Shown: positions 1 to 56,001 of the stretch, piece after piece
Layout: the number at the start of each line of letters is the position of its first letter
How positions within the stretch are numbered: position 1 is the stretch's first letter
IMG/VR virus record: IMGVR_UViG_3300043413_000021
Span: 1 to 56,001 of that record
Strand: one strand, 5' to 3'
From: a virus
Lineage: Duplodnaviria; Caudoviricetes
Length of the DNA stretch: 56,001 bases
Notes under the pieces: generated by a model
What the model was told of the DNA's origin: nothing
Database searches by the model: none
The model's input: the letters and a program-made list of their open reading frames with translations, nothing else
Translations under genes and position numbers: made by a program

Positions 1-1
1 A

Positions 2-688
2 GACCCAAGTGGTGAAGGTTGCGGTATGGTCGTATTAGATAACGGTTATATTACTGCTGCTTTTAATGTTAATACTGAACAATTCTATAACAAAGTAACG
101 AATTATTTGCTACATAGGTCATGTATAGTTGTTATTGAGGATATAGCACCGTATTCTTTGCGTTTAATGCCACAAGTAATAGATACTTGCAAATGGATAG
201 GAGAGGCTGTATATAGGCTTAAAAATGAGGCTGGCGCAAATGTTGAACTTGTACCACGTTCCTTAATCAAGAAGTGGGTATTTGATAGTTTCGGAGAAGT
301 ATGCATACCTATTATTGATAAGTATATTGAAAAGAAGGCTGTATTAGCTTGTGATTTAGTTACCAAAGAAGAAATAAAACTGTTTCAGGATGGTAGGGAA
401 TGGAAGAAAAGAAAGGGTAGTTTTGTATATGTAAATGACAAAGTTGTGATGGAAGCAATGAAGTATTTATACAAAATACCCCTGCCTCCGAAGGGACAAG
501 GGTATAAATTTAACTTGAAAGATGACAGTTGGCAAGCCCTTTCTTTAGCTAGTTATTTTTGGTTTAAACAACTGGTTTTGCCATCAGCTTTGCCCGTATA
601 CTATCAAATTCCTGAACAAGTTGCTTCTTTTTCTCCTTCAAAATCTTCAAATCTTGATATACAGGGTACTCTTTTTTACCATCATTAG
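2..688 (+). CDS. RuvC-like Holliday junction resolvase (5'-partial; frame is open to the window edge)
   Basis: The in-frame upstream extension reads DPSGEGCGMVVLD, resembling the RuvC 'DP(G/S)' first acidic motif. It is followed by VVIED, PRSLIKK and C-terminal DDSWQALSLA, the RNase H-fold pattern of phage RuvC. Confidence 0.6.
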   Translation, partial: DPSGEGCGMVVLDNGYITAAFNVNTEQFYNKVTNYLLHRSCIVVIEDIAPYSLRLMPQVIDTCKWIGEAVYRLKNEAGANVELVPRSLIKKWVFDSFGEVCIPIIDKYIEKKAVLACDLVTKEEIKLFQDGREWKKRKGSFVYVNDKVVMEAMKYLYKIPLPPKGQGYKFNLKDDSWQALSLASYFWFKQLVLPSALPVYYQIPEQVASFSPSKSSNLDIQGTLFYHH

Positions 689-1277
689 TAGCATGGAAAT
701 AGTTTGGGCTGAATGTAAGTACCTTATGGTTTCCTACTCTAAAATCTGGGTGGTATATTACAAAGTGATGACGTAAACTTTGACAATTATCTATTTGGTC
801 AAGGCATTGCCAATAGTATTTTGGTTCAGCTTTCTTTAAATCCATTGGCGTTTCACATTCAAATAGTTCTATGTAGTTTGCAAAACTAGGCGGGCATTTT
901 ACTTCTACCGTTTCTACTTCCCACTCTGTTTTGTCTGGGCTTTCCCTTATTGGTATAATGCCATCGGGAGTACAACCAAACCTTTCATTTGGGTCGGAAA
1001 CTAGCTGTTGAGTAACTAAAAAGTCTATACCTAATTGCTTTCCAAATTTTTGTATGGCTTCGGATTCGTGGAGCAAGCCCCATCTTGTAGCATCGGTTTC
1101 TACCTCCAAACTTGTTGGCTTACCTGTTAATTCTTCTCCAACTTTCTCCCTAACATACCTTATAAAACCACTACCAATAGCCCTATGTATTTCCGAACTG
1201 GTAAACTTAGCCAATCTTGCCCTTCTCCATTCATCTGTTTCAATTTTAATACTAAGTATTTTAGTTTTTTTTAGCAT
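564..1277 (-). CDS. YqaJ-like / lambda-exonuclease family recombination nuclease
   Basis: Motifs EWRRARLAKFTSS, WGLLHESEA, GCTPDG, VEVKCP and YYWQ of the PD-(D/E)xK lambda exonuclease family. Confidence 0.85.
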   Translation of the reverse strand: MLKKTKILSIKIETDEWRRARLAKFTSSEIHRAIGSGFIRYVREKVGEELTGKPTSLEVETDATRWGLLHESEAIQKFGKQLGIDFLVTQQLVSDPNERFGCTPDGIIPIRESPDKTEWEVETVEVKCPPSFANYIELFECETPMDLKKAEPKYYWQCLDQIDNCQSLRHHFVIYHPDFRVGNHKVLTFSPNYFHATNDGKKEYPVYQDLKILKEKKKQLVQEFDSIRAKLMAKPVV

Positions 1278-1825
1278 TAATCTTCTGTTTTTATTTCGTA
1301 AATGTTCGTTAGCATGGTAATGGTTTTTTCATCATTATCTTTTACCGCTTTGAAAAACTGTTCTAGTATCTTACTATCTGGTTTTGATTTTTTAGATTTT
1401 TTAGGCTCTATATTTGGGGTTATTTCTGCTTGACTTATCCCATCATTAAGCCCCCTACCAAAGTAAGTACCTATATCGGATGCTGCATTTTTTATGCATT
1501 CACTTTTTGCTGTTGCTAAGAAATGTTGGTTTGGAGAAATTGCAGAAATCTGAAAATTGCAAGCACCTACAAAAGACCTTCTTATCAAGACACCATTATC
1601 TTCTTTGTAGAAAATAACAAGCTCTATTGATGCCATTACAGATAATCCTGAATAGTTGTCCTTAAATACTTGGTATTGAAAATTACCCGTACTAAAATTA
1701 AACCAATCTAGCATTGATTCTAGTTCACCGATTGGGATATACCTAGCCTCACTACCTTCAATATTTCTTAGTGCGTAATTAGGTGGCTCTTGATTGATGA
1801 ATTTTAAAAATTCTGTTTTGTTCAT
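1277..1825 (-). CDS. Probable Rad52/Sak-like single-strand annealing protein
   Basis: YIPIGELESMLD and AKSECIKNAASDIGTYFGRGLN resemble phage Rad52-like annealases. Translationally coupled to the exonuclease. Confidence 0.6.
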   Translation of the reverse strand: MNKTEFLKFINQEPPNYALRNIEGSEARYIPIGELESMLDWFNFSTGNFQYQVFKDNYSGLSVMASIELVIFYKEDNGVLIRRSFVGACNFQISAISPNQHFLATAKSECIKNAASDIGTYFGRGLNDGISQAEITPNIEPKKSKKSKPDSKILEQFFKAVKDNDEKTITMLTNIYEIKTED

Positions 1826-2814
1826 TATTTGTATGATTTTTCTACATAAAATTTGATACCGTTAACTACTACTTCTTCATTATCCTTGAAAACACCCGCA
1901 TCCTTTAGGCTCATTGCTAACTTTTGAGCTTCCCTATGCTTTATTTCAATAGTTAATAGTTCTGGGCATTTTTTTATAGCTACCGAAGCATCAACTATTT
2001 CAAAAGATATTCTTTTTACGGTACTTACAGAAGGTAGTACTTCTTCCGCAACATCAACTTTAAATGAAATATCTGTTTCAAGTGCGCCTTGTTGTACGTT
2101 TACTTGATTTTGGAGTATTTCATTTTCAACTTGTTCTTTTTTTTGGGTTAGTTCATCAATTTTTGCTGCATTATTTTCGTTTTCTGCTTTTTTTATGCTA
2201 TTTTCTATGGTTTCCCTTTCCTTTATTTTATCTTTTTGCGCCTTTAATATTGGGATTAAAACAGAATCGTACTTTTCAATAGCTTCCAAATGAAATTCCA
2301 TGTATTTTGTCTTTCTACTATCGCTTTTTTCAAGGTTTATAACCCTTTCAACTGAAATTAATTGGGCATTTGTTTGGCATTGGGCTATTTGAGTGGAAAA
2401 TGAAAGTATATTGCTTTCTATACCTGATTTAATTGCATTAATTCTTTGCTTTTCTCTTTCTTTTTCTAATCTTCTTTGTTCAACTTGTTGGCAAAGGGCA
2501 TTGTACTTTGGTGTAATTTGGTTTAAAAGCCCATCATTTATAGTAAGAAATGATTTTTTTACATTATCCCATACCCTTGTGGCTTCCAAATAAGGTGCTT
2601 TCCCTTCTTTATGCTTTTCGTCTACTACTTTATTTGCTTGTTTTATCTTATTGATAAGGTCTGATATTATTGGTATATTTTCTTCTGTAAATTCAAGTGC
2701 ATTTATTTCGTCTTGAATTTTTTGAACCGATACGCCATGTTTTGTAAACTCAACATTAAATTGTGCTGTTACTACCGCCTGTGTGGGCAATTGTTGTAGG
2801 TTTTGTTCAGTCAT
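1825..2814 (-). CDS. Coiled-coil protein of the recombination operon (DUF1351/Gp157-like position)
   Basis: 329 aa, long heptad-rich helices, coupled upstream of the annealase and exonuclease. Confidence 0.5.
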   Translation of the reverse strand: MTEQNLQQLPTQAVVTAQFNVEFTKHGVSVQKIQDEINALEFTEENIPIISDLINKIKQANKVVDEKHKEGKAPYLEATRVWDNVKKSFLTINDGLLNQITPKYNALCQQVEQRRLEKEREKQRINAIKSGIESNILSFSTQIAQCQTNAQLISVERVINLEKSDSRKTKYMEFHLEAIEKYDSVLIPILKAQKDKIKERETIENSIKKAENENNAAKIDELTQKKEQVENEILQNQVNVQQGALETDISFKVDVAEEVLPSVSTVKRISFEIVDASVAIKKCPELLTIEIKHREAQKLAMSLKDAGVFKDNEEVVVNGIKFYVEKSYK

Positions 2815-2821
2815 TTGTTTA

Positions 2822-3031
2822 TTAGTTTTCTATTAATAAAATTAAAAAGTTGTTTTTTTTAATTGATGGATGTTCTATTATTTCAAAAACGGTATAGTAT
2901 TTTTCCCCTCTACTAGCATCTTGAACTATAATAGTATCCCCGCAAAAAATATCTAAATTGCTTGTAAACAAAAGGGTAAAATCACCCTTAATTAAAAGAT
3001 TTTCATTAGTGAATTTAACTAAATGTGTCAT
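2822..3031 (-). CDS. Hypothetical protein
   Basis: First ORF of the leftward operon, with an A-rich leader. Confidence 0.5.
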   Translation of the reverse strand: MTHLVKFTNENLLIKGDFTLLFTSNLDIFCGDTIIVQDASRGEKYYTVFEIIEHPSIKKNNFLILLIEN

Positions 3032-3060
3032 TGTATTTTGTTTAATGTGAATAGTTTTTT

Positions 3061-3089
3061 AAAAAAAGGCAGTAGTAGAAACTACCGCC
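3061..3089 (-). terminator. Intrinsic terminator-like hairpin (leftward)
   Basis: Minus-strand RNA GGCGGUAG-UUUCUA-CUACUGCC with one G-U pair, followed by U7. Confidence 0.6.
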
Positions 3090-3130
3090 GTCTTGCTTAA
3101 ATCCAAACGATTGCCTTATGACTGACCATA

Positions 3131-3138
3131 CAAAGTAA
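3131..3138 (-). promoter_or_regulatory. Bacteroidota -7 promoter-like element (variant TTACTTTG)
   Basis: One mismatch to TAnnTTTG. The same variant precedes the gene at 51225. Confidence 0.35.
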
Positions 3139-3249
3139 CCTAATATATTACATATTGAAAATTAAAAAAACCTTAAAATATTGAGCATAGGTATTGATAA
3201 AATTAATTATAAATACTTTAGCATCCTTAACTTTAAAAAATATAATTAT

Positions 3250-3456
3250 ATGTCAATAGAATTTTTAAACAGTGAGGGTACTGATAAAGAATTATTAGAG
3301 GGGTGGATAGAAAACCTACATTCATACCATTTAAAGCTAATGGAAGCCAATAATGGCTATTTAGAACTACAAAATAATATAGTCTTTAAAAATAGAGTAT
3401 CATCAATAGGTAAGGATATTATTGACCTACTTCAAGATATTAAAAATATCCAATAA
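3250..3456 (+). CDS. Hypothetical protein (likely start MSIEF at 3250)
   Basis: ATG after an AT-rich leader inside ORF 3181..3456; followed by a hairpin. Confidence 0.45.
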   Translation: MSIEFLNSEGTDKELLEGWIENLHSYHLKLMEANNGYLELQNNIVFKNRVSSIGKDIIDLLQDIKNIQ

Positions 3457-3480
3457 AAAAGTGAGCCATTAAGCTCACTT
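3455..3480 (-). terminator. Terminator hairpin (possibly bidirectional)
   Basis: aaaaaa-gtgagc-cattaa-gctcac-tt. Confidence 0.55.
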
Positions 3481-3529
3481 CCGAATAGGGTTACTCCATT
3501 CCATAACAAGGATAGCAACTAGCGAATTA

Positions 3530-3537
3530 CAAATATA
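3530..3537 (-). promoter_or_regulatory. Bacteroidota -7 promoter element TATATTTG
   Basis: Exact TAnnTTTG on the minus strand. Confidence 0.5.
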
Positions 3538-3549
3538 CTACTAAATTAC

Positions 3550-3581
3550 AAAAAAAACCCCCAATGTAGAAACATTAGGGG
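3550..3581 (-). terminator. Intrinsic terminator-like hairpin (leftward)
   Basis: Minus-strand RNA CCCCUAAUG-UUUCUA-CAUUGGGGG followed by U8. The loop is the same as in the 3068 hairpin. Confidence 0.6.
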
Positions 3582-3627
3582 TAAACAAAATTTGAATAAT
3601 CGAACCTATGAGGAAAACTATACGCAC

Positions 3628-3635
3628 CAAATATA
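3628..3635 (-). promoter_or_regulatory. Bacteroidota -7 promoter element TATATTTG
   Basis: Exact TAnnTTTG on the minus strand. Confidence 0.5.
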
Positions 3636-3827
3636 ATAAATAATTACGTTATTTAAAATATTTTCACCCATCCTAGTTTGTAATAACGAAAAACAACAAA
3701 TACACAATAAGAAACACGTTTAATATAGAAACAACCATCAGTATATACGGCATCCAATACCCCCAAAATATTACATACTTAATTATTTTTTTCATAATAT
3801 CATACTAAATTACTATAAAAACAAATC

Positions 3828-3835
3828 CAAAGTTA
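3828..3835 (-). promoter_or_regulatory. Bacteroidota -7 promoter element TAACTTTG
   Basis: Exact TAnnTTTG on the minus strand. Confidence 0.4.
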
Positions 3836-3836
3836 T

Positions 3837-4080
3837 CCCACCCCCAACCCCAACATTCTCCCCACCTTCCCCATCCCTAACCCCATCATCCACACCCTCA
3901 ACAAAAACCTCAACCTAAGCCTCCTCCTCATCCTCCTCCTCATCCTCATCCACAAACCTCAAACCATCATCATACTCCTCAAACCCATCCTCAAACACAT
4001 CCCCAGCCTCCACAAACACATCCTCATCCTCATCCTCAAGCCTAAGCCTCCGCATCAACCACAAACCCACCCTCAACCTC
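3837..4080. repeat. C/A-rich low-complexity tract (cctcat/cctc repeats, C3-C5 runs)
   Basis: The plus strand is almost devoid of G over about 240 bp in an AT-rich genome. Confidence 0.8.
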
Positions 4081-4094
4081 TTAGAGGAGGGCAT
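3915..4094 (-). CDS. Putative 59-aa highly acidic mini-protein (below the ORF-track cutoff)
   Basis: Hand translation: MPSSKRLRVGLWLMRRLRLEDEDEDVFVEAGDVFEDGFEEYDDGLRFVDEDEEEDEEEA*. It may be a by-product of the strand skew. Confidence 0.35.
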   Translation of the reverse strand: MPSSKRLRVGLWLMRRLRLEDEDEDVFVEAGDVFEDGFEEYDDGLRFVDEDEEEDEEEA

Positions 4095-4520
4095 ACACTA
4101 TACAGGTAGGTAGTGGCTTGGGTTTTCAAAATTGCTAACGGTGTACCCCTATTTTTTTGTTATTGATTGATTGATATTCTTGATAAGAATAATAGCTATC
4201 GGGTCCTAGGTATGTGGGGAAACTGCAATTGTATTTTTTTCATTATTTAAAAAGCAGGCGGCTGGTGGTGGTCTATTTATACTATAGCAGTTATTGGGGG
4301 ATATTAGGCTTATGGCTGGATTGTAATGGTTGTTTGACTAAGATATACTGTTAATGTTTTGTTATGGCTTATTTGGGGCTTATATTGGCTTATATTCAAT
4401 GCATTTTTTTTGGGGGGTATTGTGGGTATTGGACTTGAGCGTAATTATTTATTTGATTGGCTTGATTACTTGGTTGATTGGTTAGGTTGGTTAGATTGAT
4501 TGGTATAGAAGGGAAGGGGG

Positions 4521-4830
4521 GTAGAAAAATTAGAAAAATTAGAGTTTTGGGTATTAGAAAAATTAGAGTAATTAGAAAAATTAGAGTTTTAGGGGTTAGA
4601 ATAATTAGAATAATTAGAAAAATTAGAGTTCGGGATATTAGAAAAATTAGAAAAATTAGAAAAATTAGAGTTCGGGATATTAGAAAAATTAGAATAATTA
4701 GAAAAATTAGAGTTCGGGATATTAGAAAAATTAGAATAATTAGAAAAATTAAAATTTGAGGTGTTAGAAAAATTAGAAAAATTAGAAAAATTAAAATTTG
4801 AGGTGTTAGAAAAATTAGAATAATTAGAAT
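4521..4830 (+). repeat. Tandem array: 9-bp ATTAGAAAA/ATTAGAATA subunits in about 7 higher-order units of exactly 42 bp
   Basis: The variant spacer recurs at 4541, 4583, 4625, 4667, 4709, 4751 and 4793. Confidence 0.95.
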
Positions 4831-4862
4831 ATTGTTATATATTTGCATTCTAATTATTCTAA
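4815..4862 (+). promoter_or_regulatory. TATATTTG promoter (4838-4845) flanked by a perfect 16-bp inverted repeat of the array unit; operator-like
   Basis: ttagaataattagaat (4815-4830) and attctaattattctaa (4847-4862). Confidence 0.6.
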
Positions 4863-4873
4863 AAATTCTAATT

Positions 4874-5311
4874 ATGAAAGAGAAAATAAAAGGTATTGTA
4901 TTTGATTTTAAAAGTATTGGGTGGAGTTTTCAGCGAGTAGAAAAAGAACTAGGGTTTTCAAATGGAAGTATTGGCAAAGTTATTTTAGGTAAGTCTGGTA
5001 TATCTGAATTTAGATTTTTGCAGTTGGAAGAACTTTATAAAAAGCACTTCCCTGAAAAATTTACTATTAGTGAAGAAGTGAATAATTTGCCAGAAAATGA
5101 TGAAATTGAAAATATTGGTTTTAGAGCAGAACCCCCAAAAACGGAAATAATGAATAAGCAATGGTTTATTAATAATGCCCCAGATAGATACGAAGCACCA
5201 TATAAAATAGCAGACTTTAGAAAACTAATAAAAGAAAGCTATATCCTATCAAAAAAAGAATCCACCGAACTAATAGCAGCACTAGATAATGGACTTCTTT
5301 TTAAAGATTAA
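4874..5311 (+). CDS. XRE/Cro-like HTH DNA-binding protein (likely start MKEKI at 4874)
   Basis: WSFQRVEKELGFSNGSIGKVILGK fits an HTH_3-type pattern. Confidence 0.55.
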   Translation: MKEKIKGIVFDFKSIGWSFQRVEKELGFSNGSIGKVILGKSGISEFRFLQLEELYKKHFPEKFTISEEVNNLPENDEIENIGFRAEPPKTEIMNKQWFINNAPDRYEAPYKIADFRKLIKESYILSKKESTELIAALDNGLLFKD

Positions 5312-5389
5312 AATTACCTTAAAAATTCACATTATGTTGAAAACTACCAATAAAAATTATAATCTTTGCTTTGTTTATAAAACTAGATA

Positions 5390-5794
5390 ATGGCAGTATT
5401 AAATAAATTCAGTAATTCCATACTTGTTAATAAGTACAAGATTGCGAAGGAAACATTGGACTTGTTAGTGAATGAACTAAACAAGAGAGGCATACCAGTT
5501 GATAGTGTTAGTAATATCGTAGAAGTAAACCCTAGTGATGTATTTGCGTTACTGCCTGTTAAACGGCTAAGGAGTAGGGATAGAGATTATATGCAATCAC
5601 AGCACTTACTACGGTACATTCTATACCGTAGATGCAATATGACACTAAAAGAGATAGGCGTACAGACGGGTGGTTTTGACCATACAACTATAATAAATAG
5701 TATTAAGCGTGCGGGGCAGCTATTGGAAACAGACGATAGCTTTATATCTATGTACGAATCTGCTATCGATAAGCTAGGTAATCAAAAAAAATAA
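5390..5794 (+). CDS. Stand-alone DnaA C-terminal (domain IV) DNA-binding protein
   Basis: RSRDRDYMQSQHLLRYIL...MTLKEIGVQTGGFDHTTIINSIKR matches the DnaA domain IV signature (SLxEIG..FGGRDHTTV). Confidence 0.8.
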   Translation: MAVLNKFSNSILVNKYKIAKETLDLLVNELNKRGIPVDSVSNIVEVNPSDVFALLPVKRLRSRDRDYMQSQHLLRYILYRRCNMTLKEIGVQTGGFDHTTIINSIKRAGQLLETDDSFISMYESAIDKLGNQKK

Positions 5795-5831
5795 AAAAAT
5801 GAATCTAACAGGGGTCGCTAAAATGACCGAT

Positions 5832-5960
5832 AACGTCCCCGGCTTGCCGAAGTTGGTGAGTTCAAGGCTCAAATGCTCGGCAGCAAAATGTAAAAAAGAT
5901 GATTAGAAATATACAAACCATAGCGGATTCTACTGCACCAATTTTGGCAAACCCCATGTT
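5832..5960. repeat. attC-like hairpin A1
   Basis: AAC 5832; inner arms cttgccgaagttggtg / caccaattttggcaaa; GTT 5958. Confidence 0.8.
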
Positions 5961-6765
5961 GCCCGTTGGTGCGGTGAGTTTAAAACGCTTTATATCATTT
6001 AGCGGTGGCGTTGAAAGTACCACTATGTGTATTCTTTACGGTAAAGGTGCAACTGCTATATGGTGCGATACTGGTGCAGAACATGACGAAATGTACAAAA
6101 GAATTGATGATTGCGAAAAGGCATTAAAAGAAATTCATAAAGGCGATTTTGAATTGGTAAGATTAAAGGCTGATGTGAAAGTAAAAGGTAGTTGGGTTGA
6201 CAATTTAATTGATGCAATACTTGGATGGAAGTTTATGCCATCGCAGGGGCAAAGGTGGTGTACTGGTAAATTTAAAATCGCACCTATTGATAACTTTTTA
6301 AGTGAACAGGGCGAATGTGAGTTGCTTATTGGTTTGAACGCTGATGAAGAAACAAGGGAAGGGAATTGGGGATTAAAAGCCAATGTAAAATATGTTTATC
6401 AATTACAAGAAGATGGGCTTACCCGTGATGATTGTATTGAACTATTAAACCAATACGGGCTTAATCCTGACTTCCCGTTGTATATGAGCAGGGGTGGCTG
6501 CTTTATGTGTATTTACAAATCAATAGCAGAATATAAGGCTATGTACATTTTTGATAGAAAGACATTTGATAAAGTGTGGGCTATTGAGTTAAAAATACAA
6601 GACAAAAGGAAAAAATTATTTACCATATCTGTTAGCGGTAAGTCAATGACATGGATAGCGGCAGAGGTTGAAAGAGAGATACAAGGATGGGGTTTAGATT
6701 CGGTCAAAGGCTTTTACAAACAGATAGAACAAAAACAGGCTTGTGGTGCTTTCTGTCACAGGTAG
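5899..6765 (+). CDS. PAPS-reductase family (adenine-nucleotide alpha hydrolase) protein; cassette A1 cargo
   Basis: SFSGG PP-loop, DTGAE, RWCTGKFK, GLNADE and RGGCFMC motifs. Confidence 0.8.
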   Translation: MIRNIQTIADSTAPILANPMLPVGAVSLKRFISFSGGVESTTMCILYGKGATAIWCDTGAEHDEMYKRIDDCEKALKEIHKGDFELVRLKADVKVKGSWVDNLIDAILGWKFMPSQGQRWCTGKFKIAPIDNFLSEQGECELLIGLNADEETREGNWGLKANVKYVYQLQEDGLTRDDCIELLNQYGLNPDFPLYMSRGGCFMCIYKSIAEYKAMYIFDRKTFDKVWAIELKIQDKRKKLFTISVSGKSMTWIAAEVEREIQGWGLDSVKGFYKQIEQKQACGAFCHR

Positions 6766-6775
6766 CATGACGGGC

Positions 6776-6899
6776 AACGGTTTCGGGCTTTGCGAAGTGG
6801 CGGTTTTGAAAAATGTCAGCTTCAATATAGCACTGCTGTTCAATAGAATTACAAGGGTTCAAATTAGCACTTCACCCGCCATTTTGCAAAGCAAGTGTT
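6776..6899. repeat. attC-like hairpin A2
   Basis: AAC 6776; inner arms gctttgcgaagtggcgg / ccgccattttgcaaagc; GTT 6897. Confidence 0.8.
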
Positions 6900-6951
6900 A
6901 GCGGTTCGGGCTTCTCCGATTTTAGAAGTTCACAAATTAAATAACAAAAAA

Positions 6952-7449
6952 ATGTCAGAAACATTAACAGTAACTCGCCCGACTTGGAACGAAGAAATGC
7001 TAAAAGAACTTGCTCAAATCGTAGGTAAGCAAGTAAACGAATGGTGCAACGATGAAACACCGTTAGAAGATTGTATTGAAACAGCCGAAAAAGTGCTACA
7101 ATGGCACAGCAATGACAACGGATATGAACTTGCGAAAGAGTTTGATGATGAAGGTTTTTCACCCGATAGCGAACTGGTTGAAATTCTTGATAGTGTTTCT
7201 TATGATAGAAGTAAGGTTCAAGAAACATTTATTAAAAAATGGGTTGCTGATAATAACCTAAAACTTGAATTAGTTGAAGGTCAAAAAGTGATTGCAAAAC
7301 TTGTTCGTAAAGGCGAAGTTGAGGGTGAAATAGTAAAATTATATCCTGAAACTATGCAGTATGGTTTTTGGCACGAAGGTCAAGGATGCGAAAAAGGGGA
7401 AGGTCATACTTATGTCAATTTTGAAAACGTGGTGTCTGTCATAGCCTGA
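6952..7449 (+). CDS. Hypothetical acidic protein; cassette A2 cargo (ATG 6952, or GTG 6895 inside the attC arm)
   Basis: The ORF fills the cassette and has an A-rich leader before MSETL. Confidence 0.65.
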   Translation: MSETLTVTRPTWNEEMLKELAQIVGKQVNEWCNDETPLEDCIETAEKVLQWHSNDNGYELAKEFDDEGFSPDSELVEILDSVSYDRSKVQETFIKKWVADNNLKLELVEGQKVIAKLVRKGEVEGEIVKLYPETMQYGFWHEGQGCEKGEGHTYVNFENVVSVIA

Positions 7450-7454
7450 CCGAT

Positions 7455-7572
7455 AACGTTTTCGGGCTTGGTGAAGTAGCTAAACCCGAAGCTAAATAGA
7501 ATTACTAAGATTTAAAATTAAGAACGAATGATTGATATGATTACTAAACAGCCATTTTGCCAAACCAGTGTT
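7455..7572. repeat. attC-like hairpin A3
   Basis: AAC 7455; inner arms cttggtgaagtagct / agccattttgccaaa; GTT 7570. Confidence 0.75.
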
Positions 7573-7848
7573 AGTGGCAGTTATTATTTGGTTAGATATT
7601 GTGGTGGCTCGTATGATGACTATTATAGTGCTGTGGTTTTTGTTACCAATAAAAAATCAACTGCAACCAAATATTGCACTAAGTTTAATAAATTGCTTAA
7701 AAAATGGAAGAACCACTACAAGCAATTTGAAGCAGATAAATTTGGAATGAAATGGATTGCAGATGAACACATTGAAAAACACTTTGATAGGTGGAATAGT
7801 CTTGAAAATATAACCAAATGCTATTACGAAGAAGTGTCGTTTAGGTAA
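7528..7848 (+). CDS. Hypothetical protein; cassette A3 cargo (starts inside the hairpin loop)
   Basis: The ORF ends at the cassette's 3' arm. Confidence 0.6.
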   Translation: MIDMITKQPFCQTSVSGSYYLVRYCGGSYDDYYSAVVFVTNKKSTATKYCTKFNKLLKKWKNHYKQFEADKFGMKWIADEHIEKHFDRWNSLENITKCYYEEVSFR

Positions 7849-7856
7849 TTGCTACT

Positions 7857-7952
7857 AACGTTTTCGGGCTTGGTGTCTGTTATTTTGCCTTGCAGACACT
7901 TTAAGTTTACTACAAATTTAATAGGCAAAACAATAAGCACCAAACCGCTGTT
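7857..7952. repeat. attC-like hairpin A4 (close relative of B2)
   Basis: AAC 7857; inner arms cttggtgtctgttattttgcct / aggcaaaacaataagcaccaaa; GTT 7950. Confidence 0.85.
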
Positions 7953-7980
7953 AGTGGCTGGTGCGGTAAATTGAACTAAA

Positions 7981-8187
7981 ATGAGTAAAAAATTAAAAGC
8001 ATTAGCCTTAAGTTTTTTAGGCTGTATTATTTGGAGCGGACTTGTTTATATAGCAATAGCATTTTTGAAATCAGAATTAAACCCATTTATTTGGTCGCAA
8101 TTCACAAGAGGTGTAATGTTGTTTGTAATATCTTGCTATGTAGCATTTATTCCAGCAATAGTATTTGCTTTGAAAAACGAAATGTAG
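7981..8187 (+). CDS. Small two-TM membrane protein; cassette A4 cargo
   Basis: Two hydrophobic stretches in 68 aa. Confidence 0.6.
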   Translation: MSKKLKALALSFLGCIIWSGLVYIAIAFLKSELNPFIWSQFTRGVMLFVISCYVAFIPAIVFALKNEM

Positions 8188-8213
8188 CATCGCCACTAAC
8201 CGCACAAAAATAG

Positions 8214-8608
8214 ACACACACGATACAGATAGTTTTTCACAACTTAAAATAGTAACAATGGGAGTATTTTTTAAAGGGGGGCACATTAGCGGAAATTTCT
8301 GCAATATTACAAAAAGAAAACCTAAGGATTGGATTTATAATGGGTACAAAATAATTGTGCCTTACAAATTCAAGTGGAGGCATAAAATCGGTAAAGTTGA
8401 ATGCAATTGTAAAGTTTGCGAAGAACACTATCAGCCATGGTACGGCACAAGCTGGTTTCATTCTAAGGATTGCGCCCTGATGGAATACATTAATGCCCGC
8501 CCACAGATCTGTAACCTTGCGCAATATTACGAGAAAGATTTATCGCTAATCGCTCAAACTGACGAGTGTTAAGATTAACCACACACACGATACAGATAGT
8601 TTTTCACA
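8214..8608 (+). repeat. 28-bp perfect direct repeat (8214-8241 and 8581-8608) flanking ORF 8258-8572
   Basis: acacacacgatacagatagtttttcaca occurs twice. Confidence 0.9.
8258..8572 (+). CDS. Hypothetical Cys/His-rich protein (CNCKVC...H...C)
   Basis: ORF track; possible Zn-binding motif. Confidence 0.55.
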   Translation: MGVFFKGGHISGNFCNITKRKPKDWIYNGYKIIVPYKFKWRHKIGKVECNCKVCEEHYQPWYGTSWFHSKDCALMEYINARPQICNLAQYYEKDLSLIAQTDEC

Positions 8609-8798
8609 TTAATTCCATTTCAAGTTCATCTTGTGTAAGTGGGGTGCAATCTAACTTTATTATCATTTCATTTATGTTTAATAGTAAAGTACAATCGGGC
8701 ATTTTTTGTTGTTGTTTCGGTGGCAAATCTAGTTCATTACATAAACGTAAATATAATTGTTCATAGCTTTTTCTTCGGTTGTGTTTATTAGTTGTCAT
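8604..8798 (-). CDS. Hypothetical protein
   Basis: ATG with an A-rich leader; divergent from 8868. Confidence 0.4.
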   Translation of the reverse strand: MTTNKHNRRKSYEQLYLRLCNELDLPPKQQQKMPDCTLLLNINEMIIKLDCTPLTQDELEMELM

Positions 8799-8867
8799 AT
8801 TTTGTAATTAATGTTGCTAAAATAATTATTTTTAATCGGATTAAATTTATAATTAAAAGTTAAAAAA

Positions 8868-9059
8868 ATGATACAAAAAGTAGTTAAAAAAATTTGTGTA
8901 AACTTTGCGGAGTACATTGTAGTGAATGGATGGTCAGTAACGGATGGGTTTAAATGGATAAGACTATCCCATATACAAGATGCTCCAATAACTACTGAAG
9001 AACTTTTTGAACTTTTTAACAAAGAAGAAAGAAAAAGAATAAAAAAAGAAGTACCTTAG
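8868..9059 (+). CDS. Hypothetical protein
   Basis: ATG after an A-rich leader. Confidence 0.5.
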   Translation: MIQKVVKKICVNFAEYIVVNGWSVTDGFKWIRLSHIQDAPITTEELFELFNKEERKRIKKEVP

Positions 9060-9215
9060 CACTATATTAGTTTTCTGAATGAAGGGAGTCTTTCAGAGAA
9101 TTTAATGGTTGTATCAACCAGCCCCTCTTTGTCAACTCCCGATAAATTGGGGCATTTTTTTATAATAAAACAAAATTTAATTTAATAAAAAAATATTTGT
9201 TTTAAATAATTTAAT

Positions 9216-9223
9216 TAAGTTTG
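9216..9223 (+). promoter_or_regulatory. Bacteroidota promoter TAAGTTTG (with upstream TTTG at 9196)
   Basis: Consensus match about 20 bp upstream of the HTH gene. Confidence 0.55.
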
Positions 9224-9243
9224 TAATCCATAAAAATAAAAAT

Positions 9244-9444
9244 ATGAGTAAGATAAAAAAAGTAGATAATCTAAGACAGATTATTGATGAAGCTTTAGAT
9301 GGTAGAACTTATAAATGGTTGTGTGAAAAAACTGGCATCCATTCCACCCAAATGTCGTATATAGTTAATGGATTAAAGCCTAGTAAGAATAATCTATCTA
9401 AAATAGTTAAAGTATTAAAATTAGACCCTTCCTTGTTGGAATAG
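9244..9444 (+). CDS. Cro/XRE-family HTH regulator
   Basis: 66 aa; RTYKWLCEKTGIHSTQMSYIVNGLKPS is a typical HTH_3 pattern. Confidence 0.75.
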   Translation: MSKIKKVDNLRQIIDEALDGRTYKWLCEKTGIHSTQMSYIVNGLKPSKNNLSKIVKVLKLDPSLLE

Positions 9445-9458
9445 AGGTCTTTTTTTTT
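9423..9458 (+). terminator. Terminator-like hairpin after the HTH gene
   Basis: agacc...ggtct followed by a T-tract. Confidence 0.4.
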
Positions 9459-9824
9459 CTAAATAGGGTTCGTTATCAATTCCTACCCCGCTTTAGTTTT
9501 CAGATTTAAAAAGCAAATAGTTGAATTTTGTTACATATCCATATATATAAATCAAAAAGTGTTGGCAATGTTGTCCCCTTATAACCAACGACCTAAAAGA
9601 TTTAATAAAAAACCAGATTTTAATACTCGTTAGGATAGGCGAAGGAAAGGATAAGGTAGCAATGAAAAAGGGCATCTGAATTAACAAACACCCTTTTTAC
9701 CCCTAAAAGATAAGTAGATTACTACTTTGATAAAAAACATTATATCAAAGATAAGGAATAAACATAATCTTTTAGGGATAGAAAGGGGGTATTGTGTATA
9801 AAATAACAAAAAATAACAAAAAAA

Positions 9825-10160
9825 ATGGCAAAAAAATTAAAAAAAACTCCCGAATTGCCTTTTAAAAGTGAAAATTTTGAAATAATATGGAAAGAATATA
9901 TTACTCATAGGAGAGAGAAAGGAGCATCAAACTATACTCCAACTGGCTTAAATAGGGTGTTTAACGCTCTAATTAGGGATAGTTTAAATTCAGAAGAAGT
10001 TGCTATAAAAATAATAGAGCAGTCATTGGAAAAAAATTGGACAGGACTTTTCCCACTTAAAAATAATATAAAACATGGACAAACAACCACAACTTATTGG
10101 CAGCGTATTGGAATCGGAGGGATTAATATTGAAGGGAGTGCAAAAGAATCTCCGTTATAG
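9825..10160 (+). CDS. Replication-initiator-like protein (C-terminal-type domain only)
   Basis: FEIIWKEYITHRREKG..YTPTG...IIEQSLEKNWTGLFPLK resembles the C-terminus of phage replisome organisers; lies directly upstream of the DnaC-like ATPase. Confidence 0.5.
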   Translation: MAKKLKKTPELPFKSENFEIIWKEYITHRREKGASNYTPTGLNRVFNALIRDSLNSEEVAIKIIEQSLEKNWTGLFPLKNNIKHGQTTTTYWQRIGIGGINIEGSAKESPL

Positions 10161-10944
10161 TGAATGGGATTGGGTTGAGCTTACGGAAGATGAAAAAATA
10201 GATGCACTAGGGTATAGGCGTATGCTTAAGGGTACAGACCTTAAAAAAAGGCAAAAGGAAGAATACAATAGGCTTAAAATAGCGAAGCTTCAATCTCAAT
10301 GGACTTATGATGAATTAAGGGCTGAAATACTAAGTAGGGCTTTATCTGAACCATTTGAATTTGTAATAGATGAACATAATGAAAGGATAATACACCTTCT
10401 TTGTCTTTACTTTTCGGGGGATGAAAGGTTTAATAGTGAAAAAATAACATACCATAATGGGGAAGAAAGAAGCCTAAATTTAAGTAAGGGTATTGGTCTA
10501 ATATCTTCAAAAAAGGGTACTGGGAAGTCAATTTTAATGAAGTTATTTCAGCAAAACAAAAGAAGCCCATATCTAAAAATAGACACTAAGGATATTGCAT
10601 CCGAGTATAAAAAGAAAGGGGATGCTTGTATTGAAACATACTCAAACTTACTTTATATCCCACCTAATCCAACATTTTTTTGTTTCCAAAAAATAGGCAT
10701 TTGCTTTGACGAATTGGGGTATGAACTACCTAAAAATAACTGGGGAGATAAGTCCGATGTAATGGCAGATGTTCTATTTAATGTGTATAAGCAAAATCAA
10801 TATAGCGGGGATTATAGCAACTTTCATTTTACAAGTAACCTTTCAGGTCAAGACTTTGAAGGAAGATACGGGGATAGAATAAAAGATAGAATGAGAGAAA
10901 TGTTTAATGTTATTATTGTTTCAGGCGATAGTAGAAGAAAGTAA
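10075..10944 (+). CDS. DnaC/IstB-like P-loop ATPase (helicase-loader-like)
   Basis: Walker A KGTGKS, Walker B ICFDELG, FTSNL and YGDRIKDRMREMFN. Confidence 0.75.
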   Translation: MDKQPQLIGSVLESEGLILKGVQKNLRYSEWDWVELTEDEKIDALGYRRMLKGTDLKKRQKEEYNRLKIAKLQSQWTYDELRAEILSRALSEPFEFVIDEHNERIIHLLCLYFSGDERFNSEKITYHNGEERSLNLSKGIGLISSKKGTGKSILMKLFQQNKRSPYLKIDTKDIASEYKKKGDACIETYSNLLYIPPNPTFFCFQKIGICFDELGYELPKNNWGDKSDVMADVLFNVYKQNQYSGDYSNFHFTSNLSGQDFEGRYGDRIKDRMREMFNVIIVSGDSRRK

Positions 10945-10955
10945 AATAAAATAAA

Positions 10956-11141
10956 ATGAAAAACGAATATAAAGTAGGAACTAAAAAATGTACTAGGTGC
11001 AAGAAAAATGTAGATGTTAATAGGTTCTACAAAAAAATAAGTTCATCTGATGGGCTAAGTTACCATTGTTTTGATTGTGAAAAAATAATGAAAAAAGAAA
11101 GAAGAATAAAAATGATGGAGGGTATAATAATAGCTTTTTAA
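10956..11141 (+). CDS. Small zinc-ribbon protein
   Basis: CTRC...F...DGL..HCFDC. Confidence 0.55.
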   Translation: MKNEYKVGTKKCTRCKKNVDVNRFYKKISSSDGLSYHCFDCEKIMKKERRIKMMEGIIIAF

Positions 11142-11191
11142 GGTAATTTTAATTTAGTATTTCAGAAAATATATTAAACTTTGCAATACTT

Positions 11192-11452
11192 ATGTTTGGT
11201 TTCAAAAAAGCAAAAAATATGAATTTAAGGGAACAGTTAGAAAAATTCATTTCATTATTTGGGTATAAAAGATGTTTCATGTGGGATGATATGATTACTT
11301 ATAAAATAGTTCATAGTTTATCAAAAGAAGTAATAAGGCAAGCAGAAGAAATAATACAAGATTACAATTTATATTTACTTGAAGTTCAAGTATTGGAAGG
11401 TAGTTCCGTTTTTTCTGAAATGCTAATTATTAGACAAAAAATATCTTACTAA
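11192..11452 (+). CDS. Hypothetical protein
   Basis: ORF track; lies in an operon. Confidence 0.5.
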   Translation: MFGFKKAKNMNLREQLEKFISLFGYKRCFMWDDMITYKIVHSLSKEVIRQAEEIIQDYNLYLLEVQVLEGSSVFSEMLIIRQKISY

Positions 11453-11454
11453 AA

Positions 11455-11964
11455 ATGTACAATAGCACTATAATATCCAAAAAAAAGAAACTTTTATGTG
11501 GTTGTTTTGATTACAATTTCAGTAAGGGAAGGTGTAAGATGCACGCTACAATAGAAAGCGCAAATAAAAGAATCGAAAAGCAAAAACAAATATCAACGGT
11601 TACCGTAAAAACGAAAGTTCAAGATACTGAACCAAAAGAAATGCAGCAATTTTGGGAGTATGCCAAAAAAGTTATAGAACAAAAACCTTATTGTTGGGAG
11701 TGTGGAGATTTTATTTCTCCAAAAGATTATAGGGCTTCCACTGCCCACATATTTCCCAAATCAATATTTCCTTCAATAGCATCCAATAAATATAATTTCC
11801 TAGTACTTGGTAATAGATGCGGATGCCATAACCAAAGCCATAGATTAGATACATTTAGTAAAATGAGAATATTTCCCACCGCAATAAATAGATTTATGAA
11901 ATTCGCAGAAGAAATAAAAGAAAACCACAAATACAAAAATACTTTTATTGAATTATTAAAATGA
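11455..11964 (+). CDS. NinG/HNH-like endonuclease
   Basis: CWECG...AHIFPKS...N...CGCHN beta-beta-alpha-Me pattern. Confidence 0.6.
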   Translation: MYNSTIISKKKKLLCGCFDYNFSKGRCKMHATIESANKRIEKQKQISTVTVKTKVQDTEPKEMQQFWEYAKKVIEQKPYCWECGDFISPKDYRASTAHIFPKSIFPSIASNKYNFLVLGNRCGCHNQSHRLDTFSKMRIFPTAINRFMKFAEEIKENHKYKNTFIELLK

Positions 11965-12050
11965 AAAAAATCAAATAACGTAAAGATCGGAATGGCACAA
12001 AACCCCATGTTACCTTCTGCCTTATTTGGTCGGACACAAACAAAAATAAT

Positions 12051-12803
12051 ATGGCTAAAAAGTCAAACATACAATGGACGGATGCAACTTGGAATATCGC
12101 CAGAGGTTGCACAAAAGTAGATGAAGATTGCAAATTCTGTTATATGTATAGGGATAGTTTTGATAATACAAGGTATAACCCTTTGCAAGTAACAAAGACA
12201 AAAACAGTTTTCAATTTGCCTTTGAAAATTAAAGAACCTTCAAAGATTTTCACTTCATCATTAACCGATGTATTTCACCCCGATTGCGATGCTTTCAGAA
12301 ATGAAATGTGGGATATTATTCGTAAATGCCCACAGCATACTTTTCAGCTACTTACAAAAAGACCTGAAAGAATTATAGATAATACTCCATCTGATTTATT
12401 ACAAGCTGATAACATTTGGTTTGGAACAAGTGTAGGAAGTGAAAAAGGCAAACAAAGAATTTACGATTTATTGAAAGTTGATTGCAAAACTCGTTTTATT
12501 TCCTTTGAACCTTTACACGAAAGAGTAGATATGAATTTGGATTTACTCGACTTGCTTAAAATTCATTGGGCAATTATTGGTGGTGAAAGTGGCAATGAAA
12601 CTGGTAAATATCGTTACAGACCTTGTAAGGTTGAATGGATGGAGGAACTTGTAAAAGACCTTACTGCAACCACAGCAATATTTGTCAAACAGATGGGAAC
12701 TCATTTAGCAAAGGAGTTAAATATGTCTGATAGGCACGGTGGCAACATTGATGAATTTCCGTCCACCTTGAAAATCAGGGAGTTTCCCAAAGGTAGCAGG
12801 TAA
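12051..12803 (+). CDS. DUF5131 (phage Gp37/Gp68) radical-SAM-like protein; cassette B1 cargo
   Basis: IQWTDATWN, GCTKVDEDCKFCY, SLTDVFH, FQLLTKRPER, SFEPL, IIGGESG and FVKQMG. Confidence 0.9.
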   Translation: MAKKSNIQWTDATWNIARGCTKVDEDCKFCYMYRDSFDNTRYNPLQVTKTKTVFNLPLKIKEPSKIFTSSLTDVFHPDCDAFRNEMWDIIRKCPQHTFQLLTKRPERIIDNTPSDLLQADNIWFGTSVGSEKGKQRIYDLLKVDCKTRFISFEPLHERVDMNLDLLDLLKIHWAIIGGESGNETGKYRYRPCKVEWMEELVKDLTATTAIFVKQMGTHLAKELNMSDRHGGNIDEFPSTLKIREFPKGSR

Positions 12804-12896
12804 CGGTTTGCGGCTTGGTGTCTGTTATTTTGCCTTGCAGACATTTCAAGCCTTAGATAAAATTTATAGGCAAAATAATAGCACCAAACCGCTGTT
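12802..12896. repeat. attC-like hairpin B2 (close relative of A4)
   Basis: Inner arms cttggtgtctgttattttgcct / aggcaaaataatagcaccaaa. Confidence 0.85.
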
Positions 12897-12924
12897 AGTG
12901 GCTGGTGCGGTAAATTAAACGAAA

Positions 12925-13194
12925 ATGACAAACGAAGAACAAATTAAAGAGCCTAAAGATGATTGGAAATTAAAATCACTTACGATTGAATTTAAAAAGG
13001 GATTTTCATTTGAAAACTCACAAGACAGATACGAGGGAAGTATTAAGTTTGAAAATGGAGAGAGTGAAAGTTTCCAATTCAAAGTAAGACCCGATATGGC
13101 TGATGACTATATTAAACTGATAAGCGAAGATATTGTTAAGTGTGCCGAATCTTTAGGCTCTCGATTGATAGAGTCTTTAGGATTACGGAAGTAG
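12925..13194 (+). CDS. Hypothetical protein; cassette B2 cargo
   Basis: The ORF fills the cassette from leader to 3' arm. Confidence 0.65.
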   Translation: MTNEEQIKEPKDDWKLKSLTIEFKKGFSFENSQDRYEGSIKFENGESESFQFKVRPDMADDYIKLISEDIVKCAESLGSRLIESLGLRK

Positions 13195-13205
13195 CACTTG
13201 CCACT

Positions 13206-13324
13206 AACGGTAGCGGTTTATGCAGGTGGGAATTGATGCACTTCCATTCGCAAACAACCGATGCCGAATAGAATTAATTAGTTGAGCATTTAGCGTCCAG
13301 CCCACTTGAATAAACCGCCTTGTT
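13206..13324. repeat. attC-like hairpin B3
   Basis: Inner arms gcggtttatgcaggtggg / cccacttgaataaaccgc. Confidence 0.8.
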
Positions 13325-13351
13325 GGCTGCTGTACGGTAAAAAATGCCAAG

Positions 13352-13389
13352 TTCTACTTTTTGTCAGTAGTTAATCAAGTTAAACAACC
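13352..13389 (+). repeat. 38-bp leader element, copy 1 (35/38 identical to 15254-15291)
   Basis: ttctactttttgtcagtagttaatcaagttaaacaacc. Confidence 0.8.
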
Positions 13390-13418
13390 GTCATTTTTAA
13401 ACTGTCAAACAATAATTT

Positions 13419-13655
13419 ATGAATATACAACCGAAAGAAAAAGCGCAAGATTTATGGCTAACTTATTACGAGTTATTGCCAGATGGAATATACTCAAATG
13501 AAGCTGCTAAAATTGAGGCTAAAAAGTTTGCTACAATAGCTGTCAATGAAGTTTTGGAAGCTACTAAAGAAGCTGTGTTACCTATGGGCGGTGCTACTGG
13601 TTATGATTATGATAGCTACTGGTTAGATGTCAAGTCTGAAATTGAAAAGCTGTAG
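13419..13655 (+). CDS. Hypothetical protein; cassette B3 cargo
   Basis: PKEKAQDL...A.IAVNEVL...YWLDVKSEIEKL; the ORF ends at the 3' arm. Confidence 0.65.
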   Translation: MNIQPKEKAQDLWLTYYELLPDGIYSNEAAKIEAKKFATIAVNEVLEATKEAVLPMGGATGYDYDSYWLDVKSEIEKL

Positions 13656-13665
13656 TATAGCAGCC

Positions 13666-13743
13666 AACGGATTGGGTATTTACGCAGGTGGCTTTTGTGG
13701 GTTGGCTTGTGTGTCGGCAAGCCACTTGAGTAAATACCTTGTT
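13666..13743. repeat. attC-like hairpin B4
   Basis: Inner arms ggtatttacgcaggtggctt / aagccacttgagtaaatacc. Confidence 0.8.
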
Positions 13744-13788
13744 AGCCGTTCGTTCTTTTTCGATTACAATTTAAAAAAAATTAGTAAA

Positions 13789-14208
13789 ATGTCAAAAAAT
13801 ATAGATTTATTAAAGCAAAAATTAAATGCAAAAACTTCGGAAGAGTTGTTTGGTATTACAGAGCAACCTCCACAACAATGTCCAAACATTGATAATGTCA
13901 TTCGTGATTTAGAAGGCACTTGTAAGCAAATTCAAAGTATAGCAAATGATATAAAACGAACTGATAATATAGACGATATTCCAAGTTTAGCTGGCGATAT
14001 TGATTGGTATTCAAGTGATATTGATAAGTCAAAAGAGTTAAATGAGTTGAGAAAGCAAATTGAGTTAGTTCGTGGTTGGGGAGAAGAATGGAAAAATTTA
14101 GCAAAATCTTTATTCAATAATATGAGTAAAGAGCAAGATATAGTACACCATTTTTCAAGTGAGTTTCAAATTAAATATGACGAGTTATGCGGTGTCGTTT
14201 TAGAATGA
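13789..14208 (+). CDS. Hypothetical helical protein; cassette B4 cargo (likely start MSKNI at 13789)
   Basis: The track ORF starting at 13627 runs through the hairpin. The ATG at 13789 has an A-rich leader. Confidence 0.6.
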   Translation: MSKNIDLLKQKLNAKTSEELFGITEQPPQQCPNIDNVIRDLEGTCKQIQSIANDIKRTDNIDDIPSLAGDIDWYSSDIDKSKELNELRKQIELVRGWGEEWKNLAKSLFNNMSKEQDIVHHFSSEFQIKYDELCGVVLE

Positions 14209-14213
14209 CGGCT

Positions 14214-14339
14214 AACGTCCAGCGGCTTTGCGAAGGCAAGGGATTAGAAGCACTAAACTTTAAAATTAGTACAAATGATTGATAGAAATACAAATGTTCA
14301 AATAATCGGTGAAGCCCTTGCTTTTGCAAAACCGATGTT
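14214..14339. repeat. attC-like hairpin B5
   Basis: Inner arms ctttgcgaaggcaaggg / cccttgcttttgcaaaa. Confidence 0.8.
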
Positions 14340-14556
14340 AGCAGCCGTTTATGTTGCTACTTGGCAAGAAGAAGGTGATGAACCATATCAGATACGGTCA
14401 GACGAATGTAAACCAAAAGATAAAGCAGGTGATTCTGATTGGTGGTTTGATGAAGAAAGTCTAATGTTTAGAAGATATTGGTCGTACCACCATGAAGAAT
14501 ATGGAAATCAATATGTTCATGATGAAGTTGATGCAGTCTTATTAAATGGCTGCTAA
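14275..14556 (+). CDS. Hypothetical acidic protein; cassette B5 cargo (starts inside the hairpin loop)
   Basis: The stop TAA is the TAAC of the 3' arm. Confidence 0.6.
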   Translation: MIDRNTNVQIIGEALAFAKPMLAAVYVATWQEEGDEPYQIRSDECKPKDKAGDSDWWFDEESLMFRRYWSYHHEEYGNQYVHDEVDAVLLNGC

Positions 14557-14574
14557 CACTTAGATTGACGAAAT

Positions 14575-14830
14575 ATGGATATGCAATACATTGAAAAAGA
14601 GAAAGATAACTATCTACTAAAATTGAATGGGGAAGATTATTTTTTCTCAAAATTATCACTATACAAATCAACACGTTTTCTACCTATAAAACCAATTTTG
14701 AACAATGGATCTTTGTCTTGGAATATTGGTAGTGAACTACCCACCCACAGCAAAGCTGATGAGTGGGCTTTCGCTCCCTCTATGTAAAAAAATATCTTAC
14801 AAACAAATTAAAAATTTAATACTAAAATGA
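14575..14830 (+). pseudogene. Small gene interrupted by a 52-bp insertion
   Basis: Removing 14732-14783 restores ...WNIGSKKISYKQIKNLILK* with its TGA overlapping the ssb ATG (ATGA). Confidence 0.55.
14732..14783 (+). mobile_element. Miniature IS200/IS605-type end-hairpin remnant
   Basis: gtgaactacccacccacagcaaagctgatgagtgggctttcgctccctctat; GC-rich palindrome beginning GTGAACTACCC. Confidence 0.55.
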
Positions 14831-15252
14831 TAAAAACAGAAGTAATAGGTCATTTAGGAAATGATGCAGTAGTAAATAACGTTAACGGTAAAAGTGTAGT
14901 TAACTTTTCGGTAGCCCATACAGAAAAATATAAAGATTCAAATGGAGTGGAAACAACAAACACTATTTGGGTTTCATGTTCTTATTGGGCTGAAAGAATA
15001 GGTGTAGCAACTTATCTTAAAAGGGGTACACAAGTTTATGTTGAGGGGCAACCTTCGTTAAAAACATACGTGGATAATCAAAATAAAACACAAGCTCAAC
15101 TAAGCTTAAGAGTAAGAAACATACAATTACTTGGAGGGGCAAAACAAGAGCAGGTACAACCACAGCAAAATAATTATCCATCCAATCCACAAGATGTATT
15201 AACCGATAAACAAAAAGAGTTTTTAGAGCAAAAAGATGATTTGCCTTTTTAA
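14827..15252 (+). CDS. ssb: Single-stranded DNA-binding protein
   Basis: IGHLGNDA, FSVA, YLKRGTQVYVEG and the C-terminal DDLPF tail. Confidence 0.95.
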   Translation: MIKTEVIGHLGNDAVVNNVNGKSVVNFSVAHTEKYKDSNGVETTNTIWVSCSYWAERIGVATYLKRGTQVYVEGQPSLKTYVDNQNKTQAQLSLRVRNIQLLGGAKQEQVQPQQNNYPSNPQDVLTDKQKEFLEQKDDLPF

Positions 15253-15253
15253 A

Positions 15254-15291
15254 TTCTACTTTTTGTGGGTAGTTAATCAAGTCAAACAACC
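15254..15291 (+). repeat. 38-bp leader element, copy 2
   Basis: ttctactttttgtgggtagttaatcaagtcaaacaacc. Confidence 0.8.
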
Positions 15292-15323
15292 CTCAACCTT
15301 TTTTTAAAACAAAAAAAATAAAA

Positions 15324-15647
15324 ATGGCTAAACTATCTAAACCTGTAAATGATTGGGCTAGGTGCTTAATTATATTACATAGTAATTACATGGCTGGGGT
15401 ATCTATGGCAAAAGTGCTTAATGTACTCCCACATTTTTACAAGTTTCAAACAAGACTAAAGGAGGTTGAAAAAGCCCACCCTAAACTAAAAATATCAAGA
15501 ACTATAATACCTTTTAAAAATGCTAAATTAAATAAAAACGGTTACTTTACACAATACACACTACTAAGCCCACCATCATACGTTATTAACCTTTACAATA
15601 AAATAAATAAAGAGGGACTTTATGGAGAAAAAAAAGATAAAAAATGA
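15324..15647 (+). CDS. Hypothetical basic protein
   Basis: ORF track; A-rich leader. Confidence 0.55.
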   Translation: MAKLSKPVNDWARCLIILHSNYMAGVSMAKVLNVLPHFYKFQTRLKEVEKAHPKLKISRTIIPFKNAKLNKNGYFTQYTLLSPPSYVINLYNKINKEGLYGEKKDKK

Positions 15648-15912
15648 TTTGCCAATAGAGTGGACTGGTAAGGCAAAGGAAATAGGCATGATTGAATCTG
15701 AACTCATGCACATAGTTTATGATTGCTCCATCCCAACATTAGAAGAAAGAAAAAATAAGGCACAAATATTTTATACTGCAAGGGAGGTTTCTGAACATTT
15801 AGGCGTAAAAATAGATACGGTATTTAGAAATAGAATAGCTAGTAAAAGAATAAAAGCATTAAATGGGAAGATGTATGCCGTTAGGGTGGCAAAAAATAAC
15901 CTAAACCAATAA
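15622..15912 (+). CDS. Hypothetical protein with a NUMOD1/HTH-like motif
   Basis: FYTAREVSEHLGVKIDTV. Confidence 0.45.
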   Translation: MEKKKIKNDLPIEWTGKAKEIGMIESELMHIVYDCSIPTLEERKNKAQIFYTAREVSEHLGVKIDTVFRNRIASKRIKALNGKMYAVRVAKNNLNQ

Positions 15913-15967
15913 CCGTAAACCAAATAAAGAATTAACTTTAATTAAATTTTTAGCAAAAGCATTAAAT

Positions 15968-16645
15968 ATGACATTAAAAGCAGCGCATGGGAGGTGTTTA
16001 CTTAAATGCGATTTGGATTTTAAAAACAACCATACTTTTAAAGATGGTACTACAATAAGGTTAGAAAGGAACGTTGAAAACCTTAATTATAGGGAAACGA
16101 TGCCAGTTCAAGCCGAATGTATAGAAGAAAATGGGGTGGTTCCGTTTGGAGCAATTGTATTATGCCATCATAATTCATTCCACCCAACTAATCAAGTATT
16201 TAATAGTTTATCTTTAAGTGGTGAAGAAATAGCTAGTGGGGTATCTATTTATTCCATCCCATTATCGGAATGCTTCTTGTGGAAAACAAAAGATATGAAG
16301 GAATGGGATGGGGTTAAGGGGTATGCCATTGCAGAAAGGGTATTTCAGCCGTATAATGGGATTATAGAAGGGATACTCCCAACTAAAATAAAAGATTCTC
16401 TTTATGTAAAAACTGGGTACAATAAAGGGAAAGTAGTAAGAACACTAAAATCATGCGATTATGAAATAGTGTTTAGAAACGAAGAAGGACAAGAGGAAAG
16501 AATAATTCGATTTCGCACGTCTTACCCAGAGCATAATGAAAGAGAAGAAGTGCTATTCATTGATGAAGAACTAACAAAAAAAGTTCTAAAAGGGGAGATA
16601 CTTGTAGGGCTAAATGAAAACAATTGTGGTATAATTTTTAAATAA
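15968..16645 (+). CDS. Hypothetical protein at the head of the packaging cluster
   Basis: 225 aa, GAIVLCHHN motif, two genes upstream of the terminase. Confidence 0.6.
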   Translation: MTLKAAHGRCLLKCDLDFKNNHTFKDGTTIRLERNVENLNYRETMPVQAECIEENGVVPFGAIVLCHHNSFHPTNQVFNSLSLSGEEIASGVSIYSIPLSECFLWKTKDMKEWDGVKGYAIAERVFQPYNGIIEGILPTKIKDSLYVKTGYNKGKVVRTLKSCDYEIVFRNEEGQEERIIRFRTSYPEHNEREEVLFIDEELTKKVLKGEILVGLNENNCGIIFK

Positions 16646-16649
16646 AAAA

Positions 16650-17003
16650 ATGAAAGAATTGGAAGATAATATTAACATACTTCAAAAAAGAATTAAATTC
16701 TTAGATGAGCAATTAAATCAAGCAAATGAAAAAATAGATTCTTATGAAACAGGCGATAGAAGTTTATATTACTCTATTCAAAGAAAAATGTCCGAGATGT
16801 CTAAGATGTTAAATAGCCAAAATTTAAACAATATTGATATATCAAGTAAATCAGATGCTACATTTGAAAGAATTTTTAAATTATTAGAAAAAATGGAGGC
16901 TATTTCAAATGCATCAACTTCACTTGCTAAATCATTAGGACTTAAAAAAGATTCAGAATCAAAAGGCAATTTTACCGATAGTTTAGCAGAAGATAGAGCA
17001 TAA
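16650..17003 (+). CDS. Possible terminase small subunit
   Basis: Helical 117-aa protein coupled to the large terminase start. Position-based call only. Confidence 0.35.
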   Translation: MKELEDNINILQKRIKFLDEQLNQANEKIDSYETGDRSLYYSIQRKMSEMSKMLNSQNLNNIDISSKSDATFERIFKLLEKMEAISNASTSLAKSLGLKKDSESKGNFTDSLAEDRA

Positions 17004-19057
17004 TGCAAGAAACAATAGAAATATACGGTTCTACAATTAAACTTCCAGTTAATACAAAAGAGGCAGAATGTATTAATTATGGGTTGCCCAAAAAAGAACA
17101 AAAATGGAAACGAATGCCATTGCCTTCTTTTTTTGATACAGTTGAATATGATAAGACTGGTAATTTATTGTTATCCCCCGAACAAGAAGAGTATGCGGTA
17201 GAAGAAGTTAAAAGGTGCAAAAATGGGATTTGGGTTTTTATTGGGGGTAAAATAAGGTATATACCTAAAAGATATTATTTTTATTTACAATATTATACAT
17301 TAGAAGATGGCACTGCGCCAGATTTTAGAGAGGCTGATAGGCTTTATTATCTTTTCTTTGAACATTGGTTTTCAGTGTTGTGGTGTTTGGGTATAATTAG
17401 AACCAAAAAAAGAAGGCAGGGTGCTTCTTCTCAATCATGCTCTAATATACTTTACGAATCAATTTTTTATAAAAACTCAAACTGCGGGTTAATATCAAAA
17501 ACAAAAGAGGATAGTAAAGATACTTTTACTCAAATGATTACTATGGCTTATAGGATGTTACCCGCTTTCCTAAAGCCAAGACAAGTTAATAAAGAGGACA
17601 GTGTAACGGAACTTGTATTTGCTCATAAGTCTAACACAATTAAAGCAGGTTCGGCTGCGGGTTCAAAAGAAAGCGAAGGGCATAATTCAAGAATTAACTA
17701 TAAAGCACCAGTATTAAATGCTTACGATAGAGGTAGGATGAGTTATGTATTAGGGGATGAGTTCGGTAAGCTACCAAAAGATGTACCAGCTTTTAGGTTA
17801 TTATCTATTATAGCTAAAACCCTAGTAAAGGGGGTAAAAAGGGTAGGTTGGATTGATATGCCATCCACTGTAAATGAAATGACAAAAGGGGGTGGTGCGG
17901 AGTATAAAAAAATATGGGATTATGCTAATCAATTTAAGAAAAAACCAACTGTAAATAGAATAGTAAGATTTTTTCAACCAGCTTACGAAGCATACGAAGG
18001 ATTTATTGATGAATATGGGGATAGTGTAATAAACGAACCAACAGAAGAACAGTATGAATATTTAGTAAGTAAATGGGTTCAAAGAAATGAATATGGGGAA
18101 TTAATATCTGAACTTTCAGAAGAAGATATTAGGTTGGGTTCAAAGCATTATGTTCTTATAAAAAGAAGGCAAGATTTAGAGGGAGTAGACCTTGAAGAAG
18201 AAATAAGAATGAACCCTTGTGATGAAGATGAAGCATTTTTATCCGCCGTATCGGATTGCCATTTTAATTCAGTTAATGTTAGAAAACAAAGAAAAATCAT
18301 AGAAGAAACACCTCCTTTTATTAGAAAAGTATCTTTTTATAGAAGATTAGACCAAACAGTAGGTTGGAGAGATGATGAAAATGGGAATTGGAGCATATTG
18401 CATTTCCCTAAAAAAGAACAAGAAAACAAAAATACAATAAAAGATAGGCTAAAAACACCATCTAATATTTCAGAATATGTAATGGGAGTGGATGGGTACG
18501 CAAATAGTCAAGGAATAAATGGAGGTAGAAAGTACGGCTCAAATGCGGCAGGATTTATATTTGATAGGTCTAAAATGATGTTTATTGCTATGTATTTTGG
18601 TAGACCTAGAACAAAAGAATTGATGCACGAACAAATTATGTTAGCATCTGAATTTTATGGATGTAAGGTTTGGTATGAAAAAACAGCAGACGATTATTTA
18701 ACATATTTTAGAGAAAGGGGGAAGGTGGCATATCTAGGGAAATATCCAATATCATGCATAGACCCAGAAAAAAGAGAAACTTATGATAGGTTTTATGGGT
18801 TTCCCATATCCCCATTCGCTATGACAAAGCAGCTAGATTCATTAATAGCGTATTCAGATAATGATAAAATAACAGGGGAAACGCTTTGCGATAGGATATA
18901 CTTTGATAAACTTTTAGAGCAAATGCTTGTTTTTGAAGCAGAAAAAAGAACGGAATACGATGCGGTAGTTGCCGCAATGATTACCCTTTGTTGTGCTTTA
19001 GAACCAGTGAATAGACCCAATAAAATAAGCGCACCACTAATAAAAATATATAACTAA
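17003..19057 (+). CDS. terL: Terminase large subunit (crAss-like type)
   Basis: KKRRQGAS Walker A, VLGDEFGK Walker B, PST coupling motif, nuclease motifs MGVDGY and YDAVVA. Confidence 0.9.
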   Translation: MQETIEIYGSTIKLPVNTKEAECINYGLPKKEQKWKRMPLPSFFDTVEYDKTGNLLLSPEQEEYAVEEVKRCKNGIWVFIGGKIRYIPKRYYFYLQYYTLEDGTAPDFREADRLYYLFFEHWFSVLWCLGIIRTKKRRQGASSQSCSNILYESIFYKNSNCGLISKTKEDSKDTFTQMITMAYRMLPAFLKPRQVNKEDSVTELVFAHKSNTIKAGSAAGSKESEGHNSRINYKAPVLNAYDRGRMSYVLGDEFGKLPKDVPAFRLLSIIAKTLVKGVKRVGWIDMPSTVNEMTKGGGAEYKKIWDYANQFKKKPTVNRIVRFFQPAYEAYEGFIDEYGDSVINEPTEEQYEYLVSKWVQRNEYGELISELSEEDIRLGSKHYVLIKRRQDLEGVDLEEEIRMNPCDEDEAFLSAVSDCHFNSVNVRKQRKIIEETPPFIRKVSFYRRLDQTVGWRDDENGNWSILHFPKKEQENKNTIKDRLKTPSNISEYVMGVDGYANSQGINGGRKYGSNAAGFIFDRSKMMFIAMYFGRPRTKELMHEQIMLASEFYGCKVWYEKTADDYLTYFRERGKVAYLGKYPISCIDPEKRETYDRFYGFPISPFAMTKQLDSLIAYSDNDKITGETLCDRIYFDKLLEQMLVFEAEKRTEYDAVVAAMITLCCALEPVNRPNKISAPLIKIYN

Positions 19058-19099
19058 TTAAATTTTAATACATTTTTAACATTTTTTTTAAAAAAAATG

Positions 19100-19107
19100 T
19101 ATATTTG
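19100..19107 (+). promoter_or_regulatory. Bacteroidota promoter TATATTTG upstream of the portal gene
   Basis: Exact consensus match in an intergenic gap. Confidence 0.55.
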
Positions 19108-19130
19108 AAGTATTAAGTAAATATACATTA

Positions 19131-21524
19131 GTGAATAATATATCTAATATAGATTCATTTGGAACGTCAAGTTCATCAGCCGTAAAAAATTTTCAATTAT
19201 CTGGGGATATATCAAGTAAATTAGAAAAATCCTATGGGAAAGAAGTAGCTAATTATATATTTTCTACTATAAACGGAACAAATAGCTATTATTGGAATAG
19301 GAATAATAGGTTTTCAATCAATAGGCAGTATGCCAATGGTAAGATAGATATGAGCCGTTTTGTGGATAGGCTTGAAATGAATGGGAAAACAAATTATGTT
19401 AATTTGAATTGGAATTGCATAAAAATGTGCAATACTATAATAGGTAGGCTTGTTGGAGGATGGATGGGTAGACTTGAAAAAATAAACATTACAGGGGTAG
19501 ACCCAATATCAGTTAATGGCAAAAGAGAACAAGCGGAACAAGCCGAATTTGTGTTCGATAACAAAGAAATGCTATCGCAATTACAACAAGAATCTGGTGT
19601 GCCGCTTATCCCTAAAGACCAATTTATAGCAGAAGATAAGGATGAATTAGAGCAATGGATGTCGGAATTTAATAAAACCCCAGAGGAAATAAAATACGAA
19701 ATTGGATGCAATAATGTACTTCATTCAAACGGATGGTTCGATGTCTTGAAAAATAAGATGCTACATGATTCGGCAGAGGTTGGGCTAGTTTGCACTTATA
19801 CATACCTTAATCAAGAAGGGGAAATTATTGTAGAATGGGTAAGACCAGAAAACGCCTTTTATTCGTATTCAGAATATGACGACCTAAGAGATACAGTGTG
19901 GAGGGGGAGAATGACTACATTAAAAATAAGCGAATTACGTAAAAAGTATGGCATAGAGGGTGGAGGGGAATTAACAGAGGAGCAAATATTTGTTATAGCC
20001 CAAACATCCAAAGAATATAGGATGCTAGACCAACTTAGGTGGATGCAACAGTGGAATGTTTCTATTATTAGACCGTATGATGAGTGGAATATAGATATAA
20101 TGGAATTTGAATTAAAAAGTTTAGATAACGAAGAATTTTTAATAACAAAGACTGGTAAGGGTAGCACATTAGTAACAAAAGGCAAATTTGATAAATTAAA
20201 AGCAAATCAAAAGGTAGTAGATAAGAAAACATGGAATATTTATCGGTGTGTTTATGCACCTCAATCTAGGACTATTTTAGAATGGGGTATAAAAGAAAAT
20301 ATGATAAGACCACAAGACCCTAAAGAAAGCGGTAATGTAGAATTTTCGTATAGCTTCTTTATGTACCAAAACTATGATATGAGAAATGTGGCAGTTCCAG
20401 AAAAGATAGAAGAACCGCTAGACCAAATGATTATAGCTAGGCTTAAAATACAGCAACTTGTAGCTAAAATGAAGCCATCTGGTAGTGCTATTAACATTGA
20501 TTCGATGCAGGAAATTGATTTAGGGTTGGGGGATTTTACAAAGCCATTAGAAGTACAAAAAATATACGAACAAACGGGTAATCTTTACTATCGTGGAAGA
20601 GATGCGGAGGGTAACCCAATACCAATACCAATACAAGAGCTTTCAAATTCAGGGTTTATAGGTCAAATGCAAGCTTTAATTAGTTTGTATCAATTTCATT
20701 TACAAGTATTAAAAGATGAGTTAGGGCTTGACCCAAATATGTCGCAAAGCATAGCAGCCCCAAGAGTTACTTCTAGGAATGCAGAAAGCGCAATGATTAT
20801 AACAGATATAACAACTGAACATATTTATAAGGCATATTTAAGATGCATGGAAGATGTTGCTAAAAAAGTATCCTGTTTATTAAATACAAGTGTGGTTCAT
20901 GGAGCAAAAAAATATAGAGAACTTCTTAAAATAGATGAAGTTTCGGGTAGAAATTTCTCTACCAAAATAGAAATGCTTCCAAATGAACAAGAAGTTCAAA
21001 AACTAGAAGCGTTATTAAATGAATCAATAAGCGCAAACAAAGATTTTATACTTTATATAGACCCATTCAAATTATTGAGAGTAGCAAAGGAAAACATAAA
21101 ATTTGCTGAATTACTTTTTAGGCAAGCACAGAAAAGGTATTTAAAATCACAAATGGAGATTGCTCAAAAAAATAGTGAGTATAATGCGGAAATTCAAGTA
21201 AAATCTCAACAGGCAAAAGCTGAATCAGATGCTTCTCTTGAAAATCAAAAAAATAAAGCAAAAGAAAAGCAAATACTACTTAGTGGGTACTTTGATTTAG
21301 TAAAATCAGGCGTTCAAGTTCCGCAAGATATAACGTTTGTTTTGTCGGAAGTTATTAAAAGTGTTGCTGTTCCTTTAGCTATGCAAAATCAGCAAACACA
21401 AATGGAATTACAGCAACAAGCTATGGCAGAACAACAACAAATGGAAGAACAACAAATGGGTGGAGAACAAATGGAAGAAGGACAAATGGGGGAAATTAGT
21501 AATGAATTTCAACAACAAATGTAA
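19131..21524 (+). CDS. Portal protein
   Basis: 797 aa directly after terL, helical, with a Q/E/M-rich C-terminal coiled coil, as in podovirus/crAss-like portals. Confidence 0.8.
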   Translation: MNNISNIDSFGTSSSSAVKNFQLSGDISSKLEKSYGKEVANYIFSTINGTNSYYWNRNNRFSINRQYANGKIDMSRFVDRLEMNGKTNYVNLNWNCIKMCNTIIGRLVGGWMGRLEKINITGVDPISVNGKREQAEQAEFVFDNKEMLSQLQQESGVPLIPKDQFIAEDKDELEQWMSEFNKTPEEIKYEIGCNNVLHSNGWFDVLKNKMLHDSAEVGLVCTYTYLNQEGEIIVEWVRPENAFYSYSEYDDLRDTVWRGRMTTLKISELRKKYGIEGGGELTEEQIFVIAQTSKEYRMLDQLRWMQQWNVSIIRPYDEWNIDIMEFELKSLDNEEFLITKTGKGSTLVTKGKFDKLKANQKVVDKKTWNIYRCVYAPQSRTILEWGIKENMIRPQDPKESGNVEFSYSFFMYQNYDMRNVAVPEKIEEPLDQMIIARLKIQQLVAKMKPSGSAINIDSMQEIDLGLGDFTKPLEVQKIYEQTGNLYYRGRDAEGNPIPIPIQELSNSGFIGQMQALISLYQFHLQVLKDELGLDPNMSQSIAAPRVTSRNAESAMIITDITTEHIYKAYLRCMEDVAKKVSCLLNTSVVHGAKKYRELLKIDEVSGRNFSTKIEMLPNEQEVQKLEALLNESISANKDFILYIDPFKLLRVAKENIKFAELLFRQAQKRYLKSQMEIAQKNSEYNAEIQVKSQQAKAESDASLENQKNKAKEKQILLSGYFDLVKSGVQVPQDITFVLSEVIKSVAVPLAMQNQQTQMELQQQAMAEQQQMEEQQMGGEQMEEGQMGEISNEFQQQM

Positions 21525-21535
21525 AAATACAAATC

Positions 21536-21889
21536 ATGGCAGTAAGTGAAACGAAAGATTTAACTAATAATTTCAATGCTTCTGGGAGTGTTAAATTAGA
21601 TATAGGCGGATGGGATTATGCTATACTTCATATAGTTACTCCAAGTGGCACTGTAAATTTTAAAACATCAAATGATGGTGGATGGGTTAATGGGGTAAGT
21701 GATGGTGGGGCTTCCGCTTCTACAAATTACCTTGCAGTACAAGGAACAAACTTAACAACAACAACACAAGCATCGTCAACTGCGGCAAGTGGCATTTTTA
21801 GGTTTGACCACATTGGCGGGTTTTTTCAAATAGATGGAGCTGGGGTTACTTGCGTTAAAGCCATAATTAGATTATTTAAAATAAATTAA
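21536..21889 (+). CDS. Small beta-rich virion protein (putative)
   Basis: G/S/T-rich, 117 aa, located in the head module. Confidence 0.45.
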   Translation: MAVSETKDLTNNFNASGSVKLDIGGWDYAILHIVTPSGTVNFKTSNDGGWVNGVSDGGASASTNYLAVQGTNLTTTTQASSTAASGIFRFDHIGGFFQIDGAGVTCVKAIIRLFKIN

Positions 21890-21905
21890 ACAAATAGATA
21901 AATAT

Positions 21906-23063
21906 ATGTCAGTAGAAAATCATGTTGAAAACATTACGGAACAACAACAACAAGGCGATTTAATGCCAAACCCTTTTGATGAAGGTAGTTGGTTAGATGG
22001 GAACAATCAAGCGAAACAGATAGATGTTAATGATGATGCCAATACCCCAGATGTAGATATCATGGAAGATACAGCGGAAAAATTCGACCATGATAAATGG
22101 GTTAAAGAAAATTTCGGGTATGAAAATGTAGAAACTGCAAAAAAAGAAATAGATAGTTTTAAAAATAATACCCAACAAGAAAAAGTAAAATTCGCCAATG
22201 AAGAAAGCGAAAATATTTATAAAGCTTTACTAGAAGGGAAAACAGATGATGTTTCTGATTATCTAAGCAATAAAAGAAGGATAGATAAATTATCAATCAG
22301 TCAAGTTGATAGTACAATTGCAGAAGAAATTTTAAAACTTAGTATTCAGCAAAAAAACAAAAATTTAACAGAGGATGAAGTAGAATTTGCCTTTAAAGAT
22401 AAATATTCAATTCCCGAAAAACCAAAACAAAAAATTGATGAATTAGACGAAGAATTTGAAGAAAGGGTAAGCGAATGGAGTAACAATGTCGATATAATCA
22501 ATAAAAGAATGGTTATAGATGCTAAAATAGCACAACCAGAAATAGAAAAATTAAAAAGTGAATTAGTATTGCCAAATATTCAAACCAATAACTTAAATGA
22601 AGCTAATAAGCAAGAAGAATTGCAGCAAATAGCGGAAGTAAGAAAAAAGTTTGAATCGGCACTAGAGAATCAATATAAAAATTTCGATGGCTTTTCTATC
22701 ACTTTCAAAGACGAAAGTGCGGGTATAGAAATACCTATTTCTTATAAGCCAACGGAAGAAGAAAAAATAGGTTTGAAAAATGCACTTGCAGATTTTAATC
22801 ATTCAGAGTATTTTGGGAATCGTTGGTTTGCCGAAGATGGTAGCCCACAAATCAATCAAATGATGTCCGACAAATACTTTTTGGAAAATAGAGAAAAAAT
22901 AATGCAAAAAGTAGCCAATGAATCGGCTATGCAAATGAAACTTAAAATGATTTCATATCAAAGCAATATTAATTTATCAGGTTCAACAACCCAACAAGCA
23001 TTTTTGCCGCAAAATAATAATTCAGAAATGGATAAATTTGCAGCATCAATTTTTATGGGGTAA
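21906..23063 (+). CDS. Scaffold-like acidic head assembly protein
   Basis: Acidic, helical, immediately upstream of the MCP. Confidence 0.55.
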   Translation: MSVENHVENITEQQQQGDLMPNPFDEGSWLDGNNQAKQIDVNDDANTPDVDIMEDTAEKFDHDKWVKENFGYENVETAKKEIDSFKNNTQQEKVKFANEESENIYKALLEGKTDDVSDYLSNKRRIDKLSISQVDSTIAEEILKLSIQQKNKNLTEDEVEFAFKDKYSIPEKPKQKIDELDEEFEERVSEWSNNVDIINKRMVIDAKIAQPEIEKLKSELVLPNIQTNNLNEANKQEELQQIAEVRKKFESALENQYKNFDGFSITFKDESAGIEIPISYKPTEEEKIGLKNALADFNHSEYFGNRWFAEDGSPQINQMMSDKYFLENREKIMQKVANESAMQMKLKMISYQSNINLSGSTTQQAFLPQNNNSEMDKFAASIFMG

Positions 23064-23092
23064 TATTTTAAAAAAAAATAAAAAATTAAAAA

Positions 23093-24508
23093 ATGCCGTC
23101 ATCAATACCAACAACAAATATCTTGCAACCAGGTGCGGTTGCGTTGCAAGCAAATAGGGCTTTAATAAGTAGCCTACAATTACTAAAACCGCAATATTGG
23201 AATATGTACGTTGAAAAATTCGGTAACGAAGATTTTACGTGGTGGTTATCTACATTCGGAGGAATGGAGGAGGTTAAAAACAGAGATTTCTTCTGGTTTG
23301 AATCAAGAGGTAAATTAATGTTAGCTGTTAATAACCTTACAGCAGTTACAGCCCCAGCAGTAGGAGCAACTGTATCTATTACTGTATCAGATGGATACTT
23401 TGATAGTGGTACAGCTAACCCAATTAGAGTTGGTGAAACATTGCGTGTCGCATCTTCAAATATTGAAGGTGAAGTTTTGACAGTTAATAGCGGCACTCCA
23501 AGTGCTTTTGTTATTACCGTTAGACCTAAAATGGCTACACAAGCCTTTGTTTCAGCAGGTTCTGCAAACCTCTTAGCAGGTGAAACATTATTGCTAGGTG
23601 GTGATATGGATGCTGGTGAAGCTTCTGATGGTATTGTGGGTCAACAACACTTAGATGTAAAGTATGCCAACTCAATAACCGAAATGAGAGAAAGCTGGCA
23701 AGCAACAGACCTAGCTGAAATGACAGAAGTTTTTTATGATTCAGGCGTTTCTGGGTCATTACCAACAGCACAAGCTGGAACTTCTTATTTCACTTACAAA
23801 GGGCTTGTGAAAGCAAATGAACGTTTTAAAAATAACGTTGAGTTTAAGTTAATGCGTGGTAATTACCAAACAAACACTGGACTTTCAAGTTCAACTGGCG
23901 CACAAGGTATTTTACCAGCGATAGAAGAAAGAGGCGCAACAGTTACATATACTCCAGGTACGTTAGATATTGCAAAATTGCATGAAATAACACGTATTAT
24001 GGATGTAAATGGATGTGCAAAGCAAAATATGTGGTTGCAGGATGTATTCCAAAAACAAAACTTTTCAGATGGTATTTTCGCAGCTTACCCAGCGGGTGCT
24101 TTTGTTTGGGGAAAGGGTGAAAAATCAGAAGAAGCTAGTGTTGCTTATGGATTCCAAAACTTCTTTATTGATGGCTATTTGTTCCAAACTAAAAAATATA
24201 GTCAATTCAATTCAGAAGTTGTTTATGGTAAAACACCAACAACCGATTACTACCGTAACTATGGAGTTATTTGCCCATTAGGAGAAAGCAGAGATGGTAG
24301 AGATAGTTCTAAGTCTTACAAGAACATTACTATCATGTATCAACAGCCTCCTAAAGGTGGAACAGTAGGTAACGGTATTAGAGTATGGTCGCATGGTGGT
24401 GGTTCTACAAATCCTACCAATGGTAAAATGGAGGATAAAGTAGAAATGATTACCTATCGTTCATCAAGAGTGGTGGCAGCAAATCAGTTTGTTGTCGTTC
24501 AAGATTAG
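23093..24508 (+). CDS. Major capsid protein
   Basis: 471 aa, position in the head module, strong codon bias, FFWFESRG...GILPAIEERG pattern; followed by strong hairpins. Confidence 0.8.
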   Translation: MPSSIPTTNILQPGAVALQANRALISSLQLLKPQYWNMYVEKFGNEDFTWWLSTFGGMEEVKNRDFFWFESRGKLMLAVNNLTAVTAPAVGATVSITVSDGYFDSGTANPIRVGETLRVASSNIEGEVLTVNSGTPSAFVITVRPKMATQAFVSAGSANLLAGETLLLGGDMDAGEASDGIVGQQHLDVKYANSITEMRESWQATDLAEMTEVFYDSGVSGSLPTAQAGTSYFTYKGLVKANERFKNNVEFKLMRGNYQTNTGLSSSTGAQGILPAIEERGATVTYTPGTLDIAKLHEITRIMDVNGCAKQNMWLQDVFQKQNFSDGIFAAYPAGAFVWGKGEKSEEASVAYGFQNFFIDGYLFQTKKYSQFNSEVVYGKTPTTDYYRNYGVICPLGESRDGRDSSKSYKNITIMYQQPPKGGTVGNGIRVWSHGGGSTNPTNGKMEDKVEMITYRSSRVVAANQFVVVQD

Positions 24509-24519
24509 TATTAAATTTT

Positions 24520-24569
24520 ATATGTGGGGGGTGATGCCCCCACATATTATTATCCCCCGAGATGGGGGA
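24520..24569 (+). terminator. Two tandem GC-rich hairpins after the MCP
   Basis: atatgtggggg/cccccacatat and tccccc/ggggga. Confidence 0.6.
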
Positions 24570-24615
24570 GGGTAGACATAAAAAACCCTTAATTTATCAA
24601 AAAATAATTATAAAA

Positions 24616-25521
24616 ATGAGCAAAAGTCAACAAGGCGTAAGTCTAGGCACAATTAAAAATTCATCAATGAGCCATGATGAATTAGCAGATAAAAATTCAC
24701 TACAAAATGAACTAGATTATTCTAATATAGCAACATCCGAAAGAGCTGAAATAGAATCTGGGTTTGTTATTTTTAAATTAGTGAATACTAAAAAACAAGG
24801 TAGGGTGCATATAGACCATATTAACGATGCCGTCAACCCTAAAACAAATAAAGTTGAAAGATTGAGGCTATTATCTGGGATTAATTCCATTTGGTTAAAA
24901 GACCAAAAAGAAGTTACAGAGGAGTACGCAAAATCAAATAGACGTTCTCTTGTTTTTGAAGGTAAAATATTGCGAATACCTAGTTGGGATTACACTGCCA
25001 TAGAATTTGCAAGAACTTGTAGTCATTGTATAGATAACCCAAAAAGAAAATCTGGTTCTAAAACTGAATTTTTTGAATGGAATCCTTCAAAACAAGCAGA
25101 AGAGGCACTAAAAAGGCAGCATTTCAAAATTGATGCAATGCAAAAAGCACTTACCTGTCCAGAAGATAGGATGAAAAAACACGCACTTTACTTAAACGTT
25201 TCTTTTATTGATGAAGTGGGTATGCTAAAAACAGCAGAATTAATAAGAAGGGATTATGCACTTAAAGCAGAAGAAAACCCTCAAAAATTCATGGACACGT
25301 ATGATAGTGAACTTGTTGAAATTTCATATCTTATTAAAAAAGCGGTATCTGAATCAAAAATAGATACTGGAAGGGAAAGGAATAAGGCATATTGGGCAAC
25401 TGGCAAATTTATATGCTCAATACCACCTAGCCAATCTACTAATGAATCATTATTAGAGTTCGCTTCATCTAAAACACCAGAAGGGGTGGAGTTTTTAGAG
25501 CAACTTAAATTGGTTAATTAA
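24616..25521 (+). CDS. Hypothetical protein downstream of the MCP (likely start MSKSQ at 24616)
   Basis: A-rich leader at 24616; lies in the head module. Confidence 0.6.
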   Translation: MSKSQQGVSLGTIKNSSMSHDELADKNSLQNELDYSNIATSERAEIESGFVIFKLVNTKKQGRVHIDHINDAVNPKTNKVERLRLLSGINSIWLKDQKEVTEEYAKSNRRSLVFEGKILRIPSWDYTAIEFARTCSHCIDNPKRKSGSKTEFFEWNPSKQAEEALKRQHFKIDAMQKALTCPEDRMKKHALYLNVSFIDEVGMLKTAELIRRDYALKAEENPQKFMDTYDSELVEISYLIKKAVSESKIDTGRERNKAYWATGKFICSIPPSQSTNESLLEFASSKTPEGVEFLEQLKLVN

Positions 25522-25540
25522 TTTCCCCCTAGTGAGTAAG

Positions 25541-25570
25541 TAAACCTCCTATAAATTTATAGGGGGTTTA
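25541..25570 (+). terminator. Terminator-like hairpin
   Basis: taaacctcctataa / ttatagggggttta. Confidence 0.55.
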
Positions 25571-25581
25571 CTATTTTTGGT

Positions 25582-25589
25582 TATATTTG
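25582..25589 (+). promoter_or_regulatory. Bacteroidota promoter TATATTTG upstream of the tail-ring operon
   Basis: Exact consensus match. Confidence 0.55.
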
Positions 25590-25605
25590 GGAAACTACTA
25601 ATTTT

Positions 25606-26271
25606 ATGAATGTTAATACGGTTTATTCATTGATAAACTACATAACAAACAAGGTTCAAAGTGGGTATATTAGCCCAGATGAATTTAATTTAATTATAAA
25701 CCAATCCCAATTTTCCTACTTATCTACATTTATACGCCAATTTCAACAATACCAACATGGTAGACCAATACCAAAATATCAATTTGGAAATAATGAAATT
25801 ACAAGGCAAAGCATAACCCCATTTATAACAAATATTACATTGACGATTGATGGTCAAGGCATCGTTGCGTACCCAAATGATTATATTGTAACAGATACCA
25901 TTTTGACTATTGGGGATGGGGTTGTAAAATATGTTCAACAAAACCAACTTTCTGCTTTTTTAAAAAGCAAAATAGATAAAATAGAAGATAATCCTATATA
26001 TGTTATAGAAAATAATAGGTTTAAGTTTTACCCAAATAATATTGGGAGTGTAAAATTAAGTTACATAAAAAAACCAAACGATATTATATGGGGCTATACT
26101 ATTAATGTAGATGGCATACCAGTTTATGATATAAATACAAGTGAAGATCCAGAATGGGATGATTTGGATATGCTAGAAATTATAAGTAGAGCATTAAGAA
26201 TGGTAGGGGTTAATCTTCAATCAAATGCCGTATCTCAATATGCTAATGAAATAACTAAAACAGGTCAATAA
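25606..26271 (+). CDS. Head-tail adaptor / tail ring protein
   Basis: About 220 aa with an N-terminal helix pair (NLIINQSQ) and LSYIKKP; located where crAss-like ring proteins lie. Confidence 0.6.
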   Translation: MNVNTVYSLINYITNKVQSGYISPDEFNLIINQSQFSYLSTFIRQFQQYQHGRPIPKYQFGNNEITRQSITPFITNITLTIDGQGIVAYPNDYIVTDTILTIGDGVVKYVQQNQLSAFLKSKIDKIEDNPIYVIENNRFKFYPNNIGSVKLSYIKKPNDIIWGYTINVDGIPVYDINTSEDPEWDDLDMLEIISRALRMVGVNLQSNAVSQYANEITKTGQ

Positions 26272-26903
26272 TGGCAACTATAACACGATATGAACTTTGC
26301 GAAAGAATACAAAGGGTTATCTATAATGGTTTGCCAAGTGATGATGCAACCATAACAATACCATTAATAAATATATGGATTAATGATGCAATAGGTTCAG
26401 TTGCAAAAGCTAACTATACTGAATCTATACAAATAGATGGGGTGGCTTATGTAAATAACTCTTTTTACATTACATTTAAAGATTTAGCAATTATAGAAGA
26501 TGATACGTTTATTTGGAAGTTTACACTACCTCAAATACCATTAGGGTTAGGTAAGAACGAAGGTATTAGTACGGTTCAGTTTAAAAAAGACGGTAAAATA
26601 TCATTTACAGCAGCCCCATTAAGTCAAAACCAATTAGGATACGTAAGCACACTTAGACAAGTACCAAATAAAATATTTTATTGGAATGAAGGTAACACCG
26701 TTTATATAAATAGTCCTTTGATTTTATCGCAATATAAAGCAGTGGTAAGAATGATAAGCGGTGGGATTGGAACTGATTTAGAAAGTACGGTAAATGTTCC
26801 AGACGATTATATAAAACCTATTATTGATTATGTTGTTAAATACCTTTTAACAGAAAGAAGTCAACCAATAGATGTAGTAAACGATGGAAACGATATAAAA
26901 TAA
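26271..26903 (+). CDS. Tail ring protein (putative)
   Basis: Similar size and layout (INIWINDA...VPDDYIKPIIDYV). Confidence 0.5.
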   Translation: MATITRYELCERIQRVIYNGLPSDDATITIPLINIWINDAIGSVAKANYTESIQIDGVAYVNNSFYITFKDLAIIEDDTFIWKFTLPQIPLGLGKNEGISTVQFKKDGKISFTAAPLSQNQLGYVSTLRQVPNKIFYWNEGNTVYINSPLILSQYKAVVRMISGGIGTDLESTVNVPDDYIKPIIDYVVKYLLTERSQPIDVVNDGNDIK

Positions 26904-26907
26904 AAAT

Positions 26908-27174
26908 ATGAAAGCAGTATTAAACCAAGTTATTTTAAAGCCATTCTTAAGCGATATCGTAAGTTTAGGGGGTATATTAGTTCCAGAAAGTTTTAAGGAA
27001 AGGAGCAGTAAGGCATTGGTTATTTCAGCGGGGAATGGAACAAAAAAAAGACCTATGTTATACAAAGAGGGTCAAACGGTTTATCATGTTAAGGGGCATG
27101 GAATGGAAATTGAAAAAGAAGGCGAAAAATATTTTATAATGGATATGGATGCAATCCTAGCCTACGAAGATTAA
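26908..27174 (+). CDS. groES: Co-chaperonin GroES (Cpn10)
   Basis: NQVILKP, SLGGILVPES mobile loop, VISAGNG, KEGQTV and EKYFIMDMDAILA. Confidence 0.9.
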   Translation: MKAVLNQVILKPFLSDIVSLGGILVPESFKERSSKALVISAGNGTKKRPMLYKEGQTVYHVKGHGMEIEKEGEKYFIMDMDAILAYED

Positions 27175-27187
27175 TAAATTTTATAAA

Positions 27188-27958
27188 ATGGCATATCAAT
27201 CACAACAATATATTACACTTGATTCAGTGGTAAATAATTACTTAGACCAATCTGAACAAGGGATTCATAAATATTATAAGATATGGCAATTAGCTTTTAG
27301 AGGGCTAGAACAATTGGGGCTTGATTTTTTTTATACAGTAAAATCTGTTAAGCTACCAGTTAATAATAATAAAACAGTTTCTCTACCTTCTGATTTTGTA
27401 AAATATACAAAAATAGGAGTGCTTAACAATAACGGAGAAATAGCCGAAATTAAATTTAATAATAATCTAACAACATTTGCCGATTTACTACCAGATAGAA
27501 ACGATAAAATAGAAGATAATTATCTATTTGGTAATTATAATTGGAAGTCCACTACATTCTATAATTATTGTGGTGTTATGGGTGGTGGAGTAGTTTATGG
27601 GATACCTAGCGGTGGTGCATATATAGGGTCTTTTAAAATAGACCCAGAAAATAATCTAGTTGTATTAAATGAAAGCTATGGGTATGATTATTTAATGGTT
27701 GAGTATATCGCAAGTCCAAAAGAAGGAGAAGAAATATTATTGCCAGTCCAGTTTAGAGAAGCGTTAATTTCTTACGTTTCATGGCAAGATATTGTTTTTA
27801 TGCCTAATTCAAGAAAGGGAGCTTTAGGGGATAAAGCACAAAGAAAAAATAACTTTTACAATGAAAGAAGATTGGCAAATGCTAGATATAAACCATTTTA
27901 TTTAAGTGAGGCGTATGAACAAAGTCTTCAAAATACTAGAATAACCGTAAAGGCTTAA
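27188..27958 (+). CDS. Tail ring protein (putative)
   Basis: LPSDFVKY...VEYIA...FREALISYV pattern of adaptor/ring proteins. Confidence 0.55.
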   Translation: MAYQSQQYITLDSVVNNYLDQSEQGIHKYYKIWQLAFRGLEQLGLDFFYTVKSVKLPVNNNKTVSLPSDFVKYTKIGVLNNNGEIAEIKFNNNLTTFADLLPDRNDKIEDNYLFGNYNWKSTTFYNYCGVMGGGVVYGIPSGGAYIGSFKIDPENNLVVLNESYGYDYLMVEYIASPKEGEEILLPVQFREALISYVSWQDIVFMPNSRKGALGDKAQRKNNFYNERRLANARYKPFYLSEAYEQSLQNTRITVKA

Positions 27959-27996
27959 TTTATTAACAAAAAGGTAAAAAATAACTTTCTAAAGAA

Positions 27997-30900
27997 ATGC
28001 CTAATATAAATAGAAATTTTACTGGTGGATTAAACTTAGACGACCATGAATATAGGGTATTGGAGGGTGCGTATATTGATGCTCTTAATATAACAAGAGA
28101 TTCGCAAGGAGAAGCTAAGGATGGGGTAGTATCAAATATACTAGGCAATTATTTGGTAAATAATGCACTACAGGGCGGTGAAAATAAAATAATAGGTGCG
28201 TATGGGGATAAATTAAACAATAGGGTTTATTTTTTTAATTGGAATAGTAACGGGTATAATGGTATTTACTATTATAGTATAAATGAAAATACAGTAACAA
28301 AAATTTTACTAAGCAAAGTAGATAGTGGAGGTATTGATATTTTAAAATTCAACCCATCATATAAAATATATGGAGTAAATGTTATCAATAGGGATATTTC
28401 AGAAGGGGATTTATTGTATTTTAATGATAATATAAATGAACCAAGAGTAATAAATATATCAGACGAATATAATGTTTGGTTGGAGGAATATATAAAGGTA
28501 ATAAAAGCACCTCCGCAAATGCCAGCTAAAGTAACTTATGAAAATAACGATGCTAATAGTGGTGTATCAATAAATGTATTAAGTGGAGTAAAAACAATAG
28601 ACCAAAACCTTTTCACTGGTGGAGGACAAACAGATTATATTACCATTGATTCAATCACATCTTCGGTTTTTACTCTAGGTAGTGGCGGGTCAGAACTTAT
28701 ATATAATGGGTTAAATGCAAATATTAATTTTAATTTTACATTTGGGCTATTCTTTAATATAGATGTTGGTGGTGCGGTAATAGAAATATTAAAAAATGGT
28801 GTAGAAATTATAGGCACAAGTCAAAATGTTAGTGGGTTTGGTGGTATATCATACTCAAAAAGCTTTACAGAGGGTGTAATAAGTGGTGATATTATAAAAA
28901 TAAGAGTATCATTGGATAGCCCTATATCTTATCCTACTGAATTTTTTATATGTGATGGCGGTTCTATAAATGGGTCAACGGTAACCATCCCACAAGAAAT
29001 TACAGTAAATAACCTTAGAAATAGCCTATTCCAATTTAGGTATAGGTTTGTGTTTTCTAATTTTGAAAAATCGGTATGGAGTTCCGCTAGTATAGTCCCA
29101 TTACCAAATCAAGATACATTATTTTTAACCCAAGATGAATTAACAAAAAACGCAAGAATATCTGTTTCTATGAGTACGGGTGGGCTTGACGTAATAAAAA
29201 TAGAACTTGCTGGTAGAAGAACTAAAAATGGCATTACTAGCGATTGGTTTCTAATAAAAGTGTTTGATAAAAAAGATTTAGTTATTGATAATAACGACAT
29301 TTTAACATACAAATTTTATAATGATGGGGTGTACTCTACCGTTGATGTGTTGGAGGCGGCTCTTTTATTTGATAACGTTCCAAAAATAGCAAGGGCGCAA
29401 GAATTAATTAATGGTAATACATTGATTTATGGAGGCATAAAAGAGGGGTATGATTTAATTAAACCCGATACCGATGTTTTAATTAATCAAAATCAAGATG
29501 GGTTCTTTATAGATTATTGCGGGCTTCTTTTTTTCGCACAAATAAATGGCATAGATAGCGGCTCTATTGGGGCTAAAATGAAAATTTATATTTATGGAAC
29601 TGGGGAAAATGTAGGTGGAGAGGTTAGCCAATTAAATAATTCAAGTGGTACATTTATTATTAATGCGGTAAACAACTTAGGGGATTCGGTTGGCATATCT
29701 GTTTCAAATAATACTCCAAGCAAATCTACTAATGCATTGCTAGGAGATATTTCAACAGCACTACAAGCTAATGGGTGGGTTCAAAATAATTTAATTAATA
29801 ACGTTCTAACTGTAACTTATCCATCACCAGTACGAATATTGTCTAGTGGGGTTTCATTTTTAGAATCAATTGGGATACCAGAAAATACAAAATACGCAAA
29901 TGCGTTCGATGCGGGATATGAATATGCTTTGCAATATTTCGATAAAGAAGGGAGGACAAATGGGGCATCAATAAGCGCAGTACCTACATTCCTAACACCA
30001 TCTAAAGGGGCATCTGATTTTTGCCAACCTAGATTAATAATAAATAATAGACCACCTTTGTGGGCATCCTATTATCAAGTATTACGTTCAAACAATACTA
30101 CTTACGGTAAAAGACTTTCATGGGTTAGTCAATCAGCATATTCCGATAAGGTAAATAATATTTTAGGAGAAAAATATGCCTATATAGGGGTAGGCAATAT
30201 AAATGATTATAATAAGGAACTAACAAGTACAGAAACAGTAATTTCTTATTCATATCAGCAAGGGGATAGGGTAAGGTTTATTAGTAGATTTTCAGCTAAT
30301 GGCAACAAGATTCCTATAACAATAGTAGACTATGAAATATTAGGGGTAGCAAATAATATTGTTGTTGACGGGAAATTAAGAGAGGGTAGCTTTATCAAAA
30401 TATATTATCCAACAAATGATATAAATTCAGGGTTCTTATTTGATGGCACAGCTAATTTTCAAAATTATGAAATATTTTTATATAGCTATATTCCTAACCA
30501 ACTATCAACACAAAGACCATTTTTTGAGTTTGGAAAATGTTTTGGTATAGGAAATGCGGGGAGTTCAAATGCTTATCATATAGGGCTTAATCAAACCCAA
30601 AAAGAAGATTTATCATTACCCGCACTTATTGATATTGTAAATGGTGATTTGTTTTATAGAAAAAGAAAAGTACCAGTTGGGCAGTTGTATAATATTGAAT
30701 CTCAAACATACCTTCAAACAGTAGATTATTCTACCGTATCAATAGTGCTTAGTCAGCCAATTTCAATACCGCTAGTATATGAACTAAATTCAAATAGCCC
30801 GCAGCAAGCAAATTTGGATTTATCTTCTTATCCGTTTAATAATAGCGCAAACCCAACATATAAAAATAATTCAAATACAAGCCAATTAATAAGGGTAAGA

Positions 30901-32379
30901 GGGTCATTGAATACGGCTATAAAAGATACTAATGGCGGAAGTATTACCTTATATGGTAAGGTTTGTTTAACATCTGGCAATCCTGAAATTTCTAATATAA
31001 TTCCATATAGCGGCTCTTTGGTAGTAGGAAATTCATATAATTACTTATTTGATAAAATAATATCAATCCCTTCTGGGGCATCATTTTGGTTCGTTGTATT
31101 TGCCTATCAAGCCCAATACGTTTCAATATCTGAATTAAGTATTCAATATGTTGCTAATAGAGAAATAGAATTGATGGAATCAAGTTTTAGCGATGTAAAT
31201 TTAATAGTAACAAATAGTAATGGTAGGGTATCGGTTGTAGATGAAAATGCAAAAGAAACATATTTCCCAACACTTGTAAGGTTTAGCCAATCGTACCAAG
31301 CAGACACAAATATAAATGGCACGAATAGATTTTTTGCAGAAAATTTCGATACGTATGATAGGGGGTTTGGGGATATAATGAGGTTTCATATAAGAGATAG
31401 ATATCTTAAAGTGTACCAAAAATTAAAAGTAGGCAATGTGCCTGTATTAACGCAAATAGTTAAAGATGTTGCGGGTAACCCATTACAAGCAAATACAGAC
31501 CAACTTATAAATAAAATCCAATATTATTCGGGGGATTATGGAATAGGGGATAGCCCTTGTAGTTTGGCATGGGATAATTTTTCAGATTATTTTGTAGATG
31601 ATTTTAGAGGAGTAGCTTGTAGATTAAGCCAAGATGGGATAACGCCAATAAGTATTATTTATAAAGCAAATTCCTTTTTTGTAGATAATTTAAAAGCTTA
31701 TAGGGAATCTTTGAATAATGGGATAGCACAAGTTGGTAGTGTATATATGGGTAATCCAACGGTGTATGGGGCTTTTGATTCATTCAATAATAAATATATT
31801 GTTTCATTAGAGGAAATAAATAGATATTCAAACCCCAATACGCTTATATTTCACCAAGACCCATACACAATAGTTTTTGATGAAAAAACAAATCAATGGG
31901 AAAGTTTCCACTCCTACCACCCAGAGTTCACTTGTTCAGTAAATACATTATTTGTTTCTTTTAAAAATGGGCAATTATGGGTGCATAATAGCAATGTTTA
32001 CTGTAATTTTTATGGAGTTCAGTATGAATCGTACATAACTTGCGTTTTCAATAATTTTTCAATATCTAAAAAGACGTTTATTAGTATTACTGAATATGCA
32101 AATACTATATGGGATTGTCCAATAATAACATCGCAAATGAATAGTTATGGCTCAATAAAACAAGAAAGTTCATTAAGTAGTGGTAATTTTAGAGAATTAG
32201 AGAGTAATTATCATAGTAATTTTATGAGGGATATAAATTCAATAGGAGGGATTATAAATGGCAGTCAATTAAAAGGTAATTATTTAAAAGTAAAACTTAG
32301 AAAAAATAACGCCAATCAATATTATTTTATAAATTTGGTATCGGTAAACTTTATCGAAAGTCCATTAAATAAACAGTAG
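27997..32379 (+). CDS. Tail stabilisation / muzzle-like protein
   Basis: 1460 aa, N-terminal FTGGLNLDD...YIDALNI, beta-propeller-like repeats, C-terminal LKGNYLKV; typical position in crAss-like podoviruses. Confidence 0.7.
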   Translation: MPNINRNFTGGLNLDDHEYRVLEGAYIDALNITRDSQGEAKDGVVSNILGNYLVNNALQGGENKIIGAYGDKLNNRVYFFNWNSNGYNGIYYYSINENTVTKILLSKVDSGGIDILKFNPSYKIYGVNVINRDISEGDLLYFNDNINEPRVINISDEYNVWLEEYIKVIKAPPQMPAKVTYENNDANSGVSINVLSGVKTIDQNLFTGGGQTDYITIDSITSSVFTLGSGGSELIYNGLNANINFNFTFGLFFNIDVGGAVIEILKNGVEIIGTSQNVSGFGGISYSKSFTEGVISGDIIKIRVSLDSPISYPTEFFICDGGSINGSTVTIPQEITVNNLRNSLFQFRYRFVFSNFEKSVWSSASIVPLPNQDTLFLTQDELTKNARISVSMSTGGLDVIKIELAGRRTKNGITSDWFLIKVFDKKDLVIDNNDILTYKFYNDGVYSTVDVLEAALLFDNVPKIARAQELINGNTLIYGGIKEGYDLIKPDTDVLINQNQDGFFIDYCGLLFFAQINGIDSGSIGAKMKIYIYGTGENVGGEVSQLNNSSGTFIINAVNNLGDSVGISVSNNTPSKSTNALLGDISTALQANGWVQNNLINNVLTVTYPSPVRILSSGVSFLESIGIPENTKYANAFDAGYEYALQYFDKEGRTNGASISAVPTFLTPSKGASDFCQPRLIINNRPPLWASYYQVLRSNNTTYGKRLSWVSQSAYSDKVNNILGEKYAYIGVGNINDYNKELTSTETVISYSYQQGDRVRFISRFSANGNKIPITIVDYEILGVANNIVVDGKLREGSFIKIYYPTNDINSGFLFDGTANFQNYEIFLYSYIPNQLSTQRPFFEFGKCFGIGNAGSSNAYHIGLNQTQKEDLSLPALIDIVNGDLFYRKRKVPVGQLYNIESQTYLQTVDYSTVSIVLSQPISIPLVYELNSNSPQQANLDLSSYPFNNSANPTYKNNSNTSQLIRVRGSLNTAIKDTNGGSITLYGKVCLTSGNPEISNIIPYSGSLVVGNSYNYLFDKIISIPSGASFWFVVFAYQAQYVSISELSIQYVANREIELMESSFSDVNLIVTNSNGRVSVVDENAKETYFPTLVRFSQSYQADTNINGTNRFFAENFDTYDRGFGDIMRFHIRDRYLKVYQKLKVGNVPVLTQIVKDVAGNPLQANTDQLINKIQYYSGDYGIGDSPCSLAWDNFSDYFVDDFRGVACRLSQDGITPISIIYKANSFFVDNLKAYRESLNNGIAQVGSVYMGNPTVYGAFDSFNNKYIVSLEEINRYSNPNTLIFHQDPYTIVFDEKTNQWESFHSYHPEFTCSVNTLFVSFKNGQLWVHNSNVYCNFYGVQYESYITCVFNNFSISKKTFISITEYANTIWDCPIITSQMNSYGSIKQESSLSSGNFRELESNYHSNFMRDINSIGGIINGSQLKGNYLKVKLRKNNANQYYFINLVSVNFIESPLNKQ

Positions 32380-32382
32380 AAT

Positions 32383-33144
32383 ATGGCAGCCTCATTACTT
32401 TTAGCAGCAGCACCCGCAATAGCGCAATCAACAGCGGGATTATTTCAAACAATATTTAGTGGTAGAAAAAAAGCGCAAAGAGAACTAGAAAATAGTTTAA
32501 ATAGTAACCCTATTTACAATCCCAATAAGGGCGTTTTAGATTTTTACCAAGAAGCATTAAATAGGGCAAATCAATCCACATATCAAACAGCTCAATTTCA
32601 AAATGCACAAAAAAATGCACAAAGAACAACAGCGACAGGTATTTCAGGGCTTCAAGATAGAAGAAGTGCATTAGCGGGAATAAGTAGATTAACAGGTATA
32701 GAAAACGATGCCATGAATAACGCAATAGTTCAAGCAGAACAACTAAATAACCAAAGATTTAGAGAATTAGGAACAGCTACAGGCATGAAAGCATCGGAAG
32801 AAGGGAAGGCTTTTGAGATAAATAGACTAACCCCTTATCAAAGAAGGTTGCAAATGAATATGATGAAGTCATCGGCTGCAAATGAAAGGTTTAATGCAGG
32901 GTTGAGTAATTTATTTAGTGGTGGTGCTAATGCAGCAAGTATATTCGGTAGCGGTGTAGGTAAAAATAATGTAGGAGACGGAGTAACGCCAAATACAGTA
33001 GGTGGTAATAGAGTTGCCGAAAGTACTATAATAAATCCATTAAGTTCTTACGGTCAAGTTGTAGATAGACCTTTACCAACAAGAAATGCTTTTAGCGAAG
33101 ATGAATTTAACTTAGATAATTTTATACCAAGAAAGAAAATATAA
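32383..33144 (+). CDS. Internal virion (ejection) protein, putative
   Basis: Ala/Gly-rich hydrophobic N-terminus followed by Q/A-rich helices; follows the tail genes. Confidence 0.55.
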   Translation: MAASLLLAAAPAIAQSTAGLFQTIFSGRKKAQRELENSLNSNPIYNPNKGVLDFYQEALNRANQSTYQTAQFQNAQKNAQRTTATGISGLQDRRSALAGISRLTGIENDAMNNAIVQAEQLNNQRFRELGTATGMKASEEGKAFEINRLTPYQRRLQMNMMKSSAANERFNAGLSNLFSGGANAASIFGSGVGKNNVGDGVTPNTVGGNRVAESTIINPLSSYGQVVDRPLPTRNAFSEDEFNLDNFIPRKKI

Positions 33145-33147
33145 AAG

Positions 33148-34452
33148 ATGCCCAATAGAATTATACAATTTCAAAATAACCCATATTCAGGTGGGGCTGT
33201 TATTTTTGATTCTTCGCCATATACTAATTACTTTATCCAAGAACAAAAAAGAGAATTAGCAAAAGATGAAGCACTAGATAGGTATTTCATGGAATGGGAT
33301 AAGTCAATTAACCCAGCGGGCATGAGGCAGCAAGATACGCAAGACCTTATCAACCAAATGAGTGAAAACAAAAAATTTTACTTTGAAAGAAAAAAAGAAA
33401 TAAAAAACCCATCATTAGATAATGGAATAGCATATAATGAATGGTATTCAAGAAATAAGCAAGCCGAAAGTTTAATAAATAGGTCAAAAGAGTTAGCAGA
33501 AAAAGAATCATTAATAAATAGGGCGGTGATTCAAGCAAAACAAAAAGGGCTACCTATTACAGATAAAGTATTGCAAGATTTAACATATTTAAGAAAACCT
33601 TTAAATAGTACGGATTGGAAAGATTTTGATATTGAAAATTTAGATTTTGAAGCTAAACCTTTTGACCAAATAAAATTTACGAAAGATATTTTTGGGGATG
33701 TTAAATTTTCGGAAAAAATTAAAACTGAAAAGAAAGTACCTGAAAATGGAACTATATTAAGAACTTATGAAACATATATGCCCGATGAGGCAATGCCAAT
33801 GATTGCATCTAGGGCTAGTGCAGCTTATAAAAATAGCCCATCTGTAAAGGAATTTGTAGATTATTCAGTAAGGCAAAATTTCCCACAACTAAATAGGATT
33901 TTTTCATCTAAATTCAATAGAAATATAGAAAGTGGGGAAGATGCCGCCACAGCAATAGCATTAAGTTTTAGCCCAATAGGTAGTACTAGAGATAAGGTAG
34001 AAAATGATAGGTCGGTAAGTTTCAATAGAGGAGGAGCAGGTAAAAGTAATTCAGTAACGGATTGGGTTATAAGGTTTAAGGATAAAACGGAAAATGGTAG
34101 TGTAGAAGATATGGTAAATATAGGTAGGGAACTACTTTCGTTTAAAGGGGGTGATAAGCAATTTGTAAATTTAGAGGTAAATAGAAAAAATAAAGGGGTA
34201 ACTGTTTGGTATAAACCAAAATTAAGTAGTGGTAGATTTTCAGATGAAACAATAACTCAATATTTTAATCCCACAGACCCAAATTTTTATTTTAAATTAG
34301 CAAGACTATTTCAGGAATCTTCTGGTTCAAATGCATCCCTTAAAGCTAATATATTAAAAGGTAAAGCAGATTATACCAATGAACCAAAAGGAAATGAAAA
34401 AATAGGTAATAAGGGAATCAATTTAAAAAACATACCAAAAGGGGGATTTTAA
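33148..34452 (+). CDS. Internal virion (cargo) protein, putative
   Basis: Position and helical composition. Confidence 0.5.
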   Translation: MPNRIIQFQNNPYSGGAVIFDSSPYTNYFIQEQKRELAKDEALDRYFMEWDKSINPAGMRQQDTQDLINQMSENKKFYFERKKEIKNPSLDNGIAYNEWYSRNKQAESLINRSKELAEKESLINRAVIQAKQKGLPITDKVLQDLTYLRKPLNSTDWKDFDIENLDFEAKPFDQIKFTKDIFGDVKFSEKIKTEKKVPENGTILRTYETYMPDEAMPMIASRASAAYKNSPSVKEFVDYSVRQNFPQLNRIFSSKFNRNIESGEDAATAIALSFSPIGSTRDKVENDRSVSFNRGGAGKSNSVTDWVIRFKDKTENGSVEDMVNIGRELLSFKGGDKQFVNLEVNRKNKGVTVWYKPKLSSGRFSDETITQYFNPTDPNFYFKLARLFQESSGSNASLKANILKGKADYTNEPKGNEKIGNKGINLKNIPKGGF

Positions 34453-34455
34453 AAT

Positions 34456-37400
34456 ATGCCACAAAACGATATATACAACTTTTTAAAAGAAAATAACCTT
34501 ACTCAAAAAGACGAAAAAAGTTTTTTAGAAGAGTATTCTAACCCCGAAAAAGCAAAAGAGCTTTTTGGATTTTTTCAGTCTAATGAGTTAACAAAAAAAG
34601 ATTTTAATTCATTCTACGATACTTACTTAAAAAAAAAAGAACCTTCCATATCTTCAAGTGGGAAATTACCATTACTACAAGAAACTAACCCACTACAACA
34701 AGGAGATTATATCACTAGCGGTAAAATTATTACAGATGCTAGTAAAAGTATTACTAATGCTAGTAAAAGTGTTCAGCCAAAACAAAAAAGCAATCAATTC
34801 CTAGAAATAGGAGAAACAGTTACCCCAAAAACACCAGTAAATAAAGCAGGGTTTCCAATAGGTATTAAACCAAAAAGGGATGATACCGAAAATGAAGAAC
34901 GAGGATGGATATTAAATACTATTTCAGCATTAGATAAAGGGTTTTATAAAAATTTTGTAGGCAGTCCAATAAAAGGATTAGGAACTTTATTGCAACAAGG
35001 AACTAAAAAAATAATTGGTGGTACTGGCGAAGGTTTTATTAGTGATGCATTAATTAAATTTGGGGATTCTTTTAATAATGCTATTGATGAATTAACACCA
35101 CAAGATGAAAGGTTTAAAAATAGTTTATCTGACCAATTTGCACAAGCGTTCGGTCAAGTAGGTTCAATGGTAGTTACTTCGGGTATTGGTGGTGCTGCAT
35201 CAAAAGGTGCGTCAGCAGCAAGTCAATTAGCCCCTAAAGCATTTGGCACAACTACTGCATTAAAAGAGATAGGATCTAATTTATTAAATCCTTCTGCTGT
35301 TAGTGCAGGGTTAGTTATGGGTCAATCGGAATTTGATAAGGCTAAAAAAATCGGCGCAACAGACGACCAAGCCTTTGAAGCATTTTATAAAAATGCAGTA
35401 GTAGGTTCTGTTCTTGAAAAAATACCAGTAATGCAGTTTATGAAACGGTTTAATAAGTATACTGGCGGCGGTGTTGTTAATTATATTAAAACAAAAGGAG
35501 TTGAAGGTATAAAAGGTGGACTTGAAGAAATGACTACCGAAGTATTACAACAACTTTATGCAAATAAAACAGCAAAAGATATTTACAATGTTAATCAAAG
35601 TTTATATGAAGGATTAACAGAAAACGGTGGAATAGGTTTTGGAGTAGGTTTTTTGCTTAATGCTATGGGGGCTAAAGCTAAATTATTAAAACAAGAAGGT
35701 AAAAATTCAGAAGCTAAATTAATAGAAAACCAAACAAAAGAATTTGAACAAAAAGCAGAAGCAAAACCATCATCTACTAATAATACAGTATCTACTAAAA
35801 TAGCCGTATTAGGGAAAAAATCAGGAGGAGAAGCGTCTTTATCTAGCTTGCAAAAAGATTTTCAAAATGGAATAATTGACGAAAATCAATATAATGAAGG
35901 GGTTAAGTTTATAGAAAAAGCAACTTTGATAAATGATACAATTCCACAAGATTTAACAGGTGAAAACAGGGCAATAGCTATTGAATTAATAGATGAAAGA
36001 CAACGATTAGAAGAAGAATTAACTATAAGAGAAGAGCAAAAAAAGCAAATTGATGTAGCATTTCATAAACCATTGGATGAAGCTAACAAAGAGTTGGCTA
36101 AAAGAATTAAGGAAATAAATTTTGAGTTGGGTAAATTGGCAGATGGAGAAAGCACCACTGCATCCACCAACCCTGCATTAAGTGATGTGGAGAGTAAAAA
36201 GCAGAAGCAGTTAGAAATAATAAATAAAGAAAAGCCAGCGCCTAATGATTACAGCACATGGATTAGAAATATAGATGATATAAAAACTGCGGATGAGGCA
36301 TTTGCTAATGCTAAAGAAGATGGGGCTATGTACCCTGACTTTAGCGAAAAAGATATGCAAAATGCCTTAGATAGCGGGGAAGTTACTGTTTATTCAAGTT
36401 ATCCAATCAAAAACGGGGTGTTTGTTTCTCCGTCTAAAATGAACGCACAAGAGTACGCAGGAGGGAAAGGCGGTAAATTATACTCTCAAAAAGTAAAAGT
36501 TGAAGATATCGCATGGATTGATGAAGGCGAAGGGCAATATGCAAAAGTATCAGCTGGAACAACAACAGATGCAACCCCTACAACAGCAGTTAGTAAACCG
36601 ACCATTTCCAAAACAGAAACAGTTGAAGCACCTACCAGCCCTGCATTAAGTGATGTAGAGAGAACCGAAAACAACTTTGCAAACGAAAACGAATCGTATA
36701 GGATAATAGTTGGAGATGATGCCTTTAATGATATTGTTGAAAGTGGAGTGGTAAGAACTAATGCAGATACTAAAGCCAAAAAAGAAGGTGGTATTGACTT
36801 GGGGAATAGACCAACTGCTTACCCTTCATTTAGTAAGGGTAAAGCATCAATGAGTTATGCAAAAGAAAACGCTAATCACTATATAATAGTAACAGAAGAT
36901 GCCTCTATCCAACCGTCAAAATCAGGAAGACATGGAAAGGGTACTACAATGTTCCCAACAGATGAAAATGGCAATCATTTAAAAGAATTAAGTGGAGAAA
37001 AAGTAAAAGTTTACAAACATTTAGGCAATGGTAAGTATGAGTTGGTTTATGAGAATGGCAAATTGGTAGGTAAGCCCGAAAGCAAACCCACCAACCCTGC
37101 ATTAAGTGATGTGGAAATAAAAATACCTGAGGATGGGGGTGGAAATTGGAGGCAAAAATTCAATGAAGAAAAAGACCCGTTTGTAAAGTCGCAGATATTA
37201 AGAGCCATTGCTGAAACAAATACATCCGATAAGGCGTTTTCTGATATTTTGGATGCGGTAGAGGGTATGCCAGAAGAAAGCCAAATAGCATGGGCTATTG
37301 CTAACAACCCTAATTCGTCAAAAAAAGTATTTGAACGGGCAGTATCAAACAAAGAATTACTAAATAACACCACCGAAGAAAACATTAATTCATTAAGAGA

Positions 37401-40400
37401 AAAAAGATTCGGCAAAACAGCCATTGAATCTAAGAGCGAAGCAAGTAACCCTGCATTAAGTGGATGGGCAAAAGAACAAGCCGATATTGAAGCAGATACT
37501 AAATTAACACCCGAACAAAAAGAAAAAGCTAAGATTGAAAGTACAGCTAAAGCGTTGGAGGAGGAGGATGCAACATTTACAGCAGACTTGACAGACAGCG
37601 ATTTAGATATAAATAGTAAAAAACAATATGCCCAAAAACAGATAAAAGTTAATAACATAGAAAGTAATGGGGCTTACGCACTAATAGAAAGGGCTATTGA
37701 AAAGGTAGAAGGGTTGAGCGTAAATAATATATTTGATTTGGCTAAAAGAATAGCAAAACTTGACCGAAAACCAATACTTATAGAACATATAGCAGAAGCA
37801 ATTCAGTATGAATATGGTAGGGTAGAAAACGAAAAAGACACTTTTAACCTGTCAATAGATGACGCTAAGGATGTTTTGTTAAATTGGAGTAAGGATGCTG
37901 AACCTGCCAATAAAACAAGGATGGATGAGATTGGAATTGTTGGTAAAACATATAGGGGTAGAATAAATAAATTAAAAACGGCTAAAAACCAATATGAAAA
38001 GCTAAATGAACAAGGGAAAGCGTTGATTAAAAGTTTTTTAAACAAGTACAATGACACAATAGTTGAAGATGCTAAATTAATTACAGACGAGTATTTACAA
38101 ATATTATTAGATATAACCAACACGAGTGAGTTAGCAGATGTTGCTGAAAATATCCGAAAATCAGTTCAAAAAATAGAAGATAAAGAAGCAATACAATTAA
38201 GCAAATTGCCGCCTGTCAAAGAACCATTAAAAAACACAGAGAATACAGAACAGGCTTTAAAAAGATTTAGTAGTCAGCAATTATCAGAATTGCCATTGTT
38301 CAATAGAAGAAGTATTGAAAAGATGGTTAGTGAACAGTTAAAAAAATCAAAAGAAGTGTTTGTATATACACCTTTTGCAGAATTTTATGGTTTACCAAGT
38401 AAAGTTAAAAAAGTCAGATTAGATAATAATGGAAATGTTGATTTATTGGACAAAAACGATAAAAATGTTAGTGGCAAAAAATTAACTAAAGATGAATTTA
38501 TTGATATTGCACAACAAATAGGGAATAGTCAAACAAGAAAAGACGCATATACTATTTCCGAAGCCTACCATAAAGCCAAATTAGATGGTAGCAATCCCGA
38601 ATTAGTAGCAGCAGTAGAAGAACTTATAGGAACTAAACAAGAAACAAAAACCATAGAGCAACAAGTACAAGAATTTGGTGTAAGCAAAGAAATGGCAAAG
38701 CCTGTAACTACAATGCTTGAAAAAGTGTTTGAGGGGCTTAAAAAATCTGGGCTTGTGGTTCAAGAAACATTACAAGATTGGGTAGGGGTTGGGAAAGGAA
38801 AAGTTGATAGAAAGGCTTTAAAGCAAATCATAGGCGAAGTAGGAGCAGAAAACCTACCAAAAGTAAAAGCCAATTTACAAGTAGCAAGGGATATGGAAAA
38901 GGCAGGTAAAACGCCTAAAGAAATATGGTTAGCTACTGGTTGGGAAAGAACAAAAGATAAAGGAAAGTGGAAGTATGATTTGCCTGATTTTGAGTTTAAA
39001 AAAGGAAGCCTTGATGAAGTAACAAAAAATCAAGAACTTGCTAATAGTAATGTAGTTTTTGATTTGGTTACTTATCAAAGAAATCCCAATGGAACATACA
39101 ATCTTAATTTAAAGAAAAAAGGCGCAACAAAAACAAGTGAAATTGCTGAATATAAGAACGTACAAGAAAGTGAATTATCTACTATAATAGATAATGCTTC
39201 TGTTGTTGAAAATATTAAAGATGGAGTTGGCAATGAAAGCGTTATGGGTGCAGACCTATCTGATGCTAAAGAAATAAAAGGGGAGTTTGAAACATTTGTA
39301 AGTGGTGGAGAGAAATTATCAAGAGTAATAAATGCTCCCGAATTATTTAAGGCGTACCCAAAATTAAAAGATGTAGTTGTTGTAGTAGATAAAAACCAGA
39401 ATAGTGAAGGTTCGTACTCTGTTAGAGATGGTCAAATAGTAATAACCCTTAAATCAAATGTTCCAATAAGGGCAAAATCTACTCTCATCCACGAAATCCA
39501 ACACGCCATACAGGATATTGAGGGGTTTGCGAGGGGGGGGAATACGGAAATGTTTAGCGATAAAACTTTTGATAAAAACGCAGACCTTAAAAAAGCACTT
39601 ATAGAAGCTTCATCACACATATTTGAGCAACTACCAAAAGAATTACAAAATGAAGCACGGAAAATAAATAGAGGGGAAGATTTAGACGGAAGTGCATTAA
39701 AGAAAATTCAAGAAAACAAAAAGGCAAAAGTAGTTTGGGCTGATTATGTAAACGCAAGAAAGCAAATAGAAGAAGTATCTGCAAGACCAGAGGATAAGGT
39801 TACAAAAACTGCACACCAACAATACAAAGACCTTGCAGGCGAAGTAGAAGCCCGCAACGCACAGAAACGTGCTGAAATGACCCCTGAACAAAGGGCAGAA
39901 CAAATGCTATCCGAAACAGAAGATGTTGCAGAGGATAGTAAGATTTACATTTATGGTGCTAATGAGGTGCAGCAAAGCATAGAACAAACAGGAATTGAAC
40001 AAGAACTTGCTGACATAAAAGTAAAAGCACAGGCAGACGGAATATTTATGAAAGCCCCGAATGGCAAGCCAACAAACCTAAATGAAAGGCAATGGCTTCA
40101 TGTGAGGACAAAGAATTTCAAAGATTGGTTTGGTGATTGGGAAAACGACCCGAAAAACGCTTCAAAAGTTGTAGATAGCAATGGAGAGCCGTTAGTTGTG
40201 TATCATGGGACAAGGGCTGAGGAAATGTTTACTACATTTGAAAATAGAGAGGGAAATAGACAAAGCGATGCACCAGACGGAACAGCATTTTTTTCAGACA
40301 ATAAAAGTGTAGCAAAAACATATACTAAATACAATAAAATATATGAGGTATTTCTAAACATTAAAGATGCTAACGAATTTGATTTTAATGGTGCGGACTG

Positions 40401-41604
40401 GCAAGGTGATATGTACGATAAATATGAGGGCGATTTTGAGAACGAATATGGAGATTATGAATTTATAACAAAAGAAAATGGAAGCCAATATTTTGATAGT
40501 GAAGAAGAACTATTAAATAGAGCAAATGAATTAGGTGTATCTGAAAACAATGTTAATATTCGTGCTAACCCATTTATAGGATATAGTACAAATAGTTTTG
40601 TAAGGGAGGCAATAAGATATAATATGGATGGGGCGATAATTCACAATGTTGTTGATAGTGGCAGTAATTATGGATATGAAGGAGAAAGCACGATATATGC
40701 TACAACAAACCCCAACCAAATAAAATCAGCCACAGACAACACAGGCGAATACTCAAAAGAAACAGGGAATATACTTTATCAAAAAGCTAACGCTCAATAC
40801 CGAATAGAAAGCGGCAAAAACTTAGTAGAGGCAATTAAAGACTTTGATGGGAGTAATGAAGCCGTTATAGCGATTACCCATGAGATAATGCACCCAACCG
40901 TAGTATCAATATTCGATGGCGCAGCACAAGGGAACGAAGTAGGTAAAAAGCACACTAAAACTATTGTAGATGAATACAACAAGGCTAACCCTGATAGTAA
41001 GGTAACGGAGGAACAAATGCTTGCTGATAATGAGAAGTTTAAGCAAGGTGAAACAACAAAGGCTTATAGAGCTGTACAGGAATTTATTGCAGAAAGTTGG
41101 GAGCAATACCATACAGAAGGCGGCAAAGGGTTTAGCAAAGCGTTTCAAGAGGTATTAGACCAAATAACACAAGCATTTAAGGATATTTATGGTGCATTAA
41201 CAGGAAAACAACTTTCCCCTGAATTAAGAAAAATGTTTGATAGCATATTAGGGGAAAAAGATGAAGCCTACCACAAAGATTTAAAAGAAGTAGAAGAACT
41301 GATTGGTACTAAACAAGAAACAACTACTGAAAACAAACCAGAAGTAAGCAATGAAGTCAAAGAAAACAATAAAAAAGTAGACGTAAAAAATAGGGAATCA
41401 GTAGATAAAAAAATAAAAGAACTAGAATCGGAAAGAGATGATAAAATTAAAAAAGAAACAAAGCCAAGCGATTTGGTTGAATTATCTGAATCTGACTTCG
41501 ATAATGCAAATGCCACTATAATGGCAAAACAAGGGGAGAAGGCTATTAGAATACATGAAAGAAATAAAAAATTAAAGGAACTAATAGATTGTATATGGAC
41601 TTAA
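34456..41604 (+). CDS. Giant polyvalent virion/ejected protein (LPD23-like, zincin metallopeptidase-like and ADP-ribosyltransferase-like domains)
   Basis: TGWER..GKWKYDLPD, HEIQHAIQDIEGFARGG, LAGEVEARN, APNGKPTNL..FKDWFGDW..GEPLVVYHGT..NQIKSA, and a second HEIMH...EFIAE. Confidence 0.75.
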   Translation: MPQNDIYNFLKENNLTQKDEKSFLEEYSNPEKAKELFGFFQSNELTKKDFNSFYDTYLKKKEPSISSSGKLPLLQETNPLQQGDYITSGKIITDASKSITNASKSVQPKQKSNQFLEIGETVTPKTPVNKAGFPIGIKPKRDDTENEERGWILNTISALDKGFYKNFVGSPIKGLGTLLQQGTKKIIGGTGEGFISDALIKFGDSFNNAIDELTPQDERFKNSLSDQFAQAFGQVGSMVVTSGIGGAASKGASAASQLAPKAFGTTTALKEIGSNLLNPSAVSAGLVMGQSEFDKAKKIGATDDQAFEAFYKNAVVGSVLEKIPVMQFMKRFNKYTGGGVVNYIKTKGVEGIKGGLEEMTTEVLQQLYANKTAKDIYNVNQSLYEGLTENGGIGFGVGFLLNAMGAKAKLLKQEGKNSEAKLIENQTKEFEQKAEAKPSSTNNTVSTKIAVLGKKSGGEASLSSLQKDFQNGIIDENQYNEGVKFIEKATLINDTIPQDLTGENRAIAIELIDERQRLEEELTIREEQKKQIDVAFHKPLDEANKELAKRIKEINFELGKLADGESTTASTNPALSDVESKKQKQLEIINKEKPAPNDYSTWIRNIDDIKTADEAFANAKEDGAMYPDFSEKDMQNALDSGEVTVYSSYPIKNGVFVSPSKMNAQEYAGGKGGKLYSQKVKVEDIAWIDEGEGQYAKVSAGTTTDATPTTAVSKPTISKTETVEAPTSPALSDVERTENNFANENESYRIIVGDDAFNDIVESGVVRTNADTKAKKEGGIDLGNRPTAYPSFSKGKASMSYAKENANHYIIVTEDASIQPSKSGRHGKGTTMFPTDENGNHLKELSGEKVKVYKHLGNGKYELVYENGKLVGKPESKPTNPALSDVEIKIPEDGGGNWRQKFNEEKDPFVKSQILRAIAETNTSDKAFSDILDAVEGMPEESQIAWAIANNPNSSKKVFERAVSNKELLNNTTEENINSLREKRFGKTAIESKSEASNPALSGWAKEQADIEADTKLTPEQKEKAKIESTAKALEEEDATFTADLTDSDLDINSKKQYAQKQIKVNNIESNGAYALIERAIEKVEGLSVNNIFDLAKRIAKLDRKPILIEHIAEAIQYEYGRVENEKDTFNLSIDDAKDVLLNWSKDAEPANKTRMDEIGIVGKTYRGRINKLKTAKNQYEKLNEQGKALIKSFLNKYNDTIVEDAKLITDEYLQILLDITNTSELADVAENIRKSVQKIEDKEAIQLSKLPPVKEPLKNTENTEQALKRFSSQQLSELPLFNRRSIEKMVSEQLKKSKEVFVYTPFAEFYGLPSKVKKVRLDNNGNVDLLDKNDKNVSGKKLTKDEFIDIAQQIGNSQTRKDAYTISEAYHKAKLDGSNPELVAAVEELIGTKQETKTIEQQVQEFGVSKEMAKPVTTMLEKVFEGLKKSGLVVQETLQDWVGVGKGKVDRKALKQIIGEVGAENLPKVKANLQVARDMEKAGKTPKEIWLATGWERTKDKGKWKYDLPDFEFKKGSLDEVTKNQELANSNVVFDLVTYQRNPNGTYNLNLKKKGATKTSEIAEYKNVQESELSTIIDNASVVENIKDGVGNESVMGADLSDAKEIKGEFETFVSGGEKLSRVINAPELFKAYPKLKDVVVVVDKNQNSEGSYSVRDGQIVITLKSNVPIRAKSTLIHEIQHAIQDIEGFARGGNTEMFSDKTFDKNADLKKALIEASSHIFEQLPKELQNEARKINRGEDLDGSALKKIQENKKAKVVWADYVNARKQIEEVSARPEDKVTKTAHQQYKDLAGEVEARNAQKRAEMTPEQRAEQMLSETEDVAEDSKIYIYGANEVQQSIEQTGIEQELADIKVKAQADGIFMKAPNGKPTNLNERQWLHVRTKNFKDWFGDWENDPKNASKVVDSNGEPLVVYHGTRAEEMFTTFENREGNRQSDAPDGTAFFSDNKSVAKTYTKYNKIYEVFLNIKDANEFDFNGADWQGDMYDKYEGDFENEYGDYEFITKENGSQYFDSEEELLNRANELGVSENNVNIRANPFIGYSTNSFVREAIRYNMDGAIIHNVVDSGSNYGYEGESTIYATTNPNQIKSATDNTGEYSKETGNILYQKANAQYRIESGKNLVEAIKDFDGSNEAVIAITHEIMHPTVVSIFDGAAQGNEVGKKHTKTIVDEYNKANPDSKVTEEQMLADNEKFKQGETTKAYRAVQEFIAESWEQYHTEGGKGFSKAFQEVLDQITQAFKDIYGALTGKQLSPELRKMFDSILGEKDEAYHKDLKEVEELIGTKQETTTENKPEVSNEVKENNKKVDVKNRESVDKKIKELESERDDKIKKETKPSDLVELSESDFDNANATIMAKQGEKAIRIHERNKKLKELIDCIWT
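36164..37462 (+). repeat. Four in-frame copies of a DNA repeat encoding (T)NPALSDVE
   Basis: ccaccaaccctgcattaagtgatgtgga at 36164 and 37088 (28/28 identical), a variant at 36632 and a partial copy at 37447. Confidence 0.9.
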
Positions 41605-41972
41605 CAGAAAAGATAAAAATAAAAAGGCATGAAGAACTACTTAGTGCTTTAAATAATATATCTAAAAAAATATCATTGCCATCTGAAAAACAAGATGCAG
41701 CTAATTATAGTTTTTTTGAAGAAAATAAGGAAGCTATAAATAAATTAGTAAGTGCAATAGAATCAATAAAAATACCATCCCCTCAAAATAATGAATCAAC
41801 AAAAGAAATTATTAAGTCTATATCAGATATTTCAACTATTTTAGTAGGGTTCAATAAAAGGTTGGAACAGATAGAAAAACTATCAAAAAAGCCTATCCCT
41901 ACCAAATTTAAAGCAGTTAGGGGGAGGTACTCTGGTGAAATAGAATACGTTACAATTGAATATTCAAAGTAA
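41589..41972 (+). CDS. Hypothetical protein
   Basis: ORF track; overlaps the end of the giant gene. Confidence 0.55.
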   Translation: MYMDLTEKIKIKRHEELLSALNNISKKISLPSEKQDAANYSFFEENKEAINKLVSAIESIKIPSPQNNESTKEIIKSISDISTILVGFNKRLEQIEKLSKKPIPTKFKAVRGRYSGEIEYVTIEYSK

Positions 41973-44543
41973 ATGTCTGCATACACTTTATCCGCAAATA
42001 CAAATATAGATGCTTTAAGCCCTGCCCGCACAGGTGGTGATACCGTTGATACCAACGGGTTCAACTTCACCATAGACCAAGATACAAGGGGGGCTTTAGG
42101 TGGCGGTGCGGGCTTTAGTTTTGGTAACATGACCATTAACGCTACTAAGGGCGGTAATATAAATATTGATGCTACTGGTGTAAGGTGGATAGCATACACA
42201 GCGGGTTCGGGTAACGTGCCTGCATGGGGTACAACGATTACTAACGGAACAGGTTCTGGGAAGTTAATAGGCGTATTCGCATCGTTAACAGTAGCATCTA
42301 CAGCAACGGGAGCTGCTATGCCAGCGACAGGATTTATTAAGGTAAAGCAAGCAACGGGGGCATATACTTCGGGGGCATTGACAGGTATTACAGCCACGTC
42401 TAGCGGTGCGGATGTAGCAGGGTGGATTGAAGTGGTGGGTGATGAGGCGGGAACGATTAACGCTAATAGACTAGGTGCTGTGAATATTACGGGTGCATGG
42501 TTTCAGATAGGCACGACAAATGGAACGGCTAACCAAACGATGCAAGTTCCTAACAACGGAACATTAAGATATGTGGCGGGTGTATTCATAGAGAAAACGG
42601 TAGGTAGTAATGACTACGAATTTTACCCTAACAATGGCGTTAATACGACCACAGGAACGGAGGCGCAACGGGGTAAGGTAATATGGGCTGACAATACGGG
42701 ATTGGTAAGAATAGGTAATAGTGGAGCAGCTACAAATGGGTATACCCCAATAACGGGGTTGAAGGTAGTAGTACCCAATATATTCCTAGAGAACTGTACC
42801 ACAGCGGCAAGGACAGCGAATGTAATACCCAATGCAACGGTGGCTACAAGGTATGACTTTACAAGTACTGGAGGCGGGGTTATAAACATAGACAAGGCTA
42901 ATATAGCTTGGTATCCTTCATTCAGCCAGCCCTATTCGGTGAGTGTAACGAATAGCGGTATTATTGATGCACTGTTAATTTCAGAGTGCGCTTCCCCAGT
43001 AGTATTAAACAAAGTAGGTGTGGGTAATAAACCAACCACAGCGTTAGTAGTAGCACCATTATCTTTGACATTATGTTTTGCGGGCGGTACTATTTCAAAT
43101 TGTGTATTTAATAGGGTTGCAACGGCTGCTAATAGTAGCACGTCTGTTATACTTACCGATTTAGATGGATTTACGTTCAGTAATAATATATACTTATACG
43201 GCGCATTGCGGGCGCATACCTTACCCACAACGATTACAGCTACTAGGGTTAATAACACTACATTCAATACGGATACTATTATAGACGGTCAAATATCTTT
43301 AGTTACGTGTACTAACTTAACCATGAACAATACCGCTTACATTGGCGGGATATCGGGAACAACGGGAACGACAAACCCTTGTACGGCTATTAACTTATCA
43401 TCCAACTGTTTGAACGTTAAAGTAGATGGATTAACACTGCCTGTTACCAACAACCACCCATACACTGGTGTTATATCAATAGCAGCAGCAGGATGTACTA
43501 ACATAAAAGTTAGGAATATAGGCACAAGGGTAGCACCACTAAACTTGGGTTCTGCAAATGCTTCTGGGTACTTTATTGCCCTAGCCACAGGTGCAGCGGC
43601 TAACGATGTGAGGGTACAGCGTGTGTATGTATCCAATACACGTACAAACTTCATGACAGCGGATAACTCCTCTACTAAGATTACGATGGATAACTTTGCG
43701 GGCGACTATGCAGATGCGGCAGACGTAAGCGCAGGGCTTAACATGGTACAACGTGCATACGGAGGCACTAAGGCACTAACAGCCCAAACGTCTGTATATG
43801 GCACTCACTTTGTAGATTTTTTCACTTCGACAACAGTAGGAAGATTATCTATATTAATGAATGAACCAACAACGCTAACAGCTTCGCAAGTAAGCCTTAG
43901 CGGTGGTGCAGCGTTCACAAGTGCGGGCGGTCTGTATATGCCTACTATTGGGCAGAGTGCGACATTTGAAATGCCCGCCTACATGATTTGCCACTTAAGC
44001 TTTCAGAACTCCGCATTAATAATGGCTGGAGGAACGGCAACAAACTATAATTATAACTTTAGCATAGACAAAAACGATGGTGCAGGATGGTCTACATTAA
44101 CTACCAATAATTATACAGCCACTACACTAGCCACTGCATTAAGTGCACTAACAGGATTGAGTGAGGTGAATGGTTTCAGACTTAGGCTAAAAATAACCAC
44201 GACAGTAACTAATACAACCGCTATTACATCGGTGTATATGTTGACGAATACAAGCGCAACGGCACAAGATAACCAGTATCCATTGGATACAATTACCTTA
44301 AGCCTTAGTGGATTGCAAACTGGAAGTGATGTAGTAATTTTACAGGCAGGCACTGAAACGGTGCGGGCGCAAGCGGATAGTGTGAGTAGCTTTAGTTACA
44401 CATATTCAAGTATAGAGAGTGTGGATATTGGTGTATTTAAGATTGGATATGTACCTTTCTATATTCGCAACTATTCGTTAACGGCAAATAACACATCGTT
44501 ACCAGTAGCACAAATTATTGACAGAAATTATTTAAACCCTTAA
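41973..44543 (+). CDS. Beta-helix/fibre-like structural protein
   Basis: 856 aa, T/G/A/N-rich, repetitive beta-strand pattern. Confidence 0.55.
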   Translation: MSAYTLSANTNIDALSPARTGGDTVDTNGFNFTIDQDTRGALGGGAGFSFGNMTINATKGGNINIDATGVRWIAYTAGSGNVPAWGTTITNGTGSGKLIGVFASLTVASTATGAAMPATGFIKVKQATGAYTSGALTGITATSSGADVAGWIEVVGDEAGTINANRLGAVNITGAWFQIGTTNGTANQTMQVPNNGTLRYVAGVFIEKTVGSNDYEFYPNNGVNTTTGTEAQRGKVIWADNTGLVRIGNSGAATNGYTPITGLKVVVPNIFLENCTTAARTANVIPNATVATRYDFTSTGGGVINIDKANIAWYPSFSQPYSVSVTNSGIIDALLISECASPVVLNKVGVGNKPTTALVVAPLSLTLCFAGGTISNCVFNRVATAANSSTSVILTDLDGFTFSNNIYLYGALRAHTLPTTITATRVNNTTFNTDTIIDGQISLVTCTNLTMNNTAYIGGISGTTGTTNPCTAINLSSNCLNVKVDGLTLPVTNNHPYTGVISIAAAGCTNIKVRNIGTRVAPLNLGSANASGYFIALATGAAANDVRVQRVYVSNTRTNFMTADNSSTKITMDNFAGDYADAADVSAGLNMVQRAYGGTKALTAQTSVYGTHFVDFFTSTTVGRLSILMNEPTTLTASQVSLSGGAAFTSAGGLYMPTIGQSATFEMPAYMICHLSFQNSALIMAGGTATNYNYNFSIDKNDGAGWSTLTTNNYTATTLATALSALTGLSEVNGFRLRLKITTTVTNTTAITSVYMLTNTSATAQDNQYPLDTITLSLSGLQTGSDVVILQAGTETVRAQADSVSSFSYTYSSIESVDIGVFKIGYVPFYIRNYSLTANNTSLPVAQIIDRNYLNP

Positions 44544-44546
44544 TAA

Positions 44547-45905
44547 ATGGCTAAGATAACAGACCCCGATTTATTAGTAGTAGGTACTGAACTTACTATT
44601 GATACAACAAATAAAACATTTACATTAAATAGTGCGGGCAATATGACCCCCAAAGACGGTGTAACATTGCAAGCACTGTACTCTAAGATGGTGGAGTTAT
44701 GGACAACATCCACGTATAATAAATACCCATTCCCAATTTATACCATAGACGCACGTTCTGGGCAATTCCAGATAGGAACGGATGGTAGTCTTTATAACGG
44801 ATGGAAGCCCGCTAATGATGCTACAAGACAAATGATTCGTGATGCTGGATGGAGTGAATATTCGGTAGCGGGAGTACTAAATAGACAGTACGTTGGTATT
44901 GTAGCACTAGCATCGGGATTCCCTAACGGCTCACAGTTTTATTATCAAAAGGCTTCTGGGGGTGCGGCTACATCATTCACTTATACAGATTCTCCCAATG
45001 AGGGCATTCAAGTATTTGGGGATGCATCAAACGGTAATTTCGATAACAGAACGTATTTTAAAATGTTTTGTCGTGAGGCGAATTATACCTATGACGATGC
45101 AGTTCTTAGCGATGTCGGTGAAACGGCAACAGGTGCATTTAAAGTATCGTTACCTATTGCGGTTAGTTCTGATTTAAAGATTCAGGCTAACGATGCAACA
45201 GTAGCAGCTAATACACCATATATGGGCATTACGGTGGAATATTTTGGCACAAACCAAAACAGAACGATTGGCGGTACTGCATACCCATTCAGGATTATCA
45301 TTAACGGTAATAACGCAACGGCAGAGCAGATTTATACTAAGGTTCAGTACTTACTAAGACAGGCGGGAGATATAGACAACGGTGCGGGTACGGTTGCGGG
45401 CAAAACGGCTAACTCATTACTATACTTCGTTGGTGATACGCTATACACAACTCAAGGCGTGTATATTGATAATTACCAAGCCAATGATATTAACAGATTG
45501 GTATTTACAGACCAGAACAGTGTGCAACGTACAGAGCCATATACAGCCACTGGCTCACTTGTATTTAACACTCCACTACAAGGTGCGGGCGGTTATTACA
45601 GGATGTACTTCACAGCACTACCAAGTGCGGGTGATGACTATGGTGAGGCGGGTGCGGTAACGGTGAACAATGCAGCAGCGGCATCTATATCGGGGGCGAT
45701 AAGTGCGGGTAGTATTCCGTTCACATTCGCCTATGACAGTAATGTACAGGGCGGTAGAACAGCGGCGACAGATGCAGCGGTTACGATTGTAGCGGGTAGA
45801 CCAGGCAGTGCCAAACCAGTGGTAGCAACATTCACTATAACAAGGTCTACAGGACAGTTAATATCATTAGTAGCGGAACAAGATAGGGCGTATGTAAATC
45901 CATAA
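44547..45905 (+). CDS. Structural protein (putative appendage component)
   Basis: 452 aa, T/G/A-rich. The N-terminal T.NKTFTL...TLQALYSKMVELW resembles the start of the next gene. Confidence 0.55.
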   Translation: MAKITDPDLLVVGTELTIDTTNKTFTLNSAGNMTPKDGVTLQALYSKMVELWTTSTYNKYPFPIYTIDARSGQFQIGTDGSLYNGWKPANDATRQMIRDAGWSEYSVAGVLNRQYVGIVALASGFPNGSQFYYQKASGGAATSFTYTDSPNEGIQVFGDASNGNFDNRTYFKMFCREANYTYDDAVLSDVGETATGAFKVSLPIAVSSDLKIQANDATVAANTPYMGITVEYFGTNQNRTIGGTAYPFRIIINGNNATAEQIYTKVQYLLRQAGDIDNGAGTVAGKTANSLLYFVGDTLYTTQGVYIDNYQANDINRLVFTDQNSVQRTEPYTATGSLVFNTPLQGAGGYYRMYFTALPSAGDDYGEAGAVTVNNAAAASISGAISAGSIPFTFAYDSNVQGGRTAATDAAVTIVAGRPGSAKPVVATFTITRSTGQLISLVAEQDRAYVNP

Positions 45906-45907
45906 TT

Positions 45908-46450
45908 ATGGGGTATAGTATTAGCGGAATAAATAAAATCATCTCACTAACAAGTGGTACTACACAAGTGTCGGTAAGAGATTTGTGGAGTAGATGGTAT
46001 GAATGGTATTTAACAAATGATAATTCTAAATACCCTATTGCATTCACGCAGGTAGGTGGTGATAGCATTGATGCAACAACGGCTATACCTATTTACATAT
46101 TCTTACAGAACGGTTGGAAAATCAAACCGCAGGAGGCTAATCATACACTAAGAGTATTTGACGGTATATTGGTAGTGGATGGAGGTGGCGACCCATTCGT
46201 AAACACAATAGGTTCGTATGTTGTAAGAATAAATTATTCACAGCCAGTACAGGCTATTACGGTGAGTAGTGGAGGTTCGGGAGGTGGATTAACATTAGAG
46301 CAGGATACTAAGCTAGACGAATTACATAAATTACAAGGTTTAGACCCTAATAATCCAATGACTGTAACGCAAAATGAAAGAACGGTTGGGGGTATTACCT
46401 TAGAAATAACAGGGGATGGGGATACTGAAACCATAGTAACAAGGATTTAA
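45908..46450 (+). CDS. Structural protein (putative), N-terminus similar to the 452-aa gene
   Basis: NKIISL...SVRDLWSRWYEW...KYPIAF...NGWK parallels the 452-aa protein. Confidence 0.5.
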   Translation: MGYSISGINKIISLTSGTTQVSVRDLWSRWYEWYLTNDNSKYPIAFTQVGGDSIDATTAIPIYIFLQNGWKIKPQEANHTLRVFDGILVVDGGGDPFVNTIGSYVVRINYSQPVQAITVSSGGSGGGLTLEQDTKLDELHKLQGLDPNNPMTVTQNERTVGGITLEITGDGDTETIVTRI

Positions 46451-46692
46451 TGCAGAATACATTAAATATAGCAACAGACGGGTATTTGTTTAAAAGGAAT
46501 AAAAAAAATACGCTATCAATAGCTTCAAATGGGTATATATATTTTTTATATTTGGGTAACATAATGGGTGGGGGTAAGCTAATAAACGATGAAGATTATA
46601 GAAAAGAGTATTACAAAAATGTAAGCGATAAAAATAAAAGGGTAGAAAATGAATGGCTTTTATTTATGAAAATATACACTGAAATATATTAG
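46450..46692 (+). CDS. Hypothetical protein with a duplicated NTL.IA..GY motif
   Basis: NTLNIATDGY and NTLSIASNGY. Confidence 0.45.
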   Translation: MQNTLNIATDGYLFKRNKKNTLSIASNGYIYFLYLGNIMGGGKLINDEDYRKEYYKNVSDKNKRVENEWLLFMKIYTEIY

Positions 46693-46694
46693 AA

Positions 46695-49600
46695 ATGCCT
46701 ATTAAAAAATGTTTTGAAGGGTTCAATGAAAAATTATTATCCAAGTATAATGATATGGTGGCTAGTAACCCAGAAAAAAATGAATTTCAAGTAGCTAGAG
46801 AAATAATAGAGGATGAAAGGGCGAAAATGAACGATGAATTAAATGAAATAAGAAAAGCACTAGGAGTAAAGAGAGTAATTTATACAAAGTCAGAAGGCGG
46901 TAATATCTTAAAAATAAGTAAAGAATTTTCAGATAAAATAAAGAAAGCAGAAGAATTATCAAACATTGAAGTAGAAATTGAACAGCCTATCACCAGCAGT
47001 GAAAGCGAAGGTAGTAAGAAGATTGGCAGCGAAAAAAGTGGAACAAACATTGAAGCAGAACCAGTAAAAGTAGAACCCCCTACTCCGCCTATCCCACCTA
47101 CTGAAAGTAAAAGTGAATCTTCAAAAGATGGGAGTAAAAAAACAAAGCAAAAAAGTATTTTAAAAAACCTTCTTGATTCTACAAAAGTATCCGAACAAAA
47201 TAAACAAGCCCTTAGAGATAATGGAGTTGATTATGTAGTATCTAATCAATCCGAAGCTTCTTTAATGGCAGAAGAAATTGTTAATGCTTTAGGTATTGAA
47301 CAAGCACTAGATGCAGCAAGAGGGGAGTATGTAGACCCATCAGTAGGTTCAGCAATATTTGCACAATCATTAAATAAAATGTTTATTGATGAAGCAAAAT
47401 TAAGGGAGCAGGGTAATATTGAAGCAGCTAATGAAATAGCCAAACAATCGGCAGATATAAGCCTTGAATATGCTAACATATCAAACAAAGGCGGTAAATG
47501 GAATGCTCAAATAGCATACTTCTATAAAACTAGCCCTATGAGTTTTGTTCTTAGAATTAATGAAACAAGGGCTACAAAATTTGAAGAATGGTTTAAGGGT
47601 AAAGAGGAAGGATGGGAAGAAGTTTTAAAATTAATGATAGAATCCGAAGAAGGGCAAACTAAAATAAAAGAAGAAGTTGAAAATTTAAGAAAAGAAGAAC
47701 GTAAAAACGAAAGAAAAAAAAGGGATAAAGCTATTTCAGATTTTTTTAAAAAAGCAAAATTAAAAGGCGGTACATATGTTGTCATAATACCTCCTCCAAT
47801 ATGGAATAAAGCTTTAGATATAATGGAATTGGCAACAAAAGCAGGTGATAGAGCAGTTGTTGCAGTAGGGAAAGCTATTGAATATATATCAAAAGAAATA
47901 GGTGATAATTGGGATAAAGAAAAGTTTAGAAAAGAATATGAAGAAAATTTATCAAAAGTAGCAGACGGAGGAACAAAAGAAAAAAGCCTAACCCAATCAT
48001 TAAAAGAACGTATTGAAGAACTTCAAAGACGTATTAAAGAAAATGATTTTAGTTCAGAAGCATACAAGAATAAAAAAGAACTTACAGAAGAAGAAAAGGA
48101 ACTAGAAGAAGAGCTTAAAAAAGTAAGGGAAGCATATGATGATGCTAAAAAAACATCGCAAGAATACATTGATAAAAAAGCAAAACAGTTTCTTGAAAAT
48201 ATACGTAAGAAAATAAAAGGACTTACGGAAAAGCAAAAGCAAAAAATAATAGCCCGTTCTATTAAAAAAGTTGTTGAAAGCGGTGGGCTAGAAATAGATG
48301 AATTAAAAGATATTATTGCCGATGTAATTGGGTTTAAAAAACTAACGCCAGAAGAAATAAAAGAAATAGAGGCATTAACAGCGCAAGCAAACAAGGTAGA
48401 CCAATCTGAAATAGATTTGCTAAATAACACAACAAAAGAAAACTTAGAAAAGTTTCGAAAGCAAAAGGCTGCAAGCCTAGATGCTAGTAGAAGATTATTT
48501 GAATTAACTCATACTGAGGCTGATGTTGTTTCAACTGTTAGTTCAATAATGAGGTTAAATTTACTAGGGTTGCCTAGTATTATAATGAACTTTGCTAGTA
48601 ATACACTTTGGCAAGGGTCGTATAGATTCCCTTCTTCATTAATAATTAAAGGGGTTGAATATGGGGTATATGGCTCTCATTATTTAGGTAATTTATTTAC
48701 TTCTAGTAAGCCAATGCCAAGTAAGCCAATAAGCCTACTAAAAGAACAATCTATTTATTGGGATAAATACATTTCTGGAATTTCAAATGGATGGAAGCAA
48801 TTAGTTAAAGGGGTGGATGAAAAAAATTATTTTGATAAAGTTGAATATTCATCAAGATTAAACCCAATAAAGTCATGGAAAGACTTGTTTAAAAATTTTA
48901 AGGGGGATATATTTTTATCACCAAAACAAAAAACAGATAAAATAATACAAGGAACAATAGGTGCTAATGCATATTTGATTGGTAGACTAATGGGTTTTGG
49001 GGATAAGCCACCAAGATATGCAGCACAAGCATTGGAGGCATATAGAATAGCCGTTAAAGACATAAAATTAACAGACCCAGACCAAATAGAAGCCTTTATT
49101 GAAATGCCAGAAAAATATTCTTTTAATTTCCTTACAAAACAAAAAAAATTAACAGCAAAAGAAGCGGGGATAAAAGCAAAGGAAATAGCCAAAAGAATAG
49201 CAGACTATGGCGCAAATGCAACCTTCCAAGATGAAAATTTCTTAAATCAATTATCATCTTCCATTGATACTTTTTTATCTGGGGAAGAGAGTGGTTCAAT
49301 GGCACAAAATTCATTAAAATCAATTTCGCAGTTGGCTAAAGCATATACTATACCTTTCTTAAAAACTCCCGCAAATATTTATTGGGCTTTCTTTAAACTA
49401 AATAACCCTGCATTTTCGATGGCTAAAGCAGCAAGTGAACTTGTAATTGCTGAAAAAGCTAGAAGAAGTGGAGATTTTATACGCCATAACCAATACGTTA
49501 AAAATGCAAAAGAAAGTATTGGGTATGCTATTATTGGTTCTTCATTAGTTCTAGCGGGGCAAATATTATTCAAGGAGGGGTTACTAAGAGCTTCAAATGA

Positions 49601-50618
49601 CGAAGATGACAAACTAAGAGAGAAAATAGGCGAAGATTACTATGGCGGGTCTGGACAAATAAACATTGGTAAACTAGCAGGTGGTGATGATAGTTGGGTT
49701 AGTTTACTTTGGTTTGTGGGGGTAGGAACTGTATTTGATACCCAAGCTAAAATATTAGATAAAAAGAAAAAGCAAGGGATAAACATAAAAGAATTAGACT
49801 ACGATTTTACGGATAATATTTTGGAAAATTTCTCTACATCTTCATTGGTATCATTTAATTCACTTGTATTTGATAATACTTCTAAAATAATAGATGGGTT
49901 AAGAAAGGGGGGTAATAAAGCAGAATATTTGGGGAATGAAGCAATAGGTAGAATCAATACTATGATATTTGGTTCTGATTTTGAAAGATTTAGTAAATTA
50001 TCGTTGCCAGTTAAAGTTGAAAAAAAGGCTGATACTTTTCTTGAATCTTTAAAAAATAATATTGCTCAAAGAAATACCATAGCTAGGTTTGTGTCTGGCT
50101 ATAATCCACCTTCAAAAATAGGTATGTGGGGCGACCCAATAGTTCAAGACAACTCCTTTAGTGGGGTGCTTAGAAATGCGTTTAAATTAGAAGGAAATAA
50201 TAAAGATAAATTCGCAGTTGTTTTATATCAAGACCAACAAAGAACTGGCAAATCTGGATTTTTCCCTATGGTGGAAGATAATAAAATTACGGTAAACGGT
50301 AAGATAGTAGAGATAAATACCGAACAAAAAAGAAGTTTAGATAGTCTTATTGGGAGGGCTAGGGTCGTATATATTCAGCCAATAGTAGGAGGGGCAGTAC
50401 ATATAGGAGGTAAAAATTACTATTCTATGAATGATGAAGAAAAACTAGCATTACTAGATGAGGGGTACAAAAAAGCTAAACAGGTTGGGTTTGAAAATTT
50501 TAAATTAAAGTACAAGCAATTTGAAAATACAGAACTTACATTAGAACAAGATAAGGAAAAGCAGAAACAAGAAGATTTTAGAGCAAAAGCTAAAGATAAA
50601 CTTGAAAATTTTAAATAA
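46695..50618 (+). CDS. Large internal virion (ejection) protein, putative
   Basis: 1307 aa, coiled coil followed by amphipathic/hydrophobic helices (IPFLKTPANI), typical of podovirus ejection proteins. Confidence 0.6.
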   Translation: MPIKKCFEGFNEKLLSKYNDMVASNPEKNEFQVAREIIEDERAKMNDELNEIRKALGVKRVIYTKSEGGNILKISKEFSDKIKKAEELSNIEVEIEQPITSSESEGSKKIGSEKSGTNIEAEPVKVEPPTPPIPPTESKSESSKDGSKKTKQKSILKNLLDSTKVSEQNKQALRDNGVDYVVSNQSEASLMAEEIVNALGIEQALDAARGEYVDPSVGSAIFAQSLNKMFIDEAKLREQGNIEAANEIAKQSADISLEYANISNKGGKWNAQIAYFYKTSPMSFVLRINETRATKFEEWFKGKEEGWEEVLKLMIESEEGQTKIKEEVENLRKEERKNERKKRDKAISDFFKKAKLKGGTYVVIIPPPIWNKALDIMELATKAGDRAVVAVGKAIEYISKEIGDNWDKEKFRKEYEENLSKVADGGTKEKSLTQSLKERIEELQRRIKENDFSSEAYKNKKELTEEEKELEEELKKVREAYDDAKKTSQEYIDKKAKQFLENIRKKIKGLTEKQKQKIIARSIKKVVESGGLEIDELKDIIADVIGFKKLTPEEIKEIEALTAQANKVDQSEIDLLNNTTKENLEKFRKQKAASLDASRRLFELTHTEADVVSTVSSIMRLNLLGLPSIIMNFASNTLWQGSYRFPSSLIIKGVEYGVYGSHYLGNLFTSSKPMPSKPISLLKEQSIYWDKYISGISNGWKQLVKGVDEKNYFDKVEYSSRLNPIKSWKDLFKNFKGDIFLSPKQKTDKIIQGTIGANAYLIGRLMGFGDKPPRYAAQALEAYRIAVKDIKLTDPDQIEAFIEMPEKYSFNFLTKQKKLTAKEAGIKAKEIAKRIADYGANATFQDENFLNQLSSSIDTFLSGEESGSMAQNSLKSISQLAKAYTIPFLKTPANIYWAFFKLNNPAFSMAKAASELVIAEKARRSGDFIRHNQYVKNAKESIGYAIIGSSLVLAGQILFKEGLLRASNDEDDKLREKIGEDYYGGSGQINIGKLAGGDDSWVSLLWFVGVGTVFDTQAKILDKKKKQGINIKELDYDFTDNILENFSTSSLVSFNSLVFDNTSKIIDGLRKGGNKAEYLGNEAIGRINTMIFGSDFERFSKLSLPVKVEKKADTFLESLKNNIAQRNTIARFVSGYNPPSKIGMWGDPIVQDNSFSGVLRNAFKLEGNNKDKFAVVLYQDQQRTGKSGFFPMVEDNKITVNGKIVEINTEQKRSLDSLIGRARVVYIQPIVGGAVHIGGKNYYSMNDEEKLALLDEGYKKAKQVGFENFKLKYKQFENTELTLEQDKEKQKQEDFRAKAKDKLENFK

Positions 50619-51175
50619 TGGTTAGGTCAAAATTAGTGAATGAGTTGATGAGTGGCATTAATGAAGGGGAGCATCCCCCAAAAGGGTATAAGGAAACCAC
50701 TACAAAAGAAAGGTATGCATGGAATCAGTTTCTTAAATTTGTTAACTCGAAAGGGCTAACTGGTAGTGCTGAACTTGACAAAAAAGACAAATCAATAGGC
50801 AATGCACTATTGGATGAATTTAATAGTGCGAATCCTCAATTATTCATATCAAAAGAAAGTATCCCTACTTTTCAATACGAAAATGCAGCACTAAGAAAGA
50901 AAGGGCAATTCCCTGAATTAGATAGTACTTCATCATTAATGGTTTACAAGCAGCTTCCCGATAAATACAAAAAACAAGAAGTATCCCCTATTGATGGGTG
51001 GATTGGCAGCAAAACTTCTAGCCTTGCATATCCTGAATTTGTAGTTTACGGTGATTCATACGGGAATCAAAAAATGGACTTTAAAAGTAATTATTTGGAC
51101 TTTTTGAAAAAAGATAATCCCGATATCAAAAGTAAATATGTCGGTAACAAAATATTAGCCATGAAAAAAAGTTAA
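50618..51175 (+). CDS. Hypothetical protein
   Basis: Coupled to the upstream gene; contains DGWIGSKT. Confidence 0.55.
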   Translation: MVRSKLVNELMSGINEGEHPPKGYKETTTKERYAWNQFLKFVNSKGLTGSAELDKKDKSIGNALLDEFNSANPQLFISKESIPTFQYENAALRKKGQFPELDSTSSLMVYKQLPDKYKKQEVSPIDGWIGSKTSSLAYPEFVVYGDSYGNQKMDFKSNYLDFLKKDNPDIKSKYVGNKILAMKKS

Positions 51176-51224
51176 AATTTACTTAAAATTGGATTAAAAT
51201 TTGTTACTTTGGTAAACGTTAAAA

Positions 51225-51743
51225 ATGCCCATAGTACCAAATTTTACGGCTGCCCAAAGTAGTGGGTCGCCTAATATACTAACGCTAACAGATACATCAA
51301 CAGGCAGTGATGTTTTAATAACCCAAAGAAGGGTATATATTTTACAATCTAATGGTAATTATTTAAAGCCATCAAATAATTCTACGGATTATATAGTTTG
51401 GGCTTATGCCGCACAAAGTATAAGTTTAGATGTTTTAACTAAAGATACAGCCGTTACAATAATAGTGGAATGGCTTGATGTTTCAAATGCAGTTTTATAT
51501 AGTAAAACTATTTCATTTGGTTTTACTGCCTACAATGAAACATTTTACTATGGGCTTACGCAAGATTTAATAGCAAGCCCCAACCTTTACCAAAGCCAAA
51601 ATTGGGTTTATAATAAAATGCTATTAAGGGTGTATTTGGATAGCGGTAATCAAGCAATATCATTTGCATCAAATATTAATGCAGCTCAAATAAACTATGA
51701 TTTGGCAACTAATTTACAAATAAATAAGAGTTACTTCTTCTAG
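51225..51743 (+). CDS. Tail-associated protein (putative)
   Basis: PKD-like start (FTA...LTLTDTSTG); first gene of the fibre operon. Confidence 0.45.
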   Translation: MPIVPNFTAAQSSGSPNILTLTDTSTGSDVLITQRRVYILQSNGNYLKPSNNSTDYIVWAYAAQSISLDVLTKDTAVTIIVEWLDVSNAVLYSKTISFGFTAYNETFYYGLTQDLIASPNLYQSQNWVYNKMLLRVYLDSGNQAISFASNINAAQINYDLATNLQINKSYFF

Positions 51744-51745
51744 TC

Positions 51746-52279
51746 ATGCAATTAGAAAATACAACAATATCATTGGCTAAAATATGTCAATATTTATATA
51801 CGGTTGATATATTAGGTAGCAATTCGTTCTTTAATGGGTCGGTTGATAAAAGAAGAAATATTCAATTATACATGGAACGGGTTGCTCTTGAATATGGTAA
51901 TACGCAAAATATACCAAATAATCAAGGCGTTTCAAATTATGTATATACCCTTTTGGGGACTAATTTACAAAGGTCAACACAAATACTAACTGGTGGTAGT
52001 GGAGGGATAGTGCCTCCCGCAAGTCAAGGGGGTAACTCATTAACCCCATACCCTATAAATGTAATTATATCAGTAGGGCAGTCTAATTCTATGATACTAA
52101 CAAATAGCGCATGGATTGGGTTGCAAGACATAAATCAAATTGTTATTAATCAAAGTGTTTTTCAGTCTGGCTCTCAATTTGTCTTTTCCCCATTGACTGG
52201 GACTTTTGATTTTAGTTTAAGTTTATATACCCTTCAAGTAGGTGATTTTTTAACGGGGCTAGGGTTTTTAAGAGTGTAA
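51746..52279 (+). CDS. Tail-associated protein (putative)
   Basis: Position before the fibre gene; Gly linker. Confidence 0.45.
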   Translation: MQLENTTISLAKICQYLYTVDILGSNSFFNGSVDKRRNIQLYMERVALEYGNTQNIPNNQGVSNYVYTLLGTNLQRSTQILTGGSGGIVPPASQGGNSLTPYPINVIISVGQSNSMILTNSAWIGLQDINQIVINQSVFQSGSQFVFSPLTGTFDFSLSLYTLQVGDFLTGLGFLRV

Positions 52280-52288
52280 AAAAAAATT

Positions 52289-55200
52289 ATGAAAAAAATA
52301 TTATTTATTATGTGGTTCTTGGCAATTTTTACTGCTGGGAATAGCCAGTATGTAAATACCCAAACAGTAGGTAGTCCTACAACATTGTTTAAAAGTAGGG
52401 GGTATTTAGGTGTGGATACTGCTTTTATTTTTCTAGGTAGTTACCCCGATACTATTTCGGCAAACCTTTCTGGGGCATCATTATATAGGTCATTAATAAT
52501 GATTAATAATGACTTGTATTATAGAGGCGTATCCCCTTATAAGTGGTATAAATTAAATAATTCAGCCGCTACTTTAGTATCTATTTCGCAAGGGTTTGGA
52601 ATATCAAATTCACCCAATCCAATAACGATGAACGGTACTATATCGGTGGATACGAATACAATGGTAAGTAAATTATATTTTAATAATTTTAATGCATTTA
52701 ATTTAAAATATACGGATACCGCATTGATGCTTTACCCATACTATAACAAAACAGCTACCAATTCACTTTTATCCCTTAAACTAAATATTATTGATACTGC
52801 TTCAATGTTAATTGGATATAAAACTTTTTATCCTAGGAACGCAATATCAGCTGGGAGTGGTATTTCATATAACCCCTTAACTGGGGTAATAACCAATGCA
52901 AGCCCATCAAGCGGGGGTACGGTTACAAGTATATCAACAAATAATGGGTCTGGTATTACGGGGGGTACAATAACAAGTACGGGTACTTTATCTATTGATA
53001 CTGGGTTAATTTCTACAAGAGCATGGAGGCAAAAGGGGGTGGATTCTATTGCTTCAAATTTTGTTCCTAATACAAGGACAATTACTATTAATGGGGAAAC
53101 ATATAACTTATCGGGAAATAGGAGTTGGACAATAACAAGTGGGGTTTCTTCTGTATTTGGGAGAAGCGGGGCTGTGGTAGCGCAATCAGGGGATTATGCA
53201 TCATTTTACGCACCAATTACAGGCGGGTCTGGGTACATACAAAATAGTAGTTCACAACAAGCAAGTAGTAATTTCAATATTAGTGGAAACGGAACAGTTG
53301 GGAGTACATTTACAAATACATTATTAGGTGGCTCTGGTAATAGGATTGTTGTAGCAAATAATTCAGGTGTATTTTCTGGGGCTGTTATAGGTTCTGGGCT
53401 TTCTTTTGATGGCACTACTTTAATTGCAACAGGGGGGGCGGTTGGTACTATAACAGGGTCGGGTACTTCTGGTATGTTATCTATGTTTAGTGGCACATCG
53501 TCTATATCTAATTCTATAATTACACAAAGCGGGAGTAGTATATCAGTTGCAGGGTCTTTGACAGCTACTACATTTAATGGCAGTGGAACAGGAATAACAG
53601 GAATGACAACTTCACAAGTTTCAGAGGGAACGAATTTATACTATACAAACGCAAGGGCTAGAAGTTCATTATCCTTTGTAGCGGGTTCGGGGGCTTACAA
53701 TAATTCAACTGGTGTAATAACAATACCAACAGACAATAGTCAAATTGCGAATAGTGCAGGGTATTTATCTAGTGTAAACCTAGCTACTAATGTAACAGGG
53801 GTATTGCCAATATCAAATGGTGGTACAGGTTCAAGTACACAAAATTTTGTAGACTTAACAAATAGCCAAACAATAGGCGGGGGTAAAACATTCACGAGTG
53901 ATTTAGTATCATCTGGTATAAGTACAAATTTATATAAAACAAGCTCTGGGAGTACATCAATTTCACTAAATCCATCAACGGGCGGAATTACCTTTAACTA
54001 TCCAATAACAGGAACAAGTGCTGCATTTAGTGGTGGATTAGATGTAGGGGCAAATAGCACAATAACAGGTAGCGATAGGGTGCTTTCACTAAGAGGTGCG
54101 GGAGGGGGTGCGAATAGTTTACTAAGATATTCAGACGGTGCAACAGCTAGATACTCTACTGGGTTTAATGGCGGGAACTACATTATATATAACGATTATA
54201 CTTCGTCCGCACCTCTAACAATAGAAAATAATAATGTAGCTAATTTTGCTGGAAATATTACATCTCCATCTTTCATTGGGTCTGGTGCTTCATTAACAGG
54301 AATAATTACTTCTCAAGTAGCTGAAAGTGGTAATTTATATTATACAGATGCACGTTCAAGAGGTGCATTATCATTAACTACTACAGGAAATAGCGGGGTG
54401 TCAACATATAGCAATACAACAGGGGTGTTTAATATCCCTAATTATACACTTTCTGGGTTAGGGGGTGTGCCTTTAAACGGTACAGGCGCAAGTGGGACAT
54501 GGGGCATCAATATTACAGGCAATTCCGCAACGGTAACAAATGGAGTGTACACGAATGGCAGTTATGCTAATCCTTCTTGGATAACTTCATTAGACTGGGG
54601 CAAGGTTACTGGAACACCGACAACATTGTCGGGGTATGGTATTACGGATGCACAAGGGCTTATTGCAGCTGGTACAACAGCGCAATATTGGAGGGGCGAT
54701 AAAACCTTTCAAACATTAAACACCACAGCGGTAACAGAGGGAACGAATTTGTATTACACAGAAGCAAGAGTAAGTAATAATACGAATGTGTTAGCCAACA
54801 CAGCGGCAAGACACAACGCTGTAACGATAGGCACAGCAAATGGTTTATCGTTGAGTACGCAAGTACTTAGTTTAGGTCTGTCGTCTACAAGTACAACAGG
54901 AGCGTTGAGTTCAACGGATTGGAATACGTTTAACAATAAGTTATCTGCTAACCAAACGGTAACACTAAGCGGAGATGTAACAGGAAGCGGAACAACGTCT
55001 ATAGTTACTGCCATCGGTGCGAATAAGGTAACTAACGCAATGCTACTCGGGAGTATTGACTACGCTAAGATGAATGCGGCTACTGTGCCTACGTGGAATC
55101 AAAACACAACAGGCAATGCAGCGACAGTAACGAACGGAGTGTATAGTACTTCGTTAATAAGCGGTAGAGTAGCGTATGCGAATAGTTCAAATACATTAAC

Positions 55201-56001
55201 AACATCCACTGGTTTATTATTCGATGGCACTACGTTAACAGCAACAGGATTAACAGCAAGCACAACGGCTACACTGCCTTTTGCAACAGCGGTAGCAGCG
55301 GGTGACGTTAGTAGTGTTAGCGGTCATCAAATATTATTAAACGCAGACGCTAACCAGATTGTAAAAAAAATAAGTAGTGCGAATTTCATTTCGTCTATGG
55401 GGCTTGCGACAAGTTCGCAGTTGGGAAGTTATTTGCCGTTGAGTGGTGGAACACTCACAGGCTCACTCAGCGGAACGAGTGCAACGTTTACAAATAATGT
55501 AACTATAAGACCAACGTCAGGTTACAATGCTTATTTTCAAACAAGCGGAACTGCTTTAAGAATAAATTATCTAAATGACGCGTTGTCTTCAAATGTTGGA
55601 GCAGCATTTAGAGCCACAGATTATTCTTTTCAGGATGGTTCTGGTAGTACTATTTTTACTTTAGCCCCTACAGGTGGAACACTCACAGGCTCACTCAACG
55701 GAACGAGTGCAAGTTTTAGTGGCAATTTATATGTAGGTGTAAATTCTTATTCCCTTGGCGCAGGCAAGAAAATTGTTGGAAATGATGATCCTATTAATTA
55801 TTACATCGCTGATATTAATGGAACGGGGGTGCTTGATATCAATTGGTTCGGAGGTACACGTATGAAAACAGCTTATGGGACAAATTTAACTTTATCCTCA
55901 TCAGGAAACACATTAATCAAAACTGCCACTGATAACGGTGTAGATGCACTGCAGGTGAATGGGAGTACAAGTTTTACAGGCTCACTCAGCGGAACGAGTG
56001 C
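52289..56001 (+). CDS. Long fibre/adhesin-like protein with an N-terminal signal peptide (3'-partial, more than 1237 aa; absent from the ORF track)
   Basis: Starts MKKILFIMWFLAIFTAGNSQYVN. The frame was spot-checked open at 53201 and 55922. G/S/T-rich fibre motifs include SSVFGRSGAV, EGTNLYYT and YLPLSGGTLTG. Confidence 0.8.
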   Translation, partial: MKKILFIMWFLAIFTAGNSQYVNTQTVGSPTTLFKSRGYLGVDTAFIFLGSYPDTISANLSGASLYRSLIMINNDLYYRGVSPYKWYKLNNSAATLVSISQGFGISNSPNPITMNGTISVDTNTMVSKLYFNNFNAFNLKYTDTALMLYPYYNKTATNSLLSLKLNIIDTASMLIGYKTFYPRNAISAGSGISYNPLTGVITNASPSSGGTVTSISTNNGSGITGGTITSTGTLSIDTGLISTRAWRQKGVDSIASNFVPNTRTITINGETYNLSGNRSWTITSGVSSVFGRSGAVVAQSGDYASFYAPITGGSGYIQNSSSQQASSNFNISGNGTVGSTFTNTLLGGSGNRIVVANNSGVFSGAVIGSGLSFDGTTLIATGGAVGTITGSGTSGMLSMFSGTSSISNSIITQSGSSISVAGSLTATTFNGSGTGITGMTTSQVSEGTNLYYTNARARSSLSFVAGSGAYNNSTGVITIPTDNSQIANSAGYLSSVNLATNVTGVLPISNGGTGSSTQNFVDLTNSQTIGGGKTFTSDLVSSGISTNLYKTSSGSTSISLNPSTGGITFNYPITGTSAAFSGGLDVGANSTITGSDRVLSLRGAGGGANSLLRYSDGATARYSTGFNGGNYIIYNDYTSSAPLTIENNNVANFAGNITSPSFIGSGASLTGIITSQVAESGNLYYTDARSRGALSLTTTGNSGVSTYSNTTGVFNIPNYTLSGLGGVPLNGTGASGTWGINITGNSATVTNGVYTNGSYANPSWITSLDWGKVTGTPTTLSGYGITDAQGLIAAGTTAQYWRGDKTFQTLNTTAVTEGTNLYYTEARVSNNTNVLANTAARHNAVTIGTANGLSLSTQVLSLGLSSTSTTGALSSTDWNTFNNKLSANQTVTLSGDVTGSGTTSIVTAIGANKVTNAMLLGSIDYAKMNAATVPTWNQNTTGNAATVTNGVYSTSLISGRVAYANSSNTLTTSTGLLFDGTTLTATGLTASTTATLPFATAVAAGDVSSVSGHQILLNADANQIVKKISSANFISSMGLATSSQLGSYLPLSGGTLTGSLSGTSATFTNNVTIRPTSGYNAYFQTSGTALRINYLNDALSSNVGAAFRATDYSFQDGSGSTIFTLAPTGGTLTGSLNGTSASFSGNLYVGVNSYSLGAGKKIVGNDDPINYYIADINGTGVLDINWFGGTRMKTAYGTNLTLSSSGNTLIKTATDNGVDALQVNGSTSFTGSLSGTS
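55445..56001 (+). repeat. Three DNA-level repeats encoding (GGTL)TGSLSGTSA in the fibre gene
   Basis: 55445-55484 and 55673-55712 (39/40 identical), plus 55976-56001. Confidence 0.85.

What the first reader, a model, noticed from the sequence alone, without database searches (positions are those of the whole stretch)
5824..14557. Phage-borne integron-like cassette system with no integrase in the window (two arrays, nine cassettes)
Seen in the sequence: eight complete 78-129 bp imperfect hairpins bounded by AAC...GTT, plus one truncated copy, separate single ORFs. For all nine ORFs, the 13-16 bp starting at the upstream GTT complements the bases ending at the AAC after that same ORF. Examples: GTTGCCCGT/ACGGGCAAC (A1), GTTAGTGGCAGTTA/TAATTGCTACTAAC (A3), GTTACCTTCTGCC/GGTAGCAGGTAAC (B1), GTTGGCTGCTGTAC/GTATAGCAGCCAAC (B3), GTTAGCAGCCGTTTA/TAAATGGCTGCTAAC (B5). 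Established: self-matching R'/R'' ends that pair when the cassette is circular, and a size of about 57-141 bp, define integron attC cassettes. Inference: the phage shuffles accessory genes as excisable circles, using a host IntI-like tyrosine recombinase or one encoded outside the window. The outer complementarity is about twice the classical 7-bp R box. I cannot verify novelty without a search.
Basis: partly seen in the sequence, partly recalled or inferred. Interest (0 to 1): 0.95.

Follow-up and report, generated by a model that had tools for sequence, protein, structure and literature searches.

The report
Integron-like gene cassettes in a Flavobacteria phage
This phage carries two rows of small swappable gene units, each with its own DNA hairpin; the same hairpin system is widespread in Bacteroidota bacteria and their phages and appears to use an integrase-like enzyme different from the classical integron one.

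Summary
The window holds eight AAC...GTT hairpins of 78-129 nt, one truncated copy and two terminal half-sites, which bound nine single-ORF units. Each unit's first 15 nt pair with its own last 15 nt: 8.4 of 12 variable positions against 4.5 for non-self pairs, with 0 of 100,000 permutations as high.

The same rule holds in 131 cassettes from other phage contigs and 123 from bacterial contigs.

Comparative data show discrete mobile cassettes cut at the AAC, on the 5' side of each hairpin. So each hairpin belongs to the ORF that follows it.

The site family occurs in at least 119 viral and at least 120 bacterial contigs, nearly all Bacteroidota. One chromosome holds at least 148 sites over about 500 kb.

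A tyrosine recombinase lies at the half-site end of the array in 19 of 19 loci that hold both. It groups with IntI in a tree but lacks the IntI-specific insertion. None is in the window.

Phage CALINs are already published (Qi 2023), so the kind is known. This Bacteroidota variant was not found in the literature searched. Circles and enzyme activity are not shown.

The parts
5832..5960 (+). Site A0, complete hairpin (AAC...GTT, 129 nt). It is the first site of array A and belongs to unit U1.
   Evidence: Coordinates and fold. R1 score 78.2 bits (this is a training sequence).
5835..6778 (+). Cassette U1: hairpin A0, a PAPS-reductase-like ORF (5899 or 5957 to 6765) and the end box ...GGGCAAC.
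   Evidence: Pfam PF01507 at E 1.1e-5. phrog_424 at 3.6e-32. Ends pair at 6 of 12 positions.
6779..7457 (+). Cassette U2: hairpin A1 (6776-6899) and an ORF from 6895 or 6952 to 7449, function unknown.
   Evidence: Ends pair at 7 of 12 positions.
7458..7859 (+). Cassette U3: hairpin A2 (7455-7572) and ORF 7528-7848, which starts inside the hairpin loop.
   Evidence: The whole unit is 85% identical to L100 8041-7635. The flanks are unrelated, and similarity begins at ATAAC|G and ends at CACTAAC|. Hairpin A2 is about 90% identical to a hairpin of Muminvirus phages.
7860..8200 (+). Cassette U4: hairpin A3 (7857-7952) and ORF 7981-8187. It ends in the AAC-only half-site 8186-8200, the recombinase-proximal, attI-like end of array A.
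   Evidence: The half-site end is where the recombinase lies in other loci.
11977..12011 (+). Site B0, a truncated hairpin (AAC 11977-11979, GTT 12009-12011). It is the distal end of array B.
11980..12804 (+). Cassette U5: truncated hairpin B0 and the DUF5131 ORF 12051-12803.
   Evidence: PF07505 at 3.4e-53. Positions 12038-12816 are about 90% identical to L253 and L254. No other window match to these loci was reported (E 1e-8). With L253 the 3' limit is at TAAC|G; with L254 similarity ends earlier (12787) and no site follows.
12805..13208 (+). Cassette U6: hairpin B1 (12802-12896) and ORF 12925-13194.
   Evidence: A metagenome contig of another study covers 12794-13208 with foreign sequence on both sides (record 15). 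Ends pair at 10 of 12 positions.
13209..13668 (+). Cassette U7: hairpin B2 (13206-13324) and ORF 13419-13655.
   Evidence: Ends pair at 10 of 12 positions.
13669..14216 (+). Cassette U8: hairpin B3 (13666-13743) and ORF 13789-14208.
   Evidence: Similarity to L093 ends at AAC 14216. Ends pair at 7 of 12 positions.
14217..14557 (+). Cassette U9: hairpin B4 (14214-14339) and ORF 14275-14556, which starts in the loop. It ends in the AAC-only half-site 14543-14557, the attI-like end of array B.
   Evidence: Ends pair at 11 of 12 positions.

Best explanation
**What it is.** The two arrays are cassette arrays of an integron-type site-specific recombination system that is widespread in Bacteroidota and their phages. 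Written on the phage coding strand, each cassette is: hairpin, then GTT plus a 12-nt box, then the ORF, then the complementary 12-nt box plus AAC.

**How it most likely works (inferred).**
- The coding strand folds as single-stranded DNA.
- A tyrosine recombinase related to IntI, but lacking the IntI insertion, cuts at AA|C on the 5' side of the hairpin.
- Excision would give a circle in which the cassette's two ends form a 15-bp helix with a conserved G.T at position 11.
- Insertion would occur at the array end that carries only an AAC half-site (attI-like).

**In this window.** It encodes no such enzyme. The recombinase would have to come from the Flavobacteria-type host, a co-infecting phage, or the missing roughly 20% of the genome.

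**Cargo.** A PAPS-reductase-like gene and a DUF5131 gene here, and DNA methyltransferases in related phages. This suggests shuffling of accessory and anti-restriction genes.

**Status of each step.**
- Shown: site structure, end covariation, cassette boundaries, distribution, recombinase position.
- Inferred: the ssDNA substrate, circles, which enzyme acts, the function of the cargo.
For: **Structure**
- In 150 sites from 27 viral loci not used for training, 96.8% of cells pair and 10 of 12 stem pairs have compensatory changes. The alignment is fitted to the model.

**End covariation**
- 131 cassettes from the window, L001 and viral loci: self 8.47 of 11, same hairpin 4.18, random pairs 4.32.
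- The helix spans 15 positions. Position 11 is G.T in 112 of 131.
- In bacterial contigs position 11 is G.T in 88 of 123, and in further viral loci in 34 of 45.

**Boundaries at the AAC**
- Mumin6-1 versus filifjonk9-1.
- Paralogous cassettes in the G002 chromosome.
- Window unit U3 versus L100.
- DUF5131 unit versus L253.
- My hand count: 11 of the 24 listed contig loose ends lie within 12 nt of an AAC. About 0.7 would be expected if they were spread evenly.
- The same foreign flank joins at 12794 (runs X1, X2) and at 13657 (run X3).

**Strand**
- The model strand folds more stably in 117 of 150 viral sites and in 192 of 252 bacterial sites.
- Yet ORFs lie on that strand in 208 of 217 viral intervals and on the opposite strand in 135 of 143 bacterial intervals.
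- The asymmetry therefore follows the site, not transcription.

**Recombinase**
- It lies downstream of all sites in 19 of 19 loci holding both: 6 viral and 13 bacterial.
- In a tree, 11 bacterial and 3 viral array-linked enzymes group with 3 canonical IntI, apart from 7 housekeeping Xer-like proteins (support 100/99).

**Hosts**
- Flavobacterium sp. LMO8 has at least 30 sites, and a recombinase next to a site.
Against: **Not observed**
- No circle, junction read or enzymatic activity was seen. One search used assembled contigs, which cannot show circles.

**Weak points in the window**
- No recombinase.
- Four of the nine window cassettes pair at only 6-7 of 12 positions.
- The DUF5131 unit's 5' similarity to L253 and L254 starts about 13 nt before the ATG, not at a site boundary.

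**Differences from a canonical integron**
- The linked enzyme scores below the curated cut-offs: NF040815 at 160-216 bits against 220, and TIGR02249 at 94-204 bits against 265.
- It lacks about 42 residues present in VchIntIA.
- The extra nucleotides of the hairpin lie on the cut-side arm. In a canonical array they lie on the far arm.
- R1 finds nothing in 5 genomes that carry a canonical IntI.

**Method caveats**
- Contig breaks near repeats can partly reflect assembly.
- The tree is small, its inner order is unresolved, and it carries long-branch warnings.
- The 8-kb bacterial loci limit what 'adjacent' can mean.
Confidence: 0.75

Rival explanations
1. It is a classical integron remnant (CALIN) whose attC sites are served by a canonical IntI of the host, as proposed for other phage CALINs.
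For: - Qi et al. 2023 (PMC9892861; sections 2.1 and 3.4 read) report a CALIN between methyltransferase genes of Polaribacter phage P12002L. One of its two tested attC sites recombined with IntI1 in E. coli.
- R1 hits exactly such intergenic places in that phage: 39116-39251 at E 1e-4, and 30002-30062, 32217-32287 and 30903-30961 at E 0.25-0.46.
- That array also ends in an AAC-only half-site.
Against: - No TIGR02249 match over the cut-off in 0 of 101 genomes sampled from the family of Flavobacterium sp. LMO8 or in 0 of 5 array-bearing Bacteroidota genomes.
- The same search found 17 of 41 in a gammaproteobacterial order, so it does detect canonical IntI.
- R1 finds 0 sites in 5 genomes with a canonical IntI.
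- The hairpin asymmetry is mirrored.
- The enzyme that actually sits at array ends lacks the IntI insertion.
Confidence: 0.1
2. The conserved hairpins are only patches of homology. General or phage-encoded homologous recombination swaps genes between co-infecting phages through them, as with the promoter stem-loop cassettes of T4-type phages (recalled, not checked here). No site-specific enzyme is involved.
For: - The window encodes a YqaJ-like exonuclease (564-1277), an SSB and a resolvase-like protein.
- Hairpin arms share 10-20 nt between units.
- One metagenome contig joins 12818 to 7476, inside two hairpin 5' arms.
Against: - Junctions fall at the AAC itself, not along the conserved arms.
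- Homology-driven exchange does not explain why each cassette's two ends covary over 15 positions with a fixed G.T.
- It does not explain why a tyrosine recombinase lies at the same array end in 19 of 19 loci.
- The same sites bound bacterial cargo in chromosomes.
Confidence: 0.08
3. The hairpins act mainly at the RNA level between phage early genes, as terminators, processing sites or translation-start structures. Their link with gene boundaries is a by-product.
For: - In phages the better-folding strand is the coding strand.
- G.U-type pairs are frequent.
- Three window ORFs (5899, 7528, 14275) start inside hairpin loops with a shared ATGATT start, and ATGATTGA recurs in A2, B4 and two L001 sites.
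Against: - In bacterial arrays the ORFs are on the opposite strand in 135 of 143 intervals, yet the same strand folds better (192 of 252) and keeps the G.T.
- No Rfam family matches.
- No T-run follows the stems.
- An RNA role explains neither the AAC boundaries nor the recombinase link.
- A secondary role in expression in phages is not excluded.
Confidence: 0.05
4. Each unit is a small non-autonomous transposon with 15-bp terminal inverted repeats.
For: The first and last 15 nt of each unit are inverted repeats.
Against: - The variable positions of the two ends differ between units but covary within a unit. A shared transposase site would not behave so.
- Units abut without target duplications, and each carries one hairpin at one end only.
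- No transposase was found by Pfam or PHROGs among the 30 ORFs tested, all within window 2-19057. ORFs beyond 19057 were not scanned.
Confidence: 0.02

Closest known systems
Clusters of attC sites lacking an integrase (CALIN) in phage genomes, especially Polaribacter phage P12002L (Qi et al. 2023, PMC9892861)
   Same: - It is an array of single genes separated by AAC...GTT hairpins in a Bacteroidota phage, with no integrase beside it and with methyltransferase cargo.
- R1 hits the same intergenic places.
- The array ends in an AAC-only half-site.
   Different: - That study lists 17 CALINs in 10,705 phage genomes. Its main text does not mention Flavobacterium phages (0 occurrences). Its supplementary table could not be read.
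- The family here is seen in at least 119 viral contigs and in 40 Flavobacterium phage records.
- P12002L sites are mostly short (59-71 nt) and match R1 weakly.
Sedentary chromosomal integrons, for example the array next to a canonical IntI examined here (G151)
   Same: - Long one-directional arrays of short cassettes.
- The site lies at the recombinase-distal end of each cassette.
- The cut is in the conserved triplet.
- Cassette-specific pairing of the outer boxes.
- The recombinase sits at the insertion end.
- Patchy distribution: 14 of 101 genomes sampled from the family of Flavobacterium sp. LMO8.
   Different: - The recombinase lacks the IntI insertion and is usually co-directional with the cassettes: 9 of 13 bacterial loci and 6 of 6 viral loci.
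- The outer helix is 15 bp with a fixed G.T.
- The internal loop is asymmetric, about 6 nt against 2 nt, and the extra bases lie on the cut-side arm. The G151 sites have a 3/3 loop and extra bases on the far arm.
- R1 does not detect the canonical arrays.
IntI integron integrases (TIGR02249) and XerA-type recombinases (NF040815)
   Same: - The array-linked enzymes match both models best of all NCBIfam families.
- They group with canonical IntI rather than with housekeeping Xer-like proteins of the same genomes.
   Different: - All 11 tested score below both curated cut-offs.
- They lack about 42 residues that VchIntIA has between its residues 185 and 242.
- The bacterial forms carry an N-terminal extension of about 80-130 residues.
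Promoter stem-loop cassettes of T4-type phages (recalled from memory, no call)
   Same: Conserved intergenic stem-loops flank exchangeable accessory genes in phage genomes.
   Different: As recalled, those are thought to work through homologous recombination and carry promoters. Here the boundaries are exact, the ends covary, and a tyrosine recombinase is linked.

Membership tests
Integron cassette array (attC sites, CALIN) | Imperfect palindromic site bounded by conserved AAC and GTT triplets. | tested here: met
   8 of 8 window sites. AAC/GTT pairs hold in 148-150 of 150 viral sites.
   78-129 nt.
Integron cassette array (attC sites, CALIN) | The cassette boundary lies inside the conserved triplet, and the site lies at the recombinase-distal end of its cassette. 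| tested here: met
   Boundaries at AAC|. The recombinase is at the half-site end in 19 of 19 loci.
Integron cassette array (attC sites, CALIN) | The two outer boxes of one cassette are complementary to each other rather than to their neighbours in the array. | tested here: met
   Self 8.47, same hairpin 4.18, random 4.32, out of 11. Window alone: 0 of 100,000 permutations as high.
Integron cassette array (attC sites, CALIN) | One particular strand is the folded substrate. | tested here: inconclusive
   The strand with AA|C at its 5' end folds better in 117 of 150 and 192 of 252 sites. This is thermodynamic prediction only.
Integron cassette array (attC sites, CALIN) | Extra (extrahelical) bases lie on the arm far from the cut, as in the canonical array of G151. 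| tested here: not met
   Here the cut-side arm is about 4 nt longer. G151 sites have the extra bases on the other arm. The cut side in G151 is taken from the literature rule G|TT (PMC9892861).
Integron cassette array (attC sites, CALIN) | IntI with the IntI-specific insertion near patch III (the intI_Cterm profile of Cury 2016, PMC4889954). | tested here: not met
   None in the window. The array-linked enzymes skip TIGR02249 positions of about 180-236 and VchIntIA residues 185-242.
Integron cassette array (attC sites, CALIN) | Detection by the IntegronFinder or HattCI attC models. | not testable with these tools
   These models are not available here, and Rfam has no such family (0 matches).
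Integron cassette array (attC sites, CALIN) | Excision as circles and integrase-dependent recombination. | not testable with these tools
   Only assembled contigs could be laid.
XerA-type recombinase (NF040815 equivalog) | Score over the curated cut-off of 220 bits. | tested here: not met
   11 of 11 array-linked enzymes score 160-216 bits.

The most novel reading that the evidence does not exclude
Bacteroidota and their phages share a large integron-like system that has so far gone unrecognised.

**Its features**
- Its own recombinase lineage: related to IntI, but without the IntI insertion.
- A mirrored hairpin geometry.
- A 15-bp outer helix with a fixed G.T.
- Chromosomal arrays reaching about 500 kb.

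**Phage version**
- Phages carry an inverted version in which the ORF starts in the hairpin and reads away from it.
- That would give phages a separate cassette pool for accessory and anti-restriction genes, serviced in trans by host or phage recombinases.
Probability: 0.45. Interest if true: 0.9.

Novelty: new variant of a known kind. Interest (0 to 1): 0.8.

Why it matters
**A possible blind spot for standard tools.**
- Integrons are the textbook platform for gene capture in bacteria.
- A 2024 preprint from the field gives Bacteroidota as an example of clades previously found without any integrons (10.1101/2024.07.02.601686, passage seen).
- IntegronFinder 2.0 reports only In0 elements and one complete integron (Salinibacter) in the Bacteroidetes group (PMC9024848, passage seen).
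- If the system traced here is what it seems, a major phylum and its phages have a parallel cassette platform that standard tools miss.

**What that would explain.**
- The variable methyltransferase sets that go with host range in Baltic Flavobacterium phages (PMC7077304, passages seen).
- A concrete route for gene exchange between phages and hosts.
- A natural experiment on how a tyrosine recombinase without the IntI domain might recognise folded DNA.

**For the window itself.** It is a clean nine-cassette example.

Tried and rejected
**Searches that led nowhere**
- Rfam at gathering threshold: 0 matches in the window.
- Megablast of window 14500-39499 against phage records: no match, so no close cultured relative.
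- The search for related loci with the DnaC-like protein 10075-10944: 11 pattern matches, none confirmed. Whole-array comparison with a close relative of this phage was therefore not possible.
- A strict RYYYAAC...GTTRRRY hairpin scan of the canonical locus L284 gave 0 candidates. The repeat finder then found the array.

**Readings considered and dropped**
I dropped this.
- I first thought hosts might lack any suitable enzyme. I dropped this.
- I considered that the sites could be MITE-like hairpin insertions whose own two outer boxes pair. Same-hairpin pairing is at the random level, 4.18 against 4.32.

**Weak or uninterpreted results from the metagenome contigs**
- Parts without cover say nothing.
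- The joint 6800-7543 has a 25-nt side in one contig and is out of register. I give it no weight.
- The joint 12724-9229 is unexplained.

**Literature**
- Searches found no paper on this Bacteroidota system. Most subscription journals are not covered.
- Supplements are closed. Supplementary Table S1 of PMC9892861 may list further phage CALINs.

**Correction to my notebook**
- It says 12 loose ends lie near an AAC. The recount gives 11 of 24.

Full report
**What the window is.**
- The window is a whole IMG/VR virus record: 56,001 bp, linear, with an estimated completeness of 80.
- It has no tRNA genes.
- It encodes phage-type replication and recombination genes:
  - a YqaJ-like exonuclease, a DnaA-C HTH protein and a Cro/C1-type HTH protein
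  - an SSB
  - O-like and DnaC-like proteins and a resolvase-like protein
- It has no near relative among deposited phages.

- Eight AAC...GTT hairpins of 78-129 nt, one truncated copy and two AAC-only half-sites bound nine single-ORF units, in two arrays at 5832-8200 and 11977-14557.
- Each site folds as a short AAC/GTT box, an asymmetric internal loop, a long imperfect stem and a variable loop.
- Aligned with ten sites from Flavobacterium phage filifjonk9-1, 9 of 12 stem pairs show compensatory changes and 90.4% of cells pair. No shuffle of 500 reached this.
- The covariance model R1 built from these 18 sites finds only the eight sites in the window, all on the + strand.
- For all nine units the first 15 nt (from GTT) pair with the unit's own last 15 nt (ending in AAC). 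The mean is 8.44 of 12 variable positions, against 4.5 for non-self pairs, with 0 of 100,000 permutations as high.

**The sites are a large family.**
- A distant blastn of 8 kb of the region hit 40 records, all Flavobacterium phages, and only at hairpins A2 (about 90% identity), A3 and B1.
- These phages (genus Muminvirus and relatives) carry the same hairpin arrays between methyltransferase genes.
Nearly all are labelled Bacteroidota: Flavobacterium, Pedobacter, Chitinophagaceae, Chryseobacterium, Saprospiraceae, Cyclobacteriaceae and others.
- R1 found 259 sites in the first 80 viral loci and 99 sites in 42 of the bacterial loci.
- In 131 cassettes from the window, L001 and 27 viral loci:
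  - self complementarity is 8.47 of 11, against 4.18 within one hairpin and 4.32 for random pairs
  - the helix spans exactly 15 positions
  - position 11 is G.T in 112 of 131 and never Watson-Crick
- The rule repeats in 123 bacterial cassettes and 45 further viral cassettes.

**Where the cassettes are cut.**
- Filifjonk9-1 carries 1551 bp that mumin6-1 lacks. In a three-way alignment the switch lies inside TAAC|GTT on the 5' side of a hairpin. The extra block is therefore three units of hairpin plus ORF plus end box.
- Two paralogous cassettes in a bacterial chromosome (87% identity) are alike from AAC|G to the next AAC and unlike outside.
- Window unit 7453-7859 is 85% identical to a stretch of viral contig L100. 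The flanks are unrelated, and similarity starts and stops at the two AACs.
- The DUF5131 unit is about 90% identical to L253 and L254, with no other window match to these loci reported at E 1e-8. Its 3' limit against L253 is at TAAC|G; similarity to L254 ends earlier (12787) and no site follows it there. Its 5' limit is not at a site boundary.
- In assembled contigs of four freshwater metagenome runs from two studies, one of them probably the source, 11 of the 24 listed loose ends lie within 12 nt of an AAC (my count). The same foreign flank is joined before 12794 in two runs and before 13657 in a third.
- So the hairpin belongs to the ORF after it. Three window ORFs indeed start inside the loop.

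**The recombinase.**
- The window has none.
- In chromosome CP058707 at least 148 sites, all on one strand, spread over 3.486-3.983 Mb. This is a lower bound, because only 150 candidates were scored.
- A tyrosine recombinase gene follows at 3.9858-3.9866 Mb.
- A recombinase gene follows the sites on the same contig in a Sphingobacteriales MAG (L134), F. qiangtangense and a Chitinophagaceae MAG.
- A recombinase also lies on the same contig as a site in Flavobacterium sp. LMO8 and F. fontis.
- L134 shows the terminal half-site pairing with the last full site, including the G.T.
- Its cassettes carry ordinary bacterial cargo: cytochrome b561, cupins, HxlR, HNH and PLD.
- All 11 enzymes tested match NF040815 best and TIGR02249 next, below both curated cut-offs. 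They skip the part of the IntI model that holds the IntI-specific insertion.
- Against VchIntIA, 16 residues stand in place of 58.
- In a small tree, 14 array-linked enzymes group with three canonical IntI, apart from seven housekeeping Xer-like proteins (support 100/99). The inner order is unresolved and there are long-branch warnings.

**Controls.**
- Canonical IntI was over the cut-off in 0 of 101 genomes sampled from the family of Flavobacterium sp. LMO8 and in 0 of 5 array-bearing genomes.
- The same search found 17 of 41 in a gammaproteobacterial order.
- R1 sites occur in 14 of the 101 genomes sampled from that family and in 0 of 5 genomes with a canonical IntI.
- A canonical array beside an IntI has 115-nt sites with a symmetric 3/3 loop and extra bases on the arm far from the G|TT cut. 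Here the cut-side arm is the longer one. The geometry is mirrored.

**Strand and orientation.**
- The strand that carries AA|C at its 5' end folds better in 117 of 150 viral sites and 192 of 252 bacterial sites.
- ORFs lie on that strand in 208 of 217 viral intervals but on the other strand in 135 of 143 bacterial intervals.
- The asymmetry therefore belongs to the DNA site, which argues against a purely RNA role.
- Bacterial arrays have the classical order: recombinase end, then ORF, then its site.
- Phage cassettes are inverted: the site comes first and the ORF reads towards the recombinase end.

**Comparison with what is known.**
- Qi et al. 2023 (PMC9892861; abstract, sections 2.1 and 3.4 and passages read) found 17 CALINs in 10,705 phage genomes. 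These include Polaribacter phage P12002L, one of whose two sites recombined with IntI1.
- R1 hits that array weakly, and it has the same half-site end.
- Their main text does not mention Flavobacterium phages. The supplements could not be read.
- Cury 2016 (PMC4889954, passages) treats recombinases without intI_Cterm near attC sites as not IntI.
- Néron 2022 (PMC9024848, passage) reports only In0 elements and one Salinibacter integron in the Bacteroidetes group.
- Nilsson 2020 (PMC7077304, passages) links methyltransferase content to plating efficiency and mentions neither hairpins nor an integrase.

**Verdict.**
- The integron-like reading is right in substance. It needs three corrections: the polarity of the cassettes, the kind of enzyme, and the claim of novelty for phage CALINs as such.
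- The wider system it belongs to looks undescribed in the literature I could search.

Noticed in passing
window 8214-8241 and 8581-8608: A perfect 28-nt direct repeat flanks ORF 8258-8572 (104 aa, no family). It lies immediately after the terminal half-site of array A. It may be a different kind of insertion at the array's insertion end.
   Followed up: partly
window 3848-4078: A C-rich repeat with a 12-nt period (of the type CCTCATCCTCCT). It sits in a stretch of about 940 bp (3456-4396) with no ORF of 60 aa or more, where GC skew flips from -0.36 to +0.41.
   Followed up: no
window 5899, 7528, 14275; L001 4075, 4926: ORFs start inside hairpin loops. All begin with ATGATT, and ATGATTGA recurs in four of the five. 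They read through the 3' arm, so about 15-20 N-terminal residues are encoded by the site itself.
   Followed up: partly
G002 = CP058707.1, 3.486-3.983 Mb: At least 148 sites on one strand are spread over about 500 kb of one Bacteroidota chromosome, with the recombinase gene at the end. It resembles a super-integron-sized array.
   Followed up: partly
L134 5880-5915: An imperfect palindrome (of the type GTATATATGCCTGAC...GTCAGACATATAC) lies directly after the terminal AAC, between the array and the recombinase gene. It is a candidate attI-like binding site.
   Followed up: no
L134 6058-7083: This recombinase ORF ends without the usual IYTH tyrosine motif, which its homologues keep. The copy in this MAG may be broken.
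   Followed up: no
loci L146, L160, L188, L194, L199, L211, L213: A few contigs that carry the site are labelled as non-Bacteroidota: Saccharimonadales, Pseudidiomarina (795 nt), Proteobacteria, Brevifollis, Ignavibacteriae, Christensenellaceae and Melioribacteraceae. This may be binning error or real spread.
   Followed up: no
window 42001-46000: GC content is 0.40-0.47, against 0.30-0.34 around it, inside the large ORFs 41973-44543 and 44547-45905.
   Followed up: no

Follow-up and report, generated by a model that had tools for sequence, protein, structure and literature searches.

Integron geometry is held to be fixed: the promoter and primary site lie upstream, each gene comes before its hairpin, and the non-coding strand recombines. 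The window analysed here, a 56,001-nt stretch that is the whole 56-kb record of a Flavobacterium-type phage, carries two integron-style cassette arrays (A and B) and raises the question of which gene each hairpin belongs to, which strand recombines, and at which end cassettes enter. We consider it probable that these are integron-type, CALIN-like arrays built on the attC family of the hosts with the genes flipped, that crossover falls between AA and C of the AAC triplet, and that entry is at the right end. A sequence-only reading had proposed such a mirror image of classical integrons, and its interpretation as a whole has been largely borne out.

Two cassette arrays in the window

The arrays contain eight complete hairpins, one truncated hairpin, and two ...AAC ends without a hairpin. 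A covariance model built from the hairpins recovered 8/8 complete ones, four in each array, with E values of 1e-9 to 1e-25 and exclusively on the plus strand. Array A has the following features.

5823..5969, plus strand: hairpin A1, attC-like (C of AAC 5834, G of GTT 5958; model match 92.3 bits)
5899..6765, plus strand: cassette gene A1, PAPS-reductase-like protein (PF01507, E 1.1e-5; phrog_424, E 3.6e-32)
6767..6908, plus strand: hairpin A2 (C of AAC 6778, G of GTT 6897; 118.2 bits)
6952..7449, plus strand: cassette gene A2, no assigned function (ORF list; phrog_17597, E 8e-5)
7446..7581, plus strand: hairpin A3 (C of AAC 7457, G of GTT 7570; 96.4 bits)
7528..7848, plus strand: cassette gene A3, 106 aa (ORF list)
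7848..7961, plus strand: hairpin A4 (C of AAC 7859, G of GTT 7950; 81.7 bits)
7981..8187, plus strand: cassette gene A4, 68 aa (ORF list)
8189..8200, plus strand: array A end, bare GCCACTAAC (AAC 8198-8200), complementary to GTTAGTGGC of A4; no hairpin beyond

Across gene A1, GTTGCCCGT of hairpin A1 is complementary to ACGGGCAAC of hairpin A2. The right arm of A1 extends over the beginning of the PAPS-reductase-like ORF, which also has later in-frame starts at 5957 and 5968. Hairpin A3 is 90.6% identical to copies from Flavobacterium phage isolates. The ATG of gene A3 sits inside the A3 loop; this loop and the right arm encode the first ~18 residues, and the same N-terminus recurs on methyltransferases at other loci. 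Hairpin A4 is a near-copy of hairpin B2 (repeat families D2 and D5), and no Pfam family was found for gene A4. Array B is laid out as follows.

11971..12020, plus strand: truncated hairpin B1 (C of AAC 11979, G of GTT 12009)
12051..12803, plus strand: cassette gene B1, DUF5131 (PF07505, E 3.4e-53)
12793..12905, plus strand: hairpin B2 (C of AAC 12804, G of GTT 12894; covariance model match)
12925..13194, plus strand: cassette gene B2, 89 aa (sequence comparison with locus L010 and a contig of run X2)
13197..13333, plus strand: hairpin B3 (C of AAC 13208, G of GTT 13322; 76.3 bits)
13419..13655, plus strand: cassette gene B3, 78 aa (ORF list)
13657..13752, plus strand: hairpin B4, short loop (C of AAC 13668, G of GTT 13741; 53.9 bits)
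13789..14208, plus strand: cassette gene B4, 139 aa from the given ATG (ORF list)
14205..14348, plus strand: hairpin B5 (C of AAC 14216, G of GTT 14337; 120.9 bits)
14275..14556, plus strand: cassette gene B5, 93 aa (ORF list)
14546..14573, plus strand: array B end, bare GGCTGCTAAC (AAC 14555-14557); no hairpin beyond

Hairpin B1 is regarded as truncated because merely 29 nt separate its AAC from its GTT and the stem is absent; AGGTAAC of B2 pairs with its GTTACCT. Gene B1 by itself is common to loci L001 and L002 (~90% nucleotide identity), and the surroundings differ. Hairpin B2 and its copy in L010 are near-identical from AAC onward, with the gene upstream just 72% identical; in the hairpin-interior comparison, the B2 interior was 100% identical. 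Gene B2 is the final cassette of an array in L010 and on the contig of run X2, which comes from another study and whose match to the window ends at 13208, the C of AAC. The ATG of gene B5 sits inside the loop of hairpin B5. The stretch after GGCTGCTAAC of array B agrees with the motif found past the ends of other arrays: T at +8, CG at +12/+13, and A at +14 to +16. As had been read from the letters, array A opens with a complete hairpin and array B with a truncated one, both finish at a bare AAC (8198-8200 and 14555-14557) with no hairpin after either, and all coordinates hold. In six frames of the window, whose record is ~80% complete, there was no match to the tyrosine recombinase family PF00589, nor, accordingly, the integrase gene adjoining a primary site that marks a complete integron; such a gene may lie in the missing part of the record. 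With at least two attC sites and no integrase nearby, the arrays fit the definition of a CALIN.

The hairpins are imperfect, their AAC and GTT triplets are conserved, and their inner arms are paired, as in attC sites. DNA folds of the arms only, summed over the eight hairpins, gave -136.3 kcal/mol for the plus strand and -119.0 kcal/mol for the minus strand, and the arms contain 19 G-T pairs on the plus strand and 8 on the minus strand. The plus strand folded better in 7/8 hairpins (the exception being A3), and also in 7/8 when full-length hairpins were folded. The G-T excess and better fold claimed for the plus (coding) strand are therefore real and modest. The structure exceeds chance by a wide margin: in 147 distinct copies from the related set, pairing involved 92% of cells compared with 79.6% in shuffles, and 244 cells had changed on both sides compared with 87.7 in shuffles, a number that 0/500 shuffles reached; all inner-arm pairs (7/7) showed both-side changes. 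Two observations on folding count against the integron reading: the differences in fold energy between strands are small (~2 kcal/mol), and the bulges of the plus strand are predicted on the AAC arm. According to an excerpt of Nivina 2016, the classical bottom strand carries its extrahelical bases on the arm opposite AAC.

Hairpin family and gene orientation in phages and hosts

The covariance model, run on related viral loci and Bacteroidota genome loci, found 314 hairpin copies in 146 viral loci and 156 in 80 bacterial loci. Viral hairpins lie on one strand per locus, with 1/314 of reversed polarity. In phages, the six bases 3' of GTT pair with the six before the AAC of the next hairpin, perfectly in 125/179 pairs and with a mean of 5.17 of 6, compared with ~3.0 within one hairpin and 2.84 for random pairs (perfect in 100/5000, ~2%). 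The corresponding six variable bases in bacteria pair perfectly across the gene in 67/89 pairs. Hence phages and bacteria both have the hybrid R box: the half-site that opens a cassette pairs with the half-site that opens the cassette's own hairpin.

In 167/179 phage pairs, the longest ORF between hairpins lies on the plus strand of the model (CM+); in 86/89 bacterial pairs, it lies on the minus strand. Host arrays thus have the gene before attC and a non-coding better-folding strand, as integrons do, and phage arrays have neither. This upholds the claim that the phage cassettes are inverted relative to classical integrons, for which ORF orientation in Bacteroidota chromosomes had been proposed as the check. 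The annotation of isolate mumin6-1 by its authors agrees with genes on the hairpin's plus strand in phages.

The same model matches Bacteroidota arrays (G050-G054) on the same strand as the phage hairpins. Their layout is ordinary (recombinase, bare GTT site, gene, hairpin), and host arrays of this family are very large, ~508 kb in one genome. Published integron surveys, in the portions at hand, record almost none in Bacteroidota. The non-coding strand of the host copies, which corresponds to the phage coding strand, folds better in 9/10. On this homology and predicted folding, the phage coding strand would be the equivalent of the bottom strand, as previously suggested, and in its folded form it may be the substrate of recombination.

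Across the family, cassette products are mostly for DNA modification: N6/N4 and C5 methyltransferases, PAPS-reductase-like proteins, and DUF5131. Because most cassettes encode such functions, the arrays resemble a reservoir in which anti-restriction genes are shuffled, and the cassettes may have an anti-restriction role.

Array ends, recombinase genes, and the proposed mobile unit

A bare, complementary ...AAC was present at 57/76 right ends of phage arrays, with 1.2 expected from shuffles, and a conserved motif lies 3' of it. The GTT counterpart was seen at 18/73 left ends only, most lying behind hairpin-like arms unseen by the model. An Xer/IntI-like recombinase ORF starts ~40 nt past the bare AAC in four related loci (L149, L147, L285, L281). 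All six relatives with 2.6 kb or more of DNA upstream have arrays on that side, and none has hairpins on the downstream side. Since the recombinase is on the same strand past the site, cassettes, site, and recombinase share one reading direction. The array-adjacent recombinases scored 133 and 178 bits against the NCBIfam integron-integrase cut-off of 265; in this group, the TIGR02249 match (133 bits, cut-off 265) fell in two stretches, and the top family was NF040815, 'tyrosine recombinase/integron integrase' (193.6 bits against 220). Their nearest solved chains are XerA, and the alignment with VchIntIA (IntI) is in two pieces. A tyrosine recombinase occurs in just 6/49 related viral records, and in 3/27 of those at least 90% complete. 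This scarcity, the lack of a recombinase match in the window and in the isolate family that has the indels, and the scores below cut-off also count against the integron reading. Among bacteria, a tyrosine recombinase lies past the same array end in 5/5 genomes checked, with a bare AAC read at that end in two of the five, and in 5/6 arrays it is encoded opposite to the plus strand of the hairpin.

Two natural indels between Flavobacterium phage isolates are exactly a hairpin plus its downstream gene, cut at AAC. The 506-nt difference between mumin6-1 and mumin6-4 consists of a leader and ORF with TAACGTT at its bounds, and the downstream hairpin is retained. Compared with snusmum9-1, snusmum6-1 has an extra hairpin, methyltransferase gene, and GTGTATAAC between the terminal ...CATAAC and the flank; the sequence shared at this insertion site is TAAC only (4 nt). 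The conserved motif and this insertion identify an attI-like primary site in the relatives, not in the window itself. Flank sharing also favoured the downstream side, by 15 to 0 in DNA and 17 to 1 in protein. Bare ends, indels, and flank sharing together agree with the earlier proposal of crossover at AAC with the hairpin and downstream gene as the unit, and the right-end insertion site is supported by the cassette gained exactly at the terminal ...AAC and by the recombinase beyond it. Counting against this are the pairs with similar hairpin interiors but no common flank (331/349 in DNA, 122/141 in protein), C5-methyltransferase cassettes, whose greater hairpin similarity was on the downstream side in 6/6 pairs, and some metagenome contigs that break at GTT (7569, 12886, 12893).

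Exchange of hairpin interiors independently of either neighbour would suit another explanation, which we consider improbable: that the hairpins lie between cistrons as regulatory stem-loops of RNA or DNA, serving as terminators, processing sites, or translation starts, and shuffle genes only by homologous or single-strand-annealing recombination that depends on the exonuclease and annealing protein of the phage itself, as T4-type promoter/stem-loop repeats do. The transcribed strand is indeed the better-folding one in phages, some loops include the start codon of the gene that follows, and YqaJ-type exonuclease and ERF-like genes are near the arrays. However, this explanation does not account for the cross-gene pairing of variable bases, the bare ...AAC ends, or the snusmum cassette gain at a TAAC-only site, and this strand is also the better-folding one of the host copies, although host gene transcripts do not include it.

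It is quite improbable that the indels arose by microhomology or replication slippage at the conserved motif TAACG(T), independently of any dedicated recombinase. The 7-nt repeat bounding the mumin indel fits such an origin, as does the absence of a tyrosine recombinase from most of these phages (the isolate family with indels scored 0 for it in its 38,527-nt record), but slippage gives no account of the covarying flanks, the conserved terminal site, or the recombinase genes right there, and the snusmum insertion shares 4 nt only.

Ordinary polarity on the plus strand, with the hairpin owned by the upstream gene, crossover between G and TT, and bare ends as decayed hairpins, is very unlikely and already disfavoured. 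It would require 57/76 arrays to be truncated at the identical base; moreover, recombinase genes are at the bare-AAC end in phages and bacteria alike, both isolate indels retain the downstream hairpin and gain or lose the upstream one, and flank sharing is downstream. Cross-gene pairing fits this polarity equally well, and the C5-methyltransferase hairpins and GTT breaks speak for it. That phage cassettes are host cassettes inserted backwards by top-strand recombination, which according to a passage of Nivina 2016 would invert a cassette relative to its array, is barely credible, as this route flips hairpin and gene together whereas here the gene alone is flipped, and hairpin polarity towards the bare end and recombinase is the same in phages and bacteria.

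In the integron-type reading, the mobile unit on the coding strand would be C, hairpin, GTTxxxxxx, gene, xxxxxxAA, with crossover between AA and C for both excision and insertion, and cassettes would enter downstream, at the right end of the array, where the site has no hairpin. Every gene is on the strand opposite to the host layout, so new cassettes seem to enter there. Cutting would be by a tyrosine recombinase, and an Xer/IntI-like one is encoded on the same strand ~40 nt beyond the entry site in some related phages; in the window phage, the enzyme would need to be supplied in trans, either by an integron of the host or by another phage infecting the same cell. We see an even chance that Bacteroidota phages carry widespread, undescribed mirror-image integron-like platforms in which cassette genes and any Xer-like recombinase read towards and through the primary site, the coding strand recombines, and anti-restriction genes are swapped between phages.

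Comparison with known systems

According to an excerpt of Nivina 2016, no cassette in the reverse orientation has ever been seen in a mobile or a chromosomal integron. The whole family of phage arrays shows this opposite geometry, yet it is built on the hosts' own hairpin family, and therefore gene-to-hairpin orientation is not dictated by recombination chemistry. The flipped arrays provide a natural system for the question of cassette origin, and suggest that phages maintain methyltransferase genes and others for DNA modification as a stock that can be exchanged. Because cultured Flavobacterium phages and their hosts have the system, bench experiments on it are feasible.

The phage arrays resemble classical integrons (IntI, attI, attC; class 1, Vibrio) in their imperfect hairpins bounded by ...AAC and GTT..., complementary flanks across cassettes, arrays running in a single direction, a primary site without a hairpin that lies at one end beside a tyrosine recombinase gene, and a better-folding strand that is the one with more G-T pairs. 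They differ in gene placement: the strand that carries the genes here is the non-coding one of classical and host arrays, so that each hairpin lies ahead of its gene, with the primary site downstream of the coding sequences. In addition, the recombinase of phage relatives is closer to XerA than to IntI and below IntI cut-offs, the predicted bulges are on the AAC arm, and the hairpins are 96-147 nt long. In Treponema denticola-type integrons, integrase and cassettes point the same way in the order integrase, site, cassettes; the single reading direction of all genes is as in the bacterial relatives here, whereas the phages run cassettes, site, recombinase. T4-type phages have promoter/stem-loop repeats that are thought to act via homologous recombination, and likewise have repeated stem-loops on either side of small accessory genes, within a part of the phage genome that is plastic, but we know of no covarying flanks or terminal half-site in them.

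CALINs of virulent phages (Qi et al. 2023, PMC9892861) are similar in being attC arrays on phages with no integrase and with methyltransferase cassettes, including those of a Bacteroidota phage, Polaribacter phage P12002L; according to excerpts of that paper, 5/6 tested phage sites were recombined by IntI1. Orientation is described there as typical or in 'divergent directions', unlike the family-wide flip reported here. The excerpts do not mention genes flipped across a whole family, a primary site on the downstream side, or a phage recombinase beyond such a site, and the word 'Flavobacterium' is absent from the main text. The Bacteroidota arrays G050-G054 share with the phage arrays the hairpin family, the flank pairing, and a bare ...AAC beside an Xer/IntI-like gene, and differ in carrying their genes on the other strand (86/89).

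Hairpins of the two arrays and their family

Re-reading of the sequence found every feature listed by the sequence-only reading at its place in arrays A and B, the two cassette arrays of the window. The hairpins are attC-like, running from an AAC arm to a GTT arm, and each array ends in a bare AAC.

Hairpins and terminal sites of arrays A and B
5823-5969, plus strand: hairpin A1, array A, complete
6767-6908, plus strand: hairpin A2, array A, complete
7446-7581, plus strand: hairpin A3, array A, complete
7848-7961, plus strand: hairpin A4, array A, complete
8198-8200, plus strand: AAC at the end of array A, bare GCCACTAAC
11971-12020, plus strand: truncated site B1, array B
12793-12905, plus strand: hairpin B2, array B, complete
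13197-13333, plus strand: hairpin B3, array B, complete
13657-13752, plus strand: hairpin B4, array B, complete
14205-14348, plus strand: hairpin B5, array B, complete
14555-14557, plus strand: AAC at the end of array B, bare GGCTGCTAAC

When the loops were replaced by a tetraloop, the plus strand folded better in seven of eight window hairpins (sums of −136.3 versus −119.0 kcal/mol). Folding of the native, full-length hairpins on both strands also favored the plus strand in seven of eight, with A3 as the exception. The tetraloop folds contained 19 G-T pairs on the plus strand versus 8 on the minus strand, in agreement with the earlier remark that stem imperfections are mostly G-T on the plus strand.

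A 19-letter degenerate pattern of the left arm matched viral and bacterial genome contigs, at least 120 of each kind; the viral and genome loci were picked by this pattern from the window and are thus biased to close relatives of its hairpins. Copies were located with a covariance model built from 13 hairpins, after exclusion of three aligned sequences of loci L003/L004 that turned out to be unrelated; it was used instead of an nhmmer arm search and two earlier hairpin scanners, which had missed known copies. The model found 314 copies (119 + 195) in the window and 145 viral loci, all but one on a single strand within each locus. The contig of locus L010, of which L073 is a repeat, was searched once. 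Across 147 distinct copies, 92% of cells were paired versus 79.6% in shuffles, and 244 cells were changed on both sides versus 87.7, a value reached by none of 500 shuffles; all seven inner-arm pairs covaried. In 145 of 146 copies, the G after AAC and the T before GTT pair with each other on the plus strand (alignment A4, columns 19/237). On the other strand, this pair is an A-C mismatch adjoining the presumed cut. The pattern further occurred in provirus-classed records and in viral records of very large size (110-430 kb), so the hairpin family is wider than ~37-kb siphoviruses.

The record (56,001 nt, linear) is ~80% complete according to CheckV, and nearly all long ORFs are on the plus strand. 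Its left part codes a YqaJ-type exonuclease, a DnaA-like HTH protein, a PAPS-reductase-like protein, and DUF5131. A six-frame search of the window detected no tyrosine recombinase, a tRNA scan found no tRNA genes, and the Rfam gathering scan gave 0 matches; the protein of ORF 5390-5794 had no relatives among viral contigs. Megablast of window 5000-15500 gave no match to GenBank phages. In a more sensitive search, the hairpins were the sole part of this region that matched, and the 40 matching records were all Flavobacterium phages (including vB_FspS_mumin, filifjonk, tooticki, and snusmum). Given these matches to cultured Flavobacterium phages, the host is very likely a Flavobacterium or a close relative. 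Immediately beyond array A, ORF 8258-8572 lies between the two copies of a perfect 28-nt direct repeat (8214-8241 and 8581-8608) and may represent another type of insertion; a related locus, L023, contains 8241-8562 at 75% identity. Hairpin B3 and the SSB-like gene are each followed by a copy of a 45-nt repeat (13349-13393 and 15251-15295, respectively; 89% identical), which could be a promoter or terminator module. G+C content was 0.42-0.45 at 42001-46000 and 54001-56000, within long plus-strand ORFs, versus ~0.32 elsewhere.

Units cut at AAC and the open end of the array

Two natural differences were found between cultured Flavobacterium phage isolates. Over the 930 nt aligned, mumin6-1 and mumin6-4 differ by a single 506-nt segment, which mumin6-4 lacks, and are otherwise identical. 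This segment opens at TAACGTT, continues with a hairpin-like leader and a single ORF, and stops at ...CTGTTGCA before the next TAACGTT, whereas the hairpin downstream of its ORF is retained in both isolates. mumin6-3 carries the same deletion as mumin6-4 and was rejected as a separate event. The array of snusmum9-1 ends with ...ATTGCATAAC followed by TACAATATTACATG..., and exactly between these two sequences snusmum6-1 has a hairpin, GTTATACAC, a methyltransferase ORF, and GTGTATAAC. Read from their sequences, both differences are units of a hairpin plus its downstream gene, cut at AAC, as had been proposed from the window. The snusmum unit is located at the terminal site of the array, which supports the proposal that insertion takes place at the right end. 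The indel-bearing isolates had no tyrosine recombinase (a 38,527-nt record scored 0), so the enzyme, if any, acted in trans. snusmum9-1 (L291) has ~230 extra nt in the hairpin region relative to snusmum6-1 (L290; alignment A7, columns 100-400), which look like a second hairpin together with a very short cassette that has no ORF and whose GTTATATGA and TCATATAAC flanks match.

Phage hairpin pairs were counted in 114 non-redundant loci with 310 hairpins and 179 consecutive pairs at most 3 kb apart, leaving out redundant loci L112 and L116 and the opposite-strand hit at L122 534-627. In 125 of the 179 pairs, the six bases after GTT of one hairpin were exactly complementary to the six before AAC of the next (mean, 5.17 of 6), versus a mean of ~3.0 within one hairpin and 2.84 for random pairs (100 of 5000 perfect). 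This cross-gene complementarity is a hybrid R box, the product of site-specific crossover inside the box. It fits crossover at AAC and at GTT equally, and the choice between them therefore rests on other evidence.

Array ends were examined for the same complementarity. A bare, exactly complementary ...AAC followed the last gene, without a hairpin behind it, at 57 of the 76 right ends with enough DNA, against 1.2 expected from shuffles. A complementary GTT... lay upstream of the array at 18 of 73 left ends, many of them directly behind typical right arms, and these are hairpins missed by the model. Past the 57 bare AACs, a conserved motif was recognizable, with T at +8 (49 ends), C at +12 (39), G at +13 (45), A at +15 (36), and A at +16 (34). 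The stretch resembles the left half-site, inverted, weaker, and set off by a 5-nt spacer, so that the whole may be a simple two-arm recombinase site. In the window, the end of array B fits this motif and that of array A fits poorly.

Breaks of similarity were also found at AAC. Locus L010 contains a B2 hairpin copy whose interior is 100% identical; the likeness to the window begins right after AAC, the adjoining DUF5131 gene is only 72% identical, and the array terminus is GCCACTAAC, the same as the left half of B3. Metagenome reads were compared at the contig level for the covered window parts. One contig, from a run of another study, matched 12794-13208 only and was unlike the window on both sides beyond; its right break, 13208, is the C of AAC. 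Further contigs broke just before or after AAC (6776, 7454, 12806) and at GTT (7569, 12886, 12893). A joint from 6800 to 7543 was set aside, its shorter side being 25 letters and lying between two homologous hairpins.

Among 349 hairpin pairs with interiors at least 85% identical, 331 shared neither flank, 15 the downstream flank only, 3 both, and none the upstream flank only. Protein-level comparison was complete for 141 of these pairs and incomplete for 208; in the complete ones, neither gene was shared in 122, the downstream only in 17, the upstream only in 1, and both in 1. Hairpins co-segregating with the upstream ORF, the alternative to ownership by the downstream gene, thus amounted to 0 (DNA) and 1 (protein) versus 15 and 17. 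For 347 pairs of homologous cassette genes from different loci, the more similar hairpin was the upstream one in 136 and the downstream one in 50, with 161 ties. One methyltransferase family made up 335 of these pairs; the remaining 12 split 4 (upstream) to 5 (downstream), and C5-methyltransferase pairs favored the downstream hairpin in six of six. By these counts, the link between a hairpin and its downstream gene is statistical, not strict, and hairpin interiors are often replaced or homogenised independently.

The commonest cassette gene encodes an N6/N4 methyltransferase (65 ORFs in 45 loci), whose first ~18 residues are encoded by the hairpin loop and right arm. The same N-terminal start occurs in unrelated window ORFs at 7528 and 14275. 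The loop supplies the ATG, and loop and right arm code a common MID.IT.QPFCQT.VSGS-like N-terminus (window 7528-7581 and 14275-14348, and many loci) on methyltransferases and unrelated small ORFs alike.

Recombinase genes and the proposed recombining strand

A tyrosine recombinase was encoded in 6 of 49 related viral records (3 of 27 among those at least 90% complete), and in three of the six its gene directly follows hairpins that share its strand. Loci L149 and L147 each have a methyltransferase cassette terminating in a bare TTGCCACTAAC or TTGCACATAAC, with the recombinase ORF beginning ~40-45 nt beyond; the junctions in L285 and L281 have the same reading as L149. Nine relatives of the L149 protein were retrieved, and all six with at least 2.6 kb of upstream DNA had 1 to 6 same-strand hairpins upstream and none downstream. 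The best NCBIfam model for the array-adjacent phage recombinases was NF040815, 'tyrosine recombinase/integron integrase' (193.6 bits; cut-off, 220), and the integron-integrase model TIGR02249 scored 133 bits (cut-off, 265) in two stretches. The nearest solved chains were XerA and then VchIntIA in two pieces. With scores below the cut-offs and XerA nearest, we name these putative enzymes Xer/IntI-like, not IntI.

Strand energies were compared for the 8 window hairpins and 10 hairpins from one genome of Flavobacterium qiangtangense. In the latter, the model plus strand (the strand on which the model reads AAC...GTT) is the non-coding strand, and it folded better in 9 of 10 (for example, −29.0/−25.8, −23.0/−19.8, and −26.5/−23.4 kcal/mol, plus versus minus). 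The available part of one study describes the classical bottom strand as richer in G:T mispairs (1.24 vs 0.39), lower in folding energy, and cut between A and C of AAC (Nivina 2016). Homology, array polarity, and predicted folding together suggest that the phage coding strand would be its counterpart; the earlier claim of a bottom-strand role for the coding strand is thus supported. One feature misfits: in the predicted folds the consistently unpaired bases are on the AAC arm (a 4-nt bulge after AACG, sometimes one base more), whereas the extrahelical bases of the classical bottom strand, as described there, are on the arm opposite AAC (Nivina 2016). Our guess is that these bulges are linked to an Xer-like recombinase that seems to be without the IntI-specific segment.

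Host arrays and gene orientation

In Bacteroidota genomes the model detected 156 hairpins, spread over 80 loci (Flavobacterium, Chryseobacterium, Pedobacter, Chitinophaga, and Cytophagales among them), and flank pairing was perfect in 67 of 89 consecutive pairs. Gene orientation between hairpins was taken as the strand of the longest ORF. It was on the model minus strand in 86 of the 89 bacterial pairs and on the plus strand in 2, versus the plus strand in 167 of 179 phage pairs; the inversion relative to the classical layout, first proposed from the window, thus holds against the Bacteroidota repeats. The authors' annotation of mumin6-1 agrees: its annotated genes, four methyltransferases among them, share their strand with 10 hairpins.

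Each of the five bacterial genomes examined had a tyrosine recombinase gene just past the plus-strand 3' end of an array. Of the six arrays, five had it on the strand opposite to the hairpin plus strand, whereas the array on contig G054:C48 (locus L193) had it on the plus strand, so both orientations occur in hosts. Behind its last gene, the F. qiangtangense array has a bare GCCTACAAC to which the last GTTGTAGGC is complementary; a truncated recombinase whose best model is integron integrase lies ~100 nt beyond. In another Bacteroidota chromosome, G050, an IS30-like insertion separates a bare ACTACTGCTAAC from the recombinase behind it. All 150 scored hairpins of G050 were on one strand at ~3,475,206-3,983,177 (~508 kb, ~12% of the genome), with sampled densities of 10 and 3 per 20 kb (loci L274, L275, L286, and L287), and the stretch terminates at a bare AAC near the Xer/IntI-like gene. 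It is far larger than Vibrio arrays.

Clusters of attC with methyltransferase cassettes have been reported in virulent phages, including Polaribacter phage P12002L, and IntI1 recombined 5 of 6 tested phage attC sites (Qi et al. 2023, PMC9892861). In the text available to us, that article mentions no flipped genes, downstream primary site, or phage recombinase behind such a site, and 'Flavobacterium' does not appear in its main text. For Bacteroidetes, the part consulted of Néron 2022 describes nothing but integrase-only elements, joined later by a single complete integron, that of Salinibacter ruber. The literature searched, itself seen in part, held no description of the flipped-gene arrangement, which could be published beyond it.

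Had host cassettes simply been inserted backwards, gene and hairpin would both have been flipped; since the phage hairpins keep the host polarity and the genes alone are flipped, this route is ruled out. On their coding strand, the host arrays have the ordinary integron order of recombinase, bare GTT site, gene, and hairpin. In the phage arrays the polarity of the hairpins towards the open end is kept, but the genes are flipped.

Follow-up and report, generated by a model that had tools for sequence, protein, structure and literature searches.

The window analysed here, a stretch of 56,001 nucleotides from the record (rated as about 80% complete) of a freshwater phage of Bacteroidota type, contains two cassette arrays, one of four genes (array A) and one of five (array B). 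The window also encodes a YqaJ-type exonuclease. The features of the two arrays, given in order, are these:

5832 to 5960, plus strand: hairpin H0, attC-like, 5' of A1, with the boxes ..GATAAC (AAC 5832-5834) and GTTGCCC (5958-5964) and ATG 5899 in its loop
5899 to 6765, plus strand: gene A1, PAPS-reductase-like (Pfam PF01507, phrog_424), 288 aa counted from the loop ATG
6776 to 6899, plus strand: hairpin H1, 5' of A2, with no usable loop start
6952 to 7449, plus strand: gene A2, 165 aa, leader-type start 53 nt past the GTT, with its own A-rich leader
7455 to 7572, plus strand: hairpin H2, 5' of A3 (AAC 7455-7457, GTT 7570-7572), with ATG 7528 in its loop
7528 to 7848, plus strand: gene A3, 106 aa, its putative residues 1-18 coming from the loop and right arm
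7857 to 7952, plus strand: hairpin H3, 5' of A4, a near-copy of HB1 that includes the leader through the ATG (repeat families D2 and D5)
7981 to 8187, plus strand: gene A4, 68 aa, leader-type start
8192 to 8200, plus strand: end of array A, a lone half site GCCACTAAC that complements GTTAGTGGC of H3 and is followed by no hairpin
11977 to 12015, plus strand: short degenerate site (AACG...ATGTTACCT), 5' of B1
12051 to 12803, plus strand: gene B1, DUF5131, 250 aa, leader-type start
12802 to 12896, plus strand: hairpin HB1, 5' of B2, found by folding and the hairpin scan
12925 to 13194, plus strand: gene B2, 89 aa, leader-type start
13206 to 13324, plus strand: hairpin HB2, 5' of B3, found by folding, the hairpin scan and flank complementarity
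13419 to 13655, plus strand: gene B3, phrog_21441, 78 aa, leader-type start
13666 to 13743, plus strand: hairpin HB3, with a short loop, 5' of B4, found by folding and the hairpin scan
13789 to 14208, plus strand: gene B4, 139 aa, leader-type start
14214 to 14339, plus strand: hairpin HB4, 5' of B5 (AAC 14214-14216, GTT 14337-14339), with ATG 14275 in its loop
14275 to 14556, plus strand: gene B5, 93 aa, its putative residues 1-22 coming from the loop and arm
14549 to 14573, plus strand: end of array B, a half site GCTGCTAAC followed by a fit to the array-end motif of related phages (T at +8, C at +12 and G at +13)

We read these hairpins as integron-type (attC-like) cassette sites of a hairpin family of Bacteroidota, and we place the probability of the whole explanation, cassette arrays together with start codons in the hairpin loops, at about 0.75. 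Clusters of attC sites in phages have already been published (PMC9892861). An exact 18-mer of the left arm of H2/H3 is present in at least 119 viral contigs and in at least 120 bacterial contigs, the latter nearly all from Bacteroidota. The viral set is the 119 loci found by this one 18-mer and includes related contigs, a bias that counting by gene family lessens and does not remove. A heuristic scan that requires AACG and TGTT anchors gave 314 sites with dG <= -18 in 1.08 Mb of related loci, compared to 2 in reversed-sequence controls. At dG <= -16 there were 373 sites, and 6 of the 8 full hairpins of the window were recovered; H0 and H2 have weaker stems, were missed and were located by eye and by folding. 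H2 belongs to the commonest hairpin family and is a copy with a weakened stem. Upstream genes tend to end right at these sites, as the stop of the upstream ORF is the TAA of TAAC in 84 of 312 hairpins and lies within 15 nt of the AAC in 224. A preliminary description of the window had placed the stops in or against the 3' arm, with TAAC supplying the TAA of B1 and B5. The latter is correct (stops at 12801-12803 and 14554-14556) and the other seven stops lie 5-13 nt 5' of the next AAC, but what they abut is the left arm (5', ..AAC) of the hairpin that comes next.

Each gene of the window is laid out between flanks of the form GTTnnnnnn...nnnnnnAAC, and the two ends tend to be complementary across the gene. 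Comparing the 7 nt past TGTT to the 7 nt that lead up to the next AAC in 251 neighbouring pairs, drawn from the 119 viral loci and the window, we found a perfect complement in 120 and at least 6 matches of 7 in 177, versus 16 of 251 in the control and 15 of 251 for the flank of the gene's own hairpin. All nine window cassettes match at 9-11 of 12 positions (9 of 12 between the GTT flank of H0 and the flank preceding AAC 6776, 10 of 12 between the degenerate site and the flank preceding AAC 12802), while the flanks of the same hairpin match at 6-9 of 12. Flank pairs that co-vary were also seen within the same gene family.

The borders of shared DNA fall at the same place. When the upstream gene is the same and the downstream DNA differs, the hairpin interior is common in 0 of 43 cases, compared to 94 of 162 when the downstream gene is the same and the upstream DNA differs, and in 22 of 35 pairs the homology stops 4-8 nt beyond the first base of the AAC. 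Since these breaks lie just past the 5' AACG, each hairpin travels with its downstream gene. In contigs of two other runs (X2 and X5) exactly positions 12794-13208 are common and the flanks differ on both sides; this block comprises HB1 and B2 and ends with the C of the AAC that follows. Linkage of a hairpin to its gene has exceptions: of the 78 pairs sharing a downstream gene, 50 are homologous across the entire hairpin and the remaining 28 break inside or at the right arm (26 in the conserved right arm or hairpin interior, 2 within 4 nt of TGTT). In one case three different AAC flanks, each accompanied by a different hairpin, come after one and the same upstream gene end, which is not predicted by a simple crossover model.

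These pairs that break at the right arm are what one might expect if the hairpins were regulatory stem-loops (promoter/terminator) like the PeSLs of T4-type phages, shuffled by homologous recombination between repeats. PeSLs are likewise repeated stem-loops between small accessory phage genes, carry expression signals and are tied to gene shuffling, their exchange being described as homologous recombination between regulatory motifs (PMC2839356, PMC4122927). The high conservation of the arms across phages would fit, as would a window with an exonuclease of the YqaJ type and no recombinase. However, both the end-complementarity and the co-varying flanks are predicted by AAC/GTT crossover in a folded site and not by homologous exchange, and the breaks cluster directly past AACG. 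The phage cassettes also differ from PeSLs in their precise AAC/GTT borders and in a linked tyrosine recombinase. Xer-type or IntI-like genes adjoin bacterial arrays of the same site family, and 3 of the 119 viral loci contain homologous recombinase genes; in L014, one of these three, the gene comes directly after the array end. No tyrosine recombinase was found in the window, which belongs to a record rated as about 80% complete. In addition, IntI1 recombined one site of the related Polaribacter phage P12002L in published assays (PMC9892861). We thus regard the PeSL-like explanation as very improbable compared to cassette sites.

The orientation of the sites bears on a further alternative. 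The AACG..TGTT strand is the more stable one in 287 of 351 unique hairpins, and this holds even for sites picked by antisense energy (308 of 376, p = 2e-43). In viral intervals the genes lie on that strand in 169 cases and on the other in 2 (72 unclear), whereas in bacterial loci they do so in 16 and 47 (31 unclear). The phage layout, with the hairpin 5' of its own gene, is therefore the reverse of the bacterial arrays of the same site family. The AACG...TGTT strand corresponds to the recombined 'bottom' strand of a classical attC and in phages is also the coding strand; in the bacterial arrays the gene is on the other strand, giving the classical order of ORF, then attC. It could be argued that the hairpins and the complementarity act in RNA only, for example as per-cistron processing or stability stems, and that the cassette pattern is a by-product. 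In phages the better-folding strand is indeed the transcribed one, and G.U-compatible pairs are common in the folds. The bacterial better-folding strand, though, is antisense to the genes (47 versus 16), so one and the same DNA strand stays the folding one, irrespective of which strand is transcribed; moreover, precise presence/absence blocks end at AAC, and no Rfam family matching the region was found. An RNA-only role is thus a poor candidate next to the cassette reading, and we give it very little weight.

The three ATGs at 5899, 7528 and 14275 each lie in the loop of a long imperfect hairpin and are predicted by folding to be in open, A-rich loops, as first described. The right arms read as codons give ...ILANPM/LPVG in A1, ...PFCQTSV/SGS in A3 and ...AFAKPM/LAAV in B5. 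The sequence described as common to A3 and B5, TTTAAAATTA-n6/n5-AATGATTGATA, is borne out and belongs to repeat family D13, and similarity to homologues begins past the GTT arm in all three genes. Another explanation, which we consider unlikely, is that the loop starts are an artefact of ORF calling and that translation really begins within or past the right arm (A1 ATG 5956 or GTG 5974, B5 ATG 14335, A3 TTG 7588), the open frame back to the loop ATG being due to chance or to a short upstream ORF run into the gene. The three genes differ in how they bear on this. In A1 the loop start is not needed and can be called ambiguous, a possible start at best, because there are ATG 5956 within the right arm and GTG 5974, two codons ahead of the conserved core and of the commonest start of the family. 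The PF01507 match begins at residue 31 and the phrog_424 match at residue 29, and of 120 listed relatives 84 start at MKRFISFSGG, while 20 (the window protein included) have 20-34 extra residues. In B5 the loop is probably the start. The right arm terminates in ATGTTAGC, which places ATG 14335 in frame, and four of six long relatives have Met there (Val or Leu in the other two); the extensions of these six are varied and of hairpin type, whereas two short relatives begin with the core itself. The loop start is well supported for A3. No in-frame ATG or GTG was found between the arm and the core YYLVRY, and the sole other candidate, TTG 7588, lies inside the core and is the start of none of the relatives. 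Of 98 relatives, 29 have their start 0-5 residues ahead of the core, whereas 53 have 17-27 extra hairpin-type residues; many of the long ones read ..VMTS, with an ATG directly past the GTT that could be the real start.

The wider set of phage cassettes helps to decide between these explanations. In-frame fusions from a loop ATG are seen in 120 of 308 phage cassettes, and of 203 families 55 are all fused and 5 mixed. Among genes that are open through the arm and have no ATG from +2 to +60, the three frames contain an in-frame, open loop ATG in 37 of 37, 33 of 35 and 6 of 6 genes (23 of 23, 22 of 24 and 5 of 5 by family), a total of 76 of 78, compared to a baseline of 24, 25 and 17 of 137 (about 12-18% per frame) in cassettes with their own leader. 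The distance from the arm to the first in-frame ATG past it exceeds 90 nt in 66 of the 120 fused and 16 of the 188 unfused genes. There is thus a statistical link of loop ATGs with genes that have no start of their own, and the A3-type (..VSGS) genes, like most fused methyltransferases, offer no start codon from the arm to the conserved core. Of the 47 fusions in the frame that has the arm NTG, 6 have CTG as that codon, and the NTG sits in a paired stem, with a predicted unpaired probability of 0.10 around it versus 0.64 around the loop ATG, which is the more open of the two in 116 of 116. The lengths of loop-ATG ORFs crossing the arm are bimodal, such that 93 reach less than 30 aa past it, 2 reach 30-60 aa and 121 at least 60 aa. 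On the other side, the 93, all in other cassettes, are short upstream ORFs only, and two of the three frames pass through the conserved arm without a stop. The proteins compared are gene-caller products, which favour long ORFs. In the GenBank record of Flavobacterium phage mumin6-1, methyltransferase gp006 begins at the loop ATG by the gene-caller's choice only. None of the RNA runs checked for the window stretch contains it. From these sequence patterns we infer that ribosomes would start at the loop ATG.

The preliminary description had also proposed that the site supplies an A-rich start to captured ORFs and that the mRNA hairpin may gate their translation. The A-rich region is there, as the 20 nt 5' of loop ATGs are 56% A, compared to 52% 5' of ordinary leader ATGs and 33% in the background. 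The site is not a fixed dock, however, because the crossover falls at the 5' AAC and the hairpin and start move with the downstream gene. The expectation that unrelated phage proteins would share N-terminal motifs was borne out: arm-encoded N-termini are common to unrelated proteins, with FCQTRV on 5 unrelated families and FFAKPV, HFAKPV and NFAKPV on 4, 3 and 3. The HB4-type leader MIDRN.NVQI..EALAFAKPML (the 22-residue leader of B5) is also present on an unrelated methyltransferase-like protein (P0009) and on a homologue of A1 (P0150). An example of a predicted leader peptide is MIDMITKQPFCQTSVSGS...

The closest known systems are the phage CALINs, attC clusters without an integrase (Qi, Rajabal, Ghaly, Tetu & Gillings 2023, PMC9892861), in which attC-type hairpins likewise separate small genes, frequently ones for DNA methyltransferases, in arrays carried by virulent phages without integrase. 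In P12002L, short AACG...TGTT hairpins lie between methyltransferase genes and show the same end-complementarity (GTTAGGCAC...GTGCCTAAC). The main text of that paper appears to describe neither loop start codons nor coding through the arm ('start codon' occurs 0 times), and it notes only 'divergent directions' for the P12002L sites, with no tie of hairpin to downstream gene. Classical integron cassettes (IntI, attI, Pc) share the imperfect palindromes with outer ..AAC and GTT.. boxes, the crossover inside one box, the mutually complementary cassette ends and the better folding of one strand, and bacterial arrays of the present family have a tyrosine recombinase beside them and a half site as their end. 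Unlike the classical case, the phage gene lies on the folding strand and the site precedes it (169 versus 2), the window has neither a recombinase nor a promoter platform, and the linked recombinases score 221.7, 167.6 and 133 bits, below the integron-integrase cut-off of 265, match the model in two pieces and look Xer-like. ORF-11/ORF-18 in attI1 and the short attC ORFs also have a start region inside the recombination site, a frame that crosses the crossover point and a stop from the cassette core (TAG in GTTRRRY), and the short attC ORFs, which the 93 short loop ORFs resemble, have been proposed to melt the stem for downstream translation (PMC8876359). Those are described there as short peptides that help by translational coupling, whereas in the phage cassettes the frame runs into a full protein whose N-terminus the site encodes, and the start region travels with the cassette and is not owned by a platform.

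In the mechanism we propose, each mobile unit starts with the C of an AAC and extends to the AA of the following one. In order, it contains the hairpin, the GTT with its flank, in some cases a leader, then the gene, and lastly AA with the complementary flank before it. An Xer-type tyrosine recombinase, which adjoins such arrays in some phages and bacteria, may do the cutting. As the hairpin stands in front of the gene, there is room in its variable loop for the ATG and for an A-rich start region of the kind that works without a Shine-Dalgarno sequence, and in about 4 of 10 phage cassettes the loop does contain them. Translation would then pass from the open loop along the right arm, cross the GTT box and enter the protein body, which would thereby gain a site-encoded leader of 15-25 residues, and rare exchanges on the GTT side could re-pair leaders with new protein bodies. 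The hairpins that mark the borders of swappable cassettes would then also encode the start and the first ~20 codons of some genes.

The virus record, all 56,001 bases of which lie in the window, is rated about 80% complete and carries two arrays in which small genes are spaced by long imperfect hairpins. Array A comprises genes A1 to A4 with hairpins H0 to H3, and array B comprises genes B1 to B5 with hairpins HB1 to HB4.

5832-8200 (about 5.8-8.2 kb), plus strand: array A, small genes spaced by long imperfect hairpins
8192-8200: lone half site GCCACTAAC at the 3' end of array A, no hairpin behind it
11977-14557 (about 12.0-14.6 kb), plus strand: array B, small genes spaced by long imperfect hairpins
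14549-14557: lone half site GCTGCTAAC at the 3' end of array B, no hairpin behind it

The hairpins of the window are 78-129 nt long, start at ..YAACG and end at TGTTR.., and eight full ones have the form of an attC-type palindrome with outer boxes ..AAC (left arm) and GTT.. (right arm). Both arrays resemble a CALIN, as each groups at least two attC-type sites in a few kb of DNA and lacks a neighbouring integrase, the sites being set here by their AAC/GTT hairpin form rather than by the published attC model. At about 35 nt, the site before B1 (11977-12015; AACG...ATGTTACCT) is short and lacks a clear stem; its GTT flank nonetheless pairs with the flank behind B1 at 10 of 12 positions, and it may be a collapsed hairpin.

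Upstream of array A the window encodes an exonuclease of YqaJ type and a small protein that has the C-terminal helix-turn-helix of DnaA (564-1277, minus strand, and 5390-5794, plus strand), and no relatives of the gene upstream of array A were confirmed in viral contigs. The 329-aa ORF at 1825-2814 (minus strand) had no match in Pfam, PHROG or NCBIfam, megablast of 5300-15300 against phage records gave no match, Rfam gave nothing at E <= 0.1 within 5000-15500, and no RNA runs covering the window stretch are listed. Directly beyond array A, the ORF 8258-8572 is flanked by ACACACACGATACAGATAGTTTTTCACA, a 28-nt perfect direct repeat at 8214-8241 and 8581-8608 (repeat family D16), and may be an insertion of a different kind.

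The exact 18-mer of the left arm of H2 and H3 occurs in at least 119 IMG/VR contigs. Sequence-only nhmmer arm profiles recovered the main hairpin family alone and missed most window sites, and for this reason we adopted a scan for AACG...TGTT anchors with paired arms. Applied to 119 loci picked by the 18-mer together with the window, 1.08 Mb in all, the scan found 314 sites at dG <= -18 compared to 2 in reversed-sequence controls, and 373 sites at dG <= -16. A second size class of about 57 nt (AACGG...stem...TGTT) stands beside sites of about 124 nt in the same arrays, as at 575-14288 of locus L244 and at 29990-30060 of Polaribacter phage P12002L (L121). Some of these short sites were missed because the viral scan had a minimum spacing of 45 nt, so that a few of the array ends counted below truly have a short hairpin behind them. 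In P12002L the AAC/GTT-anchored scan at dG <= -17 found no sites, its hairpins being short and found by eye.

The cassette nature of the arrays becomes apparent when the flanks of the sites are compared. In all nine window genes the 12 nt from the GTT before the gene and the 12 nt ending at the AAC behind it are complementary at 9-11 positions, which is a better match than that between a hairpin's own two flanks (6-9 of 12). Across the viral loci, the flank after TGTT and the flank before the next AAC match perfectly in 120 of 251 neighbouring site pairs and at 6 or more of 7 positions in 177; the latter level is reached by the own flank in 15 of 251 and by control pairing in 16 of 251. The flanks also co-vary inside gene families, for example GTTATGTGCA...TGCACATAAC versus GTTATGGTTA...TAACCATAAC. 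In an integron array each site combines parts of two cassettes in its outer box, which leaves complementary cassette ends, and complementarity across a cassette is the known mark of passage through a circular form whose closure lies within the AAC/GTT box. Such matching ends are present in the window (9/9) and in the larger set (177/251), and the window hairpins are cassette borders of integron type. The precise borders and complementary ends also distinguish these arrays from PeSL cassettes, in which homologous exchange takes place between promoter/terminator stem-loops and there are no site-specific borders.

Which gene a hairpin travels with can be read from the points where homology between loci stops. 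Locus pairs that share the upstream gene and differ in the downstream DNA had a common hairpin interior in 0 of 43 cases, and those that share the downstream gene and differ upstream had one in 94 of 162. With the same upstream gene, 22 of 35 pairs lose homology 4-8 nt past the A of AAC; the remaining 13 breaks lie in the conserved left arm, where their position is not resolvable, except for one that is 4 nt upstream of AAC. With the same downstream gene, homology spans the whole hairpin in 50 of 78 pairs and breaks in or at the right arm in 28, two of these within 4 nt of TGTT. The window itself provides an example at 12794-13208 (HB1 with B2, ending at the C of the AAC that follows), a segment common to contigs of two other freshwater runs with different flanking DNA on both sides. 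Given the breaks after AACG and the hairpin being kept with the downstream gene, the usual unit is C-hairpin-GTT-flank-(leader)-gene-flank-AA, and the array ends fit this unit, since the arrays begin with a full hairpin on the 5' side and finish with a half site on the 3' side. The reverse arrangement, with crossover at the 3' GTT and a hairpin owned by the upstream gene, is ruled out by the homology breaks and the array ends. As in attC, where G|TT on the top strand equals AA|C on the folded bottom strand, the crossover is in one outer box, with a minority of exchanges at or near the other.

One set of junctions follows a different pattern. In other runs (window 12794-12812 and 13657) an upstream gene end ...CTCAAGGCATAG is followed by CAGGTAAC and an HB1-type hairpin, by CAGCCAAC and an HB3-type hairpin, or by CCGCTAAC and an HB1-like hairpin. 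At these three junctions the flank before AAC seems to go with the hairpin, against the general rule, and one gene end with three AAC flanks, each with its own hairpin, is unexplained by a simple crossover model. This gene end was absent from the compared loci.

The order of gene and site differs between phages and bacteria. The same 18-mer is present in at least 120 bacterial contigs, nearly all from Bacteroidota, in which the scan finds 199 hairpins. The gene lies on the AACG..TGTT strand in 169 viral intervals and on the opposite strand in 2 (72 unclear), compared to 16 and 47 bacterial intervals (31 unclear). The bacterial relatives therefore mostly have the classical integron order, ORF then attC, and because their genes are mostly opposite to AACG..TGTT, the AA|C there corresponds to G|TT of the classical site, at the distal end of the attC behind the ORF. 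In phage arrays, by contrast, the ORF is not upstream of its own attC on the top strand; the hairpin precedes the gene. The AACG..TGTT strand folds better in 287 of 351 unique hairpins, a count biased by the selection of sites on the sense strand, and still does so in 308 of 376 when site selection uses the folding energy of the opposite strand. An asymmetric 6x2 internal loop adjoins the AAC/GTT box. The better-folding strand corresponds to the classical bottom strand, and it is on this strand that the cassette genes of phages lie.

Candidate recombinases are found beside the related arrays. In Flavobacterium silvisoli a 12-hairpin array follows a 580-aa protein and a Drt-like reverse-transcriptase gene, and its terminal half site lies some 50 nt away from the recombinase gene. 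Over its C-terminal half, the 580-aa protein best matches the integron integrase model TIGR02249 (221.7 bits, cut-off 265). On this contig (L243, 5302-8674) the recombinase has about 300 extra N-terminal residues, and the reverse transcriptase of the first cassette best matches NF041749 (Drt4) at 114 bits, under its cut-off. A Saprospiraceae genome has 15 hairpins 1 kb from a fragment of a similar recombinase gene. In the window genome, from a record about 80% complete, there was no match to the tyrosine recombinase family PF00589, and 3 of the 119 viral loci encode an Xer-type recombinase related to the bacterial ones. We do not file the system as a classical integron, since the recombinases beside related arrays do not reach the TIGR02249 cut-off and align to the model as two separate pieces; an adjacent intI with its signature, attI and promoter was not found.

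The sequence that comes directly behind the last half site of an array is not random. Of 40 unique ends that no hairpin follows, 35 have T at position +8 after AAC, 26 have C at +12 and 30 have G at +13. Examples of the motif are ATTGACGCAAT and ATATACGCAAC, and it occurs at array ends in loci L003, L005, L011, L014, L049 and others. The array B end fits it (14558-14573) and the array A end (8201 onward) does not. In L014 the Xer-type recombinase gene (1596-2480) comes directly behind the array-end motif. The motif-bearing stretch may be an attI-like docking site.

We then turn to the position of the hairpin relative to the start of the gene. The preliminary description had placed the start codons of A1 (5899), A3 (7528) and B5 (14275) in hairpin loops, here those of H0, H2 and HB4, and had read the right arms as N-terminal codons. 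Both hold in the sequence, the frames passing through the arm in all three, and so do the loop motif TTTAAAATTA...AATGATTGATA common to A3 and B5 (repeat family D13) and the derivation of the B1 and B5 stops from TAAC. Its further statement that stop codons lie against the 3' arm stands in part: the stops abut the next hairpin, and the arm they meet is the left (..AAC) one.

The same arrangement is widespread. The comparison covers 308 hairpins that have an open frame of 60 codons or more behind them. A frame leading from a loop ATG across the right arm is present in 197, and in 120 of these it runs on into the long gene, which we call fused. The lengths of the loop ORFs are bimodal, with 93 stopping within 30 residues past the arm, 2 at 30-60 and 121 at 60 or more. 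Of 203 families, 55 are wholly fused and 5 mixed, and fusions occur in each of the three frames (60, 47 and 13 cases). An alternative is that these genes start in or after the arm. The most direct comparison comes from genes whose frame passes the arm without a stop and that lack an ATG between +2 and +60: by frame, 37/37, 33/35 and 6/6 of them have an in-frame open loop ATG (families 23/23, 22/24 and 5/5), and the two exceptions look like false hairpins inside genes. In 137 unique hairpins of cassettes with their own leader, which serve as the baseline, such a loop ATG is present in 24, 25 and 17. The loop start is favoured because a start in or after the arm would leave nothing keeping these frames open. 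There was no ATG enrichment at the arm codon of fused genes (6/47 versus 19/188). Unfused proteins of the large methyltransferase family begin 8-12 residues ahead of the DC/NES motif, and in fused members the motif is 6-17 residues past the arm, most of them having no start codon in between. The predicted RNA fold gives an unpaired probability of 0.64 at the loop ATG and 0.10 at the arm NTG, the loop ATG being more open in 116 of 116 hairpins. The proposal that the site supplies an A-rich initiation region agrees with a content of 56% A upstream of loop ATGs, compared to 52% at ordinary starts and a background of 33%. Taken as sequence evidence, these observations support a functional start in the hairpin loop.

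For the three window genes the confidence differs. The putative loop start of A3 is well supported by its relatives, of which 29 of 98 begin 0-5 residues before the core YYLVRY and 53 of 98 carry 17-27 extra residues ending ..V(S/M)(G/T)S. In the ..VSGS form of the window there is no ATG or GTG from arm to core, and the sole other candidate, TTG 7588, is inside the core, where no relative begins. Two relatives of B5 (P0007 and P0008) begin at the core and six have differing hairpin-type leaders; the leader of the window's B5 also stands on an unrelated methyltransferase-like body, P0009. The arm ATG 14335 is a possible alternative start for B5; two of the six long relatives, however, have Val or Leu at this position, and in the hairpin the codon lies deep within the stem. 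For A1, 84 of the 120 proteins listed start with MKRFISFSGG and 20, the window's own included, have 20-34 extra residues. A1 may start at the loop ATG, at ATG 5956 in the arm or at GTG 5974 two codons before the core.

Unrelated proteins were expected to share N-terminal ends encoded by the arm, and this is borne out by FCQTRV on 5 families, FFAKPV on 4, and HFAKPV and NFAKPV on 3 each. The HB4-type leader is found on three different bodies, B5, P0009 and P0150 (a relative of A1), and its similarity stops at ..KPML, which is the GTT box. Together with the minority of breaks near TGTT, these leader swaps suggest rare exchanges at the GTT-side box. One possibility is that such exchanges would represent recombination of the less favoured strand, which the accessible text of Qi et al. 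(PMC9892861) describes as less frequent.

Our overall reading, to which we assign a probability of roughly 0.45, is that Bacteroidota phages run integron-type cassettes backwards and have taken over the loop of the site as a portable translation-start module. The gene would be written on the recombination-folding strand, which would place the attC-like site in front of it, and the variable loop would act as a start module with no need of a Shine-Dalgarno sequence and encode a leader of 15-25 residues. Frequent exchanges at the 5' AAC would carry hairpin and gene together, and rare exchanges at the GTT box would join leaders to new protein bodies in whichever of the three frames. The recombination site could then also be a device for making and expressing new cassettes, and translation of a cassette could be coupled to its ability to fold for recombination.

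Parts of this picture have precedents. The accessible text of Qi et al. 2023 (PMC9892861) reports integrase-less phage attC clusters, including that of P12002L, and recombination of P12002L_attC2 by IntI1; loop starts are not mentioned there, the term start codon occurring 0 times. The short P12002L sites, read by eye, obey the same rules as the window sites. Start regions in integron sites are described in the accessible text of PMC8876359, namely ORF-11/ORF-18 of attI1 and short ORFs inside attC, both of which act by translational coupling. In the openly accessible article literature we found no description of proteins beginning inside attC loops, and the paper on cultured Flavobacterium phages with these hairpins mentions neither the hairpins nor integrons.

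If the loop start is true, site-encoded leaders would be present on hundreds of phage proteins, among them many anti-restriction methyltransferases. Such leaders would create false N-terminal likeness among unrelated proteins and make real starts hard to call. For integrons, this is a large attC family with inverted phage cassettes and a site overlapping the 5' end of the gene, which bears on the origin of cassettes and on the expression of those that lack a promoter. The cultured Flavobacterium phages (Muminvirus) with the same hairpins make the idea testable at the bench: a loop start would give the methyltransferase gp006 of Muminvirus phage vB_FspS_mumin6-1 the N-terminus MIDRITEQPFCQTRVSGS... 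Bacteroidota translation starts on open, A-rich leaders rather than on Shine-Dalgarno sites, and a start in the loop of a stable hairpin would be a natural test case for it.

What the first reader, a model, noticed from the sequence alone, without database searches (positions are those of the whole stretch)
7857..13208. Same cassette shell, unrelated cargo: evidence on how cassettes are made
Seen in the sequence: cassettes A4 (about 7860-8200) and B2 (about 12805-13208) share closely similar hairpin arms. They also share the leader GTTAGTGGCTGGTGCGGTAAATTrAACnAAAATG right up to the start codon and a similar tail right after the stop (GTAGCATCGCCACTAAC versus GTAGCACTTGCCACTAAC). They nevertheless carry unrelated ORFs: a 68-aa membrane protein and an 89-aa soluble protein. 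The sequence upstream of the hairpin differs. Inference: ORFs are captured or swapped into a reusable shell with start-to-stop precision. Cassette genesis is an open question in integron biology.
Basis: partly seen in the sequence, partly recalled or inferred. Interest (0 to 1): 0.8.

Follow-up and report, generated by a model that had tools for sequence, protein, structure and literature searches.

The report
Integron-type gene cassettes in a phage
Two small phage genes sit in near-identical copies of a mobile-cassette wrapper that is a folded-DNA recombination site; the same wrapper holds dozens of unrelated genes in other viruses, which gives real data on how such cassettes arise.

Summary
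A4 (7860-8200) and B2 (12805-13208) share a 129-nt hairpin plus leader (87% identical, E 6e-40) and a 16/17-nt tail. Their ORFs are unrelated (no BLASTP alignment; hhalign 0.07%).

They are two of nine cassettes of an integron-type system in a Flavobacterium-type phage. The window has eight attC-like sites, and each ORF is flanked by a covarying leader/tail pair. Between two near-identical cultured phages, one unit (hairpin+leader+ORF+tail) has moved, with only 5-7 identical bases at the joints. The 'shell' is therefore the cassette's recombination site plus a 16-nt spacer to the ATG.

The same shell holds 48 unrelated cargo families in 113 viral and metagenome sources. Similarity stops at the ATG and resumes at the TAG, but in 11 of 48 families the ORF reads into the tail. 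B2's cargo also occurs as an ordinary gene and in another shell.

The same sites form large arrays beside Xer/IntI-like recombinases in Bacteroidota chromosomes, with ORFs on the other strand. Phage cassettes are therefore inverted.

The genesis inference is partly supported; no mechanism is shown. One attC type around unrelated genes is classical for integrons. The phage setting, the inversion and the junction data appear new.

The parts
5823..5972 (+). attC-like site 0 (AAC ends at 5834, GTT starts at 5958). It is the first site of array A, and the ATG of the next ORF overlaps its GTT.
   Evidence: Covariance-model hit at 70.2 bits; sequence.
5956..6778 (+). Cassette A1 body: PAPS-reductase-like ORF 5956-6765 plus tail ...ACGGGCAAC.
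   Evidence: PF01507 and phrog_424. The best complement of the leader is this tail.
6767..6911 (+). attC-like site 1.
   Evidence: Model hit at 88.1 bits.
6952..7457 (+). Cassette A2 body: ORF 6952-7449 of unknown function, plus tail.
7446..7584 (+). attC-like site 2.
   Evidence: Model hit at 102.6 bits.
7528..7859 (+). Cassette A3: ORF 7528-7848, which starts inside the hairpin loop, plus tail ...TGCTACTAAC.
   Evidence: In run X3 a contig of a relative ends its likeness exactly at 7859.
7860..8200 (+). Cassette A4, the finding. Hairpin 7860-7949, leader 7950-7980, ORF 7981-8187 (68 aa, two hydrophobic segments), tail 8185-8200. It is the last unit of array A.
8201..11985 (+). Non-cassette segment between the arrays, with lower G+C (0.28-0.33). 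It holds O-like (9825-10160) and DnaC-like (10075-10944) replication genes.
   Evidence: The model finds no site here.
11986..12024 (+). Right half of a hairpin followed by the B1 leader GTTACCTTCTGCC (12009). The left arm is missing.
12051..12804 (+). Cassette B1 body: DUF5131 ORF 12051-12803 plus tail ...GCAGGTAAC.
   Evidence: PF07505 at 3.4e-53.
12805..13208 (+). Cassette B2, the finding. Hairpin 12805-12893, leader 12894-12924, ORF 12925-13194 (89 aa, soluble, 38% charged), tail 13192-13208.
13209..13668 (+). Cassette B3. Its site spans 13197-13336 and its ORF is 13419-13655. The leader carries a vestigial ATG and a 45-nt repeat also found at 15251.
   Evidence: (D15).
13669..14216 (+). 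Cassette B4: site 13657-13755, ORF 13789-14208.
14217..14557 (+). Cassette B5: site 14205-14351, ORF 14275-14556. Array B ends at the tail's AAC (14555-14557) with no hairpin behind it.

Best explanation
A4 and B2 are two gene cassettes of an integron-type, single-strand-hairpin recombination system carried by a phage of Flavobacterium-type hosts.

Each cassette is hairpin + GTT-leader + ORF + tail-AAC. In the excised circle, the tail, hairpin and leader come together as one long imperfect hairpin. That hairpin has a 14-15-bp outer stem with an invariant G.T at position 11, AAC/GTT boxes, a 5' bulge, an inner stem and a variable loop. Strand exchange takes place in the AAC box of the ORF-sense strand, which is the strand that folds.

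The 'shell' shared by A4 and B2 is this recombination site, cut open by insertion, plus a 16-nt A/T-rich spacer that places the ATG just outside the stem. It is one widespread shell lineage that carries at least 48 unrelated small ORFs.

The likely enzyme is a Xer/IntI-like tyrosine recombinase that lacks the IntI-specific insertion. It is encoded beside very large arrays of the same sites in Bacteroidota chromosomes and on a few viral contigs. Most phages, this one included, carry arrays only.

Shown here: the site structure, the covariation, the unit that moves, the strand, the spread of the shell, and the adjacency of recombinase genes. Inferred: which enzyme acts on phage arrays, the circular intermediate, and how one shell came to hold many cargos.
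For: Repeat: the two copies are 87% identical over 129 nt, E 6.3e-40.

Sites:
- A model built from 25 sites finds 134 sites in 37 sources. All but 2 are co-oriented within their locus. It finds exactly the 8 expected sites in the 56-kb window.
- In the consensus fold, 10 of 16 pairs show compensatory changes.

Leader/tail pairing:
- The best complement of a leader within 4 kb is the tail at the next site in 82 of 97 cases.
- Among 73 unique pairs, positions 1-9 are Watson-Crick in 70-73 of 73 and position 11 is leader-G/tail-T in 63 of 73. Other wobbles are G.T 21 against A/C 6.

Mobility:
- Between lillamy9-1 and lillamy9-3 one 444-nt unit moved. The joints share only ATAAC/TTATAAC.
- The hairpin stays with the downstream ORF in 8 of 11 informative pairs and with the upstream ORF in 1 of 12.
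- A cassette's own tail joined to its hairpin and leader folds better than the junction as it lies in the array: -25.0 against -18.7 kcal/mol for A4, -34.1 against -23.5 for B2.

Shell survey: 116 copies, 97 non-identical, 86 with an ORF, 48 cargo families. The ATG lies 31 nt from GTT in 60 of 86.

Bacterial side:
- 63 of 80 Bacteroidota-dominated loci have sites.
- The stem rules are the same. The leader's best complement is the next tail in 56 of 72 cases and position 11 is G.T in 58 of 72. The ORF lies on the opposite strand in 58 of 72, against 2 of 76 in viral loci.
- One chromosome has at least 150 scored sites, all on one strand, over 0.5 Mb, ending 3.3 kb from a 371-aa recombinase gene.
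- The recombinases carry PF00589 plus PF13495. They match TIGR02249 at 191-199 bits in two stretches that skip model positions 181-237.
- A 38%-identical homologue sits directly behind arrays on two viral contigs.
Against: - No recombination was observed directly. The moved unit is one event between two isolates, and the linkage counts all come from four related isolates.
- The window (about 80% complete) and 4 complete isolate genomes encode no PF00589 protein, so the enzyme acting on them is inferred.
- The array-adjacent recombinases fall below the curated cut-offs for integron integrase (265 bits) and XerA/IntI (220 bits), and lack the IntI-specific insertion.
- The strict RYYYAAC...GTTRRRY consensus with my stem filter found nothing.
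- My model does not hit Polaribacter phage P12002L, the published Flavobacteriia-phage CALIN. Only short look-alike sites were seen there by eye.
- Model E-values are rough, and the seed sequences match the model by construction.
Confidence: 0.8

Rival explanations
1. Dedicated cassette genesis. A process grafts an existing attC shell onto an ORF, or drops ORFs into an existing shell, using the start and stop codons as joints.
For: - 48 unrelated cargos share one shell. The ATG lies at a fixed 31 nt in 60 of 86 copies, and the stop is the tail's TAG in 28 of 48 families.
- The conservation steps are sharp.
- B2's cargo is found without a shell, with a half or decayed shell, and in a different shell, with homology confined to the ORF.
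- The ASCH-like cargo also sits in two different shells.
- This shell was not found in 401 genomes of the Flavobacterium calami family, which suggests it is made or kept in phages.
Against: - In 11 of 48 families the ORF reads into the tail, and in 4 it stops 1-12 nt early. The joint is therefore set by the shell and not by the stop codon.
- No empty shell was seen among 97 non-identical copies, and no intermediate was seen.
- The tail belongs to the recombination site itself.
- Decayed shells (L041, L051) show traffic from cassette to ordinary gene, so the direction is open.
Confidence: 0.3
2. The hairpins are RNA-level elements (processing, termination or translation control) of the phage early transcripts, and the cassettes are not mobile as such.
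For: - In viral loci the folding strand is the ORF-sense strand (74 of 76).
- Mismatches are G.U-compatible.
- Each ORF has a hairpin just upstream.
Against: - In bacterial arrays the same sites keep the same G.T on the same site strand while the ORFs lie on the other strand (58 of 72). There the mRNA would carry C.A.
- A unit moved between isolates.
- Recombinase genes adjoin the arrays.
- No Rfam family matches at E<=1, apart from one unrelated weak hit.
- A side effect on translation is not excluded.
Confidence: 0.05
3. Conserved intergenic repeats act as homology patches for general or Red-like homologous recombination, as proposed for the promoter-stem-loop cassettes of T4-type phages (recalled, not read here).
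For: - The flanks of the hairpins are conserved between cassettes.
- The window encodes a YqaJ-type exonuclease and an SSB.
- Hairpin cores are sometimes exchanged under one leader.
Against: - The joints of the moved unit share only 5-7 bases, and the target has no hairpin at all.
- Homologous recombination would not require leader/tail covariation across 51 different stem sequences or an invariant mismatch.
Confidence: 0.07
4. Single-strand 'peel and paste' transposition by an HUH (IS200/IS605-type) enzyme that inserts 3' of a TAAC target.
For: - The hairpin is strand-specific.
- Insertion lies right after a pentanucleotide that also ends the element.
Against: - The arrays adjoin tyrosine recombinases, not HUH genes.
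- Head-to-tail arrays of hundreds of units are typical of integrons.
- HUH genes were not searched for systematically.
Confidence: 0.04

Closest known systems
Sedentary chromosomal integron cassettes with homogeneous attC sites (for example the Vibrio cholerae repeats; recalled). See also Cury et al. 2016, PMC4889954, passages read.
   Same: - Head-to-tail arrays.
- AAC/GTT boxes, two nested stems and a variable loop.
- The core at a cassette's start is complementary to the inverse core at its end.
- One site type surrounds many unrelated small ORFs.
- How cassettes are created is unknown.
   Different: - The ORF lies on the folding strand, so the site precedes the ORF (74 of 76 viral cassettes).
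- The outer stem is 14-15 bp with an invariant G.T, rather than 7 bp.
- No integrase is present in most phage genomes.
- The associated recombinases lack the IntI-specific insertion.
Clusters of attC sites lacking an integrase (CALINs) in virulent phages. Qi et al. 2023, PMC9892861; abstract, section 3.4 and passages read.
   Same: - Arrays of attC-type sites without an integrase in lytic phages, including a Flavobacteriia phage (Polaribacter P12002L).
- DNA methyltransferases are among the cargo, as in the lillamy-type phages.
- One P12002L site was recombined by IntI1 in their assay.
   Different: - They report 17 CALINs in 10,705 genomes, with 2-4 sites each.
- In what I read, they say nothing on ORF inversion, on shell families, on cassette movement between isolates, or on host arrays.
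- My model does not hit P12002L.
Promoter-early stem-loop (PeSL) mobile regulatory cassettes of T4-type phages
   Same: Small novel ORFs in a phage early region, each bracketed by a conserved stem-loop module, and shuffled between relatives.
   Different: PeSL shuffling is attributed to homologous recombination. Here the joints have 5-7 bases of identity, the flanks covary as one stem, and the same sites form bacterial arrays beside tyrosine recombinases.
Integrons with the integrase gene co-oriented with the array (the 'inverted integrase' group). Cury 2016, passage read.
   Same: In the Bacteroidota chromosomes the recombinase gene reads towards the array and in the same direction as the cassette ORFs.
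   Different: Those are true IntI proteins with the extra domain. These are not.

Membership tests
Integron attC site / gene cassette | Outer inverted boxes R'' ...AAC and R' GTT.... | tested here: met
   AAC and GTT are invariant in 25 of 25 aligned sites, and TAAC/GTTA in 21-25 of 25. The strict RYYYAAC/GTTRRRY form is not always kept, for example CACTAAC. My strict scan found 0.
Integron attC site / gene cassette | A second inner inverted repeat (L''/L') separated by unpaired spacers, then a variable loop; total roughly 60-140 nt. | tested here: met
   RNAalifold gives an inner stem of 11 pairs, 10 of 16 pairs in all covarying, and a 5' bulge. Sites are 83-150 nt including 12-15-nt flanks.
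Integron attC site / gene cassette | Extrahelical bases that mark the recombined (bottom) strand. | tested here: inconclusive
   No clear canonical extrahelical G/T was identified. Instead there is an invariant G.T at stem position 11 (63 of 73 viral, 58 of 72 bacterial pairs) and a one-sided bulge.
Integron attC site / gene cassette | The start of a cassette is complementary to the inverse core of the same cassette, because the two form one site in the circle. | tested here: met
   82 of 97 viral and 56 of 72 bacterial leaders pair best with the next tail. There are 51 different stem sequences.
Integron attC site / gene cassette | Crossover at G|TT of the ORF-sense strand (AA|C of the folded strand), so that the ORF precedes its attC. 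| tested here: not met
   The crossover falls in an AAC box. In viral loci that box lies on the ORF-sense strand, so the site precedes the ORF (74 of 76). Bacterial arrays keep the classical order (58 of 72).
Integron (complete) | An adjacent integron integrase with the IntI-specific additional domain. | tested here: not met
   No PF00589 in the window or in 4 isolates. Array-adjacent recombinases score 150-199 bits on TIGR02249 (cut-off 265) in two stretches that skip model positions 181-237.
Integron attC site / gene cassette | Recombined by an integron integrase in an assay. | not testable with these tools
   Published only for a site of Polaribacter phage P12002L (Qi 2023). I could not match it to my sites because the supplements are closed.
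PeSL-type homologous-recombination cassettes | Exchange through extended sequence identity in the flanking repeats. | tested here: not met
   The joints of the moved unit share 5-7 bases, and the target lacks the repeat.
Rfam RNA families | A match to a curated structured-RNA model. | tested here: not met
   For 5600-14800 at E<=1, the only hit is one weak unrelated match (IS009, 20 bits against a gathering score of 117).

The most novel reading that the evidence does not exclude
Phages of Bacteroidota run their own branch of the integron world. They hold a separate pool of cassettes built in the reverse sense, with the ORF on the folding strand and the site in front of it. These cassettes are made in or for phages by a process that reuses one site lineage and joins it to whole ORFs at or next to the start and stop codons. 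They are shuffled by host, or occasionally phage-borne, Xer-like recombinases that lack the IntI domain. The hundreds of same-shell cassettes, together with their shell-less and half-shell relatives, would then be a fossil record of cassette birth and death.
Probability: 0.3. Interest if true: 0.9.

Novelty: new variant of a known kind. Interest (0 to 1): 0.72.

Why it matters
How integron cassettes are created is an acknowledged open question (Cury 2016, passage read; Ghaly 2021, passage read).

This material makes the question testable by comparison. It offers one shell lineage with at least 48 unrelated cargos, base-precise joints, cargos that also exist without a shell, with half a shell or in another shell, and cultured phage-host pairs in which a cassette has moved.

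It also suggests three further things:
- Integron-type recombination is a routine way for lytic Flavobacteriia phages to trade early genes, including DNA methyltransferases.
- The phage pool is inverted relative to the host pool.
- Bacteroidota, thought poor in integrons (Néron 2022, passage read), hold very large arrays served by a recombinase that standard integron finders would not call IntI.

Tried and rejected
- A strict RYYYAAC...GTTRRRY scan with a stem filter found nothing; the boxes are looser than that consensus.
- Two home-made stem scanners gave too many chance hits. I replaced them with a covariance model.
- Megablast of 4000-16000 against cultured phages found nothing. The 'distant' mode found 37 Flavobacterium phages.
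- Nilsson et al. 2020 (PMC7077304) was searched for 'repeat', 'hairpin', 'stem-loop', 'palindrom', 'intergenic' and 'cassette'. Only laboratory uses of 'repeat' came up.
- I considered an intergenic palindromic element in which the tail of one gene pairs with the leader of the next. I rejected it because leaders pair with their own cassette's tail and the moved unit includes the ORF.
- No empty shell was seen among 97 non-identical copies.
- Model R1 found nothing in Polaribacter phage P12002L.
- The shell 23-mer with up to 2 mismatches was not found in the 401 genomes searched of the family of G002. This does not show absence.
- Read laying used contigs only. Uncovered parts and depths carry no weight, and no joint across A4 was seen. 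The only joint reported is the window's own two shell copies collapsing in the assembly graph of the probable source run.
- In the look-up of sequencing runs, 23 of 24 rows hold only 6-11% of the words. Three of these (X2, X3, X6) were laid; the rest are not used.
- Literature searches turned up no description of inverted cassettes, shell families or cassette movement in Flavobacteriia phages, nor of the large Bacteroidota arrays. This is a statement about those searches only.
- The supplementary tables of Qi et al. 2023 could not be seen.
- No fold, structure or complex job was run.

Full report
**Observation.** The window is a complete IMG/VR virus record of 56,001 bases, estimated about 80% complete. 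It is A/T-rich (34% G+C), and nearly all its genes lie on the + strand.

The block 7856-7984 recurs at 12801-12928 with 87% identity over 129 nt (E 6.3e-40). It consists of an 80-nt hairpin part (83%) and a 49-nt part that ends in the ATG (96%). Behind the block lie ORFs of 68 and 89 aa. They give no BLASTP alignment and an hhalign probability of 0.07% when small family alignments are compared. The first has two hydrophobic segments; the second has none and is 38% charged. Each ORF ends in the TAG of a 16- or 17-nt tail that closes with CCACTAAC.

**Anatomy of the window.** Reading 5800-14600 shows eight sites of one plan. Each has ...YAAC, then G, a few unpaired bases, a G+C-rich stem, a variable loop, the return arm, 3-4 bases, and GTTR....

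A covariance model was built from 25 such sites, 8 from the window and 17 from four cultured phages. It finds exactly these eight sites in the window, all on the + strand. Between sites lie single ORFs:
- a PAPS-reductase-like protein;
- a DUF5131 protein;
- seven ORFs without a Pfam family.

Array A (four units) ends at 8200 and array B (five units) at 14557. Both end right after the AAC of a tail, with no hairpin behind. Between the arrays lies a lower-G+C segment with replication genes. In front of B1 only the right half of a hairpin is left.

**Leader and tail belong together.** The first 9-10 bases after each GTT are the reverse complement of the bases before the AAC that follows the ORF. 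Over the window, 32 viral contigs and four isolates, the best complement of a leader within 4 kb is the tail at the next site in 82 of 97 cases.

The 73 unique pairs comprise 51 different stem sequences. Positions 1-9 are Watson-Crick in 70-73 of 73. Position 11 is leader-G opposite tail-T in 63 of 73 and never a Watson-Crick pair. Positions 12-14 pair in 62-64 of 73.

Excluding position 11, wobble-compatible mismatches on the ORF-sense strand outnumber A/C mismatches 21 to 6. The ORF-sense strand is therefore the one under selection to fold.

A cassette's own tail joined to its hairpin and leader folds better than the junction as it lies in the array. The values are -25.0 against -18.7 kcal/mol for A4 and -34.1 against -23.5 for B2, with DNA parameters. 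This is the logic of an integron cassette, whose two ends form one site in the excised circle.

**The unit that moves.** A 'distant' search found similar sites in 37 cultured Baltic Sea Flavobacterium phages.
- Two of them, lillamy9-1 and lillamy9-3, have the same length and are 98-100% identical over the first 8 kb, except that one 444-nt piece lies elsewhere.
- The piece is G-hairpin, leader, a 95-aa ORF and tail.
- It left ...ACATAAC|G... and now lies behind ...GCTTATAAC|T at the end of the array. Only ATAAC/TTATAAC is shared at the joints, and there is no hairpin at the target.
- This is site-specific, and the crossover falls in the AAC box of the ORF-sense strand.

Across the four isolates the hairpin stays with the downstream ORF when the upstream neighbour differs (8 of 11 pairs). 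It hardly ever stays with the upstream ORF when the downstream neighbour differs (1 of 12). These pairs are not independent.

Contigs of three other sequencing runs add support. Their likeness to the A4 region stops at 7859-7867 on the left and at 7972-7984 on the right, after which other coding sequence follows. A relative of cassette A3 ends its likeness exactly at 7859.

**The shell is widespread.** An exact 23-mer across the GTT of the shell occurs in 32 other viral contigs and in 96 metagenome stretches, 80 of which were held. Together with the window this gives:
- 113 sources and 116 copies, 97 of them non-identical over 400 nt;
- 86 copies with an ORF of at least 30 aa;
- 48 BLASTP-unrelated cargo families of 44-142 aa.

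Ten of the 11 copies without such an ORF are cut by contig ends, and no empty shell was seen. The ATG lies 31 nt after the G of GTT in 60 of 86 copies.

Among the 20 families of the viral set, the commonest-base fraction is 0.78 over -25..-1, 1.0 at the ATG and 0.50 over +3..+32. At the other end it is 0.49 over -50..-18, 0.98 over the 17-nt tail and 0.45 beyond the AAC.

The 3' joint, however, is set by the shell and not by the cargo:

| 3' junction | Families (of 48) |
|---|---|
| Stop is the tail's TAG | 28 |
| ORF has no stop of its own and reads four codons into the tail, to the TAA of CACTAAC | 11 |
| ORF stops 1-12 nt earlier | 4 |
| Stop overlaps the tail otherwise | 2 |
| No tail found | 7 |
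| Other | 3 |

A family can appear in more than one class.

**Cargo outside the shell.** Relatives of B2's protein occur in several contexts:
- as ordinary genes with no hairpin, leader or tail (L042, L043-45), where likeness starts at the same MTNEEQIK and ends at the same last residues;
- with a tail but only the last ten or so bases of the leader (L041);
- in the same shell (L046);
- in a different shell with a compensated stem, GGGGC/GCCCC, and 20 extra bases before the tail (L047/48);
- without a shell and with different ends (L049).

Relatives of A4's protein occur in the same shell (L050). They also occur in a decayed one that keeps the spacer and a mutated tail but has lost the hairpin (L051). 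An ASCH-like cargo of the shell family has a 38%-identical relative in another shell. Cargo families and shells are thus not tied to each other. Traffic between cassette and ordinary gene exists, but its direction cannot be read from these cases.

**Hosts and enzyme.** By their titles these are overwhelmingly Bacteroidota. By my own arithmetic for uniform composition, about 70 chance hits would be expected. However, 63 of the first 80 loci contain model hits, 161 in all, and no locus has mixed strands. The other 40 loci were not run.

The stem rules are the same as in phages. The leader's best complement is the next tail in 56 of 72 cases, and position 11 is G.T in 58 of 72. The longest ATG-ORF, however, lies on the opposite strand in 58 of 72, against 2 of 76 in the viral loci. 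The bacterial arrays thus have the classical order, ORF then site, and the phage cassettes are inverted. Because the G.T keeps to the same site strand in both, it is a feature of the DNA site and not of the mRNA.

In five genomes searched whole:
- One complete chromosome has 150 scored sites (the cap) on one strand between 3,486,425 and 3,982,508, with 2,773 rough candidates. A 371-aa tyrosine recombinase gene lies 3.3 kb beyond the last listed site and reads towards the array.
- In a second genome the homologue is followed within 1 kb by sites.
- In the other three it lies at a contig end.

These proteins carry PF00589 and the SAM_4 domain. They score 215-218 bits on the XerA/integron-integrase model (cut-off 220). 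On TIGR02249 they score 191-199 bits (cut-off 265), in two stretches that skip model positions 181-237, which I take (from recall) to be where the IntI-specific insertion lies.

No such gene is present in the window, in four complete isolate genomes, or in four of five large viral contigs. One viral contig, and a near-identical relative on a 148-kb viral contig, carry a 271-aa homologue (38% identity, E 2e-54). It lies directly behind arrays of eight and nine sites and is co-oriented with them.

**How it most likely works.**
- Shown: the site structure and its covariation, the strand, the unit of movement, the spread of the shell, and the neighbourhood of the recombinase genes.
- Inferred: a Xer/IntI-like recombinase, usually the host's, excises a cassette as a circle by exchanging the ORF-sense strand at two AAC boxes. 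It re-inserts the circle at another AAC box, often the free one at the end of the array.

In this reading the hairpin, the first 15 bases of the leader and the last 15-16 bases of the tail are the recombination site. The remaining 16 A/T-rich bases would keep the start codon clear of the stem. That role is my inference from what is generally known of translation starts in Bacteroidota, and it is not tested here.

The stop codon sits where many sites of this superfamily have TA. TA occupies -16/-15 in 31 of 84 viral tails and is followed by G or A in 29 of those 31. It also begins 11 of the 25 bacterial tails printed, where G or A follows in only 5. This is a small sample and only a hint.

**How one shell came to hold 48 cargos is not shown.** Three readings remain open:
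- a dedicated genesis process;
- illegitimate capture followed by loss of every dispensable base;
- replacement of cargo inside existing cassettes.

The read-through cases and the decayed shells argue against a mechanism that recognises stop codons as such. The constant 31-nt leader is the best argument that something more than trimming is at work.

**Comparison and novelty.**
- One attC type around unrelated ORFs is the classical state of chromosomal integrons. Its link to the unknown creation of cassettes has been discussed before (Cury 2016; Ghaly 2021).
- attC clusters without an integrase were reported in virulent phages, including Polaribacter phage P12002L, one of whose sites was recombined by IntI1 (Qi 2023).
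- That phage shows short sites of the same plan upstream of its methyltransferase genes, although my model misses them.
- My searches found no description of the inverted gene order in phages, the long covarying outer stem with its fixed G.T, a cassette caught moving between cultured phages, the 48-cargo shell family with its junction statistics, or the large Bacteroidota arrays served by a recombinase without the IntI insertion.
- Integrons were described as scarce in Bacteroidetes (Néron 2022).

I therefore file the finding as a new variant of a known kind.

**Caveats.**
- Model E-values are rough, and the seed sequences match the model by construction.
- Cargo families rest on BLASTP at E<1e-3, and ORFs on the longest ATG frame starting within 100 nt of the GTT.
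- Metagenome and IMG/VR contigs may overlap beyond the identical copies I removed.
- The movement evidence is one event.
- The enzyme is assigned by neighbourhood only.
- Supplements of the cited papers and the scan's earlier notes were closed.

Noticed in passing
G001:C1:3486425-3986625 (genome behind L114 and L176): A complete Bacteroidota chromosome carries about 0.5 Mb of same-strand attC-like sites: 150 scored (the cap) and 2,773 rough candidates. The array ends next to a Xer/IntI-like recombinase gene. It may be far larger than any integron array I know of (recalled).
   Followed up: partly
L279:413-5581 and L280:71-5023: Two viral contigs, one of 148 kb, carry arrays of 8-9 sites directly followed by a co-oriented 271-aa recombinase of the same family. 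This amounts to a complete integron-like element on a virus.
   Followed up: partly
window 4480-4913: A dense field of TTAGAAAAATTAGA-type repeats at 9/15/24-nt spacing, with an inverted copy at 4847-4873. It lies upstream of an ORF with a DnaA C-terminal helix-turn-helix (5390-5794) and is probably the replication origin.
   Followed up: no
window 8216-8241 and 8583-8608: An exact 26-nt direct repeat brackets ORF 8258-8572 right after the end of array A. This is a different kind of flanking repeat.
   Followed up: no
window 13349-13393 and 15251-15295: A 45-nt repeat (89% identical) sits in front of two ORFs, one inside cassette B3 and one after the SSB gene. It may be a phage promoter or regulatory site. 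In B3 it separates a vestigial leader ATG from the real ORF.
   Followed up: no
window 42001-46000: G+C rises to 0.40-0.47 against about 0.33 elsewhere, over the large ORFs 41973-44543 and 44547-45905. This may be a recently acquired tail or host-recognition module.
   Followed up: no
L036 4014-5787; L040 1649-6268 (record coordinates): In the cultured Flavobacterium phages several cassettes carry DNA methyltransferases, up to four in mumin6-1. Cassette trading may therefore serve escape from restriction.
   Followed up: no
L040 sites at locus positions 3576-3642 (minus-strand view) against L039 6756-6870: One hairpin core is found in front of two different leaders. Seven shell copies also carry other hairpin cores. 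Exchange therefore sometimes happens at the GTT box as well.
   Followed up: partly
L091, L097 (titles: Brevifollis, Christensenellaceae MAG contigs): Contigs binned to non-Bacteroidota organisms also hold model hits. This may reflect mis-binning or wider spread.
   Followed up: no
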